A stretch of 43,978 nucleotides of DNA, from positions 1 to 43,978 of IMG/VR virus record IMGVR_UViG_3300021387_000103. One strand, written 5' to 3'. Below the pieces are notes generated by a model. That model saw only the letters and a list, made by a program, of their open reading frames with translations. It had not been told where the DNA came from and searched no databases. Position 1 is the first letter of the stretch. Each line of letters opens with the position of its first letter. Source of the stretch: a virus. The translations under genes and the position numbers were made by a program. Positions 1 to 43,978 of this stretch are shown piece by piece.

Positions 1-107
1 GCTTGACCGTGTGAAACTTAATGCGCATTTGATGCAATTTCGCACGGGACAATGTGGCGGAACGCTTATTTTCCGCGATTTCCTTTTTGATCTTTGCGAC
101 GTCGTAA
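1..107. repeat. Terminal direct repeat copy 1, identical to 43872..43978 (circular closure or terminal redundancy)
   Basis: Base-by-base comparison of the first 107 nt with the last 107 nt shows identity. The flanks differ (ggcataatcc after 107, agacgtaaccc before 43872). Confidence 0.95.
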
Positions 108-257
108 GGCATAATCCACAAATTCGAATTTAGAGTTAGCCGGCAATTCCCAACCGCCGTTATTCTTCATGCGTAACAATCGTTCCGCGTGGGAAAATTC
201 AAATTCCCGGGTAACGTTGCCAACAACCAACGTTACCGTTGTTGTTTTGGCGTTCAT
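66..257 (-). CDS. hypothetical protein (63 aa), directly upstream of portal across the circular junction
   Basis: ORF track. Packed 3 nt after the 261..911 gene. Its stop lies 13 nt before the portal ATG (position 52 = 43923). Confidence 0.55.
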   Translation of the reverse strand: MNAKTTTVTLVVGNVTREFEFSHAERLLRMKNNGGWELPANSKFEFVDYALRRRKDQKGNRGK

Positions 258-260
258 GAC

Positions 261-911
261 TTATTGGCCGCTATTAACCAAGTCGGTCAGCGGGTTAAAG
301 TCGGTCGGGGTCACAATGACCAAATCATCCGAATAGTTGTCCGGATAAGACCATTGGATTACGTTGGAATCCTTTGCGTTGAAATTTCCGTGAATCTTGG
401 AACCCACGAAGAAACCACGAACGGGGATCGGGTAATATGTGCCGTCGGTTTCGCCCTTAATGGCTTCAATCCTTCCGTTTTCGTCGAACAGGAAAACGCC
501 AAGATTGCCGACATTGGCTTCGCAAGCCAAGGTTTTAAGGGCCTTAATCACCGATTGCGGCATCGAACGCAATGAACCGGTGAATTGTACGGGTTCGCCG
601 CCAAGAACTTCGGCGATACCGCCCAAATCGTCGTTGCCACCGCTGGACAAACGGGCATCTCCGCCGGAATCGGCCGGTGCATTGATATAAGGCGATACAA
701 CTACCTTTGAACCATCAGCGGCGGACAAAAGGGCTGTCCAAGATGCTTTCAAAAGAATTGACGCGGTTGATGTGAAACTGTTTTTTGTTCCGTCGGCCTT
801 GGTCAGACGCTGGAACGCAACTTTTTGGATTTGGCCGAAATTTTCCGGGCAAGTGACGTTTGGAACATCAGTAATTGCGGCGGCGGCCGGGCATTGACAA
901 ATCAAAGACAT
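261..911 (-). CDS. hypothetical protein, probable abundant virion/structural protein (216 aa)
   Basis: Clean ORF with its own TACATTTG box and a leader similar to the capsid gene leader. Lies between terL and portal. No recognisable motif. Confidence 0.7.
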   Translation of the reverse strand: MSLICQCPAAAAITDVPNVTCPENFGQIQKVAFQRLTKADGTKNSFTSTASILLKASWTALLSAADGSKVVVSPYINAPADSGGDARLSSGGNDDLGGIAEVLGGEPVQFTGSLRSMPQSVIKALKTLACEANVGNLGVFLFDENGRIEAIKGETDGTYYPIPVRGFFVGSKIHGNFNAKDSNVIQWSYPDNYSDDLVIVTPTDFNPLTDLVNSGQ

Positions 912-977
912 TGTTTTGAAAATTTAAGTTAATGATATTCACGGCTGACCCTTGGCCGCATCTTTTGTGCAAATGTA
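912..977 (-). promoter_or_regulatory. TAnnTTTG -7 box (970..977, TACATTTG) plus leader hairpin 941..959 (loop CAAGGGTCA) and an AT-rich spacer
   Basis: Minus strand reads TACATTTGcacaaaagatGCGGCcaagggtcaGCCGTgaatatcattaacttaaattttcaaaacaATG. The spacer resembles the one upstream of the capsid gene (40623..40672). Confidence 0.45.
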
Positions 978-1077
978 ATTATTTTTACCAAATTTCGCCT
1001 ATAATCGCATTTCTTTTCAAAAATGGGTAATTCCTTATCTTTTCAAAGAAATTGCCTTAAAACGCCCGAAATCGCCT

Positions 1078-2622
1078 TTAATGGACACGGACGCCCCGGT
1101 TGGCCGCGCCGTATGGCTTTGTATTTCCGTCGGCAATTTCTTTTTCGTATATCCCGGTCAATCCATCGGCGTCGTCGTCATGGTCGTTCGCGTCAAACTT
1201 TCGCAAAAATGACGTAATATGATCGTGAAATTTCTTGTACCGGATTTCCCAGCCGAACGGCATGATGATATGTTGATTGACAAAGGGCGCATCCGTGACA
1301 ATCCGGGATTCCTTATTTTCCCCTTGATAAAACGGGACGGTCAACGCCCGAACCTTTTTTTTCACGGTCTTTTCGAATTGCGAACCGCCGTTATTCGATT
1401 CAATCCATGCTTTTTGTACGCCGTTATTATTGATCATCCGGGGAACGGTTACGGTCGTAACGTCCGTTGATTCGTCGGTAAATTCAAGATCGGTTATCAG
1501 CGCAAACAACAACGGTTCATACCGGCGTTTGTTCTCATTCCAAATTTGGTTTTCCGATTTATAAATGTCATACGACGCCGCAAACAAAAAGTCGTCGCCT
1601 TCGTCGGCAACGTCAACATAACACCCGGAACGGATATATTGGCCCCAATCCGATTTTTCAATCCATGTTTTGAACGGCTGGTACAAAAACGCGGTTGCGT
1701 CGCCCGGATTCCCTTGATACAAACATTGAAAGCCTAACGGGTCTAATTGTTTTTGCGCCAAAAGGCGTTCCAGCGAATGACGTTGCGCCCACAACGGTTG
1801 CCCGGCTTCGCGTGGATCAATTTCAGTCGGCGCGCCTGTCTTAATCGCTTCGAAATTGACCAATACCCACGCATTTTCCGGAACGTCGTCAAGGTCTGAC
1901 CAATTTTCAACAATGACAACTTTTTCCGTTTCAATGATCTTGCCAATGATGTCGTCCGGATGCCAGCGCGTAAACACGATTAGTTGTTGCGAATCGTTAT
2001 GTAAACGCGTTTGCGCAACCTTCGTGAACCATTCCCACGCCGCCGTTCGTGTGATAGGGCTATTCGCTTCCTGTGAATCTTTATAAAGATCGTCGTATAT
2101 CATCACGTCAACCGTCTTGGATGTAAGCGAACCGCCACGGCCAACAACGCGTAACGATCCCGTATGATTGACGATTTCGAATACATCAGAATTGCGCAAG
2201 TAATTATTGGCAACGGTAACGACATTTGACCCGTTCAATGCCGTTTCCGGGAAAACGGCACGGTATTTATCCGAATCAATTAATCGTTGGACGTCCCGGT
2301 TGAAATCCTTGGCAATCGTGGCCGCATACGAACAAATGCAAATTTTCAAATCCGGGTACAATCCCAGCATATCCGCCGGCAAAAAACGGCTTGAACCTTG
2401 CGATTTACCATGCTGCGGCGGGGCTTGAATAATCAATTTCTTTATGCGCCGTTTGGCGAATCTGTCCAAGACTTCATAATAAGCCCGATGAAATGGCGTC
2501 GGCTGAAACGAATGATCCATGTATTGCGCAAACCAAATCAGTTTGCGCCGCGCCCCCTCTTGCAAAAACAATTCCGGATGTTCGGTCAACATCCGGGTTA
2601 TCTTCATTGTCGAATCATCCAT
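1078..2622 (-). CDS. terL: terminase large subunit
   Basis: 514 aa. Walker A-like QAPPQHGKS, Walker B-like VDVMIYDDLY, acidic nuclease-half motif VDVADEGDD. Follows a small-subunit-like gene and precedes portal across the junction. Confidence 0.88.
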   Translation of the reverse strand: MDDSTMKITRMLTEHPELFLQEGARRKLIWFAQYMDHSFQPTPFHRAYYEVLDRFAKRRIKKLIIQAPPQHGKSQGSSRFLPADMLGLYPDLKICICSYAATIAKDFNRDVQRLIDSDKYRAVFPETALNGSNVVTVANNYLRNSDVFEIVNHTGSLRVVGRGGSLTSKTVDVMIYDDLYKDSQEANSPITRTAAWEWFTKVAQTRLHNDSQQLIVFTRWHPDDIIGKIIETEKVVIVENWSDLDDVPENAWVLVNFEAIKTGAPTEIDPREAGQPLWAQRHSLERLLAQKQLDPLGFQCLYQGNPGDATAFLYQPFKTWIEKSDWGQYIRSGCYVDVADEGDDFLFAASYDIYKSENQIWNENKRRYEPLLFALITDLEFTDESTDVTTVTVPRMINNNGVQKAWIESNNGGSQFEKTVKKKVRALTVPFYQGENKESRIVTDAPFVNQHIIMPFGWEIRYKKFHDHITSFLRKFDANDHDDDADGLTGIYEKEIADGNTKPYGAANRGVRVH

Positions 2623-2679
2623 TTACAAATCGGGTCTATCTTCGTCACCCGGGTATTTCTTATTTGGTTCAATCATGGT

Positions 2680-2749
2680 AAAAAAAGGCGGGGCCGGTAA
2701 ACTGAAGGGTGAAATAATAGACGAAAAGAAAATACTTATCAACCCCGCC
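2680..2749 (-). terminator. terminator-like long hairpin with U7 between terS and terL
   Basis: Minus strand: GGCGGGG (2743..2749) ... 49-nt loop ... CCCCGCC (2687..2693) followed by TTTTTTT (2680..2686). The loop is unusually large for an intrinsic terminator. Confidence 0.35.
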
Positions 2750-2754
2750 CGAAA

Positions 2755-3300
2755 TTATTTAATCATATCAATAACCTTGGCCAATAAATCATCGGGAACA
2801 TTCGCAAGCGAAATGGATGGTTTGGATTCCGTTTCAATCTTGCCCGTCAATTCTTGGATATGCTTGTTTGACCATTCGCCGGGCGCGCGATTGCACAACG
2901 CAAAGATAATCGCCGTTGGATTCGGCGCGGCCTTCTTGTGGACAATCTTTTTTTTGACCTCAACCATTTTGCCGTTTTTGTCCAACGCTGATTCGGTTGT
3001 GGTTTCATCCCATTCATACCCGCATACCAATTCCAGCAACGAACGTTTACAGTCAACGACCAATTGGGAATCGTACCATTCTTGATATTCCTTTTCGGCC
3101 ATTTTAACCCGGTCTGAAAAGTCCGAATCGTTGGCCAAATGCGCGTAAAACGTCGCTTTGGAAACACGCGCGGCCGTAAACGCATCTTTATACGATTTCC
3201 CGGCGGCAATAGCCTTGCACATTAATTCCACCTTTGCATCCGTCCATTGCGGTTTGCGGCCTTTCTTTTTCGGTTCTGCTGATATTGGTTTCGTTGCCAT
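2755..3300 (-). CDS. terS: putative terminase small subunit (HTH DNA-binding)
   Basis: 181 aa. Basic N-terminus KKKGRKPQW, HTH-like KSYKDAFTAARVSKATFYAHL. Position immediately upstream of terL. Confidence 0.55.
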   Translation of the reverse strand: MATKPISAEPKKKGRKPQWTDAKVELMCKAIAAGKSYKDAFTAARVSKATFYAHLANDSDFSDRVKMAEKEYQEWYDSQLVVDCKRSLLELVCGYEWDETTTESALDKNGKMVEVKKKIVHKKAAPNPTAIIFALCNRAPGEWSNKHIQELTGKIETESKPSISLANVPDDLLAKVIDMIK

Positions 3301-3314
3301 GATTGAATGGATTT

Positions 3315-3617
3315 TTACAAAGGTAACAAATTTTCTATCCCATCGCCTTTTATGGATTGGATTGTTTCGATTTCACAAAGAAGCAACGCGGCGGCCTCTG
3401 CAATCTTTTTAATCCAAGCGGATTTGTTGTTACCGCCGTAATTAAGTGGGTTACACAGATCGGCGGCCGCTTTCGCATCGAAATACGGCGCGGGTCGAAA
3501 ATCGCCACGTTGTCGGTCTTTGTCAATCTTTCGTTTCACATCGGAAACAATGTCAATCGCTTTTCTTGCCATCTTCTTTTTGTTTTTTGGGTAATACTGA
3601 AATACACGCCGGATCAT
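3315..3617 (-). CDS. hypothetical protein (start ambiguous: 3617 or 3572, MARKAID...)
   Basis: ORF track. The internal ATG at 3572 would leave room for the Cys-rich small ORF upstream. Confidence 0.55.
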   Translation of the reverse strand: MIRRVFQYYPKNKKKMARKAIDIVSDVKRKIDKDRQRGDFRPAPYFDAKAAADLCNPLNYGGNNKSAWIKKIAEAAALLLCEIETIQSIKGDGIENLLPL

Positions 3618-3729
3618 TCTTGTTTACAGGCCATCCGGACACATCGCAACAATAATCGCACATCCACAAATTCACGCGTTTGCAATGCTGACAATCGCCA
3701 CATGAAAGTTCGGTTATTTCCTTTGCCAT
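3553..3729 (-). CDS. small Cys-rich (zinc-ribbon-like) protein, 58 aa, below the ORF-track size cutoff
   Basis: Hand translation: MAKEITELSCGDCQHCKRVNLWMCDYCCDVSGWPVNKNDPACISVLPKKQKEDGKKSD. The ATG overlaps the end of 3714..4028 and fills an otherwise non-coding gap. Confidence 0.4.
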   Translation of the reverse strand: MAKEITELSCGDCQHCKRVNLWMCDYCCDVSGWPVNKNDPACISVLPKKQKEDGKKSD

Positions 3730-4028
3730 ATTTTCAAACGGTCTTTGGCTTTTTTAACCGTGTCCACATCCGGGTTGGCCTTTAGGAATTCCAAGAATTT
3801 ATCGCGGCCCAATTTCCGGTAAATCGGCACAAAATCCATTCGGCACAAATCCGCCGGTTCCCCGGGTTCAATTGCTTTTGTCCGGCCGGCCTTTTCTGCT
3901 TCAAGTGAACATTCGAAAATGTCATGGCCGCGTTTGTCAACAATGACGAATTCTTGCCCGTTAAGTGTGATTCGACCAAAATAACGGGCAATGGAAAGTT
4001 GAGAATTCGCCCAAAAAGATTCAGCCAT
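3714..4028 (-). CDS. hypothetical protein
   Basis: ORF track. Start moved to MAESFW (TAATG overlap with the upstream stop at 4028). Confidence 0.6.
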   Translation of the reverse strand: MAESFWANSQLSIARYFGRITLNGQEFVIVDKRGHDIFECSLEAEKAGRTKAIEPGEPADLCRMDFVPIYRKLGRDKFLEFLKANPDVDTVKKAKDRLKIWQRK

Positions 4029-4624
4029 TACAATTGTTCCCATGTTTCGAATTCGCGTTGATTCATGACAAAGTAATGGCCGGATTCATCGCGGCAAATG
4101 GCGTCGGTTTCCATTGCATCAAGGAATACCGATCCGTTAAGGAAATGGAACGAAATAGATTCTTTTTCGTTCCTTGGAATGCGGATTTGGCCACCGCCGA
4201 CAAAGTGGCGCAAGCGCGAATATTCCCGCACATTGTTTGTCAAGAAAATTACCCGTAATTTGTCACCGGAACGATTATACACTAACCGTCCCTTTTCCGG
4301 ATCACATTCGAAACGCTCCCTTTCGTCACCAATCACGAACGGGTATTCCTGTTCGCTTAACTTGATTTTGACAACGAATTGTTTGGCATCCGGGTTGTCT
4401 TGAATGCTAACGAACCGTTCCCCGATCCGGCCAATGACGGCATCCATGACGGCATTAACGAAATCCGCGTCGGATCGGTTGGAATAGTCAACGACGATTT
4501 TGTAGCAATCCCGGGAATGATATTCCGGAACGCATGGTTTGCCGGTCAACGATTCAACCATCATGAACAGTTCCGCATCGTATGGCGTAAGCCTATTTTT
4601 CCATGTCGTTTTCATAATGTTCAA
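4028..4624 (-). CDS. hypothetical protein (198 aa)
   Basis: ORF track; tightly packed in the operon. Confidence 0.65.
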   Translation of the reverse strand: MNIMKTTWKNRLTPYDAELFMMVESLTGKPCVPEYHSRDCYKIVVDYSNRSDADFVNAVMDAVIGRIGERFVSIQDNPDAKQFVVKIKLSEQEYPFVIGDERERFECDPEKGRLVYNRSGDKLRVIFLTNNVREYSRLRHFVGGGQIRIPRNEKESISFHFLNGSVFLDAMETDAICRDESGHYFVMNQREFETWEQL

Positions 4625-4805
4625 TTCTTTCCTGTAATGCTTTCATTTCCTCATATTCGCCGGAAACTGTAACAACCGAATATGTATGTGTTATTTTGGT
4701 CGGCATGGGTTCCCGGACACTTACAAAATCACATCCGCATTCGGTGCAATCCTTTCGGACGGCTTCGACCTTTTCAGCCGGCACGATGAATGTTTTAGCA
4801 ATCAT
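4593..4805 (-). CDS. hypothetical protein (70 aa)
   Basis: ORF track. ATGA overlap with the upstream gene stop at 4802. Confidence 0.5.
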   Translation of the reverse strand: MIAKTFIVPAEKVEAVRKDCTECGCDFVSVREPMPTKITHTYSVVTVSGEYEEMKALQERIEHYENDMEK

Positions 4806-5302
4806 TTCATTCGCTTTTTAATCAATTCCCAACCGTCGTCATTAAGAATCATCGCTTGCGGATAAATCGTAATGTCGTCTTTTGGCACAATTAAGTTGTA
4901 AACGCCTAATTGGCCCTTTATTGGCATTTCCACAACCCGGCGCGGGTTGCGCATCATCCAGCCATAACCCGTTGTCGGCCGGTCTTTCTCCGGGATGCAA
5001 GTTGCGTCCCAATCGGCGGCCGTGAAATCTTCAACGCGCTTGACATCATACAATTCAACAAAACCACAAGTGACCCCGGACAAATGCCCGGGAATTTCCG
5101 GATTGGCCGACGAACAAACCAAGATGTCACCACGGAATTTCACATTGCGCGTCCGGACTTCGATAGATTTGGCCGCATGAAATGCGCCGGAATCATCTTG
5201 GTACACAACGCGCGTCAACAAATCGGCATAAGGTTGTTTTACCGTCAATGCCTTGAACACGTCATGTTGTTTCGGGTCGTAATCTTTACGTTCTATTTGC
5301 AT
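4802..5302 (-). CDS. ASCH (PUA-like) domain protein
   Basis: ALTVKQPYADLL...KSIEVRTRNVKFRGDILVCSS matches the ASCH pattern (xQPxAxLI ... ExR ... RG). Confidence 0.55.
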   Translation of the reverse strand: MQIERKDYDPKQHDVFKALTVKQPYADLLTRVVYQDDSGAFHAAKSIEVRTRNVKFRGDILVCSSANPEIPGHLSGVTCGFVELYDVKRVEDFTAADWDATCIPEKDRPTTGYGWMMRNPRRVVEMPIKGQLGVYNLIVPKDDITIYPQAMILNDDGWELIKKRMK

Positions 5303-5314
5303 AGCGCGATCACA

Positions 5315-5731
5315 TTAAACCGGCATATCATCGTCGGGCATTGGCTGATAGTCGCCACTTGACCGATAATCGGGTTGCGGGGCCGGGGCCTGTTCGGGCT
5401 TTTTACCACCCAACAATTCCATTTCTTCGACAACTATTTCGGTAACGTATCGGGTTTGCCCGGCATTATCTTGGTATTGGCGGGTTTGGATTTTTCCCAC
5501 GATCAAAAGCGGGGTTCCCTTCTTGACAAACTGTTCGCATACACCCGCAAGGCCGGTACGCTTGACAACGATATTGTGCCAAGTTGTTTCCGGTTCAATC
5601 TTCCGGCCATCCCGGGTTTCATACCCGCGTTCGGTCGTGGCCAACGTGAATTGTGCAACCTTTCCGCCATCTTGGAACGTGGTAATTTTCGGGTCTTGGC
5701 CGACGTTCCCTTTCAAAAAAACCTTGTTCAT
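5315..5731 (-). CDS. ssb: single-stranded DNA-binding protein
   Basis: 138 aa. OB-fold SSB pattern MNKVFLKGNVGQDP..FTLAT..WHNIVV..YVTEIVV and acidic C-terminal tail DDDMPV. Confidence 0.9.
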   Translation of the reverse strand: MNKVFLKGNVGQDPKITTFQDGGKVAQFTLATTERGYETRDGRKIEPETTWHNIVVKRTGLAGVCEQFVKKGTPLLIVGKIQTRQYQDNAGQTRYVTEIVVEEMELLGGKKPEQAPAPQPDYRSSGDYQPMPDDDMPV

Positions 5732-5901
5732 TTCTTCTTTGATTTTTTCGTTAATAATTCAATCACTTCTTGATAATCTTCATTAAGCACATTTTTCGCC
5801 CGGCGCAAATACATGATTGGGTAAAAAGTGTTTCCAACTCTCTTGTAAATACAAGGACTTTTACCAAACGCACCCGATGAATCAAGGATGTATTCTTTCA
5901 T
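5728..5901 (-). CDS. hypothetical protein, 57 aa (below track cutoff)
   Basis: Hand translation MKEYILDSSGAFGKSPCIYKRVGNTFYPIMYLRRAKNVLNEDYQEVIELLTKKSKKK. ATGA overlap with the ssb start. Confidence 0.45.
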   Translation of the reverse strand: MKEYILDSSGAFGKSPCIYKRVGNTFYPIMYLRRAKNVLNEDYQEVIELLTKKSKKK

Positions 5902-5903
5902 TT

Positions 5904-6224
5904 TTAATCGTCGAATTTAACACCATCAAGCAAATACCGGGTTTTCCCACTTGACCAACCGGCGGCCGCATTAAGCGCGTTCCGGTCTGCATCCCGGACA
6001 AATTCAACCCAATATCCGCCATTATAACCACTTTCAATGATCCGAACCAACCGACCCACGATATAACGCCGAAATTGCCGGTAATTGCTATTGTCGTTCA
6101 ATTCCACAACGCGGCGCGTATTGCTGGAATGCGGTGTTTTCGGTTCCCGGCGTTGCCGCTTGTAATTCGCTTTTGCGAAATCCTTGCGAATGGATCGCCG
6201 GATCAGATCATCATAATTTTTCAT
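5904..6224 (-). CDS. hypothetical protein
   Basis: ORF track. Start moved to MKNYDD (ATGA overlap with the upstream stop). Confidence 0.55.
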   Translation of the reverse strand: MKNYDDLIRRSIRKDFAKANYKRQRREPKTPHSSNTRRVVELNDNSNYRQFRRYIVGRLVRIIESGYNGGYWVEFVRDADRNALNAAAGWSSGKTRYLLDGVKFDD

Positions 6225-6472
6225 ACAGGGTCGCAAACTTCGGGTTTAGTCACCGACACAAGCAACGGTTGTAATGGTTGCCCGAATGTTAGCACGGACA
6301 CATATATTTCGCCGGTCATTTGAATTAATGCCTTTTCTTCATCCGAAAGTTTCCAGCACGTTACAACCTCACCCGTTTTGGGATTGCCCCGGCTTTCGGC
6401 CGGCAATGGTTTATATTCGGGTTGGTTGGCCCCGTAAATCACGTTTGCGCCCTCAAATTTAATAGGTTCCAT
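6221..6472 (-). CDS. hypothetical protein
   Basis: ORF track; start probably MEPIKF. Confidence 0.5.
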   Translation of the reverse strand: MEPIKFEGANVIYGANQPEYKPLPAESRGNPKTGEVVTCWKLSDEEKALIQMTGEIYVSVLTFGQPLQPLLVSVTKPEVCDPV

Positions 6473-6884
6473 ATTCCTTTCGCAACTGTTCAATAATCAA
6501 TTGATTAATCCTATAAATGCGCATATATTGTCGATCGCCATTTTCCCACCGGTTATGCATTTCGAACGAAAGGATATTGACGTTTCGCGGATCATGCGCC
6601 ATTTCGGGGTGCGCGCCCCGCGTCAAGATGTGCGACACATAAGTTGCCGAATACTGACGCAAAGGGCGCATCGTTTCCGCGCATATATGCGGGTAATGAT
6701 CCCAGCACCACCGATAAAATTTTTCGTTTTCTTGCGGCGTATGCCCGGTTCCGAACAATTCCCGTTGAATTGCCACGCGTAAATGTATATCCATCGCAAA
6801 ACGCCGGTCAATCAACGGTTCATAACCGCGTTTGACGGCGAATGAATATTCATCGCGCGTGGTAATTACATACGGTTCCATCAT
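6459..6884 (-). CDS. hypothetical protein, possible His-Me finger (HNH-like) nuclease
   Basis: SHILTRGAHPEMAHDPRNVNILSFEMHNRWE resembles an H..R...N..L....H...(H/E) HNH core but lacks the usual Cys pairs. Confidence 0.4.
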   Translation of the reverse strand: MMEPYVITTRDEYSFAVKRGYEPLIDRRFAMDIHLRVAIQRELFGTGHTPQENEKFYRWCWDHYPHICAETMRPLRQYSATYVSHILTRGAHPEMAHDPRNVNILSFEMHNRWENGDRQYMRIYRINQLIIEQLRKEYGTY

Positions 6885-7474
6885 TCGGCATCGGGTTCGT
6901 TCTCGGGCATATCGTCGCCGGGCTGACCAAACAATGACAATTGCGCCTGTTTGCCTTTGAACAGATATGCATATACTTCGGCCTTGACGGCATCGACAAT
7001 CGTTTCCAATTGTTCTTCGAAACCGAAAGAAATTTGCGCAATCTTAATGCGCGGCGTATTAATGCACGTTTTCAAGCCGTTAGGCGTTTCAAAAACGGAT
7101 GTAATGACCACGCCAACGTTATCTTCCGTTCCCGACCAAGATATGCCGCGAACGTCAATTTTTTGCAACAGTTCATCAGCAAAAGCGCGGGCGCGATCCT
7201 TTATATTGTGATTTACAACTTCCGCGTCCAAAAACGTCAAGAACGACGTAATGTTGAACACCCGGCCCACAATGTTGCGCAAATCTTCGAACAATCCCAG
7301 CAAATCCGGGTGAACGTCACGCGTACACGTTTCGTTGCGATCGATTACGGATGAATCGCCGTCAACAACTTGCGAAATTTGATAATTAACTTGGATTCCG
7401 CCTTTCGGCAACAACTTGACTTTGGACAGATTAAAGTCCTTTTCCGTTGGGATGCTTTGTAACTCTTTTTCCAT
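6881..7474 (-). CDS. hypothetical protein with acidic C-terminal tail
   Basis: 197 aa ORF. C-terminus GDDMPENEPDAE. Confidence 0.65.
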   Translation of the reverse strand: MEKELQSIPTEKDFNLSKVKLLPKGGIQVNYQISQVVDGDSSVIDRNETCTRDVHPDLLGLFEDLRNIVGRVFNITSFLTFLDAEVVNHNIKDRARAFADELLQKIDVRGISWSGTEDNVGVVITSVFETPNGLKTCINTPRIKIAQISFGFEEQLETIVDAVKAEVYAYLFKGKQAQLSLFGQPGDDMPENEPDAE

Positions 7475-7478
7475 CGTT

Positions 7479-7676
7479 TTATGAATTATGTTTCGCCGGT
7501 TCCGCCGGCCCGGGTTCCAAGACAGTTAATGCAACATCAACCAATTTCAACAAATCTTCCAAAATGGCAATTTGTGCCGGGCTGGTTTTGTTGTCTTTTT
7601 TCAAATGGATTAACCAATTATTGACGTATTCCCGGGTCAATCCGGGCGCATTGTGGAATTCAATTGTTTTTGGCAT
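7479..7676 (-). CDS. hypothetical protein (65 aa)
   Basis: ORF track; operon packing. Confidence 0.5.
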   Translation of the reverse strand: MPKTIEFHNAPGLTREYVNNWLIHLKKDNKTSPAQIAILEDLLKLVDVALTVLEPGPAEPAKHNS

Positions 7677-7688
7677 AATATCGGGACT

Positions 7689-7895
7689 TTAATCGCCTTT
7701 ACAAGCGGGGCCGCATCCGGGAACGCATGACGCATCCACCGGAATTGATGTAAAAAACGTTATGTCGGTTTTGCAACCCTTTTCGTAATTGTCAACGTGT
7801 ATTTCCATGTTGATACGTTTTGCGCCTAATTCATCGCGCAATGCCGAAACCGCTTCAATTGCGGCTTTCTCAAATTCTTTAATCTTTTCTTTCAT
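7689..7895 (-). CDS. hypothetical protein (68 aa), Cys-rich C-terminus
   Basis: ORF track. Ends CVPGCGPACKGD. Confidence 0.5.
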   Translation of the reverse strand: MKEKIKEFEKAAIEAVSALRDELGAKRINMEIHVDNYEKGCKTDITFFTSIPVDASCVPGCGPACKGD

Positions 7896-7897
7896 CG

Positions 7898-8764
7898 TTA
7901 AAAATTGTTTTGTTCCAACAGATCGGTCGCCGCATCGCTTATTTTTGTGAAATTTTCGATTTCCGGGGCTTTTTCTGTTTGAATGGGTAATTTATCATCT
8001 TTTTGAACTTCTTGCGAAATAGGGCCATTTTTGACCGTTTCCGCGAATGCTCCGAATTTCTTTGACGCATCGGCCGCAATCTTGGCGGCGTCGCTTGCCG
8101 CGTCGGCGATTTTGGCAAAGGCGGAAACCAAATTGTTCGGTTGTTCTTCCGGATATTCTTTCACTTTCAGTTCAACCAAACCCATTTCAAGGATAACAGG
8201 CAAGCAACGGGCAACGGCTTTCGTATCTTCCAACGCATCGTGCGCCGGGAACGTTTCGCCCGGAAAACAACGGGAATACAATTCGCCAAGATTCGGGAAT
8301 TTCAGTTTTCCCCAACTGTTGCGGGCATCAACCCATTTCATCGTTGAACGCATCGTGTCAATTCGCTTGCCCTTATACAACGCCGTTTCCACGTCGTTTG
8401 CGTCGTAATATTCCCGGCCAAGTTCGCGCAAGATATTTGCTTTGACAATGCCGGTATCGAAATGGATGTTGTGGCCGCAAATCAACCCGGCATCGTGGCA
8501 ATCCTGTATGAACATATCCACGACGGCGGCGAACGGTTCGCCGTGTTCCATCGCGTATTCGTTCGTTATTCCGTGGATTTCCACGGCTTCATCCGGAATT
8601 TCCCACCCATCCGGGCGGATTATATGGGATTCTACCTTACAACCGTGAATCCACGCCATTTGCACAACGTGCGGATATTGCATAAAGTCAACATCCCATT
8701 TCGCCGAACGATCCGGAATTCCGGTCGTTTCCGTGTCAAAAAATAAAACGTCCTCTATTGTCAT
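7898..8764 (-). CDS. DnaQ-like DEDDh 3'-5' exonuclease
   Basis: ExoI FFDTETTG, ExoII GHNIHFD, ExoIII HDALEDT. Start set at MTIEDVLFFDTETTG (8764) to avoid overlapping the upstream ORF; the track start is 8803. Confidence 0.85.
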   Translation of the reverse strand: MTIEDVLFFDTETTGIPDRSAKWDVDFMQYPHVVQMAWIHGCKVESHIIRPDGWEIPDEAVEIHGITNEYAMEHGEPFAAVVDMFIQDCHDAGLICGHNIHFDTGIVKANILRELGREYYDANDVETALYKGKRIDTMRSTMKWVDARNSWGKLKFPNLGELYSRCFPGETFPAHDALEDTKAVARCLPVILEMGLVELKVKEYPEEQPNNLVSAFAKIADAASDAAKIAADASKKFGAFAETVKNGPISQEVQKDDKLPIQTEKAPEIENFTKISDAATDLLEQNNF

Positions 8765-8771
8765 ATCGTCA

Positions 8772-8942
8772 TTATTTAGAATCAAGTATTGCCCGGGTTC
8801 CATCTTTCTTGTTGCCGTACAATGTGCCGGCCGTCATTTGGCTAAATTCATAAACGGCCGTTTTGAAATTCGTAATCGTACACGTCCAGCCATTGCCGGC
8901 AATCGTGAAATCCTTGTAATCTTTTTCGTTAATCTTTCGCAT
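8772..8942 (-). CDS. hypothetical protein (56 aa)
   Basis: Track ORF 8772..9017 trimmed to MRKINEKDY, which follows the upstream stop at 8954. Confidence 0.45.
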   Translation of the reverse strand: MRKINEKDYKDFTIAGNGWTCTITNFKTAVYEFSQMTAGTLYGNKKDGTRAILDSK

Positions 8943-8953
8943 ATCGATAAATG

Positions 8954-9352
8954 TTAAAGTGTCCGCGAATCTTCGATGTAAACATACAGATTTTCGGCGG
9001 CAAATTGCTTCAACCATTCAATGAATTCGGAAAAATCCGGTTTGGATATTTGCCGGGCTTCCAACAATCCGCCATAATCATTATAACAACTTGCGCATTG
9101 CTGGCGCAACCATAGATCGACTTGTTTTTCCGTCCGCCGATCGCCATTTTTCCAAAGGGCCGTTTGTATCGTCGGGACGATGTAATTGAAATAGTAAGCC
9201 AATTGCAATTCGCTGGAACCGGATTCGGCCGCTTCAAAGCGAACAACAATCCGTTTGCCCTTGTTCGCCGCGAAAAACGCATTCAAACGATCCATCGGCA
9301 ACCGTAATTGTCCCTTATCGGTTATAATGCCGGATTCGCTAATTTTGTTCAT
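8954..9352 (-). CDS. hypothetical protein (132 aa)
   Basis: ORF track. Confidence 0.6.
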   Translation of the reverse strand: MNKISESGIITDKGQLRLPMDRLNAFFAANKGKRIVVRFEAAESGSSELQLAYYFNYIVPTIQTALWKNGDRRTEKQVDLWLRQQCASCYNDYGGLLEARQISKPDFSEFIEWLKQFAAENLYVYIEDSRTL

Positions 9353-9353
9353 A

Positions 9354-9782
9354 TCAATTGCCGTTAGATTTGGGGATCAATTCATCGGCCAATTCCGGGA
9401 ATTCTTCAACCACGATTTGCGCAATTGTCAAGTTGTATGCTTGATTGCCAAGTTGAAAGATGTAACGACGTTCGGCAAATGGACGCTTTGATACATGATT
9501 AATTATTGCCAAATATTCGTTGGCGAATTCTCCGACGGATAAATTGATCACTTTGCCAATCGGATGGGACGGTAATTTATAACCCTTGGCCCCGCCCAAT
9601 TTCTTCATGGCCATATATGACTTTTGAATGGCCGCGCGATCCTCTTTTTGCGCGGTCATGTAAGCGGCCAAATTATTGCGGAACTTTTGCGTTTCGACCA
9701 ATTGCGCAATGGTGACATCTTGCAACGCCTTACATTGGCGAACTTTCATCATTGTTTCCTTTTTCATCTTCGATTTCCTCAA
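9354..9782 (-). CDS. hypothetical protein (start uncertain)
   Basis: ORF track. Several in-frame ATGs lie within the first 12 codons. Confidence 0.55.
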   Translation of the reverse strand: MRKSKMKKETMMKVRQCKALQDVTIAQLVETQKFRNNLAAYMTAQKEDRAAIQKSYMAMKKLGGAKGYKLPSHPIGKVINLSVGEFANEYLAIINHVSKRPFAERRYIFQLGNQAYNLTIAQIVVEEFPELADELIPKSNGN

Positions 9783-9924
9783 TTACTTCGTCGAATGAAT
9801 CTTCAATCATTTTACTAACATCGTCGAGAACGTCTATTGTCCCGTCATGATAGCCGATATAATAACAAATAAAATTGGCGGCAATCACCAAAACGATGAT
9901 TGCCACCGCTTCCAACGTCGTCAT
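9730..9924 (-). CDS. small membrane protein with acidic tail
   Basis: N-terminal TM AVAIIVLVIAANFICYYIGY, then an acidic tail EEIEDEKGNNDE. ATGA overlap with the upstream stop. Confidence 0.5.
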   Translation of the reverse strand: MTTLEAVAIIVLVIAANFICYYIGYHDGTIDVLDDVSKMIEDSFDEVIEEIEDEKGNNDESSPM

Positions 9925-11330
9925 TTTTCCGTGTATTCTTCGACCAACATTTCGGTTTGGCCGCGCTGGACTTGCTCGATGAATCCTTGGAAACCATTTC
10001 GACGGGCAATGTCAACAATGGTTTGCAAACGCTTTTGACCCAGCGATTCGCCGCGCGCAATGCGGAACACCTTGACCGTCGGATTGGATGCGATAACCAA
10101 TTTAGCCGCAATTTCCATTGTTTGCGAATCGGATACTTTGCCCGGAACGAACGGAACGCCATTCAATTCCAATCCATCATCCGTGAATGACAACCCAGCG
10201 ATCGGCAATTCAGCATTGGCGATTAAATTGGCACGTTCGGATGCCAATGTCGAAATTCGTTCATCCATCATGTCGGCCTTGGCCTTAATCTGTTGCAATT
10301 CCTGTTCGCGTTCGTTGTATTTGCGCACCCGGTCACACATTGCGTTGTGTTCCTTGGCTTGGGCTAACAATTCATCGGTGTTTTGCTCATTGCGTGTGTT
10401 GGCTTCGTATTTGGCCAACCATTCTTCCGCGTTGTGCTTCCTGTTTTCAAGATCGGCCATTTCGTCGTTGAAATCGACCATTTGTTGTTCATGTTCCGAT
10501 TCAAGTCTTTCGGTTTCCGCCTTGGCGGCTTCAACGGCCTTTTCATAAGCAATCCGGGCCGCTTCAACCTTGTCTTGAATCGCTTGCAAGTTGGCTTTGA
10601 AAGTTGATTCGCATTCGCGCACCTTAAAAGGCAAATTTTCGATTTGCTCAATGCGCTGGTTCATCATTGCTCGGACGGACTTGGCCTTTTCAGCCAATTG
10701 CGCGGTTATCTTGGCTTTCTCGATCAGTTCGGAAACGTCAACCGGGGCCGTATATTTGGCGCGAACATCGGCGGTTAGTCCTTCGGCCGATGAATCGCGC
10801 AATGCGGTTGCGGTTTTGACATCGCGGTTTATGCCTGTTCGTTCGGCCTTCAATTCAGAAACTTCGGCATCAATTGATTCGATCCGTTCACGAACGGCCG
10901 GGGCCAATAGTGCTTTGACAACGGCAATTTGCTTGCGGCGTCCTTCGGCCGTTTCTGACCAACGCGAAAATTCCACGGCGTCGAAATCTTGATAACCGAA
11001 AATGCGTTGCAACATCGAAACGTTATTTGTCTGCATCCCGGTTGATTTCTGTTTGATCGTCAGCGTTCCGCGTGGGTTGGCTTCAGTAAACGACAATTGA
11101 ACGTCGTATTCTTCGCCATCATCGCCCACGATCATTTTTGCAAACCCTTTGGATGCGCCATTACGTAACACGTCGTCACGCTGGCCGGTTAACAAGGCCC
11201 CGATCGCCTTTAACAACGTTGATTTGCCTAACTCATTGTCGCCGGTAATGAAATAAACCGTGCCGTCAAATTCGGCGTCGAAACTTTCGATAACTTGAAA
11301 GTTCAAAAGTTGTAATTTCTTAATATACAT
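9921..11330 (-). CDS. SMC/Rad50/SbcC-like ATPase with coiled-coil insert
   Basis: N-terminal MYIKKLQLLNFQ....ITGDNELGKSTLLKAI (Walker A), a long coiled-coil middle, and a C-terminal ATPase-half-like segment. Confidence 0.7.
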   Translation of the reverse strand: MYIKKLQLLNFQVIESFDAEFDGTVYFITGDNELGKSTLLKAIGALLTGQRDDVLRNGASKGFAKMIVGDDGEEYDVQLSFTEANPRGTLTIKQKSTGMQTNNVSMLQRIFGYQDFDAVEFSRWSETAEGRRKQIAVVKALLAPAVRERIESIDAEVSELKAERTGINRDVKTATALRDSSAEGLTADVRAKYTAPVDVSELIEKAKITAQLAEKAKSVRAMMNQRIEQIENLPFKVRECESTFKANLQAIQDKVEAARIAYEKAVEAAKAETERLESEHEQQMVDFNDEMADLENRKHNAEEWLAKYEANTRNEQNTDELLAQAKEHNAMCDRVRKYNEREQELQQIKAKADMMDERISTLASERANLIANAELPIAGLSFTDDGLELNGVPFVPGKVSDSQTMEIAAKLVIASNPTVKVFRIARGESLGQKRLQTIVDIARRNGFQGFIEQVQRGQTEMLVEEYTEK

Positions 11331-11337
11331 CGTATCG

Positions 11338-11472
11338 TCATTTATGGTTTTTGCTCAATCGCTTGTTTTCAATGATCCCGTCAATGATGAACCAAATTGA
11401 CCAAATGACCAAGATAATTCCGATAACTTGGTTCGTGGTCAAATGGTCAATTATGGTTCGCCAATCAATCAT
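11338..11472 (-). CDS. small membrane protein, 44 aa (below track cutoff)
   Basis: Hand translation MIDWRTIIDHLTTNQVIGIILVIWSIWFIIDGIIENKRLSKNHK. ATGA overlap with the upstream stop. Confidence 0.4.
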   Translation of the reverse strand: MIDWRTIIDHLTTNQVIGIILVIWSIWFIIDGIIENKRLSKNHK

Positions 11473-11927
11473 TTCAAGCAAAAATTCGTCATGTCGAAAT
11501 ATCCGACCACGCATTTATGGCCACAATTCCATGCGTCCAAGATAACGCCATCAACACACGCCGTTTCATGGCTTGCAACAGAAATGACATAACGCCCGGT
11601 CGGATGCGTTTCCGCAAATTGTTCAACGGTCATGCGTGATTTTCCCTTAATGGCTGGACAATGTGTCCATATTGCGCCATCCTCAACAATCCAACGTCGG
11701 AATCCGGGGCCATCGGTCGGAACGTTGAAATCGCGGCGGCCCTTTGCCACCAAGTAATCGAATGCATCAATCCATGAACAGGAAATTGAATTCGCTAACG
11801 CACGAATGACACAATCGCCGCGATCCCAGCGGAAACCGCGTTTTTTCTTCCAACACGGATTCGGATTTTCTATCCGAAAATGCTTGCCGGATAGATAGAA
11901 CTTTTTGAATTTCTTTTCGTCCATCAT
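11469..11927 (-). CDS. hypothetical protein, possible papain/C39-like cysteine peptidase
   Basis: Candidate catalytic Cys in RGDCVIRALANS and His in VASHETACVDGVILDAWN. Track ORF 11469..12038 trimmed to MMDEKK because its N-terminus runs through tRNA-Leu. Confidence 0.5.
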   Translation of the reverse strand: MMDEKKFKKFYLSGKHFRIENPNPCWKKKRGFRWDRGDCVIRALANSISCSWIDAFDYLVAKGRRDFNVPTDGPGFRRWIVEDGAIWTHCPAIKGKSRMTVEQFAETHPTGRYVISVASHETACVDGVILDAWNCGHKCVVGYFDMTNFCLK

Positions 11928-11945
11928 TACATAAAGATTTGGTTT

Positions 11946-11961
11946 CCGGGAATCGGCCCGG
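11946..11961 (-). promoter_or_regulatory. stand-alone copy of leader hairpin 2 (CCGGG-CCGATT-CCCGG), 18 nt upstream of the ATG at 11927
   Basis: Minus strand ACGGGCCGGGCCGATTCCCGGaaaccaaatctttatgtaATG. Matches the linker and hairpin 2 of the four promoter leaders. Confidence 0.6.
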
Positions 11962-11971
11962 CCCGTTTGTG

Positions 11972-12052
11972 TACCCGTGGCCGGAATCGAACCGGCACCC
12001 CTTTCGAGAATGGATTTTGAGTCCATCGCGGCTACCATTACGCCACACGGGT
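11972..12052 (-). tRNA. tRNA-Leu(CAA): tRNA-Leu (anticodon CAA), class II with long variable arm
   Basis: Hand fold. Acceptor ACCCGTG/CACGGGT, D arm GCG-TAATGGTAGC-CGC, anticodon arm ATGGA-CTCAAAA-TCCAT, 13-nt variable arm, T arm GCCGG-TTCGATT-CCGGC. 81 nt, no encoded CCA. Confidence 0.85.
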
Positions 12053-12129
12053 TTGTTGGGTTTTCGCGCGTCCCCGCGTTACTTACCCGATTATGATAAC
12101 ACTATCGAATAAAAGGGTTTCCCCCTTTG

Positions 12130-12200
12130 TTGCTTCGCCCCGATTCGAACGGGGAATACCGGAACCAAAATCCGATGTGTTGCCGTTACACCACGAAGCA
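12130..12200 (-). tRNA. tRNA-Gln(TTG): tRNA-Gln (anticodon TTG)
   Basis: Hand fold. Acceptor TGCTTCG/CGAAGCA (U1-A72), D arm GTGT-AACGGCA-ACAC, anticodon arm TCGGA-TTTTGGT-TCCGG, T arm CCCCG-TTCGAAT-CGGGG. 71 nt. Confidence 0.85.
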
Positions 12201-12207
12201 ATATAAT

Positions 12208-12366
12208 TTATCGCAATTGGTCAATAATGGCCGCTTTCAATTTGACCGCTTCCGCCGGGGTCAATTTATTGGTTTGTGCCAAGACGGCAACTGCCATTCC
12301 AACCGGCGTACAATCCAAAACCATTTTAACACCCATGTAAACCAACTTGTCAAAACTTGCTTTCAT
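12208..12366 (-). CDS. hypothetical protein, 52 aa, first ORF after promoter P_A (below track cutoff)
   Basis: Hand translation MKASFDKLVYMGVKMVLDCTPVGMAVAVLAQTNKLTPAEAVKLKAAIIDQLR. The ATG lies 14 nt after leader hairpin 2. Confidence 0.45.
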   Translation of the reverse strand: MKASFDKLVYMGVKMVLDCTPVGMAVAVLAQTNKLTPAEAVKLKAAIIDQLR

Positions 12367-12380
12367 TGCTTTGTCATTTA

Positions 12381-12455
12381 CCGGGAACCGGCCCGGGCCG
12401 TCGGGCCATATCCTTGACCCGCAACAAAGGTAAGGATAATTTTTTAATATCCAAA
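12381..12455 (-). promoter_or_regulatory. Promoter P_A (TTTG 12452..12455, 19-nt spacer, TACCTTTG 12425..12432) plus conserved two-hairpin leader (12381..12420)
   Basis: Minus strand TTTGgatattaaaaaattatcctTACCTTTGttgcGGGTCaaggatatGGCCCgacggcCCGGGccggttCCCGGtaaatgacaaagcaATG. Confidence 0.75.
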
Positions 12456-12776
12456 AAAAAATCCATTATTTTTGAAATAAATTTGGCGGTTCAAGAATTT
12501 TCGGCAACCAAACAACGGTTCTTTCAGATAATGCACGGCGAAAAGCGACATCCGATTCCGGATGCGTCCCGTATTCGTGCCAATGTTTGAATTTGCCCCG
12601 CTTGATTTCAACGGTTGCATGATTGCCCGTTCTTGGCGCACGGATTCGCGCTTTAACCATAATTCAATTTTTTGTCTGATCGCGGTAATTATTTCTTTCG
12701 GCCAACGTCTTATGCAATGAACATCGGATGCACGGTTGATGGTTGAACCGGCAAACGCCGTGTCGCTCATGGACAC
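12444..12776 (-). CDS. alternative-frame ORF (110 aa, GTG 12776 or ATG 12770); the 3' half is doubtful
   Basis: The open frame runs through promoter P_A (tail ...IYFKNNGFFFGY is a translation of AT-rich promoter DNA). The 5' third looks protein-like. Confidence 0.3.
   Translation of the reverse strand: MSMSDTAFAGSTINRASDVHCIRRWPKEIITAIRQKIELWLKRESVRQERAIMQPLKSSGANSNIGTNTGRIRNRMSLFAVHYLKEPLFGCRKFLNRQIYFKNNGFFFGY
12466..12660 (-). CDS. hypothetical protein (64 aa); mutually exclusive with the overlapping 12444..12776 frame
   Basis: Protein-like composition (MVKARIRAPRTGNHATVEIKRGKFKHWHEYGTHPESD...). Ends just before the P_A -33 element. Confidence 0.4.
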   Translation of the reverse strand: MVKARIRAPRTGNHATVEIKRGKFKHWHEYGTHPESDVAFRRALSERTVVWLPKILEPPNLFQK

Positions 12777-12802
12777 ATTTTGCCAACAATGATTTTACCA
12801 TC

Positions 12803-13018
12803 CTAAAACAATTTTGGGGTGGGATCAAGCAACCGCGCATTAAGCGCGTCCAATTCTCTTTCCATGCGCTTTGACAGTTCCAGCGCATCCGGCTTGCGCG
12901 TTGCAAAATATCGGCGTTGGTTATGTCGTAATTCAGCGACAAAGCGTACATATTCGATTGCCTGTTCCGGCGTTATTTTCTGCAAATTTTCGATTTGCGG
13001 GCATTTTATTTCTTCCAT
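12803..13018 (-). CDS. hypothetical protein (71 aa)
   Basis: ORF track; helical, charged sequence. Confidence 0.55.
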   Translation of the reverse strand: MEEIKCPQIENLQKITPEQAIEYVRFVAELRHNQRRYFATRKPDALELSKRMERELDALNARLLDPTPKLF

Positions 13019-13028
13019 GATAGATTTA

Positions 13029-13319
13029 TCATTTTTTTGTCGTTTTGCGTTTTACGGGCTTGTTTTCGGCCTTTTTGGCTGGACGTCCTCTTTTCCGGGT
13101 TTCCGGAATATTTTTCGTGGACTTTCGAACGCTTTGGGCCGTTTTTGGTACGCTTTGGGCCGTTTTTCGAACATCCCCGGGATCATGGTTGCATATTACG
13201 AACGCGCAATATGCTGGTTCCCCGCGATAATTTTGGCAAGTCCTACACCCCGGCGAACCGACTTCCGTTCCAGCCCGGAACGGGCATTCGCCAATGGCTT
13301 TATACATTTTCGTTATCAT
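13029..13319 (-). CDS. putative DNA-binding protein: Cys-rich N-terminus plus AT-hook-like basic tail
   Basis: CPFRAG..GCRTCQNY...CAFVIC, then KRGRPAKKAENKPVKRK. Contains an in-frame 7-aa tandem repeat, KTAQSVP/KTAQSVR. Confidence 0.55.
   Translation of the reverse strand: MITKMYKAIGECPFRAGTEVGSPGCRTCQNYRGEPAYCAFVICNHDPGDVRKTAQSVPKTAQSVRKSTKNIPETRKRGRPAKKAENKPVKRKTTKK
13129..13170. repeat. 21-bp tandem repeat x2 (acgctttgggccgttttt core) inside the CDS
   Basis: 13129..13146 and 13150..13167 are identical 18-mers, period 21 bp. Confidence 0.85.
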
Positions 13320-13495
13320 AATTCGTCACCGTCAATTGTTTTACCGGTTAACTCATTTATCCGATTTGCAAGTTTCCCCGCTTCGACCAACAAGCGGAAA
13401 CGTAATTGTTTTAATTCTTTGATACCCATTTCTTCCAACTTGGCGGGTTTTCCATCCGAATATTGAACATTGATTTGAATAATAACGTGTTGCAT
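13316..13495 (-). CDS. hypothetical protein (59 aa)
   Basis: Track ORF trimmed to MQHVIIQ, which abuts the upstream stop at 13497. Confidence 0.45.
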   Translation of the reverse strand: MQHVIIQINVQYSDGKPAKLEEMGIKELKQLRFRLLVEAGKLANRINELTGKTIDGDEL

Positions 13496-13496
13496 A

Positions 13497-13826
13497 TTAT
13501 GCGGGCTTATAAATACAATAATGGCGTATATCATTCATAATTTCCCAATCGCATTGCGAATCAAAATTTAACGCGTCCAAACGCCGTTCGTGATAACGCG
13601 GCCCATTATAGGATTCGCCGTTTTTTACAAAATGGTCGCGGTATTTGAATATCAATTTGCCGTGGCGTTTCAAGATTCGACCATAAATATAAATTTCGTG
13701 TAACAGTCCATCAGAACCACCACACCACCAAAGAAATTCAATCCAATCGCCAACGCGAACACGGCGGCCGTTCCTATCGAAATATCGCGTTAATTCATTA
13801 CGGCCAAATGTTTTGTTCATATCCAT
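13497..13826 (-). CDS. hypothetical protein (109 aa)
   Basis: ORF track. Confidence 0.6.
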   Translation of the reverse strand: MDMNKTFGRNELTRYFDRNGRRVRVGDWIEFLWWCGGSDGLLHEIYIYGRILKRHGKLIFKYRDHFVKNGESYNGPRYHERRLDALNFDSQCDWEIMNDIRHYCIYKPA

Positions 13827-13967
13827 ATCAAAACATTTTTTAATATTCGCTTATTCTCATATCAATAACGTTGTTTCAATATTCGGCAATAATCGCCCGG
13901 CCCGGCATTGCATTTCCCATTGTGCCAAAACCAATAACCCAAACATTCGTTTTTCAACTTGCACATT

Positions 13968-14546
13968 TCAAAACAACTTTTGGTATTCACGTTCCGGCAA
14001 ATTAGCCTTTACCCATTTCGGATCATTGACCAAAGCCCAACGGCCGAAATGCATTAATAACATGGCATCCGAATTCCATAACGTTGCCTTAACTTCGGGA
14101 TATAATGCGGCGGCCGTGCGCTGGTAACGATGTTTTCTTTCTTCCTTACTTTCACGAACCGATGAATTGCGTTCGCGCAACTTCAATTTGGTTTGCCACG
14201 AAAGCGGATGAACCATTACATACGGGATGCCAACCGCTTCGATTATGGCTTTCAAATGTTCGTAATTGGCCATCATGCGTTGGATTCGATACAACTTACC
14301 CATCGCGGCCCGGTCGCCTTGTACTATCACATCATCCGGGCGGACGGATAGTTTTTCAAGAAAGACAATCGGTTTGAAATTGTCACGATAATACAACAGG
14401 AAATCGCGCAATTCTGCAACATCTTTCGGCATCTTAATAGTGCTAACTAACGCGCGATATTTCCCCGGAACAAACACGGCGATTCCACCCGCCGCGCCCG
14501 GATCAATACCAATGACGCAATTAATTTTTATTTTACTTTCCATCAA
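13968..14546 (-). CDS. RuvC-like Holliday junction resolvase
   Basis: IGIDPGAAGG (first catalytic Asp), VFLEKL, C-terminal NSDAMLLMHF. Confidence 0.78.
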   Translation of the reverse strand: MMESKIKINCVIGIDPGAAGGIAVFVPGKYRALVSTIKMPKDVAELRDFLLYYRDNFKPIVFLEKLSVRPDDVIVQGDRAAMGKLYRIQRMMANYEHLKAIIEAVGIPYVMVHPLSWQTKLKLRERNSSVRESKEERKHRYQRTAAALYPEVKATLWNSDAMLLMHFGRWALVNDPKWVKANLPEREYQKLF

Positions 14547-14562
14547 AAAAATATGTTACTTT

Positions 14563-15471
14563 CTATTCGAATTTTATGTAATCCGCAATGTTGATACCCT
14601 GTTCATGCATCCGGCGGAATGTTTCTTTCAAAGCCTTTTGCCGCGCCAAAATGAACGCATCGTGTTTGAGTTCCGGAGCATCCGGGCCAATCTTTTCCAA
14701 TCGACGGGCATTGCCAATGTAACCGCGTTGCGCCATGTCATAAATCGTCCGATATAACACACTTTTTTGTTCATCCGGAGTTATGACAATTTCCGGGGCC
14801 AACCCAGCATCCGAAAGAACCCCGTAATACAACAATTCGGCGATTGGCGATAATTCCGGGAAAACGCCGGTTGCCTTGTATTCCTCAAACGAACGAATGA
14901 CATTGTGCCGGGTTTCGTTCAAATAACGTTGTTGGCTTTCCGTATCGGGCTTTGGTTCAACCTTTGGCATCGCTTCGTTCGCTTTCTTGAATACCCAGCC
15001 CCGGCGGCCCTTATACGCATTCAGTATCTTGCAAACATATTCGGCGTTGAATTGCTGATAATGGTTTTTGTCCGGCTGGCCATCGCGCCCACGTGGCAAG
15101 AAATCATCAAGTTCGCCCGTTATGCTCATTTCGAATGCCATTCGGAAATCCTTTAATGTCAAATTGGCATAATAGCGTTTCAAGATTTCAGCAACCCGGA
15201 TAACCAAATATTGCCGGTCGCTTTCATCCGTCGTCCTATATCCGACGTCTTTGCATATCCATTTCAACGCCGTTCCAAGTTCGGCCGCCAATTCCGTCGG
15301 CGAATATTCGGCAATGATCTTGGCCGTGGATGCAAGGAATACGGCACGTTCGACCGGCCCCAATGCATCCATAACGGCGGGAATCTTGACCATTTCCCGG
15401 CGTTTTACGACGCCCGTTTCAACCGATGGTTTGCGGGCTGGTGAAATAATCATTTGTTTATCCTGTTCCAT
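14563..15471 (-). CDS. hypothetical protein (302 aa), possibly replication-associated by position
   Basis: Directly downstream of the winged-helix initiator-like gene. No motif recognised. Confidence 0.6.
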   Translation of the reverse strand: MEQDKQMIISPARKPSVETGVVKRREMVKIPAVMDALGPVERAVFLASTAKIIAEYSPTELAAELGTALKWICKDVGYRTTDESDRQYLVIRVAEILKRYYANLTLKDFRMAFEMSITGELDDFLPRGRDGQPDKNHYQQFNAEYVCKILNAYKGRRGWVFKKANEAMPKVEPKPDTESQQRYLNETRHNVIRSFEEYKATGVFPELSPIAELLYYGVLSDAGLAPEIVITPDEQKSVLYRTIYDMAQRGYIGNARRLEKIGPDAPELKHDAFILARQKALKETFRRMHEQGINIADYIKFE

Positions 15472-15474
15472 TGG

Positions 15475-16230
15475 TTAATCCGCCATGTCTTGCAAATATT
15501 TGATTGCATCCGGGGATAATCCCGGGCCGGCCGGGCTTTTCCGGTGCAACTTTCCTTTTTCCATGTCGCCACGAATGAAATTCCGGGCCGTTGCGATCCA
15601 ATCTTTCATTTTCTTGCCCTTTTGGGCCGACCAATCCGCAACGGCATGGTAATAATAAACCATATCCACGTCGGCGAATTCCGGGGCCGTGAATTGGGCG
15701 GCGAATGCGTCATATTCAGCAAACCGGGAATTTTCGAACAGACACGCGGCCGGTTCGGTTGTCCGACGCGGCCGGACAACTGTAATTGATTCAAACGATG
15801 GATCAGAAGGGAACAAACCGCCGTCGGCGGCTTTATCATTATCAATAGTTTTATCTTTAGTATTATCTTTATTCGTTGCTATTTCAGCAACGCCCCCGTT
15901 GCTATTTTGATACACCCCCGTTGCTATTTCAGCAACGCTATGTCTGTTTGCGACATAATGGCAAAATTTCACACCGGAAAAGAACATTTCGCGTTTATCA
16001 ATCAATCCACGGTCAATCAATCGGTCAATTATCTTTTTGGCATTTTGCTTTGTCACATTCAAGGCCGATGCAACATAATTCAAGGAACCCCGGAATTCGG
16101 TTTCATCGTCTTGCGTAAAACCATATATTAACGAATAACACAACAGTTCATTTCCGGATAACCCAAGTTCGACAATGGCAAATCCCGGTACGGTTATGTA
16201 ATTTTCAATCTTGAATTTTCGCGCTTCCAT
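15475..16230 (-). CDS. putative replication initiator / replisome organiser (N-terminal winged helix)
   Basis: N-terminal wHTH-like LSGNELLCYSLIYGF...GSLNYVASALNVTKQNAKKIIDRLIDRGLI. Iteron-like repeats and an AT-rich tract lie inside the gene. Confidence 0.55.
   Translation of the reverse strand: MEARKFKIENYITVPGFAIVELGLSGNELLCYSLIYGFTQDDETEFRGSLNYVASALNVTKQNAKKIIDRLIDRGLIDKREMFFSGVKFCHYVANRHSVAEIATGVYQNSNGGVAEIATNKDNTKDKTIDNDKAADGGLFPSDPSFESITVVRPRRTTEPAACLFENSRFAEYDAFAAQFTAPEFADVDMVYYYHAVADWSAQKGKKMKDWIATARNFIRGDMEKGKLHRKSPAGPGLSPDAIKYLQDMAD
15841..15940. repeat. candidate origin: AT-rich tract (15841..15873) plus three GTTGCTATTT iterons (15875, 15898, 15920), two within the 17-bp palindrome GTTGCTATTTCAGCAAC
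   Basis: Spacing is 23 and 22 bp. Copies 2 and 3 are preceded by CCCCC. Confidence 0.5.
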
Positions 16231-16273
16231 TATAGTTCAATTCCAAAATATTCTTCCAACACCTTTTTCGGAT

Positions 16274-17059
16274 TTATCGCATTTCCGGGAATAACCCGCC
16301 CGTTATTGCCGCCATATAATCGTCATTACTTCGGCAAAATAACCGATAATAAAATCCATTATATGCGGAACCATCAATCGTTTTCCAATATTTCGAATTC
16401 GTATGGTTGTCAAGATGCTTTTGATATGCCTTAATTTGCGCTTTCAACAATTTTGGGTATTCAAGGAAATCGGCCAAACCAACATCCGATTTCAACGGGC
16501 ATCCCAAACATCCCAACCGGCGTTCCACATGAAAAATCCCCTTTTCATCATAATAGAGTGGCGCGCATTTTATTTTTCGGGCCTTAATGAATTGCGCCAC
16601 ATCATCATCAGTCCATTCAAGAATCGGCAAATAAATACGGACTTTTTCGCCCTTTGAATATGTACGACAATATTCGGGTTCCTTATATCGTTGCGCCCTT
16701 TTTGTGGATTCGGACCGGCGTATTCCTTGGATTGCCCGGTCATATATCTTGTATTCCTTTAATGCCGAACAACAAAACCGCCGCCAACGGGATGGTAAAC
16801 CTTGTTTTTCAATCAAGGCATTAAACGTTATTGTAGGACGAACAATTGTAACATTGTTTTCCCGGCAATGCGCAATCGTTCCCGGCGGGTCAATAGTTGT
16901 ATTTTTGTATATGGCTTCAAAAGGAATTCCCGCCATCTTGGCAAGTTCCAAAATTATGTCGGAATCCTTGCCACCCGAATAGGATAATTCGATTGGTCCG
17001 TCTTGCGGAATGGATTGCAAGAATTTGATGGCAAAATCAATTTTACGTTGTAAATCCAT
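16274..17059 (-). CDS. PAPS reductase / PP-loop ATPase family protein
   Basis: PP-loop SYSGGKDS near the N-terminus and a C-terminal Cys cluster RRLGCLGCPL. 261 aa. Confidence 0.82.
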   Translation of the reverse strand: MDLQRKIDFAIKFLQSIPQDGPIELSYSGGKDSDIILELAKMAGIPFEAIYKNTTIDPPGTIAHCRENNVTIVRPTITFNALIEKQGLPSRWRRFCCSALKEYKIYDRAIQGIRRSESTKRAQRYKEPEYCRTYSKGEKVRIYLPILEWTDDDVAQFIKARKIKCAPLYYDEKGIFHVERRLGCLGCPLKSDVGLADFLEYPKLLKAQIKAYQKHLDNHTNSKYWKTIDGSAYNGFYYRLFCRSNDDYMAAITGGLFPEMR

Positions 17060-17064
17060 AATTC

Positions 17065-17174
17065 AAAAAAATCCCGATGTTTGGGCCACTACACACCAAA
17101 CACCGGGACATTCGCAATAATTGCGGGAATTTTCCGTTCGTTGGTAGTGGGCAACGCTATTTGATGCAAATATA
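17065..17174 (-). promoter_or_regulatory. TATATTTG box (17167..17174), ~95-nt leader, and a strong intrinsic terminator (17065..17107) ending 5 nt before the ATG at 17059
   Basis: Minus strand CCCGGTGTTTGG-tgtgtagtgg(c)-CCAAACATCGGG, a 12-bp stem with one G.U, then ATTTTTTT, gaatt, ATG. Confidence 0.65.
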
Positions 17175-17175
17175 C

Positions 17176-17907
17176 TTATTTTTTCGATTCGGGCAATAAT
17201 AGCGACAAATTTTGCGTTGGGGCCATTGCATCCCGAATTTCGGAAATTCGGTTATCATTGGCAATCAGCGAAACAACCGGATAACGGGAATTGGAACCGG
17301 GCTTGTTTGACTTGGCAAATTGCACCGACAAATCGAACACGGTTCCCGTAACTGTTCCGCGCATCCGCTTGACGCCATCGAATGATTCCCGGATGTTCCG
17401 GATTGACGACGCCTTGCCCTTTGTGCTAAATTGCCATACACCAACAATGCCCCGGACGGCTGGAATAATCACGCGCAAAGTCAACACAACATCCCAATTG
17501 TCCGCCCCGCGCTTCGTCGAATTCTTTTCGCTGATTTGCGACATAATATCCGGGTATTGCTCAACCGGATAAGGCGCGTATTTCTTGCCATCCCAAATTT
17601 CGAAAACTCGACCATCCCCCCGGGCAACCAGCGCACCAAAATTATCGCGATATTCATAACGTTCGTTGCATACCTTTTCCGGATCGTCAGAAGGGAAAAC
17701 AACTTGGATCGTGGCGGGCTTTTCGCCTAACGCCGCCGTAAACATCCCGGCATATTTCCCGGATGGGATGAAATAGTCAACCGATACCGGATATTCCTTG
17801 CCGTTTTGGCTCACTTGCTTTTTGCCGATATGCAACCGGCCAATTTCGGGTAATTCAAGGATTCCCGCGCCCTGTTCGGGCCTGTAAATTCTACCGCCCA
17901 TCTCCAA
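17176..17907 (-). CDS. hypothetical protein (243 aa); possible recombination partner of the adjacent nuclease (position only)
   Basis: ORF track. No motif recognised. Confidence 0.65.
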   Translation of the reverse strand: MEMGGRIYRPEQGAGILELPEIGRLHIGKKQVSQNGKEYPVSVDYFIPSGKYAGMFTAALGEKPATIQVVFPSDDPEKVCNERYEYRDNFGALVARGDGRVFEIWDGKKYAPYPVEQYPDIMSQISEKNSTKRGADNWDVVLTLRVIIPAVRGIVGVWQFSTKGKASSIRNIRESFDGVKRMRGTVTGTVFDLSVQFAKSNKPGSNSRYPVVSLIANDNRISEIRDAMAPTQNLSLLLPESKK

Positions 17908-18127
17908 AGATTATTTGTTTTAATTCTTCCTTTGTTCCCGCAACATTTTGTTCCGGTGTTAAAAATGCGTGTTCCCTATCAAAAGAATGATGAACCGATA
18001 TAACAAGCCGGTTTTTGTCATCAAAATACGCAACAACCTTTGTGCAAGTTATCGTTTTTTGGGTTGGACTGTTTGCTTCCATTATCCAAACGGAACCCCC
18101 CGGCATAAAATTAGTTCGAATTTCCAT
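17891..18127 (-). CDS. hypothetical protein (78 aa)
   Basis: ORF track. Confidence 0.5.
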   Translation of the reverse strand: MEIRTNFMPGGSVWIMEANSPTQKTITCTKVVAYFDDKNRLVISVHHSFDREHAFLTPEQNVAGTKEELKQIIFGDGR

Positions 18128-18128
18128 C

Positions 18129-19472
18129 TTACAATTCGATTTCGTCGTTTAACAAATTATCTTTGGCCGCCTGTTCCGGGGCCGGTTCGAAATACCGGGC
18201 CGTCACTTTCGCGCCATCGTCGGTTTTCTCAACCTCAATGCCTGTGCCGTCGGCCATATCCTTTTCCCACGGTAATTTTTCCGTAATTTCCGTTTTAACG
18301 GGCTTTTTCGGTTCGGACGGGGAATTTATCGGTTCGGCAACTTTCTTGCGATTTACGGCCCGTTTACGGCCTTTTTCGGAAACTTCCGGGGCATCATTGG
18401 AAATTCCCAATGCATTTTCGGCAATCTTGATTTCTTCCGGGGTTATTTCCGGGACGTTAGCCGCCCTTTGCGGCGCATCATCCTTGGCCGCCTTATTCTT
18501 GATCAATTCGGCCAATGATAGTGTCAAGATATTATCGGCGATCTTGCCTTTGTCAAGTTCCAGCACACCGCGAATTATTGTCAATGTGTTGTCCCTCTTT
18601 TCATCCTCAATCGTCGCAAGGGCCAACAGATATGGCAATTTCTTCGCATTGACCGAATCCGTTTGATCCTTCAAATTGTACGTGGGTTTTGTGCGCCAAT
18701 CTTTCGGGGAAAAATTGAACACACGTGCGACCGGCATATCGGGAAAATTGACATTCCACATTTCCCGGTATAAATGCAATTGCAATTCATGTTCTTCAAA
18801 AAAGCCTTTCCGACCGCTTTTGAAATCCACGATCGCCGTAAACTGTTTGCCTGTTTTCGGATCACGCATGATGCAAGGAAGATCGACGCATCCGGCATAA
18901 TGGAATTCCGGATGAACCAAACCGATTTCCACGGCCAGCGGAACAACGTTGTAATCCTTGACGAATTGTGCAAAGGCCAAAACGTCTTTCCGTACCTTTG
19001 GCAACCATTCAGAAAAGACCCGTTCGGGCAAATTGTTTTGTTCCATGTATGCCAACAGGACGCCCGGAACCGTATCGAAATCATAACGACGGTTAATTAT
19101 CAGTTGTTCAAACTGAATGTGCATGAACGTTCCATAAGCGGCGGCAAGATCGCGTTTTTCCGTCGATCCTTCCTTGCCGTTTGCAATCATCCAATCCAGC
19201 AACGCCGGCGGGGTTGGCATAACTTGTTTCAAAAGCGTTGTAACGGATGGGAAAAATACCGGGTTCCCGGCATCGTCGAACCGGTAATAATATCGGTGGC
19301 CCTCTGAATTGAGTTGATAAACGCGATAAGGCGGTTCGCGCAACGCGTCAGTATTGAAGAATACGGCCCGGATTTCCTCAATGGTCATGCCCGGGTAAAT
19401 TTCCACCTTTGCATCCTGTTCCGGTTCGGTCAAAGCGGCCAATTCCGAATAATTGTTGTTGTCCTCTTTCAT
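18129..19472 (-). CDS. PD-(D/E)XK (RecB-family) nuclease with long charged C-terminal extension
   Basis: GCVDLPC ... AIVDFKSG ... ELQLHLY (D, DxK and QxxxY motifs). Confidence 0.68.
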   Translation of the reverse strand: MKEDNNNYSELAALTEPEQDAKVEIYPGMTIEEIRAVFFNTDALREPPYRVYQLNSEGHRYYYRFDDAGNPVFFPSVTTLLKQVMPTPPALLDWMIANGKEGSTEKRDLAAAYGTFMHIQFEQLIINRRYDFDTVPGVLLAYMEQNNLPERVFSEWLPKVRKDVLAFAQFVKDYNVVPLAVEIGLVHPEFHYAGCVDLPCIMRDPKTGKQFTAIVDFKSGRKGFFEEHELQLHLYREMWNVNFPDMPVARVFNFSPKDWRTKPTYNLKDQTDSVNAKKLPYLLALATIEDEKRDNTLTIIRGVLELDKGKIADNILTLSLAELIKNKAAKDDAPQRAANVPEITPEEIKIAENALGISNDAPEVSEKGRKRAVNRKKVAEPINSPSEPKKPVKTEITEKLPWEKDMADGTGIEVEKTDDGAKVTARYFEPAPEQAAKDNLLNDEIEL

Positions 19473-19481
19473 CGTGTATCG

Positions 19482-19646
19482 CTATTTTAATTTTCGTTCT
19501 TTCACATAATCCACAATGAATGCGGCGCACATTCCGCCGGCAATGATTGCGGAAAATATTTGTGCGGTATTCCAAAAAATCGCCACAATGGCAAGAATGA
19601 AGCAAACGCCCCAAACAATAGCCCAAAACAAATTTACGTACTTCAT
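19482..19646 (-). CDS. small membrane protein, 54 aa (below track cutoff)
   Basis: Hand translation MKYVNLFWAIVWGVCFILAIVAIFWNTAQIFSAIIAGGMCAAFIVDYVKERKLK. Confidence 0.45.
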   Translation of the reverse strand: MKYVNLFWAIVWGVCFILAIVAIFWNTAQIFSAIIAGGMCAAFIVDYVKERKLK

Positions 19647-19649
19647 GGC

Positions 19650-19880
19650 TTATTCGTTTGTAATACCCAGCAAGAAATCGGCCGTGCATCCGGTCATTTC
19701 ACAAATTATGACAATCCACGCTGGATTCACCCGCGCGGTTGTTCCGTTGCACAATGCGGTCATATTGACTTGTTGCGCAACCGCCGTTGAATCGGGCCAC
19801 AAACGGGCCGCAATATCCTTTTTCAAAACTTTCTTGCCCTGTTCCTTTGCGCGGGCAATTGCCTGTTCAATTCTAATCAT
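19650..19880 (-). CDS. XRE/Cro-like helix-turn-helix transcriptional regulator
   Basis: 76 aa. HTH-like KKDIAARLWPDSTAVAQQVNMTALCNG and a C-terminal ADFLLG typical of the family. Confidence 0.65.
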   Translation of the reverse strand: MIRIEQAIARAKEQGKKVLKKDIAARLWPDSTAVAQQVNMTALCNGTTARVNPAWIVIICEMTGCTADFLLGITNE

Positions 19881-20298
19881 ATTCTTTTATTATTTTTTCG
19901 CCGCAAACATTGCAACGATATATTTCACGAATGGTTTTATACGTCGGCGGCAATTCATTTCGCCATGACTGTATTACGCGCGTTTCTTCATCATACAACG
20001 AAAGCGAACCGCCACAATGCGGGCATTCGTAATCGTCCATGACAGTCAATCGGCAAAAGGCTTTGAACACGTCGTCGGTAAGGGTTGAAAGACCTAACGT
20101 TTCACAAATAATCCGCTTTACATCTGGAATATATTGCGGCCCCATCGCCAACAATACATTCGCGCCATAAACAAATTCGGTATCTTCCAGCATCCCGGCA
20201 TTTATGAAAGCGGCACAAAGGGATTTGCCGACGAACGCGGCCGATTTCCCGCTTGCGCTACAAAGAACGTCCAAATATTTATCATTCTTAAATTGCAT
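19873..20298 (-). CDS. zinc-ribbon protein
   Basis: CPHCGG ... CNVCGE pairs near the C-terminus. 141 aa. Confidence 0.55.
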   Translation of the reverse strand: MQFKNDKYLDVLCSASGKSAAFVGKSLCAAFINAGMLEDTEFVYGANVLLAMGPQYIPDVKRIICETLGLSTLTDDVFKAFCRLTVMDDYECPHCGGSLSLYDEETRVIQSWRNELPPTYKTIREIYRCNVCGEKIIKEYD

Positions 20299-20315
20299 GG
20301 CTTGTTATATTGGTG

Positions 20316-20333
20316 GCCCCGGTTGCCCGGGGC
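20316..20333 (-). promoter_or_regulatory. intercistronic GC hairpin (GCCCCGG-GCAA-CCGGGGC), 17 nt upstream of the ATG at 20298
   Basis: Perfect 7-bp stem with a GNRA-type loop and no U-tract. Confidence 0.55.
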
Positions 20334-20341
20334 TGACTTAT

Positions 20342-20566
20342 TTATTCGATAACTAATTTTTCCATTTCCTTTGCGTCGAATGTATAACCGTGTTTCGCAA
20401 ACTCTTTGACGGCGGCCCGCTTGGCGGTTTTCGCATTCTTATAACCGTGGCCAACGCTAAACCAATATTCGCCGTCTTGCATTGCCATAACCAAAATATT
20501 AATTCCGCCATTAGGGAAGAAAGAAACGGCCTTGTGGTCGGAATTGTTGCATTTGATCGTTGCCAT
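20342..20566 (-). CDS. hypothetical protein (74 aa), first ORF after promoter P_D
   Basis: Track ORF trimmed to MATIKCNN because its N-terminal extension translates the leader hairpins. Confidence 0.5.
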   Translation of the reverse strand: MATIKCNNSDHKAVSFFPNGGINILVMAMQDGEYWFSVGHGYKNAKTAKRAAVKEFAKHGYTFDAKEMEKLVIE

Positions 20567-20586
20567 AACTTGTAAAATTTTCGTTT

Positions 20587-20659
20587 CCCGGAATCCGCCG
20601 GGCCGCTGGGTCATTCCTCAACCCGCAACAAAGATAGGTATTTTAATTTAATTACCAAA
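20587..20659 (-). promoter_or_regulatory. Promoter P_D (TTTG 20656..20659, 19-nt spacer, TATCTTTG 20629..20636) plus conserved two-hairpin leader (20587..20624)
   Basis: Minus strand TATCTTTGttgcGGGTTgaggaatGACCCagcggCCCGGcggattCCGGGaaacgaaaattttacaagttATG. Confidence 0.75.
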
Positions 20660-20697
20660 ATATTTTCCATAATTTTTATAATTTCTTTCATTAGCAC

Positions 20698-20784
20698 AAA
20701 AAAACCGCCCACATTTCACAACGCGGGCGGACAACTGAATAATCAATGACTTACTATGAACAAAGACTGATCCGAACAAATATA
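20698..20784 (-). ncRNA. candidate short transcription unit X: TATATTTG box (20777..20784), ~45 nt, terminator CCGCCC-14 nt-GGGCGG-U7 (20698..20730)
   Basis: No ORF. The terminator loop GCGTTGTGAAATGT is similar to the loop in unit Y (CTGTTGAGAAATAC). Confidence 0.35.
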
Positions 20785-20787
20785 AAG

Positions 20788-20810
20788 AAAAAACCCGGGA
20801 TTTTCCCGGG
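20788..20810 (-). terminator. intrinsic terminator after gene 20817..21230
   Basis: Minus strand CCCGGGaaaatCCCGGG followed by TTTTTT. Confidence 0.65.
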
Positions 20811-20816
20811 CTATAA

Positions 20817-21230
20817 TTATTTGTAAATTTCGTTGTTGATATGTTTATGGATCAGCGTAAAAACCGCAATAATTGCCGCTTTGTTTTCGTTGTATTCCTG
20901 TTGCGGACAATCGGCCACGAAATTTTCGAATTGTTTGTATAGGACTTGCAACTGTTCCAACGTCATTGTGTACCGTTGGCATCCTGTTTCGTCAACGATG
21001 CCGCGTTGGATTACATCTTTGCCGTCGGGCCGGGTTCCCATCTTGTAATGAACGAACGCCCGGCGGGCCAAATCAACCACGTTGTCGCCAATGTACCAAA
21101 CAAGCCCGTAAACGGATTTATACTTGGCGTTCGGCCTTTCGGATTGGATGGTTACGTTGACCGTTTCCCCGGGCTTTTTCCCGTCCGTTTCGACCTCAAC
21201 AATATAATGTTCGATTCTGTATGTTTCCAT
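20817..21230 (-). CDS. hypothetical protein (137 aa from METYRIEH; the track start at 21257 lies inside a hairpin loop)
   Basis: ORF track. The ATG at 21230 lies 15 nt after the hairpin, matching the spacing seen at other genes. Confidence 0.55.
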   Translation of the reverse strand: METYRIEHYIVEVETDGKKPGETVNVTIQSERPNAKYKSVYGLVWYIGDNVVDLARRAFVHYKMGTRPDGKDVIQRGIVDETGCQRYTMTLEQLQVLYKQFENFVADCPQQEYNENKAAIIAVFTLIHKHINNEIYK

Positions 21231-21245
21231 TGCTTTTGGATTGTT

Positions 21246-21265
21246 GGGGCCGGTCATCCGGCCCC
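21246..21265 (-). promoter_or_regulatory. perfect 8-bp GC hairpin GGGGCCGG-ATGA-CCGGCCCC
   Basis: Read directly. The ATG at 21255..21257 forms most of the 4-nt loop. Confidence 0.6.
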
Positions 21266-21272
21266 GGGTTAT

Positions 21273-21470
21273 TTACCAAAGTGTTACATCTTCGTTGTGG
21301 ATTCCGCGCACGAAACATTCGGCATAAAGGACTGTTAAATCATTGTATGCGGCTAAAATCGCGGCATCCTTGGCACGGACAAGTTGGAAATAAGTGTTGG
21401 ATAAATCGGCACAAATGTATTCGATGAAATACTTTGTGTTGGTGCGCTTGGCAAGTTCGATTGTTGACAT
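21273..21470 (-). CDS. hypothetical protein (65 aa), first ORF after promoter P_B
   Basis: The ATG lies 19 nt after leader hairpin 2. Confidence 0.5.
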   Translation of the reverse strand: MSTIELAKRTNTKYFIEYICADLSNTYFQLVRAKDAAILAAYNDLTVLYAECFVRGIHNEDVTLW

Positions 21471-21489
21471 ATCTTTATCTTTTTCTTTA

Positions 21490-21565
21490 CCGGGAACCGG
21501 CCCGGGCCGTCGGAATCATTATCGCTTCCGGGTACAAATATAGGCATTATTTTCTATTTACCAAA
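21490..21565 (-). promoter_or_regulatory. Promoter P_B (TTTG 21562..21565, 19-nt spacer, TATATTTG 21535..21542) plus two-hairpin leader (21490..21530)
   Basis: Minus strand TATATTTGtaccCGGAAgcgataatgaTTCCGacggcCCGGGccggttCCCGGtaaagaaaaagataaagatATG. Hairpin 1 differs in sequence but is a hairpin at the same position. Confidence 0.72.
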
Positions 21566-21627
21566 AGTTTTTCCTATATTTTCAAAGAAATTTGCATATT
21601 TTTAGCAAAAATCCAGCCCGAAACGGG

Positions 21628-21635
21628 TATATTTG
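21628..21635 (+). promoter_or_regulatory. plus-strand TATATTTG -7 box for the only plus-strand gene, divergent from P_B
   Basis: TATATTTGTTCGGA is identical over 14 nt to the box and start of unit X (minus strand, 20771..20784). Confidence 0.45.
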
Positions 21636-21661
21636 TTCGGAAACCCATAAAATATTGCATC

Positions 21662-21805
21662 ATGCCCGTTCGAAAAGTACAAGGCGGCTATCGTTGGGGA
21701 CAATCCGGCAAAGTCTATCCAACCAAAGAACAGGCCGAACGCCAAGGCCGCGCAATTTACGCATCCGGTTACAAGGAAAAGCCGACGCAAACCAAAAAGA
21801 AATAG
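21662..21805 (+). CDS. small basic protein (47 aa), the only plus-strand gene
   Basis: MPVRKVQGGYRWGQSGKVYPTKEQAERQGRAIYASGYKEKPTQTKKK. Has its own promoter box and a strong plus-strand terminator downstream. Confidence 0.5.
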   Translation: MPVRKVQGGYRWGQSGKVYPTKEQAERQGRAIYASGYKEKPTQTKKK

Positions 21806-21835
21806 GGAATTCCCAATAAATTACCCGAAATTCCC

Positions 21836-21920
21836 TATCTTTGTTGCGTCCTCTTACCATCGTATCGCCATTTATGGTATTCAAGACGCCGCGCCCGGGC
21901 TTTTCCGGGTGCGTTTTTTT
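21836..21920 (+). ncRNA. candidate short plus-strand transcript: TATCTTTG box (21836..21843), ~45 nt, terminator GCGCCCGG-GCTTTT-CCGGGTGC-G-T7 (21891..21920)
   Basis: Box plus the next 5 nt (TATCTTTGTTGCG) are identical to P_D. No ORF over 16 codons. The terminator also ends the 21662..21805 gene and faces the end of the minus operon. Confidence 0.35.
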
Positions 21921-22176
21921 ATAGGACTTGCGCACACTCATACGCGAACCGTTCCCGGGCCGACCAATGGCACATCGCCATAATTCGGTTTTCTTCCTTT
22001 TGCGCTTCTATTTCATCCCATACCGACCAACCCTTTGATGAATACGGAAACGGGTATGCCTTTTTGAATTTGCGCAATGATGTATAACGCGGGAATGGTC
22101 GCAAACGGTCGTTTTTATTAGTTACATATTGGCAACCATCAACGGCAATTGGACGCAATTTTGGTTTCTTTTTCAT
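21919..22176 (-). CDS. hypothetical protein (85 aa)
   Basis: ORF track. Confidence 0.5.
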   Translation of the reverse strand: MKKKPKLRPIAVDGCQYVTNKNDRLRPFPRYTSLRKFKKAYPFPYSSKGWSVWDEIEAQKEENRIMAMCHWSARERFAYECAQVL

Positions 22177-22193
22177 ATCACAATGTTTTTATC

Positions 22194-22481
22194 TTATCGC
22201 AAATTTGGGGTTGTCTTTGATCCGCCACAAAAAACGGCTAAATCAACAAGCGAACGTTGGTTTTCCAGCCCCTTCGGCATTACGACAACGGCCGTGCGGT
22301 CGGAACTGTCAAAGATGAAATATTGAGGATATGAACGGCGCATCAATTCAAAATGAAAGATGCCCGGCCCGGAATCGTTAGGAAATGAAAAGGCCAAAAC
22401 GTCGCATTCTTCCAGCGTCTTGCCCTTTTCATTCAGAATTGCGCAGTATTGATCCAACCGGCTTTTACTTTTCTTCGCCAT
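22194..22481 (-). CDS. hypothetical protein (95 aa from MAKKSKSRL)
   Basis: Track ORF trimmed to the second ATG. Confidence 0.5.
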   Translation of the reverse strand: MAKKSKSRLDQYCAILNEKGKTLEECDVLAFSFPNDSGPGIFHFELMRRSYPQYFIFDSSDRTAVVVMPKGLENQRSLVDLAVFCGGSKTTPNLR

Positions 22482-22689
22482 AACTCTTATTGACACAAAT
22501 AGCGACAACGGCCGCGATTACTAAAATAATATATTCCATAAGTAATGATTATTTATGATGTAAAACTGAATCAATTACCCGTTTGGCCCATTAAAGCGAC
22601 GGAACCCATTTGTTGCCGGTTGCCCGGTTCCGGTTGAAAACCTCAACGACCGACGCCGGATTTCCAAATTTGAATTTTTGCATATCTGT

Positions 22690-22863
22690 TTATTTTTGGT
22701 TGTTTTCATCAATGAATTGTAACAATCCCTTGAACGCATCTTGCGCACCCATCAACCGCCAATGCCGTTCCAAATCTTCCGGCGATTGGCCAATTAACGC
22801 ATCGTGGATGAATGATTGCCGCCGGGCAATTTCCTTACGTATATCTTCAACGGTTATTTTCAT
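22690..22863 (-). CDS. hypothetical protein, 57 aa (below track cutoff)
   Basis: Hand translation MKITVEDIRKEIARRQSFIHDALIGQSPEDLERHWRLMGAQDAFKGLLQFIDENNQK. The ATG overlaps the end of the HNH gene. Confidence 0.5.
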   Translation of the reverse strand: MKITVEDIRKEIARRQSFIHDALIGQSPEDLERHWRLMGAQDAFKGLLQFIDENNQK

Positions 22864-23374
22864 ATTTGTAAATAATTCCTTTTCGGGTTGGGTTTCCTTT
22901 TAACCAATAATTCATTCTATTTGAACTTGTTTTATTGGCAATTATCGCATTTTTTAACGATTCATACCGTGTAATAATCCCGTTTTCGATTTTTAAGACG
23001 GCGCGTTTATAATGTTGACGCAAACCCATTCTTTGCGCGTGTTGGATATTCTCTTTTGGTGTTACCCATTCAAGATTTGACAAATTATTGTTTAATTTGT
23101 TTCCGTCTTTGTGGTTAACCTGTAATCCATCCGGGTTGTAATCAAATGATTCCAAAACAATACGGTGTACCGTGTGGGTCGTTCTTTGTTTATTTTTTTG
23201 CAAGGCAACGCACATATAACCGTATCGGTCAATGTATTGTGACAATTCGCGTTCTTTGACGGGCAACATACCATTACGTGAACGCAATACAATTCGGGCA
23301 ACACTTTTAATTCGTCCGGTATTCGATACGATATATAAACCATCGTATCCATAAACGGGTTTCCATATTTCCAT
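22847..23374 (-). CDS. free-standing HNH homing endonuclease (NUMOD4-like N-terminus plus HNH_3 core)
   Basis: WKPVYGYDGLYIVSNTGRIKS; VNHKDGNKLNNNLSNLEWVTPKENIQH. Confidence 0.85.
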   Translation of the reverse strand: MEIWKPVYGYDGLYIVSNTGRIKSVARIVLRSRNGMLPVKERELSQYIDRYGYMCVALQKNKQRTTHTVHRIVLESFDYNPDGLQVNHKDGNKLNNNLSNLEWVTPKENIQHAQRMGLRQHYKRAVLKIENGIITRYESLKNAIIANKTSSNRMNYWLKGNPTRKGIIYKYENNR

Positions 23375-23485
23375 AACACAAAAAACGCCCCGTATTTCAT
23401 CCCACGTTTTGCCCCCGTGGAATTACTTTACAGGGCATTAAATTTCTATTCGGTTGGGGCAAACAACCTTTCGGGTGCAAATATA
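23375..23485 (-). promoter_or_regulatory. TATATTTG box (23478..23485) and ~95-nt structured leader ending in CGGGGCG-T6 (23380..23392), 5 nt before the HNH ATG
   Basis: Local hairpin CCACG-ggggcaaaa-CGTGG. Long-range GCCCC (comp. of 23456..23460) can pair with GGGGC (comp. of 23387..23391). Confidence 0.4.
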
Positions 23486-23493
23486 ATAATTTT

Positions 23494-23727
23494 TCAATGA
23501 ACGTAAAAACTGACACGTATCCCCCGGCGCAACTTGCAAATGCATTTATCGTCCATTGATGCAAACGCCCTGTCCAAAAGACGGTTGGTTAATTCGATGT
23601 CCCCAACCATACGGATCAGCCCGGAAACGCCCACAAGCGTATTGACCTTCGAACCATCATACAACCCGGAAACCTTGATTTTGTAATTGCGGTTGATCTG
23701 TCTTGTTGTGTACTTTAATGTTGCCAT
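23494..23727 (-). CDS. hypothetical protein (77 aa), first ORF after promoter P_C
   Basis: Track ORF trimmed to MATLKYTT. The ATG lies 17 nt after leader hairpin 2. Confidence 0.5.
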   Translation of the reverse strand: MATLKYTTRQINRNYKIKVSGLYDGSKVNTLVGVSGLIRMVGDIELTNRLLDRAFASMDDKCICKLRRGIRVSFYVH

Positions 23728-23744
23728 TGCTTTCTTTCTTCTAT

Positions 23745-23819
23745 CGCGGAACCGGCCGCGTCCGTCGGGCCACATCCTTGACCCGCAACAAAGGTACGCA
23801 TTTATTTTTAATTTCCAAA
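23745..23819 (-). promoter_or_regulatory. Promoter P_C (TTTG 23816..23819, 19-nt spacer, TACCTTTG 23789..23796) plus conserved two-hairpin leader (23745..23784)
   Basis: Minus strand TACCTTTGttgcGGGTCaaggatgtGGCCCgacggaCGCGGccggttCCGCGatagaagaaagaaagcaATG. Confidence 0.75.
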
Positions 23820-23976
23820 AGTTTTTTTTTAATTCTTCACTTTTTTGTCATTCAAAAGTTAATTTTTCGTTTTCTTCGATTTAAGACACTTTTTCGCGCT
23901 GGATGGTAAATTATACCGCCCCGGGGCAAAAATGCCCGGAAATCGCCTAAAATTGGCCATTCCGGGAATGCCACAT

Positions 23977-24050
23977 AAAAAACCCGCCGTATTTCTCAAC
24001 AGGGCGGGCGGTTCTTCAAACAACTATAAGTATTATCCGATACAAAGATA
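23977..24050 (-). ncRNA. candidate short transcription unit Y: TATCTTTG box (24043..24050), ~35 nt, terminator CCCGCC-14 nt-GGCGGG-U6 (23977..24008)
   Basis: Paralogous to unit X in layout, in TCGGAT after the box, and in its 14-nt loop. The stem differs by a compensatory swap. Confidence 0.35.
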
Positions 24051-24051
24051 C

Positions 24052-24084
24052 AAAAAAAATCCGGCGCGTATCACTACGGGCCGG
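24052..24084 (-). terminator. intrinsic terminator ending the structural/lysis operon
   Basis: Minus strand CCGGCCCG-tagtgata-CGCGCCGG (one mismatch), then A and U8. Confidence 0.7.
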
Positions 24085-24140
24085 CATGGGCAAAAACTAT
24101 TGGTATAATGTAAAAAAGTATTATGCAATGGCAAATATAA

Positions 24141-24746
24141 TTATTTTTCGATAGTTACAAAATCAATTCCCAATATCGTTGTATGAGGATTGCGCGAAAC
24201 GACATCCACGCGCCGATCGGCGATCTTGCGGGTTTTCCACAAAAAACCCATGAACCGTTTATATTTCACCGATTCGGCCAACAACAACGAATCGCGGTTG
24301 TGCAACGTTCCCGTAAATTCGTCGGCGGTTAACGTTCCATAAAAATCGAACCATTCATCGCCACAAGCGACGGCAATTGCCGGGACTTTGACCGAATCAC
24401 GAATAATGACCGTATCTTTCGGCGTTGCCCGTAATTCAATGATCGTTTGCGATTGCGTCTTGTTTACGGATGCCAAATCACGGTTTTTGGCCTTTAATTG
24501 CTGGATGATCGCCGCATCTTCCGCCCGGAACCGTTCAAATTCCTTGATGGTTAATTCCAGCGATTGCACCCGGGCCGCGCTCAATGAATCGAAAACCATG
24601 TAACGTTCGACATCTTCCAACAATGTTTCCGCATTGTTCCGGTAACGATCGCGTTCAGCCGTTAACCGGTCAATCTTTTTGTCCGCCCACCATACGGCGA
24701 ACAGGGCGGCCAAGATGAACGCCGCCAAAATTAGATATTTCTTCAT
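24141..24746 (-). CDS. spanin-like / lysis-associated membrane protein
   Basis: N-terminal TM LILAAFILAALFAVWW and a coiled-coil region. Last gene of the holin-amidase block. Confidence 0.5.
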   Translation of the reverse strand: MKKYLILAAFILAALFAVWWADKKIDRLTAERDRYRNNAETLLEDVERYMVFDSLSAARVQSLELTIKEFERFRAEDAAIIQQLKAKNRDLASVNKTQSQTIIELRATPKDTVIIRDSVKVPAIAVACGDEWFDFYGTLTADEFTGTLHNRDSLLLAESVKYKRFMGFLWKTRKIADRRVDVVSRNPHTTILGIDFVTIEK

Positions 24747-25144
24747 TTTTCAAAACGAGTTACGCCGCCCAAACGGTCGGCCCATTTTTCAGTATAAAAC
24801 CAATAATACGAATGGCGACGATCAATTCGATGATATAACAACCAAAGGATCGAAGGAAGGCCAACAACTACCAAATACAATGGCCCAAGATAGACGGATT
24901 GGCGCGTATGGCCGTATTCATGGTTCCATGCGTCCCAATCAATCCCAAAAGGATTATTTCGGATAATAACCGTTCGGCCAAGCGAAATGCCGCCGCCGGG
25001 CATTTTACTAACGACGAAATACGGGACGCCCCGGAAACGATGTTCGCTTATAATGCGCCGCCGATACCAAAAGCGCAAGGCAAGCCCAACAAGGTTTTGC
25101 GGGGCTTGCCATATCCACAATAATATTGGAAGAATTGTTTTCAT
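24743..25144 (-). CDS. membrane protein with HExxH (HEYGH) zincin-like motif
   Basis: Hydrophobic N- and C-terminal segments (ILPILLWIW..LVGLAL; LGPLYLVVVGLPSILWLLY) flank WNHEYGHTRQS. Confidence 0.55.
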   Translation of the reverse strand: MKTILPILLWIWQAPQNLVGLALRFWYRRRIISEHRFRGVPYFVVSKMPGGGISLGRTVIIRNNPFGIDWDAWNHEYGHTRQSVYLGPLYLVVVGLPSILWLLYHRIDRRHSYYWFYTEKWADRLGGVTRFEK

Positions 25145-25641
25145 CTTTTAGCCGTACAAATTGCCATCGGAAATTCCGCCCGGACATCGAAACACGGGCA
25201 TTGTTTAACCCATTCGTTTTGCTCAATAACACCGTTGCCGTTTTTGTCCGGCGACGCGTCCCGATGCCCGATAACCTCAACAATCGGATATTTGGCGATA
25301 AGATCAAGCACTAATTCGGTCATGGCCATTTTTTGCGCATCCGTCCGCGTGTCGGCCGGGTTGCCATTTTTGTCAAGGCCACCAACGTAACAAATGCCGA
25401 TTGAATGTTTGTTGTAAGGTTTCCCGGACAATCCCGCCGTGTTACAATGCGCCCCGTCCCGGGACAAAGGGCGGCCCACCTCAACCGTGCCGTCAAGATC
25501 AACGACAAAGTTGTAACCAATCATGGCAAAACCGCGTTCTTTGTGCCATTTGTCAATGTCGGCCGCCCGGACGTCTTGGCCCGCCCGGGTTGCCGAACAA
25601 TGTATAATGATTGCGTCAATTGTTTTCATGCTTGATTTCAT
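25141..25641 (-). CDS. N-acetylmuramoyl-L-alanine amidase endolysin (Amidase_2/PGRP fold)
   Basis: IIIHCSAT, GYNFVV, DGAHC, SIGICYVGG. Start ambiguous (25680, 25641 or 25629). Confidence 0.85.
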   Translation of the reverse strand: MKSSMKTIDAIIIHCSATRAGQDVRAADIDKWHKERGFAMIGYNFVVDLDGTVEVGRPLSRDGAHCNTAGLSGKPYNKHSIGICYVGGLDKNGNPADTRTDAQKMAMTELVLDLIAKYPIVEVIGHRDASPDKNGNGVIEQNEWVKQCPCFDVRAEFPMAICTAKR

Positions 25642-26095
25642 TTTTTGCGCCGTCGAAATCGATGCCGGTCTGATCCTCAACCTTTAGTTTCATGAACTGA
25701 CGCAACCATCGGAAAATCGGATGATCAGATATGACCGCCGCGTTTTCAAGAAATGACCAAAATTCGACCCCGCAACAAAATGCCGTGAAATAGTTGGCGA
25801 ACCGTAACCGTGTTTCCTCCGCAATGATTGCATCCAGCATTTCAGCCAATACAACGCCGATAAGGATGAACACGAATTTATAAATCGTTCGCCATGCCTT
25901 GACGCTTTCAAAGGCAAATTTTTGATGGTTACGATGTGCAACAACGCCCGATTTAATGCAACCAGTCACAAAGTCAACGGCTTCAAATACTGTTACCGCC
26001 ACGAATAGCGGTAACAGGTTTTGAACGAAAGCGGCCATGAAGCCAGCGACCAATCCGGCCACGATTTTCGCAGGGTATAAATTTAAATTAAACAT
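25616..26095 (-). CDS. putative holin
   Basis: 159 aa with 3-4 hydrophobic helices (IVAGLVAGFMAAF, LLPLFVAVTVF, FVFILIGVVLAEML). Immediately upstream of the amidase and overlapping it. Confidence 0.6.
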   Translation of the reverse strand: MFNLNLYPAKIVAGLVAGFMAAFVQNLLPLFVAVTVFEAVDFVTGCIKSGVVAHRNHQKFAFESVKAWRTIYKFVFILIGVVLAEMLDAIIAEETRLRFANYFTAFCCGVEFWSFLENAAVISDHPIFRWLRQFMKLKVEDQTGIDFDGAKNEIKHENN

Positions 26096-26096
26096 T

Positions 26097-28727
26097 TCAA
26101 AATTCTAAAACGGCCAATCTATTTGCGACAAACGATATTACGATATTCCCATCATTGTTAACGCTCATGCCTTCAAATTCAGTATTTCGAATTTGCGAAT
26201 TTTCGAAAATCAATGTCGAAATAATCTGCTTTGCTTCATAATCATATACGACCATCCTATCATATCGCCCCGTTATTCCGCTTGGAATTTCGATATAATA
26301 GCAAAGAACATACATTTTTCCCCCTTGACAGAACGTTCCCGTTGTATGCAAATTCGGCGTCACAAACTGAAACGTATCTATCGCATCGGAAACTTGTAAC
26401 GTAACATCTTGCGTATTAATGCTCGGGACGTTGAAAATGTAATACGTTGTCCAATCGTTCATGTGAACTATTAATCGACCGGAATCATCGACAAGGAAAT
26501 GCCAAGCGTTCGCCATTGTAATCGTTTGAATTAACGAACATCCTGTAAGCGTCACACGTAAAACATAGCATTTATTTTCAAGGTACGACGACACGTATAA
26601 TAAAGGAAAATCATCCGCCGCAGAATAAAATTCGTAACCGAAATTAGCCATTCCGGCGTGGTTGTTCGGCCCTTGTACCCCTGTCGGCATTGCATAGGCT
26701 GCAACGATCGTCAATGTGTCCAAATCAAGTATCTGAATATATCCCGTATCATACGTCAGAAATGCATACTTACCGTAAATTGCAAAACCTTGTAACGAAA
26801 GGCCGTTATATGTACCAATTCCATTTACCGTTAAAATTGCTTCAACATAATTATTTTTATGGCCATAAGGTTCGATTTTACGTCCTTCATATTGCCGCGT
26901 CACACCATATAATTCGCGCGGTTGGTATTCAACCATTTCAATTCGATAATTGACTTCTTGCCCAGCGTCACCCCGCAAAACTATTCGACCCGCACACCCT
27001 TCCGGGAACGTATAGACTAAATCCTTAAATTGGCTGACATCAACGTCCTCCGTAGTGGTATTATTGATTTGCCGCAAAACAACAAAGGAAGAATCGACCT
27101 TATTATCCGCATCCGGATAATAACCTATTTGCACCTTTAACGCATTTGATAGCAACGATTTCGTAAAATTGTCAAACGTAAACAAATAACGATAGCCTGC
27201 AAGCGGCTTGAAATACGTTAGCGCATTTGTGCTAACTCCGTCCGTAACAATCGTTCCTGTCCGACCTATTTCGACGTCCTCCTGCAAATTTTGAACTGCG
27301 TTATTAAGGTCTAATACACTCTGTCCGACTTCTTTACCAACGCCAAATCGGTATGTTACCCCGGCATTAGCCGCTTTTGCATTTACGAAGAAACACAAAT
27401 ATCGCGCATTTGCCGATGCAGTAAATTTGACTTTGCGTTGAAACGGTGCGCCGTTTTGGTAAAAGATTTGTTCGATGGTCTGAATTGTTGTGCCACCTTG
27501 CGTCGCTTGATTAGAAAGCCAAATTCGAAGACCACTACTTGATGCCGACCCCGCATTAAGATTCATAATCGACGCGGCAAATTCCCGATACATCACATAT
27601 TCCTTGCCAGCCTTCAAATTACATTCGACGTATGCGAAATTATTATTCGTTGCAAGTGTCCCATCTTTTTCGGCAATCGGTGCGAAAATTTCACTTGTTA
27701 TTTCCGCTATGTCCGTAACATCTTCAATCGAGAATTCGACAACAGTTCCCAAATTTGCACGTCCGCCAACTCGCGCAACCGCTCCCGTTACATTATCCGG
27801 AATTTTAATATCGTAATACTCCGGGAAAGTCCAAGCACCAACGACACTACCGTATAAAATAGTTTCTACATTATTTGCGAAATATCCTATTGCCGTACCA
27901 TTCGCCGTTGTCCCAGTTACGTTATCGTGCGCCCATTCTTGCACCGTTGGTGTGAAGCGATAAACGTGTCCAGCCTTTAACGGAATAGTGTTTTTTGCCG
28001 ATCGCGCATAACTGTTATTATTGCCTATAAATGAAATCGTTTCTTTTAACGATTCCAAATCCGTTAAATCCTCAAAAATGAAATAAACCCTTACGCCCGA
28101 ATTCGCGCGTCCACCTATTGCCAAAAACGAACCTTCGGCCAGCGTCGCAGGCATCTCTATTTCGTACGATTCTTGCAATGCGTCCCACGTTGCCACGGTT
28201 ACTGAATATACATTCGTCGAACCGGGTTGCACGTAACCGATTCCCAATTTATTTGCCGTTGATGTTACTTGTGAATGTTCCCATTCTTTCACAAAAGGCG
28301 TCAATCTGTATTTGTGTCCGGCCTTAATTGGATAAACTTTTTCGTTGACGCCAAAAGTGTTATCGGCTCCCGTAAAGAATGGGAATGATAACGACGTTAG
28401 CGTATTTAAGGCTTGCGCCGTCGCCAATCCACTTGTATCTTTATGCCACGCGGAATCATAACGTAATATTGCAACTTCATTATCCTGTAAAACTATCCCA
28501 TTAAAATTTGCATAAGTTCCCGCCGTTCTCGCAAGATATAAAATCCGTTGATCCGGTGTCCCCGGATTAGTTGTCGGCGTTGCGATTCCCATATACTGAT
28601 AACCGGCCCCAAGGGCATCAATTATCGACATCAAAAGAGAATTTAGTAATGCGCCCGTTATTTCGTTGTTTCCGTTCGTCGTAATTATATTATTTACTGA
28701 CGATTTAAGTGTTGCATAATTGGCCAT
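26097..28727 (-). CDS. tail fibre / receptor-binding protein with tandem repeated ~95-110-aa modules
   Basis: 876 aa. Modules are marked by (I/L)KAGH(K/V)YR(L/F)TP.V.EW.H ... GGRAN.G..V.F..ED(L/V)TD. Last large gene before the lysis cassette. Confidence 0.7.
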   Translation of the reverse strand: MANYATLKSSVNNIITTNGNNEITGALLNSLLMSIIDALGAGYQYMGIATPTTNPGTPDQRILYLARTAGTYANFNGIVLQDNEVAILRYDSAWHKDTSGLATAQALNTLTSLSFPFFTGADNTFGVNEKVYPIKAGHKYRLTPFVKEWEHSQVTSTANKLGIGYVQPGSTNVYSVTVATWDALQESYEIEMPATLAEGSFLAIGGRANSGVRVYFIFEDLTDLESLKETISFIGNNNSYARSAKNTIPLKAGHVYRFTPTVQEWAHDNVTGTTANGTAIGYFANNVETILYGSVVGAWTFPEYYDIKIPDNVTGAVARVGGRANLGTVVEFSIEDVTDIAEITSEIFAPIAEKDGTLATNNNFAYVECNLKAGKEYVMYREFAASIMNLNAGSASSSGLRIWLSNQATQGGTTIQTIEQIFYQNGAPFQRKVKFTASANARYLCFFVNAKAANAGVTYRFGVGKEVGQSVLDLNNAVQNLQEDVEIGRTGTIVTDGVSTNALTYFKPLAGYRYLFTFDNFTKSLLSNALKVQIGYYPDADNKVDSSFVVLRQINNTTTEDVDVSQFKDLVYTFPEGCAGRIVLRGDAGQEVNYRIEMVEYQPRELYGVTRQYEGRKIEPYGHKNNYVEAILTVNGIGTYNGLSLQGFAIYGKYAFLTYDTGYIQILDLDTLTIVAAYAMPTGVQGPNNHAGMANFGYEFYSAADDFPLLYVSSYLENKCYVLRVTLTGCSLIQTITMANAWHFLVDDSGRLIVHMNDWTTYYIFNVPSINTQDVTLQVSDAIDTFQFVTPNLHTTGTFCQGGKMYVLCYYIEIPSGITGRYDRMVVYDYEAKQIISTLIFENSQIRNTEFEGMSVNNDGNIVISFVANRLAVLEF

Positions 28728-28730
28728 AAC

Positions 28731-29603
28731 TTATTGATTGTTAAAATCATTATTAAAATCATCATTGAAATCGCCGCGTAAGGCTTTAATATAGCCAACG
28801 CCCAATTTCTTTGCGACCGTTGCCGTATCAAATTCGGCTTCAACAACAGCCACATCGCCGTTATCTTCCCAAGTCGGCGTCATCAAGAATGTGTCAAGAC
28901 TATAAATTTGTCCATGATAAGTTATTTGCGCGAAATCCGACATTCGAACAAAGCGCAATACGTCCAACAAGTATTCGGGTGCAAAGAAATTGAACCGATA
29001 ACGCTTTTCCGAAATTTGCTTGGTAGGGAAAAAATAACCATCTCGACTTTCCCCTTCTTCCTCGAAAATATATTCCGGTTTTGCTATATCTGAAGGCAAA
29101 TAAAGCACATTTTTGAATTGTGTCCCGTTGTTATATTTATAAACAATCCGCCCCGCATCCATTACGAAATCGTCAACATCCCACCATTCTAATTTCAAAT
29201 ACGGCTCGATGTCATTAACAACCGTAAAAATTTCGGAAAACCAAACGACGTTGCCATCCGTATAACGCAAATAATATTGTCCGTTATCCATCGCCGTAAA
29301 AATCGGCGCTTGCCCCCCGAATACGATAACATCATATCCCAATGATGTAAAAGTTACCAACTTTATACCGCCTTCGTTCAAATTATTCGTAATCGTTTCG
29401 ATATATGTTCCATCCGATTTATAAAGACGACAATTCGATAAGGCGTGCCAACCGGAATGTTTGCGCAAAATTTGGAACGGCGGCAAATAGCCCGCCGGAA
29501 CATACAACGGATAAACCCTATTATACACCCACCATTTGCGGGCGTTTTGCTGGTCTAACGACTCATAAAACGGCAATACGGAAAAATTATTATTCGGTAT
29601 CAT
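28731..29603 (-). CDS. tail/baseplate-associated protein (by position)
   Basis: 290 aa between the large tail protein and the fibre. Low-complexity end DFNDDFNNDFNNQ. Confidence 0.55.
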   Translation of the reverse strand: MIPNNNFSVLPFYESLDQQNARKWWVYNRVYPLYVPAGYLPPFQILRKHSGWHALSNCRLYKSDGTYIETITNNLNEGGIKLVTFTSLGYDVIVFGGQAPIFTAMDNGQYYLRYTDGNVVWFSEIFTVVNDIEPYLKLEWWDVDDFVMDAGRIVYKYNNGTQFKNVLYLPSDIAKPEYIFEEEGESRDGYFFPTKQISEKRYRFNFFAPEYLLDVLRFVRMSDFAQITYHGQIYSLDTFLMTPTWEDNGDVAVVEAEFDTATVAKKLGVGYIKALRGDFNDDFNNDFNNQ

Positions 29604-32100
29604 AAAGTAATTCAGTTTCGGCGTTTCTACTTGACAAATTTATGGACAATTTCGCAATTCTACCATTTCCCAAATTTGTTTTTACAAGTTGTTGCAAATT
29701 CGGGTCATTAAGGGCCGGGAAATCTATTGATTGGCGTTTCAGTTTTTTCGTACCTATCGCAATAAACGATTCGTCATTAATCTTGTAATTCGGGGCCGGC
29801 ATATCATAACGGTAATACTTTTGCAAGAAAGCAAACGCCAAATATCCGTTTTGCAAAATGTGGGCTTGATCATTGTTCAAGTCCAAATAAGGAACCTTCT
29901 TTACTTCTTCTTCATGGCTTTCACCCTCTTGAACTTCCAGCACAAGACGAACTACGAAATCAATTCCACTTGTGTACATATTTAGTCCGGTTACATTTCC
30001 ACCAACAACAAATTCATAAGCCGATGCCCCTTCTCCGGCGAACGCCGAACCTACCGTCGCAACAGACGACCCACTTGCCGTCCGTGTATAAGCATATACG
30101 CCCGTACTTCCGCCGCCACTCGACAAAACTTGCATCGTTATTCGCATCGTCTTCGCTCTATATTCGGTAAGGGCTACCACATTTTCAAGTGTCTGTTCGC
30201 TAATCGCGATTTGTTCATTAACCACCTCAACCCAGCGTGTCGAACCGGATTGTTCCGTTGCATCTTCAACGGTCATTACGACAAAACCATCCTTTGAAAT
30301 GGCATTGGGATTTAACAAAATATAGTCAATGTCGGACGTAAATTGATTGACGGAAATTTGTTCAATCTTGTCTTGCTGAACATATCCGGAAATAATATCT
30401 ATCGGATAGCCGTCGAACAATTGGGTAACATCATCCATCCATCCGAATTGATAACGCCCGGCCATTTCCGGTTTATCGAATTTGTATTGATTCCGGGCAA
30501 ACGCCCATTCCTTGCTATTCCTTGCGACCTTTTGCGTAACAAGATCAATTCCGATACTTGGCGTTCCACTATATGACCCGCCATTCATAAAGTACATTAT
30601 ATGTTCAATTCTTAACGCATTTGTTGCCGTGTCTATCCACCAATAGCAACGGAAACAATCGCGCAACATATTCAGAACTTGCCGCAATGTAATTGGCGCG
30701 CGTTGTGCCGGCTGGTCATAATTGACGCTTATAACATTCGACTTTGGCGTAACTACCAAAGTTTGCGCCTTGCCTGTTACAAAGTTCGTCCCGTAAAGAA
30801 ATTGTGAATAATTGGTATTGCCCGAATGGGTGACATCCGGGGCAATTTGTCCCAACAAAACCGAAATAACCGAATAAATCGGGTATGTATCACGTATCGT
30901 TACGGATGCCCGGGCGGCCTGTTCAACGGCCCAATCAGCGGCCGAAAACGCGAACCATATTGATACGCGGCCCCATGCACTACGTGCCACCGGGAAAAAT
31001 TCGCCAACCAAATATCCGCCGGCCGGTTCTTGGTAATATTGGCCGGGCTGGAAAATTCCCCATTGGGTCGGACTTGTCGATAACCTCGATGAAAAGAAAA
31101 TCGTATCAGTAAAATTGTAACCAATCACCCGATGATAATTGCGATTATTGGCGGCCAAATCATCACTTGGTATCGGATATGTTGACACGTTATTAATCGA
31201 ATCAACATCGCAAATATAACGTGCATAAACGGGAACATCATGGATGTATAATTGTACGTTGCCGCTTGCCCCTGTTCCGGAAACAGGCGTTAACGTCAAT
31301 GTCTTGTCACCAACGGACGGCCCTTGCCCTGTTATGACATATTGCCACATTGCCAACCCGGTTGATACATTGACAATTTGCCATGTCTGTTTCGCTTCGC
31401 CGCCCGTCGTACTATAACTATACACAAGCCTATGCGTTCCGTTCGTATAAGTATAGTCAGTACCTTCAACACTCGGGGCCGCGCCCATATAAACATCCGG
31501 GATAGTCGGCGTTCCTTGAATTTCAACCCTTGCGATTCTTTGCGTTCGGACGTTTGCAAAATGGTATCTTTCGACTAAATCTTGATGACTTGTTACCGCT
31601 TCCGCGTCCGTTTCCCAATACATTCCAGCCAAGAAACAACCAATGACCGTTTGGCCGGGGACATAAACTTGAATCATTGGCCGTTTATCGCATTTTACCG
31701 TCGTTATTTCCGGAGCCAAAGCGATCAAGTCAAATTCCTTGTCGATCCCGTCCAAAACCGCTTTATAAACATCGTCCACGGTCGGCGAAACCGTAACCGT
31801 CCGCGAATCTTCATCAAAGGTGCAATCGGTCTTATAAAAATAACCCTTCCAATAAGACACCCAGCGAGAACCGGCATTATATGAAATTTGAATTTCGACG
31901 CCGAATTTCGTGTCGAACGCCTTGTCAAGAATGAACGTATAATCGTCGCGTTCAAACGTCAATTCCCCGGATAACTTGGCCCGGAAAAATTCTTCGTTGC
32001 TTTCCTTTTCAAAGTCTTTGGAAAGTTTATCGCCATAAATAGGATAAGCGCGTTGCGTTGTGCCGTTCGCGCTTATATTGAATTTGTAAATCGGGTTCAT
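29590..32100 (-). CDS. large tail tip / distal tail protein (by position after the tape measure)
   Basis: 836 aa ORF. ATGA-type overlap with the tape measure stop. Confidence 0.6.
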   Translation of the reverse strand: MNPIYKFNISANGTTQRAYPIYGDKLSKDFEKESNEEFFRAKLSGELTFERDDYTFILDKAFDTKFGVEIQISYNAGSRWVSYWKGYFYKTDCTFDEDSRTVTVSPTVDDVYKAVLDGIDKEFDLIALAPEITTVKCDKRPMIQVYVPGQTVIGCFLAGMYWETDAEAVTSHQDLVERYHFANVRTQRIARVEIQGTPTIPDVYMGAAPSVEGTDYTYTNGTHRLVYSYSTTGGEAKQTWQIVNVSTGLAMWQYVITGQGPSVGDKTLTLTPVSGTGASGNVQLYIHDVPVYARYICDVDSINNVSTYPIPSDDLAANNRNYHRVIGYNFTDTIFFSSRLSTSPTQWGIFQPGQYYQEPAGGYLVGEFFPVARSAWGRVSIWFAFSAADWAVEQAARASVTIRDTYPIYSVISVLLGQIAPDVTHSGNTNYSQFLYGTNFVTGKAQTLVVTPKSNVISVNYDQPAQRAPITLRQVLNMLRDCFRCYWWIDTATNALRIEHIMYFMNGGSYSGTPSIGIDLVTQKVARNSKEWAFARNQYKFDKPEMAGRYQFGWMDDVTQLFDGYPIDIISGYVQQDKIEQISVNQFTSDIDYILLNPNAISKDGFVVMTVEDATEQSGSTRWVEVVNEQIAISEQTLENVVALTEYRAKTMRITMQVLSSGGGSTGVYAYTRTASGSSVATVGSAFAGEGASAYEFVVGGNVTGLNMYTSGIDFVVRLVLEVQEGESHEEEVKKVPYLDLNNDQAHILQNGYLAFAFLQKYYRYDMPAPNYKINDESFIAIGTKKLKRQSIDFPALNDPNLQQLVKTNLGNGRIAKLSINLSSRNAETELLYDTE

Positions 32101-35100
32101 GACTTGATTTTGCGAGTTAGGTTCTTATACCGGATAATAATGTTTCCTTTCTGATCAACCATTTGGGATTGGTCGCCCTGTTTGCGTATGGCGGCAACAT
32201 CGCGTTCAAGGCCCGAAACATCCGTTGTGCTTCCATTCATGATGGAAACGGCATAACCGGCCATTGCCGCGTTGGCGCGCTGGTAGCGATCCGCAAATGT
32301 GCCATCATTGAACGAATTGATTACGTCCGGAATAACATCACGATACCGACGTGAATTCTTCTTGTTAATAATAGCGAAATATTCGCCACCTTCCGCACGT
32401 CGGCGCGTTCCATCCTTCTTGGTTCCAAGGTCAATATCGTTGCCGCTTGCATGGCTTCCGCCTTCCAGCAATTCGACCGTACCATGACCATATTGTTCGG
32501 TTTTGGAAACTTGATAAGCCTTGATTTTTGCGGCCGCAAACGATCCCCACATTGTAGCAATCGCCGCGATCGCCGCGGCCATACCCAACAATCCGCCACC
32601 CGAAAACGCCTTCCAAATATTTGCGGTTGCCGTGATAAGACTTGACGCTTGCGTTGCTGAATCCAACAACATTTGTGCGCGTTGGGCGCGTTGCTGATCC
32701 TGTAACGCCTTTTGGCGATTCGCTTGTGCCAACGCCAATTCCTTTTGGGCCGTTTCGACCTCATTGGCATACCCGGCGTTGCGGGCTTCGATTTCGGCGT
32801 CCAAAACTTTTTGGGCGGCGTCAACTTGCTTATCAGCGGCCGCAACGGCGGCATCAGCGGCGGCGGCCCATGAATCGGCAACGTCCGACAATGCATCCTT
32901 TACAGAATCCAATGCCGTATTCAATGCGCTTTGCTGATCGGAATTCACGTCCAGCCCCAACAATTCATAAATGTTGCCATAACCAAGACTTTGCGTTTCT
33001 TTCTCGATTCCGGCAATAGTCGCTTTTACGGCCGCGATTTCATCGGCGGTCATTTTGTTCGTTGCCGTTTCATTCAATTTCAAAATGGCTTCCAAACGGA
33101 CTTTTTCCTGTTGCAAACGGAACAACGTTTTTTGGCGTTCGTTCTTGTCTTGCAAGGCAAATTCGGCACGGGCCAAATCTTGCGCGGCCGCCAAATCACG
33201 TTGCGCCAATTTATTGTTGAAATCGGCGGATTCCTTCAAACGCAAGGCATCATATTTGGCGTTGATTTTCGTTTCGTCTTGCCTTACTTTTTCATCCTTT
33301 AGCCTGTTTTGCTGAATTTCAATTTCGCGTTGTTTTTCGATATTTTGCAAGCGCAATTCCAACATTCTTTCCGTGCCATCTTCTGTTATGGAAATTTCCA
33401 ATTGGATTGCTTGTTGTTCCGCTTGCAAACGCTGGACGTTCAATTTGGCCACTTCATCGTTGAAAGCCTTTTGAACATTTAGTCTTTCACGGTCATATTT
33501 GGCGTTAATCTTCGCTTCATCTTGCCGTTCGGATGCAACCTTTTGGCGATTCTGTTCAAGTTCCAATTGGCGTTCCGCTTCGACCTTATCCAAACGCAAT
33601 TGCAACATCCGTTCGGTTCCGGCTTCGCTTGCCGCGATTTCCAAATTGATAGATTCAACAACGGCCCGGCGATCCGCAATCCGTTGTTTCTTTTCCGCCG
33701 CAATGCGCTTTTTGGCTTCCTTGGACAATTCTTCGGCCTTTTTCTTGGCTTCATCAGCGGCGGCCGCCGCTTGCCTTGCTTCTTCATCACGGTCGGATGA
33801 AATTTGCGACAAAACAATGTTCGCGGCTTGCCGGATTGCCTTCAAATTATCTTCCGTTATCTTTACGGCCGTTTGTCTATTCCCTAACCCCAACCATTTA
33901 TTAATCGGGGAATCAACCGTGGCGGCCTTTGATGCCTTATCGGCCGATGATTCAAATTGGCCGACCATTGCATTAATGTATGTTTCGGCCGCATCCGCGC
34001 CCGCCGATTGGTAGTATTTGGTAAAACCATCAACCCATTTTTGGGCGGCATCGGACACATAAGTTTGACGCGGGAACAACAATTCTTGAATCTTCCCGAT
34101 CAATTCGGTTAACCGATCAATGGTGACTTTAATAGTTCCATTGGATTCGGAAAATGCAAGCGTCAAACCTTCCCATGCTGATTTCAGCAACTTTGTTGAA
34201 CCTTCGACCGTGTTCAAACGTTCTTCCGAAATGCGTTCCAATTCGCCGGAAACATCATTCAACGACGCGCGCAATTCTTGCGCTGATTCAGCACCGGAAA
34301 GGAACGCGGAAAATGCCGCAACGCTTCGTTTATCGGTCAAGTCAAGGGCTTCCGCAAGGTCGATACCGGATTTGCGTAAATTGATCATTGCGGCCATGAT
34401 TTCGTCAAAGGACTTGACGGAACCACCCAATCGTTTGGCCAATTTGCCGTTGGCATCGGCCAAATTCAAAATGATATTTCGCGTTGCCGTTGCCGCGCTG
34501 GACGCATCAAAACCGGCATTTGCCAACGCGCCCAACAATGCGGTCGTATCTTTAACCGATAGCCCAAACGCATTTGCGACCGGGAACACGGTTCCGATGG
34601 ATTCTTGAATACGCGAAAATGACAATGCGGAATTGTTCGTCGCAACCGCCAATGTCGCTAACACTTCGTCCGTGTCGCGGCTGGTTAAATTGAATGCGCG
34701 CAATGTTGATCCGGCAACACTTGCCGCATCGGCAAGATTTGCCCCAACGGCCGTTGCAAATTGCAATACGGACTTTTGCATTTGCATAATTGACCCTTGG
34801 CCAAAACCAAGTTTCGCCAATTCCGTTTGCAATTCGGTCACTTGGCTTGCCGTGTATTCAGTCGTTCGACCCAGCATCAAGGCCGAATCGGTCAAACCCT
34901 TCATCCCTTCACGCGTTGTTCCCAAGATTGTTGCCAAATTGGCGTTTGCCTGTTCGAATTCGCGCAACGTCTTTGCCGATCCTGTCAGATAGCGAACAAA
35001 CAACATGATCATTCCCACCGTTCCGGACAAAACGGTTGTGAATCCGCGTAATGCCTTTGCACCCAGCGGCAAATCGGAACCGGCAATCGCGCCAAGTTGG

Positions 35101-35708
35101 CCGCGCATGGTCGAAAAGCCCGAAACAACTTGACCAATCGGGCCGGGCAATGCGCGCAACGCGTTTTCGTAATGGCCAACCTCTAACGTGTATTTCCCGG
35201 TTGCCTTCTGCAATCGGGACATTTCTTCGTAAATCTTGCGGGTTTCCGTTTCAAGTTGTCGGCCGGCTTCCGTGGATCGCCTTTGTTCGGCCGTCATTTC
35301 GTTCAAACGAATTTTGTTCAAACGATATTGCGCCGACAATCGGTTGTATGACCCTTCGGCCGAGTTGTTCAACTGAACCAACAATTTGTCAATGCGTTGT
35401 TCTTCCTTAACCGCGTCAATGACTTGTTGGCGGCGGCGATACGTTTCACGTTCGGCAATGTTGGTTTTTTCGTATGCCTTGGCCAGCCTATCGGATTCGG
35501 TCGTCAACAACGTAATTTGTTGCCGTTGTTCATCTGTTGCGCCCGAAAGATTCTGAATGCTTCGGGCCGCTTCGACGGCCGCGCCTTGAATCTTTGTTTT
35601 GGCCGAATCATACTTTTGTATCAGTTCGTCAAGTTGCGCAATTAACTTGGTTACGGAATCATCCGGCGCGATTAAGTCACGATAATAAATTGGGTTCGGG
35701 TTATCCAT
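32097..35708 (-). CDS. tail tape measure protein
   Basis: 1203 aa, coiled-coil rich. Tandem ~83-aa internal duplication (..EAGTERMLQLRL.. / ..EDGTERMLELRL..). Hydrophobic stretch GGLLGMAAAIAAIATMWGSFAAA. Confidence 0.88.
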   Translation of the reverse strand: MDNPNPIYYRDLIAPDDSVTKLIAQLDELIQKYDSAKTKIQGAAVEAARSIQNLSGATDEQRQQITLLTTESDRLAKAYEKTNIAERETYRRRQQVIDAVKEEQRIDKLLVQLNNSAEGSYNRLSAQYRLNKIRLNEMTAEQRRSTEAGRQLETETRKIYEEMSRLQKATGKYTLEVGHYENALRALPGPIGQVVSGFSTMRGQLGAIAGSDLPLGAKALRGFTTVLSGTVGMIMLFVRYLTGSAKTLREFEQANANLATILGTTREGMKGLTDSALMLGRTTEYTASQVTELQTELAKLGFGQGSIMQMQKSVLQFATAVGANLADAASVAGSTLRAFNLTSRDTDEVLATLAVATNNSALSFSRIQESIGTVFPVANAFGLSVKDTTALLGALANAGFDASSAATATRNIILNLADANGKLAKRLGGSVKSFDEIMAAMINLRKSGIDLAEALDLTDKRSVAAFSAFLSGAESAQELRASLNDVSGELERISEERLNTVEGSTKLLKSAWEGLTLAFSESNGTIKVTIDRLTELIGKIQELLFPRQTYVSDAAQKWVDGFTKYYQSAGADAAETYINAMVGQFESSADKASKAATVDSPINKWLGLGNRQTAVKITEDNLKAIRQAANIVLSQISSDRDEEARQAAAAADEAKKKAEELSKEAKKRIAAEKKQRIADRRAVVESINLEIAASEAGTERMLQLRLDKVEAERQLELEQNRQKVASERQDEAKINAKYDRERLNVQKAFNDEVAKLNVQRLQAEQQAIQLEISITEDGTERMLELRLQNIEKQREIEIQQNRLKDEKVRQDETKINAKYDALRLKESADFNNKLAQRDLAAAQDLARAEFALQDKNERQKTLFRLQQEKVRLEAILKLNETATNKMTADEIAAVKATIAGIEKETQSLGYGNIYELLGLDVNSDQQSALNTALDSVKDALSDVADSWAAAADAAVAAADKQVDAAQKVLDAEIEARNAGYANEVETAQKELALAQANRQKALQDQQRAQRAQMLLDSATQASSLITATANIWKAFSGGGLLGMAAAIAAIATMWGSFAAAKIKAYQVSKTEQYGHGTVELLEGGSHASGNDIDLGTKKDGTRRRAEGGEYFAIINKKNSRRYRDVIPDVINSFNDGTFADRYQRANAAMAGYAVSIMNGSTTDVSGLERDVAAIRKQGDQSQMVDQKGNIIIRYKNLTRKIKS

Positions 35709-35781
35709 GTTGTTATTTTCTTAAAAAATCGCGTATAACGGCATTTTATTTCCAATCCGGTAAATTATACGTCCGTGGTCG

Positions 35782-36567
35782 TTATCGTCGCTTATCGGCC
35801 CGTTTTTGGGCCTTTTCGCGTTCCTTGGCCCTTTCTTGAACAAAGTCGAATGCATTATAAAATTCCATGACGGTATAATCTTTCGGTCGAACGTGTAATT
35901 GTTCGGATAAAATTAAACAAAGATTTTCGAATTGTCGGTCGAATTGAATTTCCACGCCATCCGATCCGGAAAAGGATTGCGGATTGGAATAAGTGATCAA
36001 TTCGGTTGTCAACTTATCAACGGCGGTTGTTGCGTCCGGATGATCGTTCCCGGCAATAATTCCGTTAAGTATTTCCAACGTGCGTTTCCGCAAAATGTCA
36101 TAGTATTCTTTGACGGTCGAATCATTGAAAATGCGTGGGAAATACAACAACAGTTCGTTATCTATTTTTTTTTTGACCGCATCCAATTGGGCGGTCAAAT
36201 CCTTTACCGGAACATCATTCAACAATTCCGTCAATTTTGTTATGGCATCATCTGAAATGTCGTTGCATTCCTTTCCATCTATTTTTGTAACCAAAACGGC
36301 GAATGCCCGATGTTTAGGGTTGATGCCGTTTTGGATCAGAAAAACACCTTGGCGCAAATTTTCCAATTCTTGTTGTGCCTTGTCATTTTTCCCGGCCATA
36401 AGAAACCGACGCGTCCTTTCGATGCGCTGGTCAAATGCCGCTATATCCGAACCGATGCCAGCATCAACCAACAACAACTTTTGGTATTTATGGAAACGAA
36501 CGATTGGCAATTCATCAATTGCATCGTACATTTCAACCGTATGTTGTCCCACTTTAACCGTTACCAT
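35782..36567 (-). CDS. putative tail assembly chaperone (position only); contains an A10 tract
   Basis: Track ORF trimmed to MVTVKVGQ (36567). Immediately upstream of the tape measure gene. Confidence 0.45.
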   Translation of the reverse strand: MVTVKVGQHTVEMYDAIDELPIVRFHKYQKLLLVDAGIGSDIAAFDQRIERTRRFLMAGKNDKAQQELENLRQGVFLIQNGINPKHRAFAVLVTKIDGKECNDISDDAITKLTELLNDVPVKDLTAQLDAVKKKIDNELLLYFPRIFNDSTVKEYYDILRKRTLEILNGIIAGNDHPDATTAVDKLTTELITYSNPQSFSGSDGVEIQFDRQFENLCLILSEQLHVRPKDYTVMEFYNAFDFVQERAKEREKAQKRADKRR

Positions 36568-36824
36568 AATTCGCGCGCTATAACCGTTGAACAGAAAGGA
36601 ACAAACAACATTGTATATTGGCCACCGATCGCCCACCCGATCAACGACACAATTACCGACATCCAAAAGGACACACAGAATTTGCAATTCAGCATTTTGC
36701 CAATTAATTCGGTTGGCGCATGAACTTGCGCCCATTCAAGCCAACCCCATTTAACGGCCAATGACATAACAAAGGAAACAACCAATGCGACGATTGCAAC
36801 GTCAGCGATAAAAATTAATGCCAT
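36561..36824 (-). CDS. small integral membrane protein (CxxCxxxW motif, DUF1360-like) within the structural module
   Basis: MALIFIADVAIVALVVSFVMSLAV ... LNCKFCVSFWMSVIVSLIGWAIGG. Confidence 0.5.
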   Translation of the reverse strand: MALIFIADVAIVALVVSFVMSLAVKWGWLEWAQVHAPTELIGKMLNCKFCVSFWMSVIVSLIGWAIGGQYTMLFVPFCSTVIARELW

Positions 36825-36840
36825 AATTTATTCAATAAAT

Positions 36841-37440
36841 TCAATCCCCGGAATAACACAATTCGTCATAAATCAGATTCCCGGAAATGCGAAATCCGGC
36901 GAATGGATGCATCAAAAATTGATTGTCAATTTCCGATAGCGAATAACCACGATAAATATTTTCGACACGATCGTAAATTTGCGACACGGTGATTCGGCCT
37001 TGATACAAACGCCAACCCATGCGACCATTAAGAAAGCGCAAAACTTGTGCTTTCAATACCTCAACATTGCGGTTTGATGCTTCATTGTAAACCCGGCGCA
37101 AGTCAAACCAAAAGATCAAGGAATAAGGCACGGTAACAGTACGCGCCCACGGCCCCGAATCAATCGTTTGCGGGTCGTCAATTTCGAAGAACGAAAAATT
37201 GCCAATCTTGGAATCCGGGAAAACCTCGATATAATCATTTTCGCCGTGGTTGTTCCAGCCGCCACAAAAGACATTCGGCGTAATAATTCGTTTGCCGTTC
37301 ATCATCTTCGTAAGGCGTTGCGACCTTCCAAATGCGGCATCCAGCCATGACAGATTATCGACCAATCCTTGTTGGATTTCGCCAATAACACGATCCAGCA
37401 TCACGGCGTTAGTAATTATGGGTGCGTTAATTGCTGACAT
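36841..37440 (-). CDS. virion structural protein (neck or tail, by position)
   Basis: 199 aa ORF in the head-tail block. Confidence 0.6.
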   Translation of the reverse strand: MSAINAPIITNAVMLDRVIGEIQQGLVDNLSWLDAAFGRSQRLTKMMNGKRIITPNVFCGGWNNHGENDYIEVFPDSKIGNFSFFEIDDPQTIDSGPWARTVTVPYSLIFWFDLRRVYNEASNRNVEVLKAQVLRFLNGRMGWRLYQGRITVSQIYDRVENIYRGYSLSEIDNQFLMHPFAGFRISGNLIYDELCYSGD

Positions 37441-38011
37441 ATATTCGTTGTTTTATTTCGGCAATCAATTCATTATATGCATTATGTTCGACAAATATAA
37501 CCATCCAATTTGCCATCATCAAACCGAATGTATTAATTCCATATTTCGCAACAATTCCGGCGGCATAAGGCGTCGTCGGAACAATGCCGACAGTATCGGC
37601 GTCAAAATGAACGCCCAATTCATCATGAAAACGGCCATTTATGTAAAGATTCGGCGCATCCGGGTTGCGGTTGGCTCGATATGGATAGTTGATGCCGCTT
37701 TCCTTCCAAGCCGCGTATCGACCCGCCGATTCGACGGAATGGAAATACCCGCCCGGCTTCAAATCTTCCGAATAAAACGGTCGTATATCTTCGCCGTTGG
37801 ACGCCTTGCCTTCGAACAATTGTTGGCGTTGCAAATCCAAGATTTCGTCGGGATGCTGGATAACTACATTGCGGATAATTTCGCCGGTCTGCAAACCGTC
37901 ATTAACCCGCTGGACGCGCATTCGCAAATCATTCAATATTCCCATTCCCTTGCTTTGGCCGTTTTTAGGCGATTTCCGGGCATTTCTCCAAAAAGACGGA
38001 TAATTTATCAT
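37427..38011 (-). CDS. virion structural protein (head-tail joining, by position)
   Basis: 194 aa ORF in the head-tail block. Confidence 0.6.
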   Translation of the reverse strand: MINYPSFWRNARKSPKNGQSKGMGILNDLRMRVQRVNDGLQTGEIIRNVVIQHPDEILDLQRQQLFEGKASNGEDIRPFYSEDLKPGGYFHSVESAGRYAAWKESGINYPYRANRNPDAPNLYINGRFHDELGVHFDADTVGIVPTTPYAAGIVAKYGINTFGLMMANWMVIFVEHNAYNELIAEIKQRIYVSN

Positions 38012-38064
38012 CTTGCGGAAAAACGCCCGTTATACGCCGTTTTTCTCAAAAATAACACTAATTG

Positions 38065-39384
38065 TTACATCGCGCGATATTTCACGCCGTGATTGTTACA
38101 TTGTAGGCAAATTCGATCTAATCCGCGCGTATCAAACGACAAAGCCCGATACGCTTGTTTCAGTTCATAGCCCAAACCGGACGCGCGGCCCGTGGGCGCG
38201 CCATCAAGTTCATACAACAATTCATCGCGGGTAACATTGACTTGATTACGATTGACGCGAACATCCGGATTCATTGCCAAGGTGCGCAACACGGTTGCGG
38301 CAACTTGCTTTTGAATGACAGTTGCAAATATCTGACGTTGCGAAATGATGAAATCGGTTAGGTCACAACCCACCGAAATTTCGACGTTCATTCCGTAATT
38401 CATCGTATTTGTGTAACCCACTTCGCCAATATCGAACATTTCCGGATAATCGGCAAAATCCAACGGGGCATGGATGCCGAACGGCGACACTTGCAAATAC
38501 TTGGTAATTTGTCGCCATGATTCGATCGAGCCGCCAAGACACGTTTGGCAAGGCTCAACCGACCAATCCTTTGACACGTTCAACGCGCGCATCCCGGCGG
38601 GCAATTCGTTTTGGTTGTAACAAAGGAACCACGCACCGCCGGCATCGTTACCGTTACCATCTGATCCGGGGATATACGGCAAATATATTGGTTCGGACGG
38701 TGTAAACCATTGAAATCCGCCATTCGTATTCGTGAATGACAAATCAATTGTTTTCATTGGGGCAACTTGCGACGAATGGAACAGATACAAACGCACCGTT
38801 CCCGTTCCGCCGACCATCTGCAAACCGATTCTTTCAATTTTCGTCGTCACACCCATTGAACGCACGGGGACAATTTCGAAACCGACAATCTTGCCGCGCG
38901 GTTCTATTGTGGCGGCCAACCGGGCGGCCCCGTCAAAGAATGTGCGACGTTCCAGCAAATTGCGCGTTTCTTGGCTCAATTGCTTTTCTTGGATGAATTG
39001 TTGAATGGTTGTGTTGATTCCGTCAATGGTCAGATTGCGAACGAAATCCGAAACCATGTTATATTCAGCCCAAGGGCCACCGGCAACATCGGGCGCGCCA
39101 TCGGACAATGTAACCGAATTCGTCGCAATGTATATTTTCGTTCCATAGCGGACTTTGGCCCCGGCCGCATATACGCCGGCCACCCATTCCGGGTATCTAA
39201 ACAAATAATCATCCGGCATAATTGCCCGGATGTTCGCCAACGTGCAAAGCGGGTGCGCGCCTTGGAAGGTCAATCCACTTTCGGATTGGGTCAAGGCTTC
39301 GTCTATCTGATTTTGCGGGTTGTAATCCTGTTGCCAACCGACAACCGGCAACAACGCGGTTTGAATGTCTTGCAATCGTACCAT
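38065..39384 (-). CDS. virion structural protein with CBM5/12-like insertion
   Basis: 439 aa directly after the capsid gene. PEWVAGVYAAGAKVRYGTKIYIATNSVTLSDGAPDVAGGPWAEY resembles the aromatic pattern of CBM5/12 modules. Confidence 0.6.
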   Translation of the reverse strand: MVRLQDIQTALLPVVGWQQDYNPQNQIDEALTQSESGLTFQGAHPLCTLANIRAIMPDDYLFRYPEWVAGVYAAGAKVRYGTKIYIATNSVTLSDGAPDVAGGPWAEYNMVSDFVRNLTIDGINTTIQQFIQEKQLSQETRNLLERRTFFDGAARLAATIEPRGKIVGFEIVPVRSMGVTTKIERIGLQMVGGTGTVRLYLFHSSQVAPMKTIDLSFTNTNGGFQWFTPSEPIYLPYIPGSDGNGNDAGGAWFLCYNQNELPAGMRALNVSKDWSVEPCQTCLGGSIESWRQITKYLQVSPFGIHAPLDFADYPEMFDIGEVGYTNTMNYGMNVEISVGCDLTDFIISQRQIFATVIQKQVAATVLRTLAMNPDVRVNRNQVNVTRDELLYELDGAPTGRASGLGYELKQAYRALSFDTRGLDRICLQCNNHGVKYRAM

Positions 39385-39440
39385 GTTTTTTCAATTTTCT
39401 TTACACGTTTTTGCGACGTGTCAAATTCTTTTACAAATAG

Positions 39441-39473
39441 AAAACGGGGACGGGGTTGTTGCGACCCGTCCCC
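39441..39473 (-). terminator. strong hairpin terminator after the major capsid gene
   Basis: Minus strand GGGGACGGG-tcgcaacaa-CCCCGTCCCC followed by GTTTT. Confidence 0.65.
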
Positions 39474-39503
39474 GCGAAATAATGGTTTCGAATGTGCCCG
39501 AAA

Positions 39504-40622
39504 TTAAGGCGTGACTTCTTGTGTGTTAACAGGATTGTCGGTTCCATTAACGACCTCAACAGGCGTTGCGAACGGATTGGCATTGCCCGGGCTTGCCAAT
39601 TCGACCTTGATAACGGGGTTGGCCACCGTTGTAGGATCGGAATTGTAGGCGACAAGGAATGCGACATCGACGCTAAAGCCGAAATATTCCTTGACGTTGC
39701 AAACCATATCGGCGGATGCGGCTCCGGCGATTGTGGACTGATCGCCAACGGCGGTGTAATAGTGCGAACCGACAGGAAGGTCGATGAAAGGAAGGCGAAC
39801 GACGTCCCACTCGTGGAAGTTGGCACGGGTGCGGGCAAGGGCTTCGCGGTCAACGCGGGTAAGGACGCCCACGTTACCATCGGCCACGATGTAACCGGTT
39901 GCGAAGATGCCGGAACCGTTCACAATATTGTTGGTATAGTGGAACACTTTGTTGTCGTATTCCAAACGCTTGTTGACGTCGTTATAAATGTCGTGTTCGG
40001 CCATCTTGCGCACAAGTGAATCGAACCCGGCCCCGCCGATGACGTGCAACATTTCGGGATATGCATTTGCACGCATAATCGCGTTCATGTCGGAAAGGAA
40101 TTCCATACGGGCGTTCCAAGGAATTTGCACGGAATTGGACGTGACGGTGTAGTACAACGAATCCTTGAACACTTGGGTTTTGTTCGCTTCAAGGGCGGCA
40201 ATTGCTTGGACGTCCATTGCGGTTGCAAGGGCGCGGCAAACCTTTTCCATCTTGCGGGCAAAATCGTGTTCATAGGAAATTTCGTTGTTCCTGTAAAGTT
40301 GGGGAACCATCGTGAAACCGACGGAAAGCGTTACCCAATTGACGGTGTAAAGCGCGGATGTATTTTCGTCGTCAGCAATGACGCATGAACGGACGTTGGA
40401 AACGGTAACTTCGCCATCATAGTTAATGACGGGGATTTGAACGGTGTTTCCGATACTCTCAAATGCGCGATCACGCAAATTGGGGTTGATGATTGAATTT
40501 GCGGCGTTGGTTTGCTCAATGAAGAAATCCAATGCGCCATATTCCAGCGGGCGGGCCATGTTCCGGTCGAACTCGGGATTTTCGACACGCCAATTTTGCA
40601 AACGGGTTGCGAGTAATGACAT
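39504..40622 (-). CDS. major capsid protein
   Basis: 372 aa. Follows a scaffold-like coiled-coil protein, has its own leader element and is followed by a strong terminator. No sequence motif verified. Confidence 0.7.
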   Translation of the reverse strand: MSLLATRLQNWRVENPEFDRNMARPLEYGALDFFIEQTNAANSIINPNLRDRAFESIGNTVQIPVINYDGEVTVSNVRSCVIADDENTSALYTVNWVTLSVGFTMVPQLYRNNEISYEHDFARKMEKVCRALATAMDVQAIAALEANKTQVFKDSLYYTVTSNSVQIPWNARMEFLSDMNAIMRANAYPEMLHVIGGAGFDSLVRKMAEHDIYNDVNKRLEYDNKVFHYTNNIVNGSGIFATGYIVADGNVGVLTRVDREALARTRANFHEWDVVRLPFIDLPVGSHYYTAVGDQSTIAGAASADMVCNVKEYFGFSVDVAFLVAYNSDPTTVANPVIKVELASPGNANPFATPVEVVNGTDNPVNTQEVTP

Positions 40623-40651
40623 AATGAAAAAATTTTGATTGTTAATATTTC

Positions 40652-40728
40652 CCGGATTGACCCTTTACCCGGTGTTGTTTTCTTAAAAACGCCCGCAAAG
40701 TATGCATCTTGCGATTCGCCTTGCGGGC
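40652..40728 (-). promoter_or_regulatory. terminator-like hairpin GCCCGCAA-22 nt-TTGCGGGC-G-U5 (40685..40728), then leader hairpin with loop TAAAGGGTCAA (40652..40672), upstream of the capsid gene
   Basis: Read on the minus strand. The loop and the following AT-rich spacer resemble 912..959. Confidence 0.45.
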
Positions 40729-40736
40729 TTATTTCT

Positions 40737-41693
40737 TTAGCGGATTGGCAACGCTTTAATCACGTCTTTATTGGCTTTCCAAGCATCCGCCATTGCGTCG
40801 GAAAACTCTTTTGAACCATTGATCTTGCCTTGCGACATCAGTTGTTTTGCAATGATTTCGTGGGCTTCATCTTGGGTTCGTGCGCCGGAAATGTCAACGG
40901 TTCCGGAACCGCTACCACCACCAGCGTTTCCACCTTGCGTTCCCGCGCCGGTCTGCTTGCGGCCGTCGTCAATAACGCCCATTGTTTTAAGTTCCCGGGC
41001 CACCAATTCGGCGGCGGTATATGGACGCAAATTGTTGTCGGGGTTGCGCAATGTTGTTTTATTTTCGTCATTAAACGCCAGCACCTTGCCACCGTTGCCA
41101 TCGTCAATAAATTCCGGGTTCATGCCCTTAACCTTGGCAATGGCTTGATTCAGCAAAACGGACGTTACGGATGCGGGCAAATCGGCCTTAAACTTGATCC
41201 CGGCGGTTGCCTTTGCAAATTCATTGTCCAATTTCATCCCGAAAAGGGCCTTTTGGTGTTCAGATTCGGCGTTGTCAAACTTGGTTTTCAACGTGGCATA
41301 TTCGGATGTCACATTGGCCAAATCGGCATTTGCCTTTTCCAATTGACGCTTTGTTTCTGCATCCGCGCCGCCTTTGGCGATAACACCTTCCAAGCGGGTT
41401 TTCTCTTTTTCCAACTCGGAAACTTTGGTTTGCAATTCGGCGGCGTTACCCGCTTGACCCTTGATTTCGCCGATAACCCTTTTGGCGTAATCATAGGTTT
41501 TTTCGGTTCCATTCTTGGCGATTCCGGACGCGGCCAAAATGTCAGCATCCAAGCCACCATAAATTTCCCCGGTCTTTTGACCAATAACGGCGGTTTCGTC
41601 ATTCTTGGACATTTCGACAATCGCGGATTTCTGTTCATCCGTCATGCCGGACAATGCGGCATTGGCGTTCAATAATTCAATTGTTAGTGCCAT
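40737..41693 (-). CDS. putative scaffolding protein
   Basis: 318 aa, Ala/Lys/Glu-rich and coiled-coil, with a Gly-rich linker GGNAGGGSGSG. Lies between portal-side genes and the capsid gene. Confidence 0.6.
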   Translation of the reverse strand: MALTIELLNANAALSGMTDEQKSAIVEMSKNDETAVIGQKTGEIYGGLDADILAASGIAKNGTEKTYDYAKRVIGEIKGQAGNAAELQTKVSELEKEKTRLEGVIAKGGADAETKRQLEKANADLANVTSEYATLKTKFDNAESEHQKALFGMKLDNEFAKATAGIKFKADLPASVTSVLLNQAIAKVKGMNPEFIDDGNGGKVLAFNDENKTTLRNPDNNLRPYTAAELVARELKTMGVIDDGRKQTGAGTQGGNAGGGSGSGTVDISGARTQDEAHEIIAKQLMSQGKINGSKEFSDAMADAWKANKDVIKALPIR

Positions 41694-41754
41694 AATTCTT
41701 TCCCTTTGAATTTTTGGTTGGTTGTTGTTCTCTTAAATTCGTTCGCCAAAATGA

Positions 41755-42219
41755 TTATTCATTCTTGGCTGGACGTCCCGGTTTCTTTGCGGGTTGTTCC
41801 GTTTCGGCCTTATTGTCGGCGTTAGCGGCCTGTTCGGCGGCTTCACGTTCGGCAAGTGCTTTGGCAACGGCGGCGGCAACGGCCGCATCGAATTTTTCTT
41901 GGTCGGCCTTGGCCTTGGCGGCGGCGGCTTCCTTGGCGGCCTGTTCGCGCTTGGCGGCCTGTTCTTTCAACCACACGTTCGGGTCGTGCAAAATCGTAAT
42001 GGTGTAACCCTGTTTCCGCAAGGAATCCGCAACGTGGGCTTCAAAAATCTTTTTGCCGAATTTTTGCACCCGGGGCCGGGAAATACGCTTGCCGGTTTTC
42101 GGATCGAATTGTACGACCTCAATAACGGCGTGGTAGTCTTTTTCTTCGCCCTTTGGAACAATGTAATTTTCGGCGGTCAACTTTTCAATCGGGGTATCGC
42201 GCCCGTCCTTTGTAATCAT
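41755..42219 (-). CDS. head-module protein with Ala-rich coiled coil and AT-hook-like C-terminus
   Basis: 154 aa. Ends ...AETEQPAKKPGRPAKNE. Confidence 0.55.
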   Translation of the reverse strand: MITKDGRDTPIEKLTAENYIVPKGEEKDYHAVIEVVQFDPKTGKRISRPRVQKFGKKIFEAHVADSLRKQGYTITILHDPNVWLKEQAAKREQAAKEAAAAKAKADQEKFDAAVAAAVAKALAEREAAEQAANADNKAETEQPAKKPGRPAKNE

Positions 42220-42240
42220 ACGTAATTTATGGTTTATTGG

Positions 42241-43923
42241 TTAAACTTGGGCCGGAACCGGGATTTGTTCATCAGCATATCGCCGGAATTCGGCCATAAT
42301 TGTTTCAATCTTCCGTTGGTACGGTATCGCGTTTCCAAATTCCAAAATATTTGTGTTTTCGCGTTCGAACCGACGCACAAAATTAGGAAAGTTTAACTTG
42401 ATGCGCAAATCCTGTTCAGACACAAGATTTTTGGAAAATAACTCGGACACTTCGACGCGGGACAAATGGCGGAATGGTTCAAGTTCGGCCAAAATCAACA
42501 TTCGTCGCAATTGCGTTGGGTCGTTACGATATTCGGTTTGCAAGATTTGGTTCTGCATCATATCCAATTCGGATTCCGACGCGCCCGCATCCTTTGCGGC
42601 CCTGTATCGCTTGCGCAATTCATCCGGCGAATAAAGATAGAATTCTGTTCCGTAATTGATCCGGGCGGAAAGGAAATAACGGCCATAACGCAAACGGCAA
42701 ACCGTTTCGTCAACCCATTGTTGGGCGGCCTCAAATCCTTTCTTTATGCGGTTCAATACAGTCGTAACACTTTCGAAATTGGCTTGTACTTGTTGTTCGT
42801 TAAAAGCGTCCCTGTTTGTTACGATTTCATCTTGGCTGACAACGGCCGTAATGATTTCTTCGCGCAACCTCTTTTGTTCCTCAACGTTGTAGTCAAGCGC
42901 GCCGCGATCAACTGTCAACATCTGAACAGGGTTGCGCAAATCCGGTTGGTTTTCATCGGCGTTTGGAACGGGAATTTCAACGAATGATCCCGCCCCGATT
43001 ATCCTTTTGTTGCCGCATTTCGGGCAACGCATAAGCAAACCGGCCATGTCCAAACGATAATGGCCTTGTTTGTCCCTCAAAAAACCGCCGTCGCAATAAT
43101 CGCCGTTTTCGGCGTTCGAAAAATCGCAACTTTGTTCGTACCCGGAAAGAATAGGATAAGCACCCATCAAATCCAATTGACGCTTGGATATGTGGAAAAA
43201 TTCGAACCAATCAAGGCTTTCCAACTCTTTTGACAACGGCGACGCCTTGACATCCGGTTCATCCAAAGATATGGGTTCATTCCAAAAGAAACGGGCCGGG
43301 CAATAGCCCAAATCGTGCGTTGCTTCGATTTCGGGCATTCCGTTAATGCGTCCCGTATGCTTTTTGTCGTCCCAAACCCTATATGAACCATCGTCCAGCA
43401 CCACAATTTTGTCACGGCGACGGAAAACAATAAAGTCCATAACACCCGTTGTCGGGTCGGCCTTGTATGTTATCACGTCGTCAATCGGGAGCCAATAAAA
43501 GTATGGTTCGGGCAATTCGGTCGTCTGTTCCCGGGCAACATCCACGATCAAGACGGAATTGATTTCAGATTTGAAAAATTCCCATCCTTTCGTGGCCCAT
43601 ACGTCAGGTTCATTCAACTTTGTTTGCCTGTAATTTTCCCAATCATCGCGTTGCGCTGAATTGACGAACTGATAATTGAACGCCGGGTTGCGGCCATCGA
43701 AAATGCGGCTTAACTTATCAAAGCATGTTTCCGTTATCTCGTTTGTTTTCAAGGGATAACGGAACAATGCTTTGAACAAAACGAATTTGTCATGCGGCAA
43801 GATATTTTCAACCATCGCCAAAAATTGGGTCAATGGGATGGAAATATACGGCGCGTTGAAAGACGTAACCCGCTTGACCGTGTGAAACTTAATGCGCATT
43901 TGATGCAATTTCGCACGGGACAA
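42241..43923 (-). CDS. portal protein
   Basis: 560 aa, first large gene after terL across the circular junction. Size and position are typical of portals. No motif verified. Confidence 0.7.
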   Translation of the reverse strand: MSRAKLHQMRIKFHTVKRVTSFNAPYISIPLTQFLAMVENILPHDKFVLFKALFRYPLKTNEITETCFDKLSRIFDGRNPAFNYQFVNSAQRDDWENYRQTKLNEPDVWATKGWEFFKSEINSVLIVDVAREQTTELPEPYFYWLPIDDVITYKADPTTGVMDFIVFRRRDKIVVLDDGSYRVWDDKKHTGRINGMPEIEATHDLGYCPARFFWNEPISLDEPDVKASPLSKELESLDWFEFFHISKRQLDLMGAYPILSGYEQSCDFSNAENGDYCDGGFLRDKQGHYRLDMAGLLMRCPKCGNKRIIGAGSFVEIPVPNADENQPDLRNPVQMLTVDRGALDYNVEEQKRLREEIITAVVSQDEIVTNRDAFNEQQVQANFESVTTVLNRIKKGFEAAQQWVDETVCRLRYGRYFLSARINYGTEFYLYSPDELRKRYRAAKDAGASESELDMMQNQILQTEYRNDPTQLRRMLILAELEPFRHLSRVEVSELFSKNLVSEQDLRIKLNFPNFVRRFERENTNILEFGNAIPYQRKIETIMAEFRRYADEQIPVPAQV

Positions 43924-43978
43924 TGTGGCGGAACGCTTATTTTCCGCGATTTCCTTTTTGATCTTTGCGACGTCGTAA
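43872..43978. repeat. Terminal direct repeat copy 2, identical to 1..107
   Basis: See copy 1. Confidence 0.95.

Follow-up and report, generated by a model that had tools for sequence, protein, structure and literature searches.

The repeated leader in this phage DNA has at its core a 20-nt H-type RNA pseudoknot that adjoins a start codon in all of its copies, and the element resembles a control element of the mRNA more than an antitermination signal. The window, by which we mean the whole stretch of 43,978 bp that was analysed, is a segment of phage-genome size and holds five copies, all of them between 11.9 and 23.8 kb, in the non-structural region. The structure and the distribution of this cis-acting leader RNA are new. 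Literature searches found no published description of the element. At the gathering threshold, Rfam 15 recognised only two tRNAs in the window and matched no leader, while its E-value mode, applied to positions 11800-24200, returned nothing on any leader copy, pseudoknot riboswitches included.

Nearly all genes of the window lie on the minus strand. Recognisable among them are the portal, the large terminase, structural genes, and genes for an SSB, a PD-(D/E)XK exonuclease, a Gp3-like protein, a PAPS-reductase-like protein and an HNH endonuclease. With the portal proteins of the cultured Bacteroidota siphophages BKO1-3, AS73P1, PDS1 and TCUEAP2, that of the window shares 63-70% identity. These phages carry the pseudoknot as well, and their hosts are Bacteroides koreensis (BKO1-3), Alistipes shahii (AS73P1), Parabacteroides distasonis (PDS1) and Elizabethkingia anophelis (TCUEAP2). 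Each genome has 4-8 copies: four in BKO1-3, five in PDS1, six in AS73P1 and about eight in TCUEAP2. With a 447-aa exonuclease as query, 24 loci from about 22 related phages were recruited at 52-79% amino-acid identity, and these loci contain dozens of homologous leaders.

Four of the window copies are promoter-linked. The pattern TTTG-N19-TAnnTTTG, which is the sigma-ABfr -33/-7 consensus of Bacteroidota (PMC7366714), occurs exactly four times in the window, always on the minus strand, with a mean of 0.51 in shuffled sequences and 0 of 100 shuffles reaching four. The original prediction had named the same four minus-strand sites with the same 19-nt spacer, and pattern search and direct reading place them where it did: promoter A (TTTG-N19-TACCTTTG) at 12425..12455, promoter B at 21535..21565, promoter C at 23789..23819 and promoter D at 20629..20659. 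Pseudoknot A (12381..12400), recovered by direct reading, by model and in the alignments, pairs CGG at 12400-12398 with CCG at 12391-12389 in its first stem (S1), has C12397 as the first loop (L1), CCGGG/CCCGG as the second stem (S2) and GTT as the last loop (L3). Direct reading and model also gave pseudoknot B (21490..21509), identical to A, and pseudoknot C (23745..23764), with S1 CGG:CCG and S2 CGCGG/CCGCG. Pseudoknot D (20587..20605) has S2 CCCGG/CCGGG, the loop CGGATT and an S1 of only 2 bp (CG:CG). Like the promoters, all of them are on the minus strand. The S2 stems had been predicted as those of a second hairpin, at 12381-12396 and 21490-21505 (CCGGG/CCCGG), 23745-23760 (CGCGG/CCGCG) and 20587-20602 (CCCGG/CCGGG), and reading the sequence gave the same letters; the loops of this hairpin in the promoter-linked copies are CCGGTT or CGGATT. 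An A-rich spacer of 14 (A), 19 (B), 17 (C) or 20 nt (D) leads to the ATG, at 12366, 21470, 23727 and 20566, respectively. The earlier view that the leaders are not terminators also holds, since no T-run follows any copy and an A-rich tract follows all of them; a terminator scan of the window left the leader copies unflagged.

The original prediction counted four leaders. All four are real, but the total was short by one: a fifth pseudoknot, copy E, lies on the minus strand at 11946..11965, with S1 CGG:CCG, S2 CCGGG/CCCGG and L3 ATT. It has neither a promoter nor a hairpin ahead of it. The unit driven by promoter A comprises a 52-aa ORF followed by tRNA-Gln(TTG) (12129..12200, minus strand) and tRNA-Leu(CAA) (11971..12052, minus strand), the latter lying between leader A and copy E. 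Copy E begins 5 nt past the tRNA-Leu 3' end, and 18 nt separate it from its ATG at 11927. Two covariance models were used, R1, built from 34 leaders of which 30 came from related phages, and R2, restricted to the pseudoknot, and both recover copy E; its R2 score of 36 bits is the best in the window, the next non-member scoring 15 bits. The four promoter-linked leaders have R1 E-values of 1e-11 to 2e-7, against a background of 0.4 or higher.

The first hairpin of the leader, hairpin 1, varies more than the pseudoknot. On the minus strand it lies at 12402..12421 in copy A (CGGGTC...GGCCCG), about 4 nt past the -7 box, at 23766..23785 in copy C and at 20608..20624 in copy D, the last two found by reading and by model; in copy B an unrelated sequence, CGGAA/TTCCG, occupies the same position (21511..21530). 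The predicted stems, GGGTC/GGCCC in two copies, GGGTT/GACCC in a third and CGGAA/TTCCG in the fourth, were thus confirmed. Across relatives hairpin 1 covaries, with double changes in five of five pairs and 84% of cells paired, hairpin-less copies included. It is missing after tRNAs and usually missing in PDS1, BKO1-3, AS73P1 and TCUEAP2. Replaced in copy B and absent from copy E and from PDS1-type phages, hairpin 1 is dispensable. In leaders that have it, S1 follows the -7 box at a nearly invariant distance of 24-25 nt, and in the window and most relatives hairpin 1 begins 4-5 nt past TAnnTTTG. The proposed location of hairpin 1 at the extreme 5' end of the RNA fits a transcription start about 4 nt past TAnnTTTG, a position inferred from the -7 consensus, for which the -7/-33 naming of the sigma-ABfr boxes is the basis (PMC7366714). 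In promoter-proximal copies of the PDS1 type, which have no hairpin 1, 13-19 nt separate the -7 box from S2, so that an unstructured 5' tail of roughly 5-11 nt is left. Two candidate ribosome contacts, an AGGA/GGA resembling a Shine-Dalgarno (SD) sequence in the loop of hairpin 1 and a pairing of GUUCC with the 3' tail of 16S rRNA, were set aside because they are found in about half of the copies or show no covariation.

Between hairpin 1 and the second hairpin the original prediction placed a linker, RCGG(N), taken as a spacer. This part of the prediction has to be revised, as RCGG pairs with loop bases 1-3 of the second hairpin and thereby forms a pseudoknot. This makes a 20-nt H-type pseudoknot the conserved core, with the order 5'-A-[S1, 3 nt]-[L1, 1-2 nt]-[S2, 5 nt]-[S1', 3 nt]-[L3, R-U-U]-[S2', 5 nt]-3', in which S1 (3 bp) and S2 (5 bp) make 8 bp in total. 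In the copies from related phages, an L1 of 1-2 nt (a single nucleotide in 71 copies, two in five) would have to span the 5-bp S2, and an L3 of 3 nt, mostly GUU, AUU or UUU, the 3-bp S1. The helices are G-C rich (7-8 G-C pairs), and G-U pairs are present in the stems. Such a short-loop geometry recalls the acceptor-arm pseudoknot of TYMV.

The structural support comes from covariation and not from the folding energy of single sequences. Folding energies of the individual leaders give z-scores of -1.5 to 0, which are not significant alone, and the minimum-energy fold of copy A is a non-conserved alternative helix. By contrast, in a gap-free MAFFT alignment of 46 distinct copies, S1 is 98.6% paired and S2 98.3%, with all eight pairs covarying. 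The same was seen in 75 distinct hits of a model blind to S1 (S1 98.2% paired, S2 98.9%, eight of eight pairs covarying); S1 was encoded in neither R1 nor R2. For both alignments none of 500 column shuffles matched the observed values, and partner columns that had been slid out of register were at most 55% paired. S1 triplets in the relatives form at least eight kinds of pair (CGG:CCG, CCG:CGG, CGC:GCG, ACG:CGU, CAG:CUG, GCG:CGC, CUG:CAG and CCC:GGG). S1 and S2 are thus two interleaved helices that both covary, as in an H-type pseudoknot. The covariance model and the covariation check in related phages that the original prediction had proposed were run, and the hairpin stems do covary across relatives.

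Every copy lies in the orientation of the gene strand, 82 of 82 in one count and 94 of 94 in a larger one. In copies A and B the sequence CGGCCCGGGCCG is a perfect DNA palindrome. Palindromy is not general, CGGACGCGGCCG in copy C and CGGACGTGCCCG in locus L049 being non-palindromic. The restriction of the palindrome to A and B, the G-U pairs and the strict use of the gene strand together indicate that the structure forms in RNA and not in duplex DNA. The earlier claim of a cis-encoded, strand-specific RNA structure with compensatory changes is in this respect well founded, given the covariation and the orientation.

What all copies have in common besides the pseudoknot is a start codon. All 86 distinct copies are followed, 7-52 nt on (median 19 nt), by an ORF that opens with ATG and encodes 30 aa or more, and in 82 of them the distance is 7-30 nt; at random positions on the gene strand of the window the matching fraction is 0.20. 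The copies in TCUEAP2 end 7-18 nt ahead of independently annotated CDS starts. The spacing is not rigid: one gene family has 7-8 nt, most copies have 14-29 nt and two have 52 nt. Closeness to start codons could partly stem from the compact intergenic regions of phages. Sixty-one of the 86 copies are promoter-proximal, nine directly follow a tRNA, eight follow a stop codon and eight are in other contexts. The eight post-stop copies lie 4-38 nt after the stop, and the clear intercistronic ones, of which the cultured phages have several, start 1-8 nt after. The post-tRNA layout recurs in nine related phages, in the order promoter, hairpin 1, pseudoknot, small ORF, tRNA-Gln, tRNA-Leu, pseudoknot and next gene, with the second pseudoknot starting 2-5 nt after the tRNA. 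The promoter is thus not part of the conserved unit; the start codon is common to all copies. At the other uncoupled gene starts in the window the pseudoknot is absent, and it is therefore not a general initiation signal. Bacteroidota mRNAs have no SD and depend on A at positions -3, -6 and -11 to -15, and their modal 5' UTR is 23 nt long (PMC7366714). The pseudoknot adjoins the upstream side of this A-rich initiation zone.

The element is clade-limited. One pseudoknot pattern, taken exactly, has matches on at least 118 viral contigs. An exact leader pattern, searched in viral contigs, found one near-identical phage, the other 31 loci being chance matches. A degenerate pattern was run against 185k genomes, one for each bacterial species, and the full leaders among its hits were confined to contigs the size of a phage (about 13-48 kb) that had been binned into gut and rumen MAGs; the remaining hits were GC-rich chance matches, and the scan gave no evidence of a pseudoknot copy in a host chromosome. 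The pseudoknot is absent from the B. fragilis phage vB_BfrS_23, the Parabacteroides phage PD691P4 and the Croceibacter phage P2559S. The ATG at 23727, after pseudoknot C, opens a conserved first early gene of 77 aa, and PD691P4, which infects the same host genus as PDS1, keeps a homologue of this gene behind a plain A-rich leader of 24 nt. Since the gene is kept without the pseudoknot, the pseudoknot is accessory and not a requirement of the host expression machinery, and the comparison suits a regulatory addition better than a basic need.

The same 77-aa protein was considered as a binding partner. It belongs to a family of more than 1000 protein clusters at 90% identity, and its predicted model is confident (pLDDT 92), with no fold match to the model in the PDB (best E 0.09). 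As a partner it was rejected, since it also occurs in the pseudoknot-less phages PD691P4 and P2559S. When gene content was compared between phages that carry the pseudoknot and phages that lack it, two proteins stood out as specific to the carriers, one of 71 aa (12803-13018) and one of 195 aa (4028-4615). The 71-aa protein accompanies the pseudoknot in four cultured phages, but its gene is missing from the pseudoknot-bearing loci L039, L042 and L049, and there is therefore no consistent co-occurrence.

Tentatively, and judging from sequence, we favour an mRNA-level module as the explanation, one that would edge the SD-less initiation region on its upstream side, with hairpin 1 as a 5'-terminal stem-loop, although we would put its chances at somewhat under even. 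The leader module would sit directly upstream of the A-rich region where translation of an expression unit's first cistron starts, and the pseudoknot would act, as RNA, at the upstream rim of the ribosome-binding region. There it could be a docking or operator site that tunes initiation for a small regulon of early and middle genes, and its binding partner might be the 30S subunit or an RNA-binding protein of the phage or the host. The sequence-variable hairpin 1 would form the 5' terminus of the transcript and most likely protect it. We place the element at the edge of translation because its link to start codons holds in three unrelated contexts, because it is always in sense orientation and conserves a three-dimensional motif instead of a sequence, and because its multiple copies head early and middle genes and are dispensable in relatives. 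Of the readings that the original prediction offered as fallbacks, a 5' stabiliser and the operator of a translational regulator, both remain live.

The main rival is a barrier against decay or processing, which we consider possible, if rather doubtful. The GC-rich pseudoknot and hairpin 1 would, by analogy with stabiliser hairpins and xrRNA-like RNAs, shield the downstream RNA from 5'-end-dependent or 5'-to-3' degradation after initiation, tRNA excision or intercistronic cleavage. Several observations are in line with this: hairpin 1 begins about 4 nt past the -7 box, at or next to +1; in the nine phages with post-tRNA copies, the pseudoknot, 2-5 nt past the tRNA 3' end, would stand at a new 5' end once the tRNA is processed; the 7-8 G-C pairs make the helices very stable; and the copies are always gene-oriented, while a close relative dispenses with the element. 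The PDS1-type copies argue against a barrier, as the tail of about 5-11 nt is left unstructured at the 5' end where hairpin 1 is lacking. Intercistronic copies would come to lie at a 5' end only if the RNA were cleaved there, and a plain hairpin would suffice as a barrier, yet the S1 and L3 bases are conserved.

Two further mechanisms strike us as unlikely. In one, the pseudoknot would be a self-sufficient device that stands in for the SD pairing missing in Bacteroidota, a bacterial, IRES-like mimic of the SD helix whose compact coaxial helix of 8 bp contacts the 30S platform or protein S1 and draws ribosomes to early phage mRNAs. In the other, it would be a minimal bacterial counterpart of the exonuclease-resistant RNAs known from eukaryotic viruses. 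If either were true, it would represent a new class of mechanism by which a phage takes over expression.

Processive antitermination, in which the RNA would act put-like directly on RNA polymerase or nut/boxB-like through a small phage protein, seems to us improbable. Several copies per genome stand at early promoters, the uniform gene direction means that read-through could reach the late genes, and a new copy behind the tRNAs would replace the tether that tRNA processing removes. Terminators at 20812-20792, 20730-20705, 17107-17065, 23392-23380 and 2749-2680 separate units or precede later genes. The original prediction had cited such terminators in support, and they do divide separate units, but two of those cited, at 17065-17107 and 23380-23392, end other promoter-proximal structured RNAs, leaders with -7 boxes and promoters of their own. 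The put-like layout of two stem-loops found no support either: the conserved unit is a single pseudoknot of 20 nt, where put has two stem-loops of about 65-70 nt, hairpin 1 can be missing, Rfam gives no match and some copies have no promoter. There is no boxA-like linear motif, with only AAC or GAC conserved before S1. Furthermore, every copy adjoins a start codon, for which modification of RNA polymerase has no need.

There is a small chance that the promoter and leader are mainly mobile cassettes, recombination substrates that shuffle small early ORFs, with any role of the RNA secondary, a reading suggested by analogy with the PeSL cassettes (PMC2839356). Near-identical modules, such as those with the identical pseudoknots A and B, precede unrelated small ORFs, and relatives differ in the genes that follow the modules. 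However, recombination needs identity and not pairing, whereas the stems evolve by compensatory double substitutions, and a cassette role could coexist with an RNA function and need not compete with it. A riboswitch aptamer of the preQ1-I or SAM-II size class, binding a small molecule, would share the H-type topology, the 20-nt length and the A-rich tail, but it is very improbable in view of the 4-8 copies per genome before unrelated genes, the lack of an expression platform (neither terminator nor sequestering helix), the few bases outside the stems, which leave little room for a ligand pocket, and the empty result of the Rfam E-value mode. An operator in duplex DNA that overlaps the transcription start and is bound by a dimeric transcription factor can be given hardly any weight: the palindrome directly downstream of promoters suits this reading in copies A and B only, while other copies are non-palindromic or far from promoters and the covariation is that of strictly gene-oriented, interleaved stems with G-U pairs.

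To our knowledge, mRNA selection in Bacteroidota, whose ribosomes ignore the SD, is poorly understood, and the early and late timing of expression in their phages is essentially unknown. The element is very small and covaries strongly, and both the 77-aa gene associated with it and the pseudoknot itself are widespread. As it is present in cultured phage-host pairs, its function is directly testable. The pseudoknot could also be used as a compact, transferable 5'-UTR part when gene expression in gut Bacteroidales is engineered.

Among known systems, the put sites of HK022 (putL and putR) resemble the element in being cis-acting RNAs of early transcripts with compensatory stems, present in several copies that include a promoter-proximal one. 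A put site is made of two stem-loops, about 65-70 nt, and needs both, whereas the leader described here can lose one hairpin and has as its core a 20-nt pseudoknot tied to start codons. The nut site of lambda, made up of boxA and a boxB hairpin that is bound by N and has a GNRA-like pentaloop, is likewise a small structured RNA with a conserved loop and variable stems, found once in each early operon in promoter-proximal or intercistronic position, but our element has no boxA-like motif, is shaped as a pseudoknot and is always next to an ATG. The 5'-terminal stabiliser stem-loops of the ompA type and the RNase III hairpins of T7 are comparable in that hairpin 1 is predicted at +1 and that structures flank early cistrons, but they are hairpins of a simple or bulged kind; the conservation of the pseudoknot and the copies away from 5' ends are unexplained by end protection alone. 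In structure, the nearest analogues appear to be the leader pseudoknots of T4 gene 32 (gp32), E. coli rpsO (S15) and the E. coli alpha operon (S4), which are also of the H type, also lie upstream of an unstructured initiation region and are sites where a docked protein governs initiation, as is proposed here. Those are single-copy, larger and autoregulatory, with known partners, whereas the present element is multi-copy and minimal, at 8 bp in total.

Repeated modules of an early promoter plus a structure before small ORFs in variable regions are known from T4-type phages as PeSLs, proposed as recombination substrates (PMC2839356) and called composite promoter-terminator motifs in the title of another paper (PMC4122927). 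Unlike in PeSLs, the structure described here is in the leader and is no terminator, and it evolves by compensatory change. In behaviour, the closest analogue would seem to be the Start-Associated Sequences (SAS/ESAS) of Cluster K mycobacteriophages, which occur in 11-19 copies of one orientation in the non-structural half of the genome, with a suspected function in translation initiation (PMC3203893). The SAS is a linear 13-bp motif that contains an SD core and lies 3-7 bp ahead of the start codon, and for the inverted repeats of the ESAS the authors found no support for RNA pairing (PMC3203893). The present element differs in that it is an RNA pseudoknot with covariation, lies 7-29 nt ahead of the ATG and belongs to phages of non-SD hosts, and it has no sequence relationship to them. 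Like SAS, it is phage-specific, not evident in host chromosomes and present in multiple copies of one orientation before the start codons of a subset of diverse genes, with 94 of 94 copies on the gene strand and 86 of 86 followed by an ATG-initiated ORF within 52 nt.

A second promoter-proximal structured RNA, larger (about 95 nt) than the pseudoknot leader, occurs twice on the minus strand, at 23380-23485 and 17065-17174, in each case with its own TAnnTTTG box (the -7 box of the Bacteroidota sigma-ABfr promoter) upstream; the terminators that the original prediction had cited at 17065-17107 and 23380-23392 form part of it. Homologues were found in eleven loci of related phages (L035, L036, L038, L040, L041, L043, L044, L049, L051, L054 and L057). 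Its 5' hairpin and a hairpin further downstream have mutually complementary loops, which covary, with TTTGCCCC/GGGGCAAA, TTGGCC/GGCCAA and CCCACTAC/GTAGTGGG among the examples. Besides the conserved core, GAAATTTAATGCCCTGTAAAGTA, the RNA has an enclosing helix, GCCCYG/CRGGGC, and after this helix comes a T-run, a few nucleotides upstream of the next ATG. RNAalifold detected compensatory changes in 11 of the 16 pairs, and a search of Rfam gave no match. Candidate roles for this RNA are those of an attenuator, a riboswitch-like leader or a phage sRNA.

The genes downstream of the two copies are of the HNH and PAPS-reductase-like types. The former encodes a NUMOD4/HNH_3 homing-type endonuclease (22847-23374, minus strand), which among the seven cultured relatives compared has a match only in the Bacteroides phage BKO1-3, and a weak one (34%). 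Since a copy of the structured RNA precedes it, this gene looks like a mobile insertion with its own leader.

Further short elements were observed on the same strand. Two short units (24160-24060 and 24050-23980) lie within the 365 nt that separate the lysis genes from promoter C. Each consists of a -7-box-like promoter, about 60-75 nt and then a hairpin with a T-run, and they could represent small non-coding RNAs. Promoter D is closely preceded by two strong intrinsic terminators in tandem (20812-20792 and 20730-20705), which enclose a -7 box, TATATTTG, at 20784-20777, and the region 20812-20705 may produce another very short transcript. Where the late genes begin, between the small- and large-terminase genes, an unusual terminator-like structure (2749-2680) has a helix, GGGCGGGG ... 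CCCCGCC, which closes a roughly 50-nt loop and is followed by T7.

The minus-strand genes for tRNA-Gln(UUG) (12129-12200) and tRNA-Leu(CAA) (11971-12052), whose anticodons are mutual reverse complements, form a conserved pair that is also present in 13 related loci, and in this clade the pair is flanked on both sides by copies of the pseudoknot.

Public data contain over 1000 clusters (90% identity) of the first early protein, which has 77 aa (PHROG 32997; gene at 23494-23727, minus strand). Its AlphaFold model is confident (pLDDT 92) and alpha/beta, and a fold search of the PDB with this model returned no significant match. The gene is kept and the pseudoknot absent in two relatives, in Croceibacter phage P2559S (L302, 19890-19980) and in Parabacteroides phage PD691P4 (L303, 120-190), the leader of which consists of the promoter TATATTTG and then a plain A-rich stretch of 24 nt. 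PD691P4 offers a natural comparison, with and without the pseudoknot, inside one host genus.
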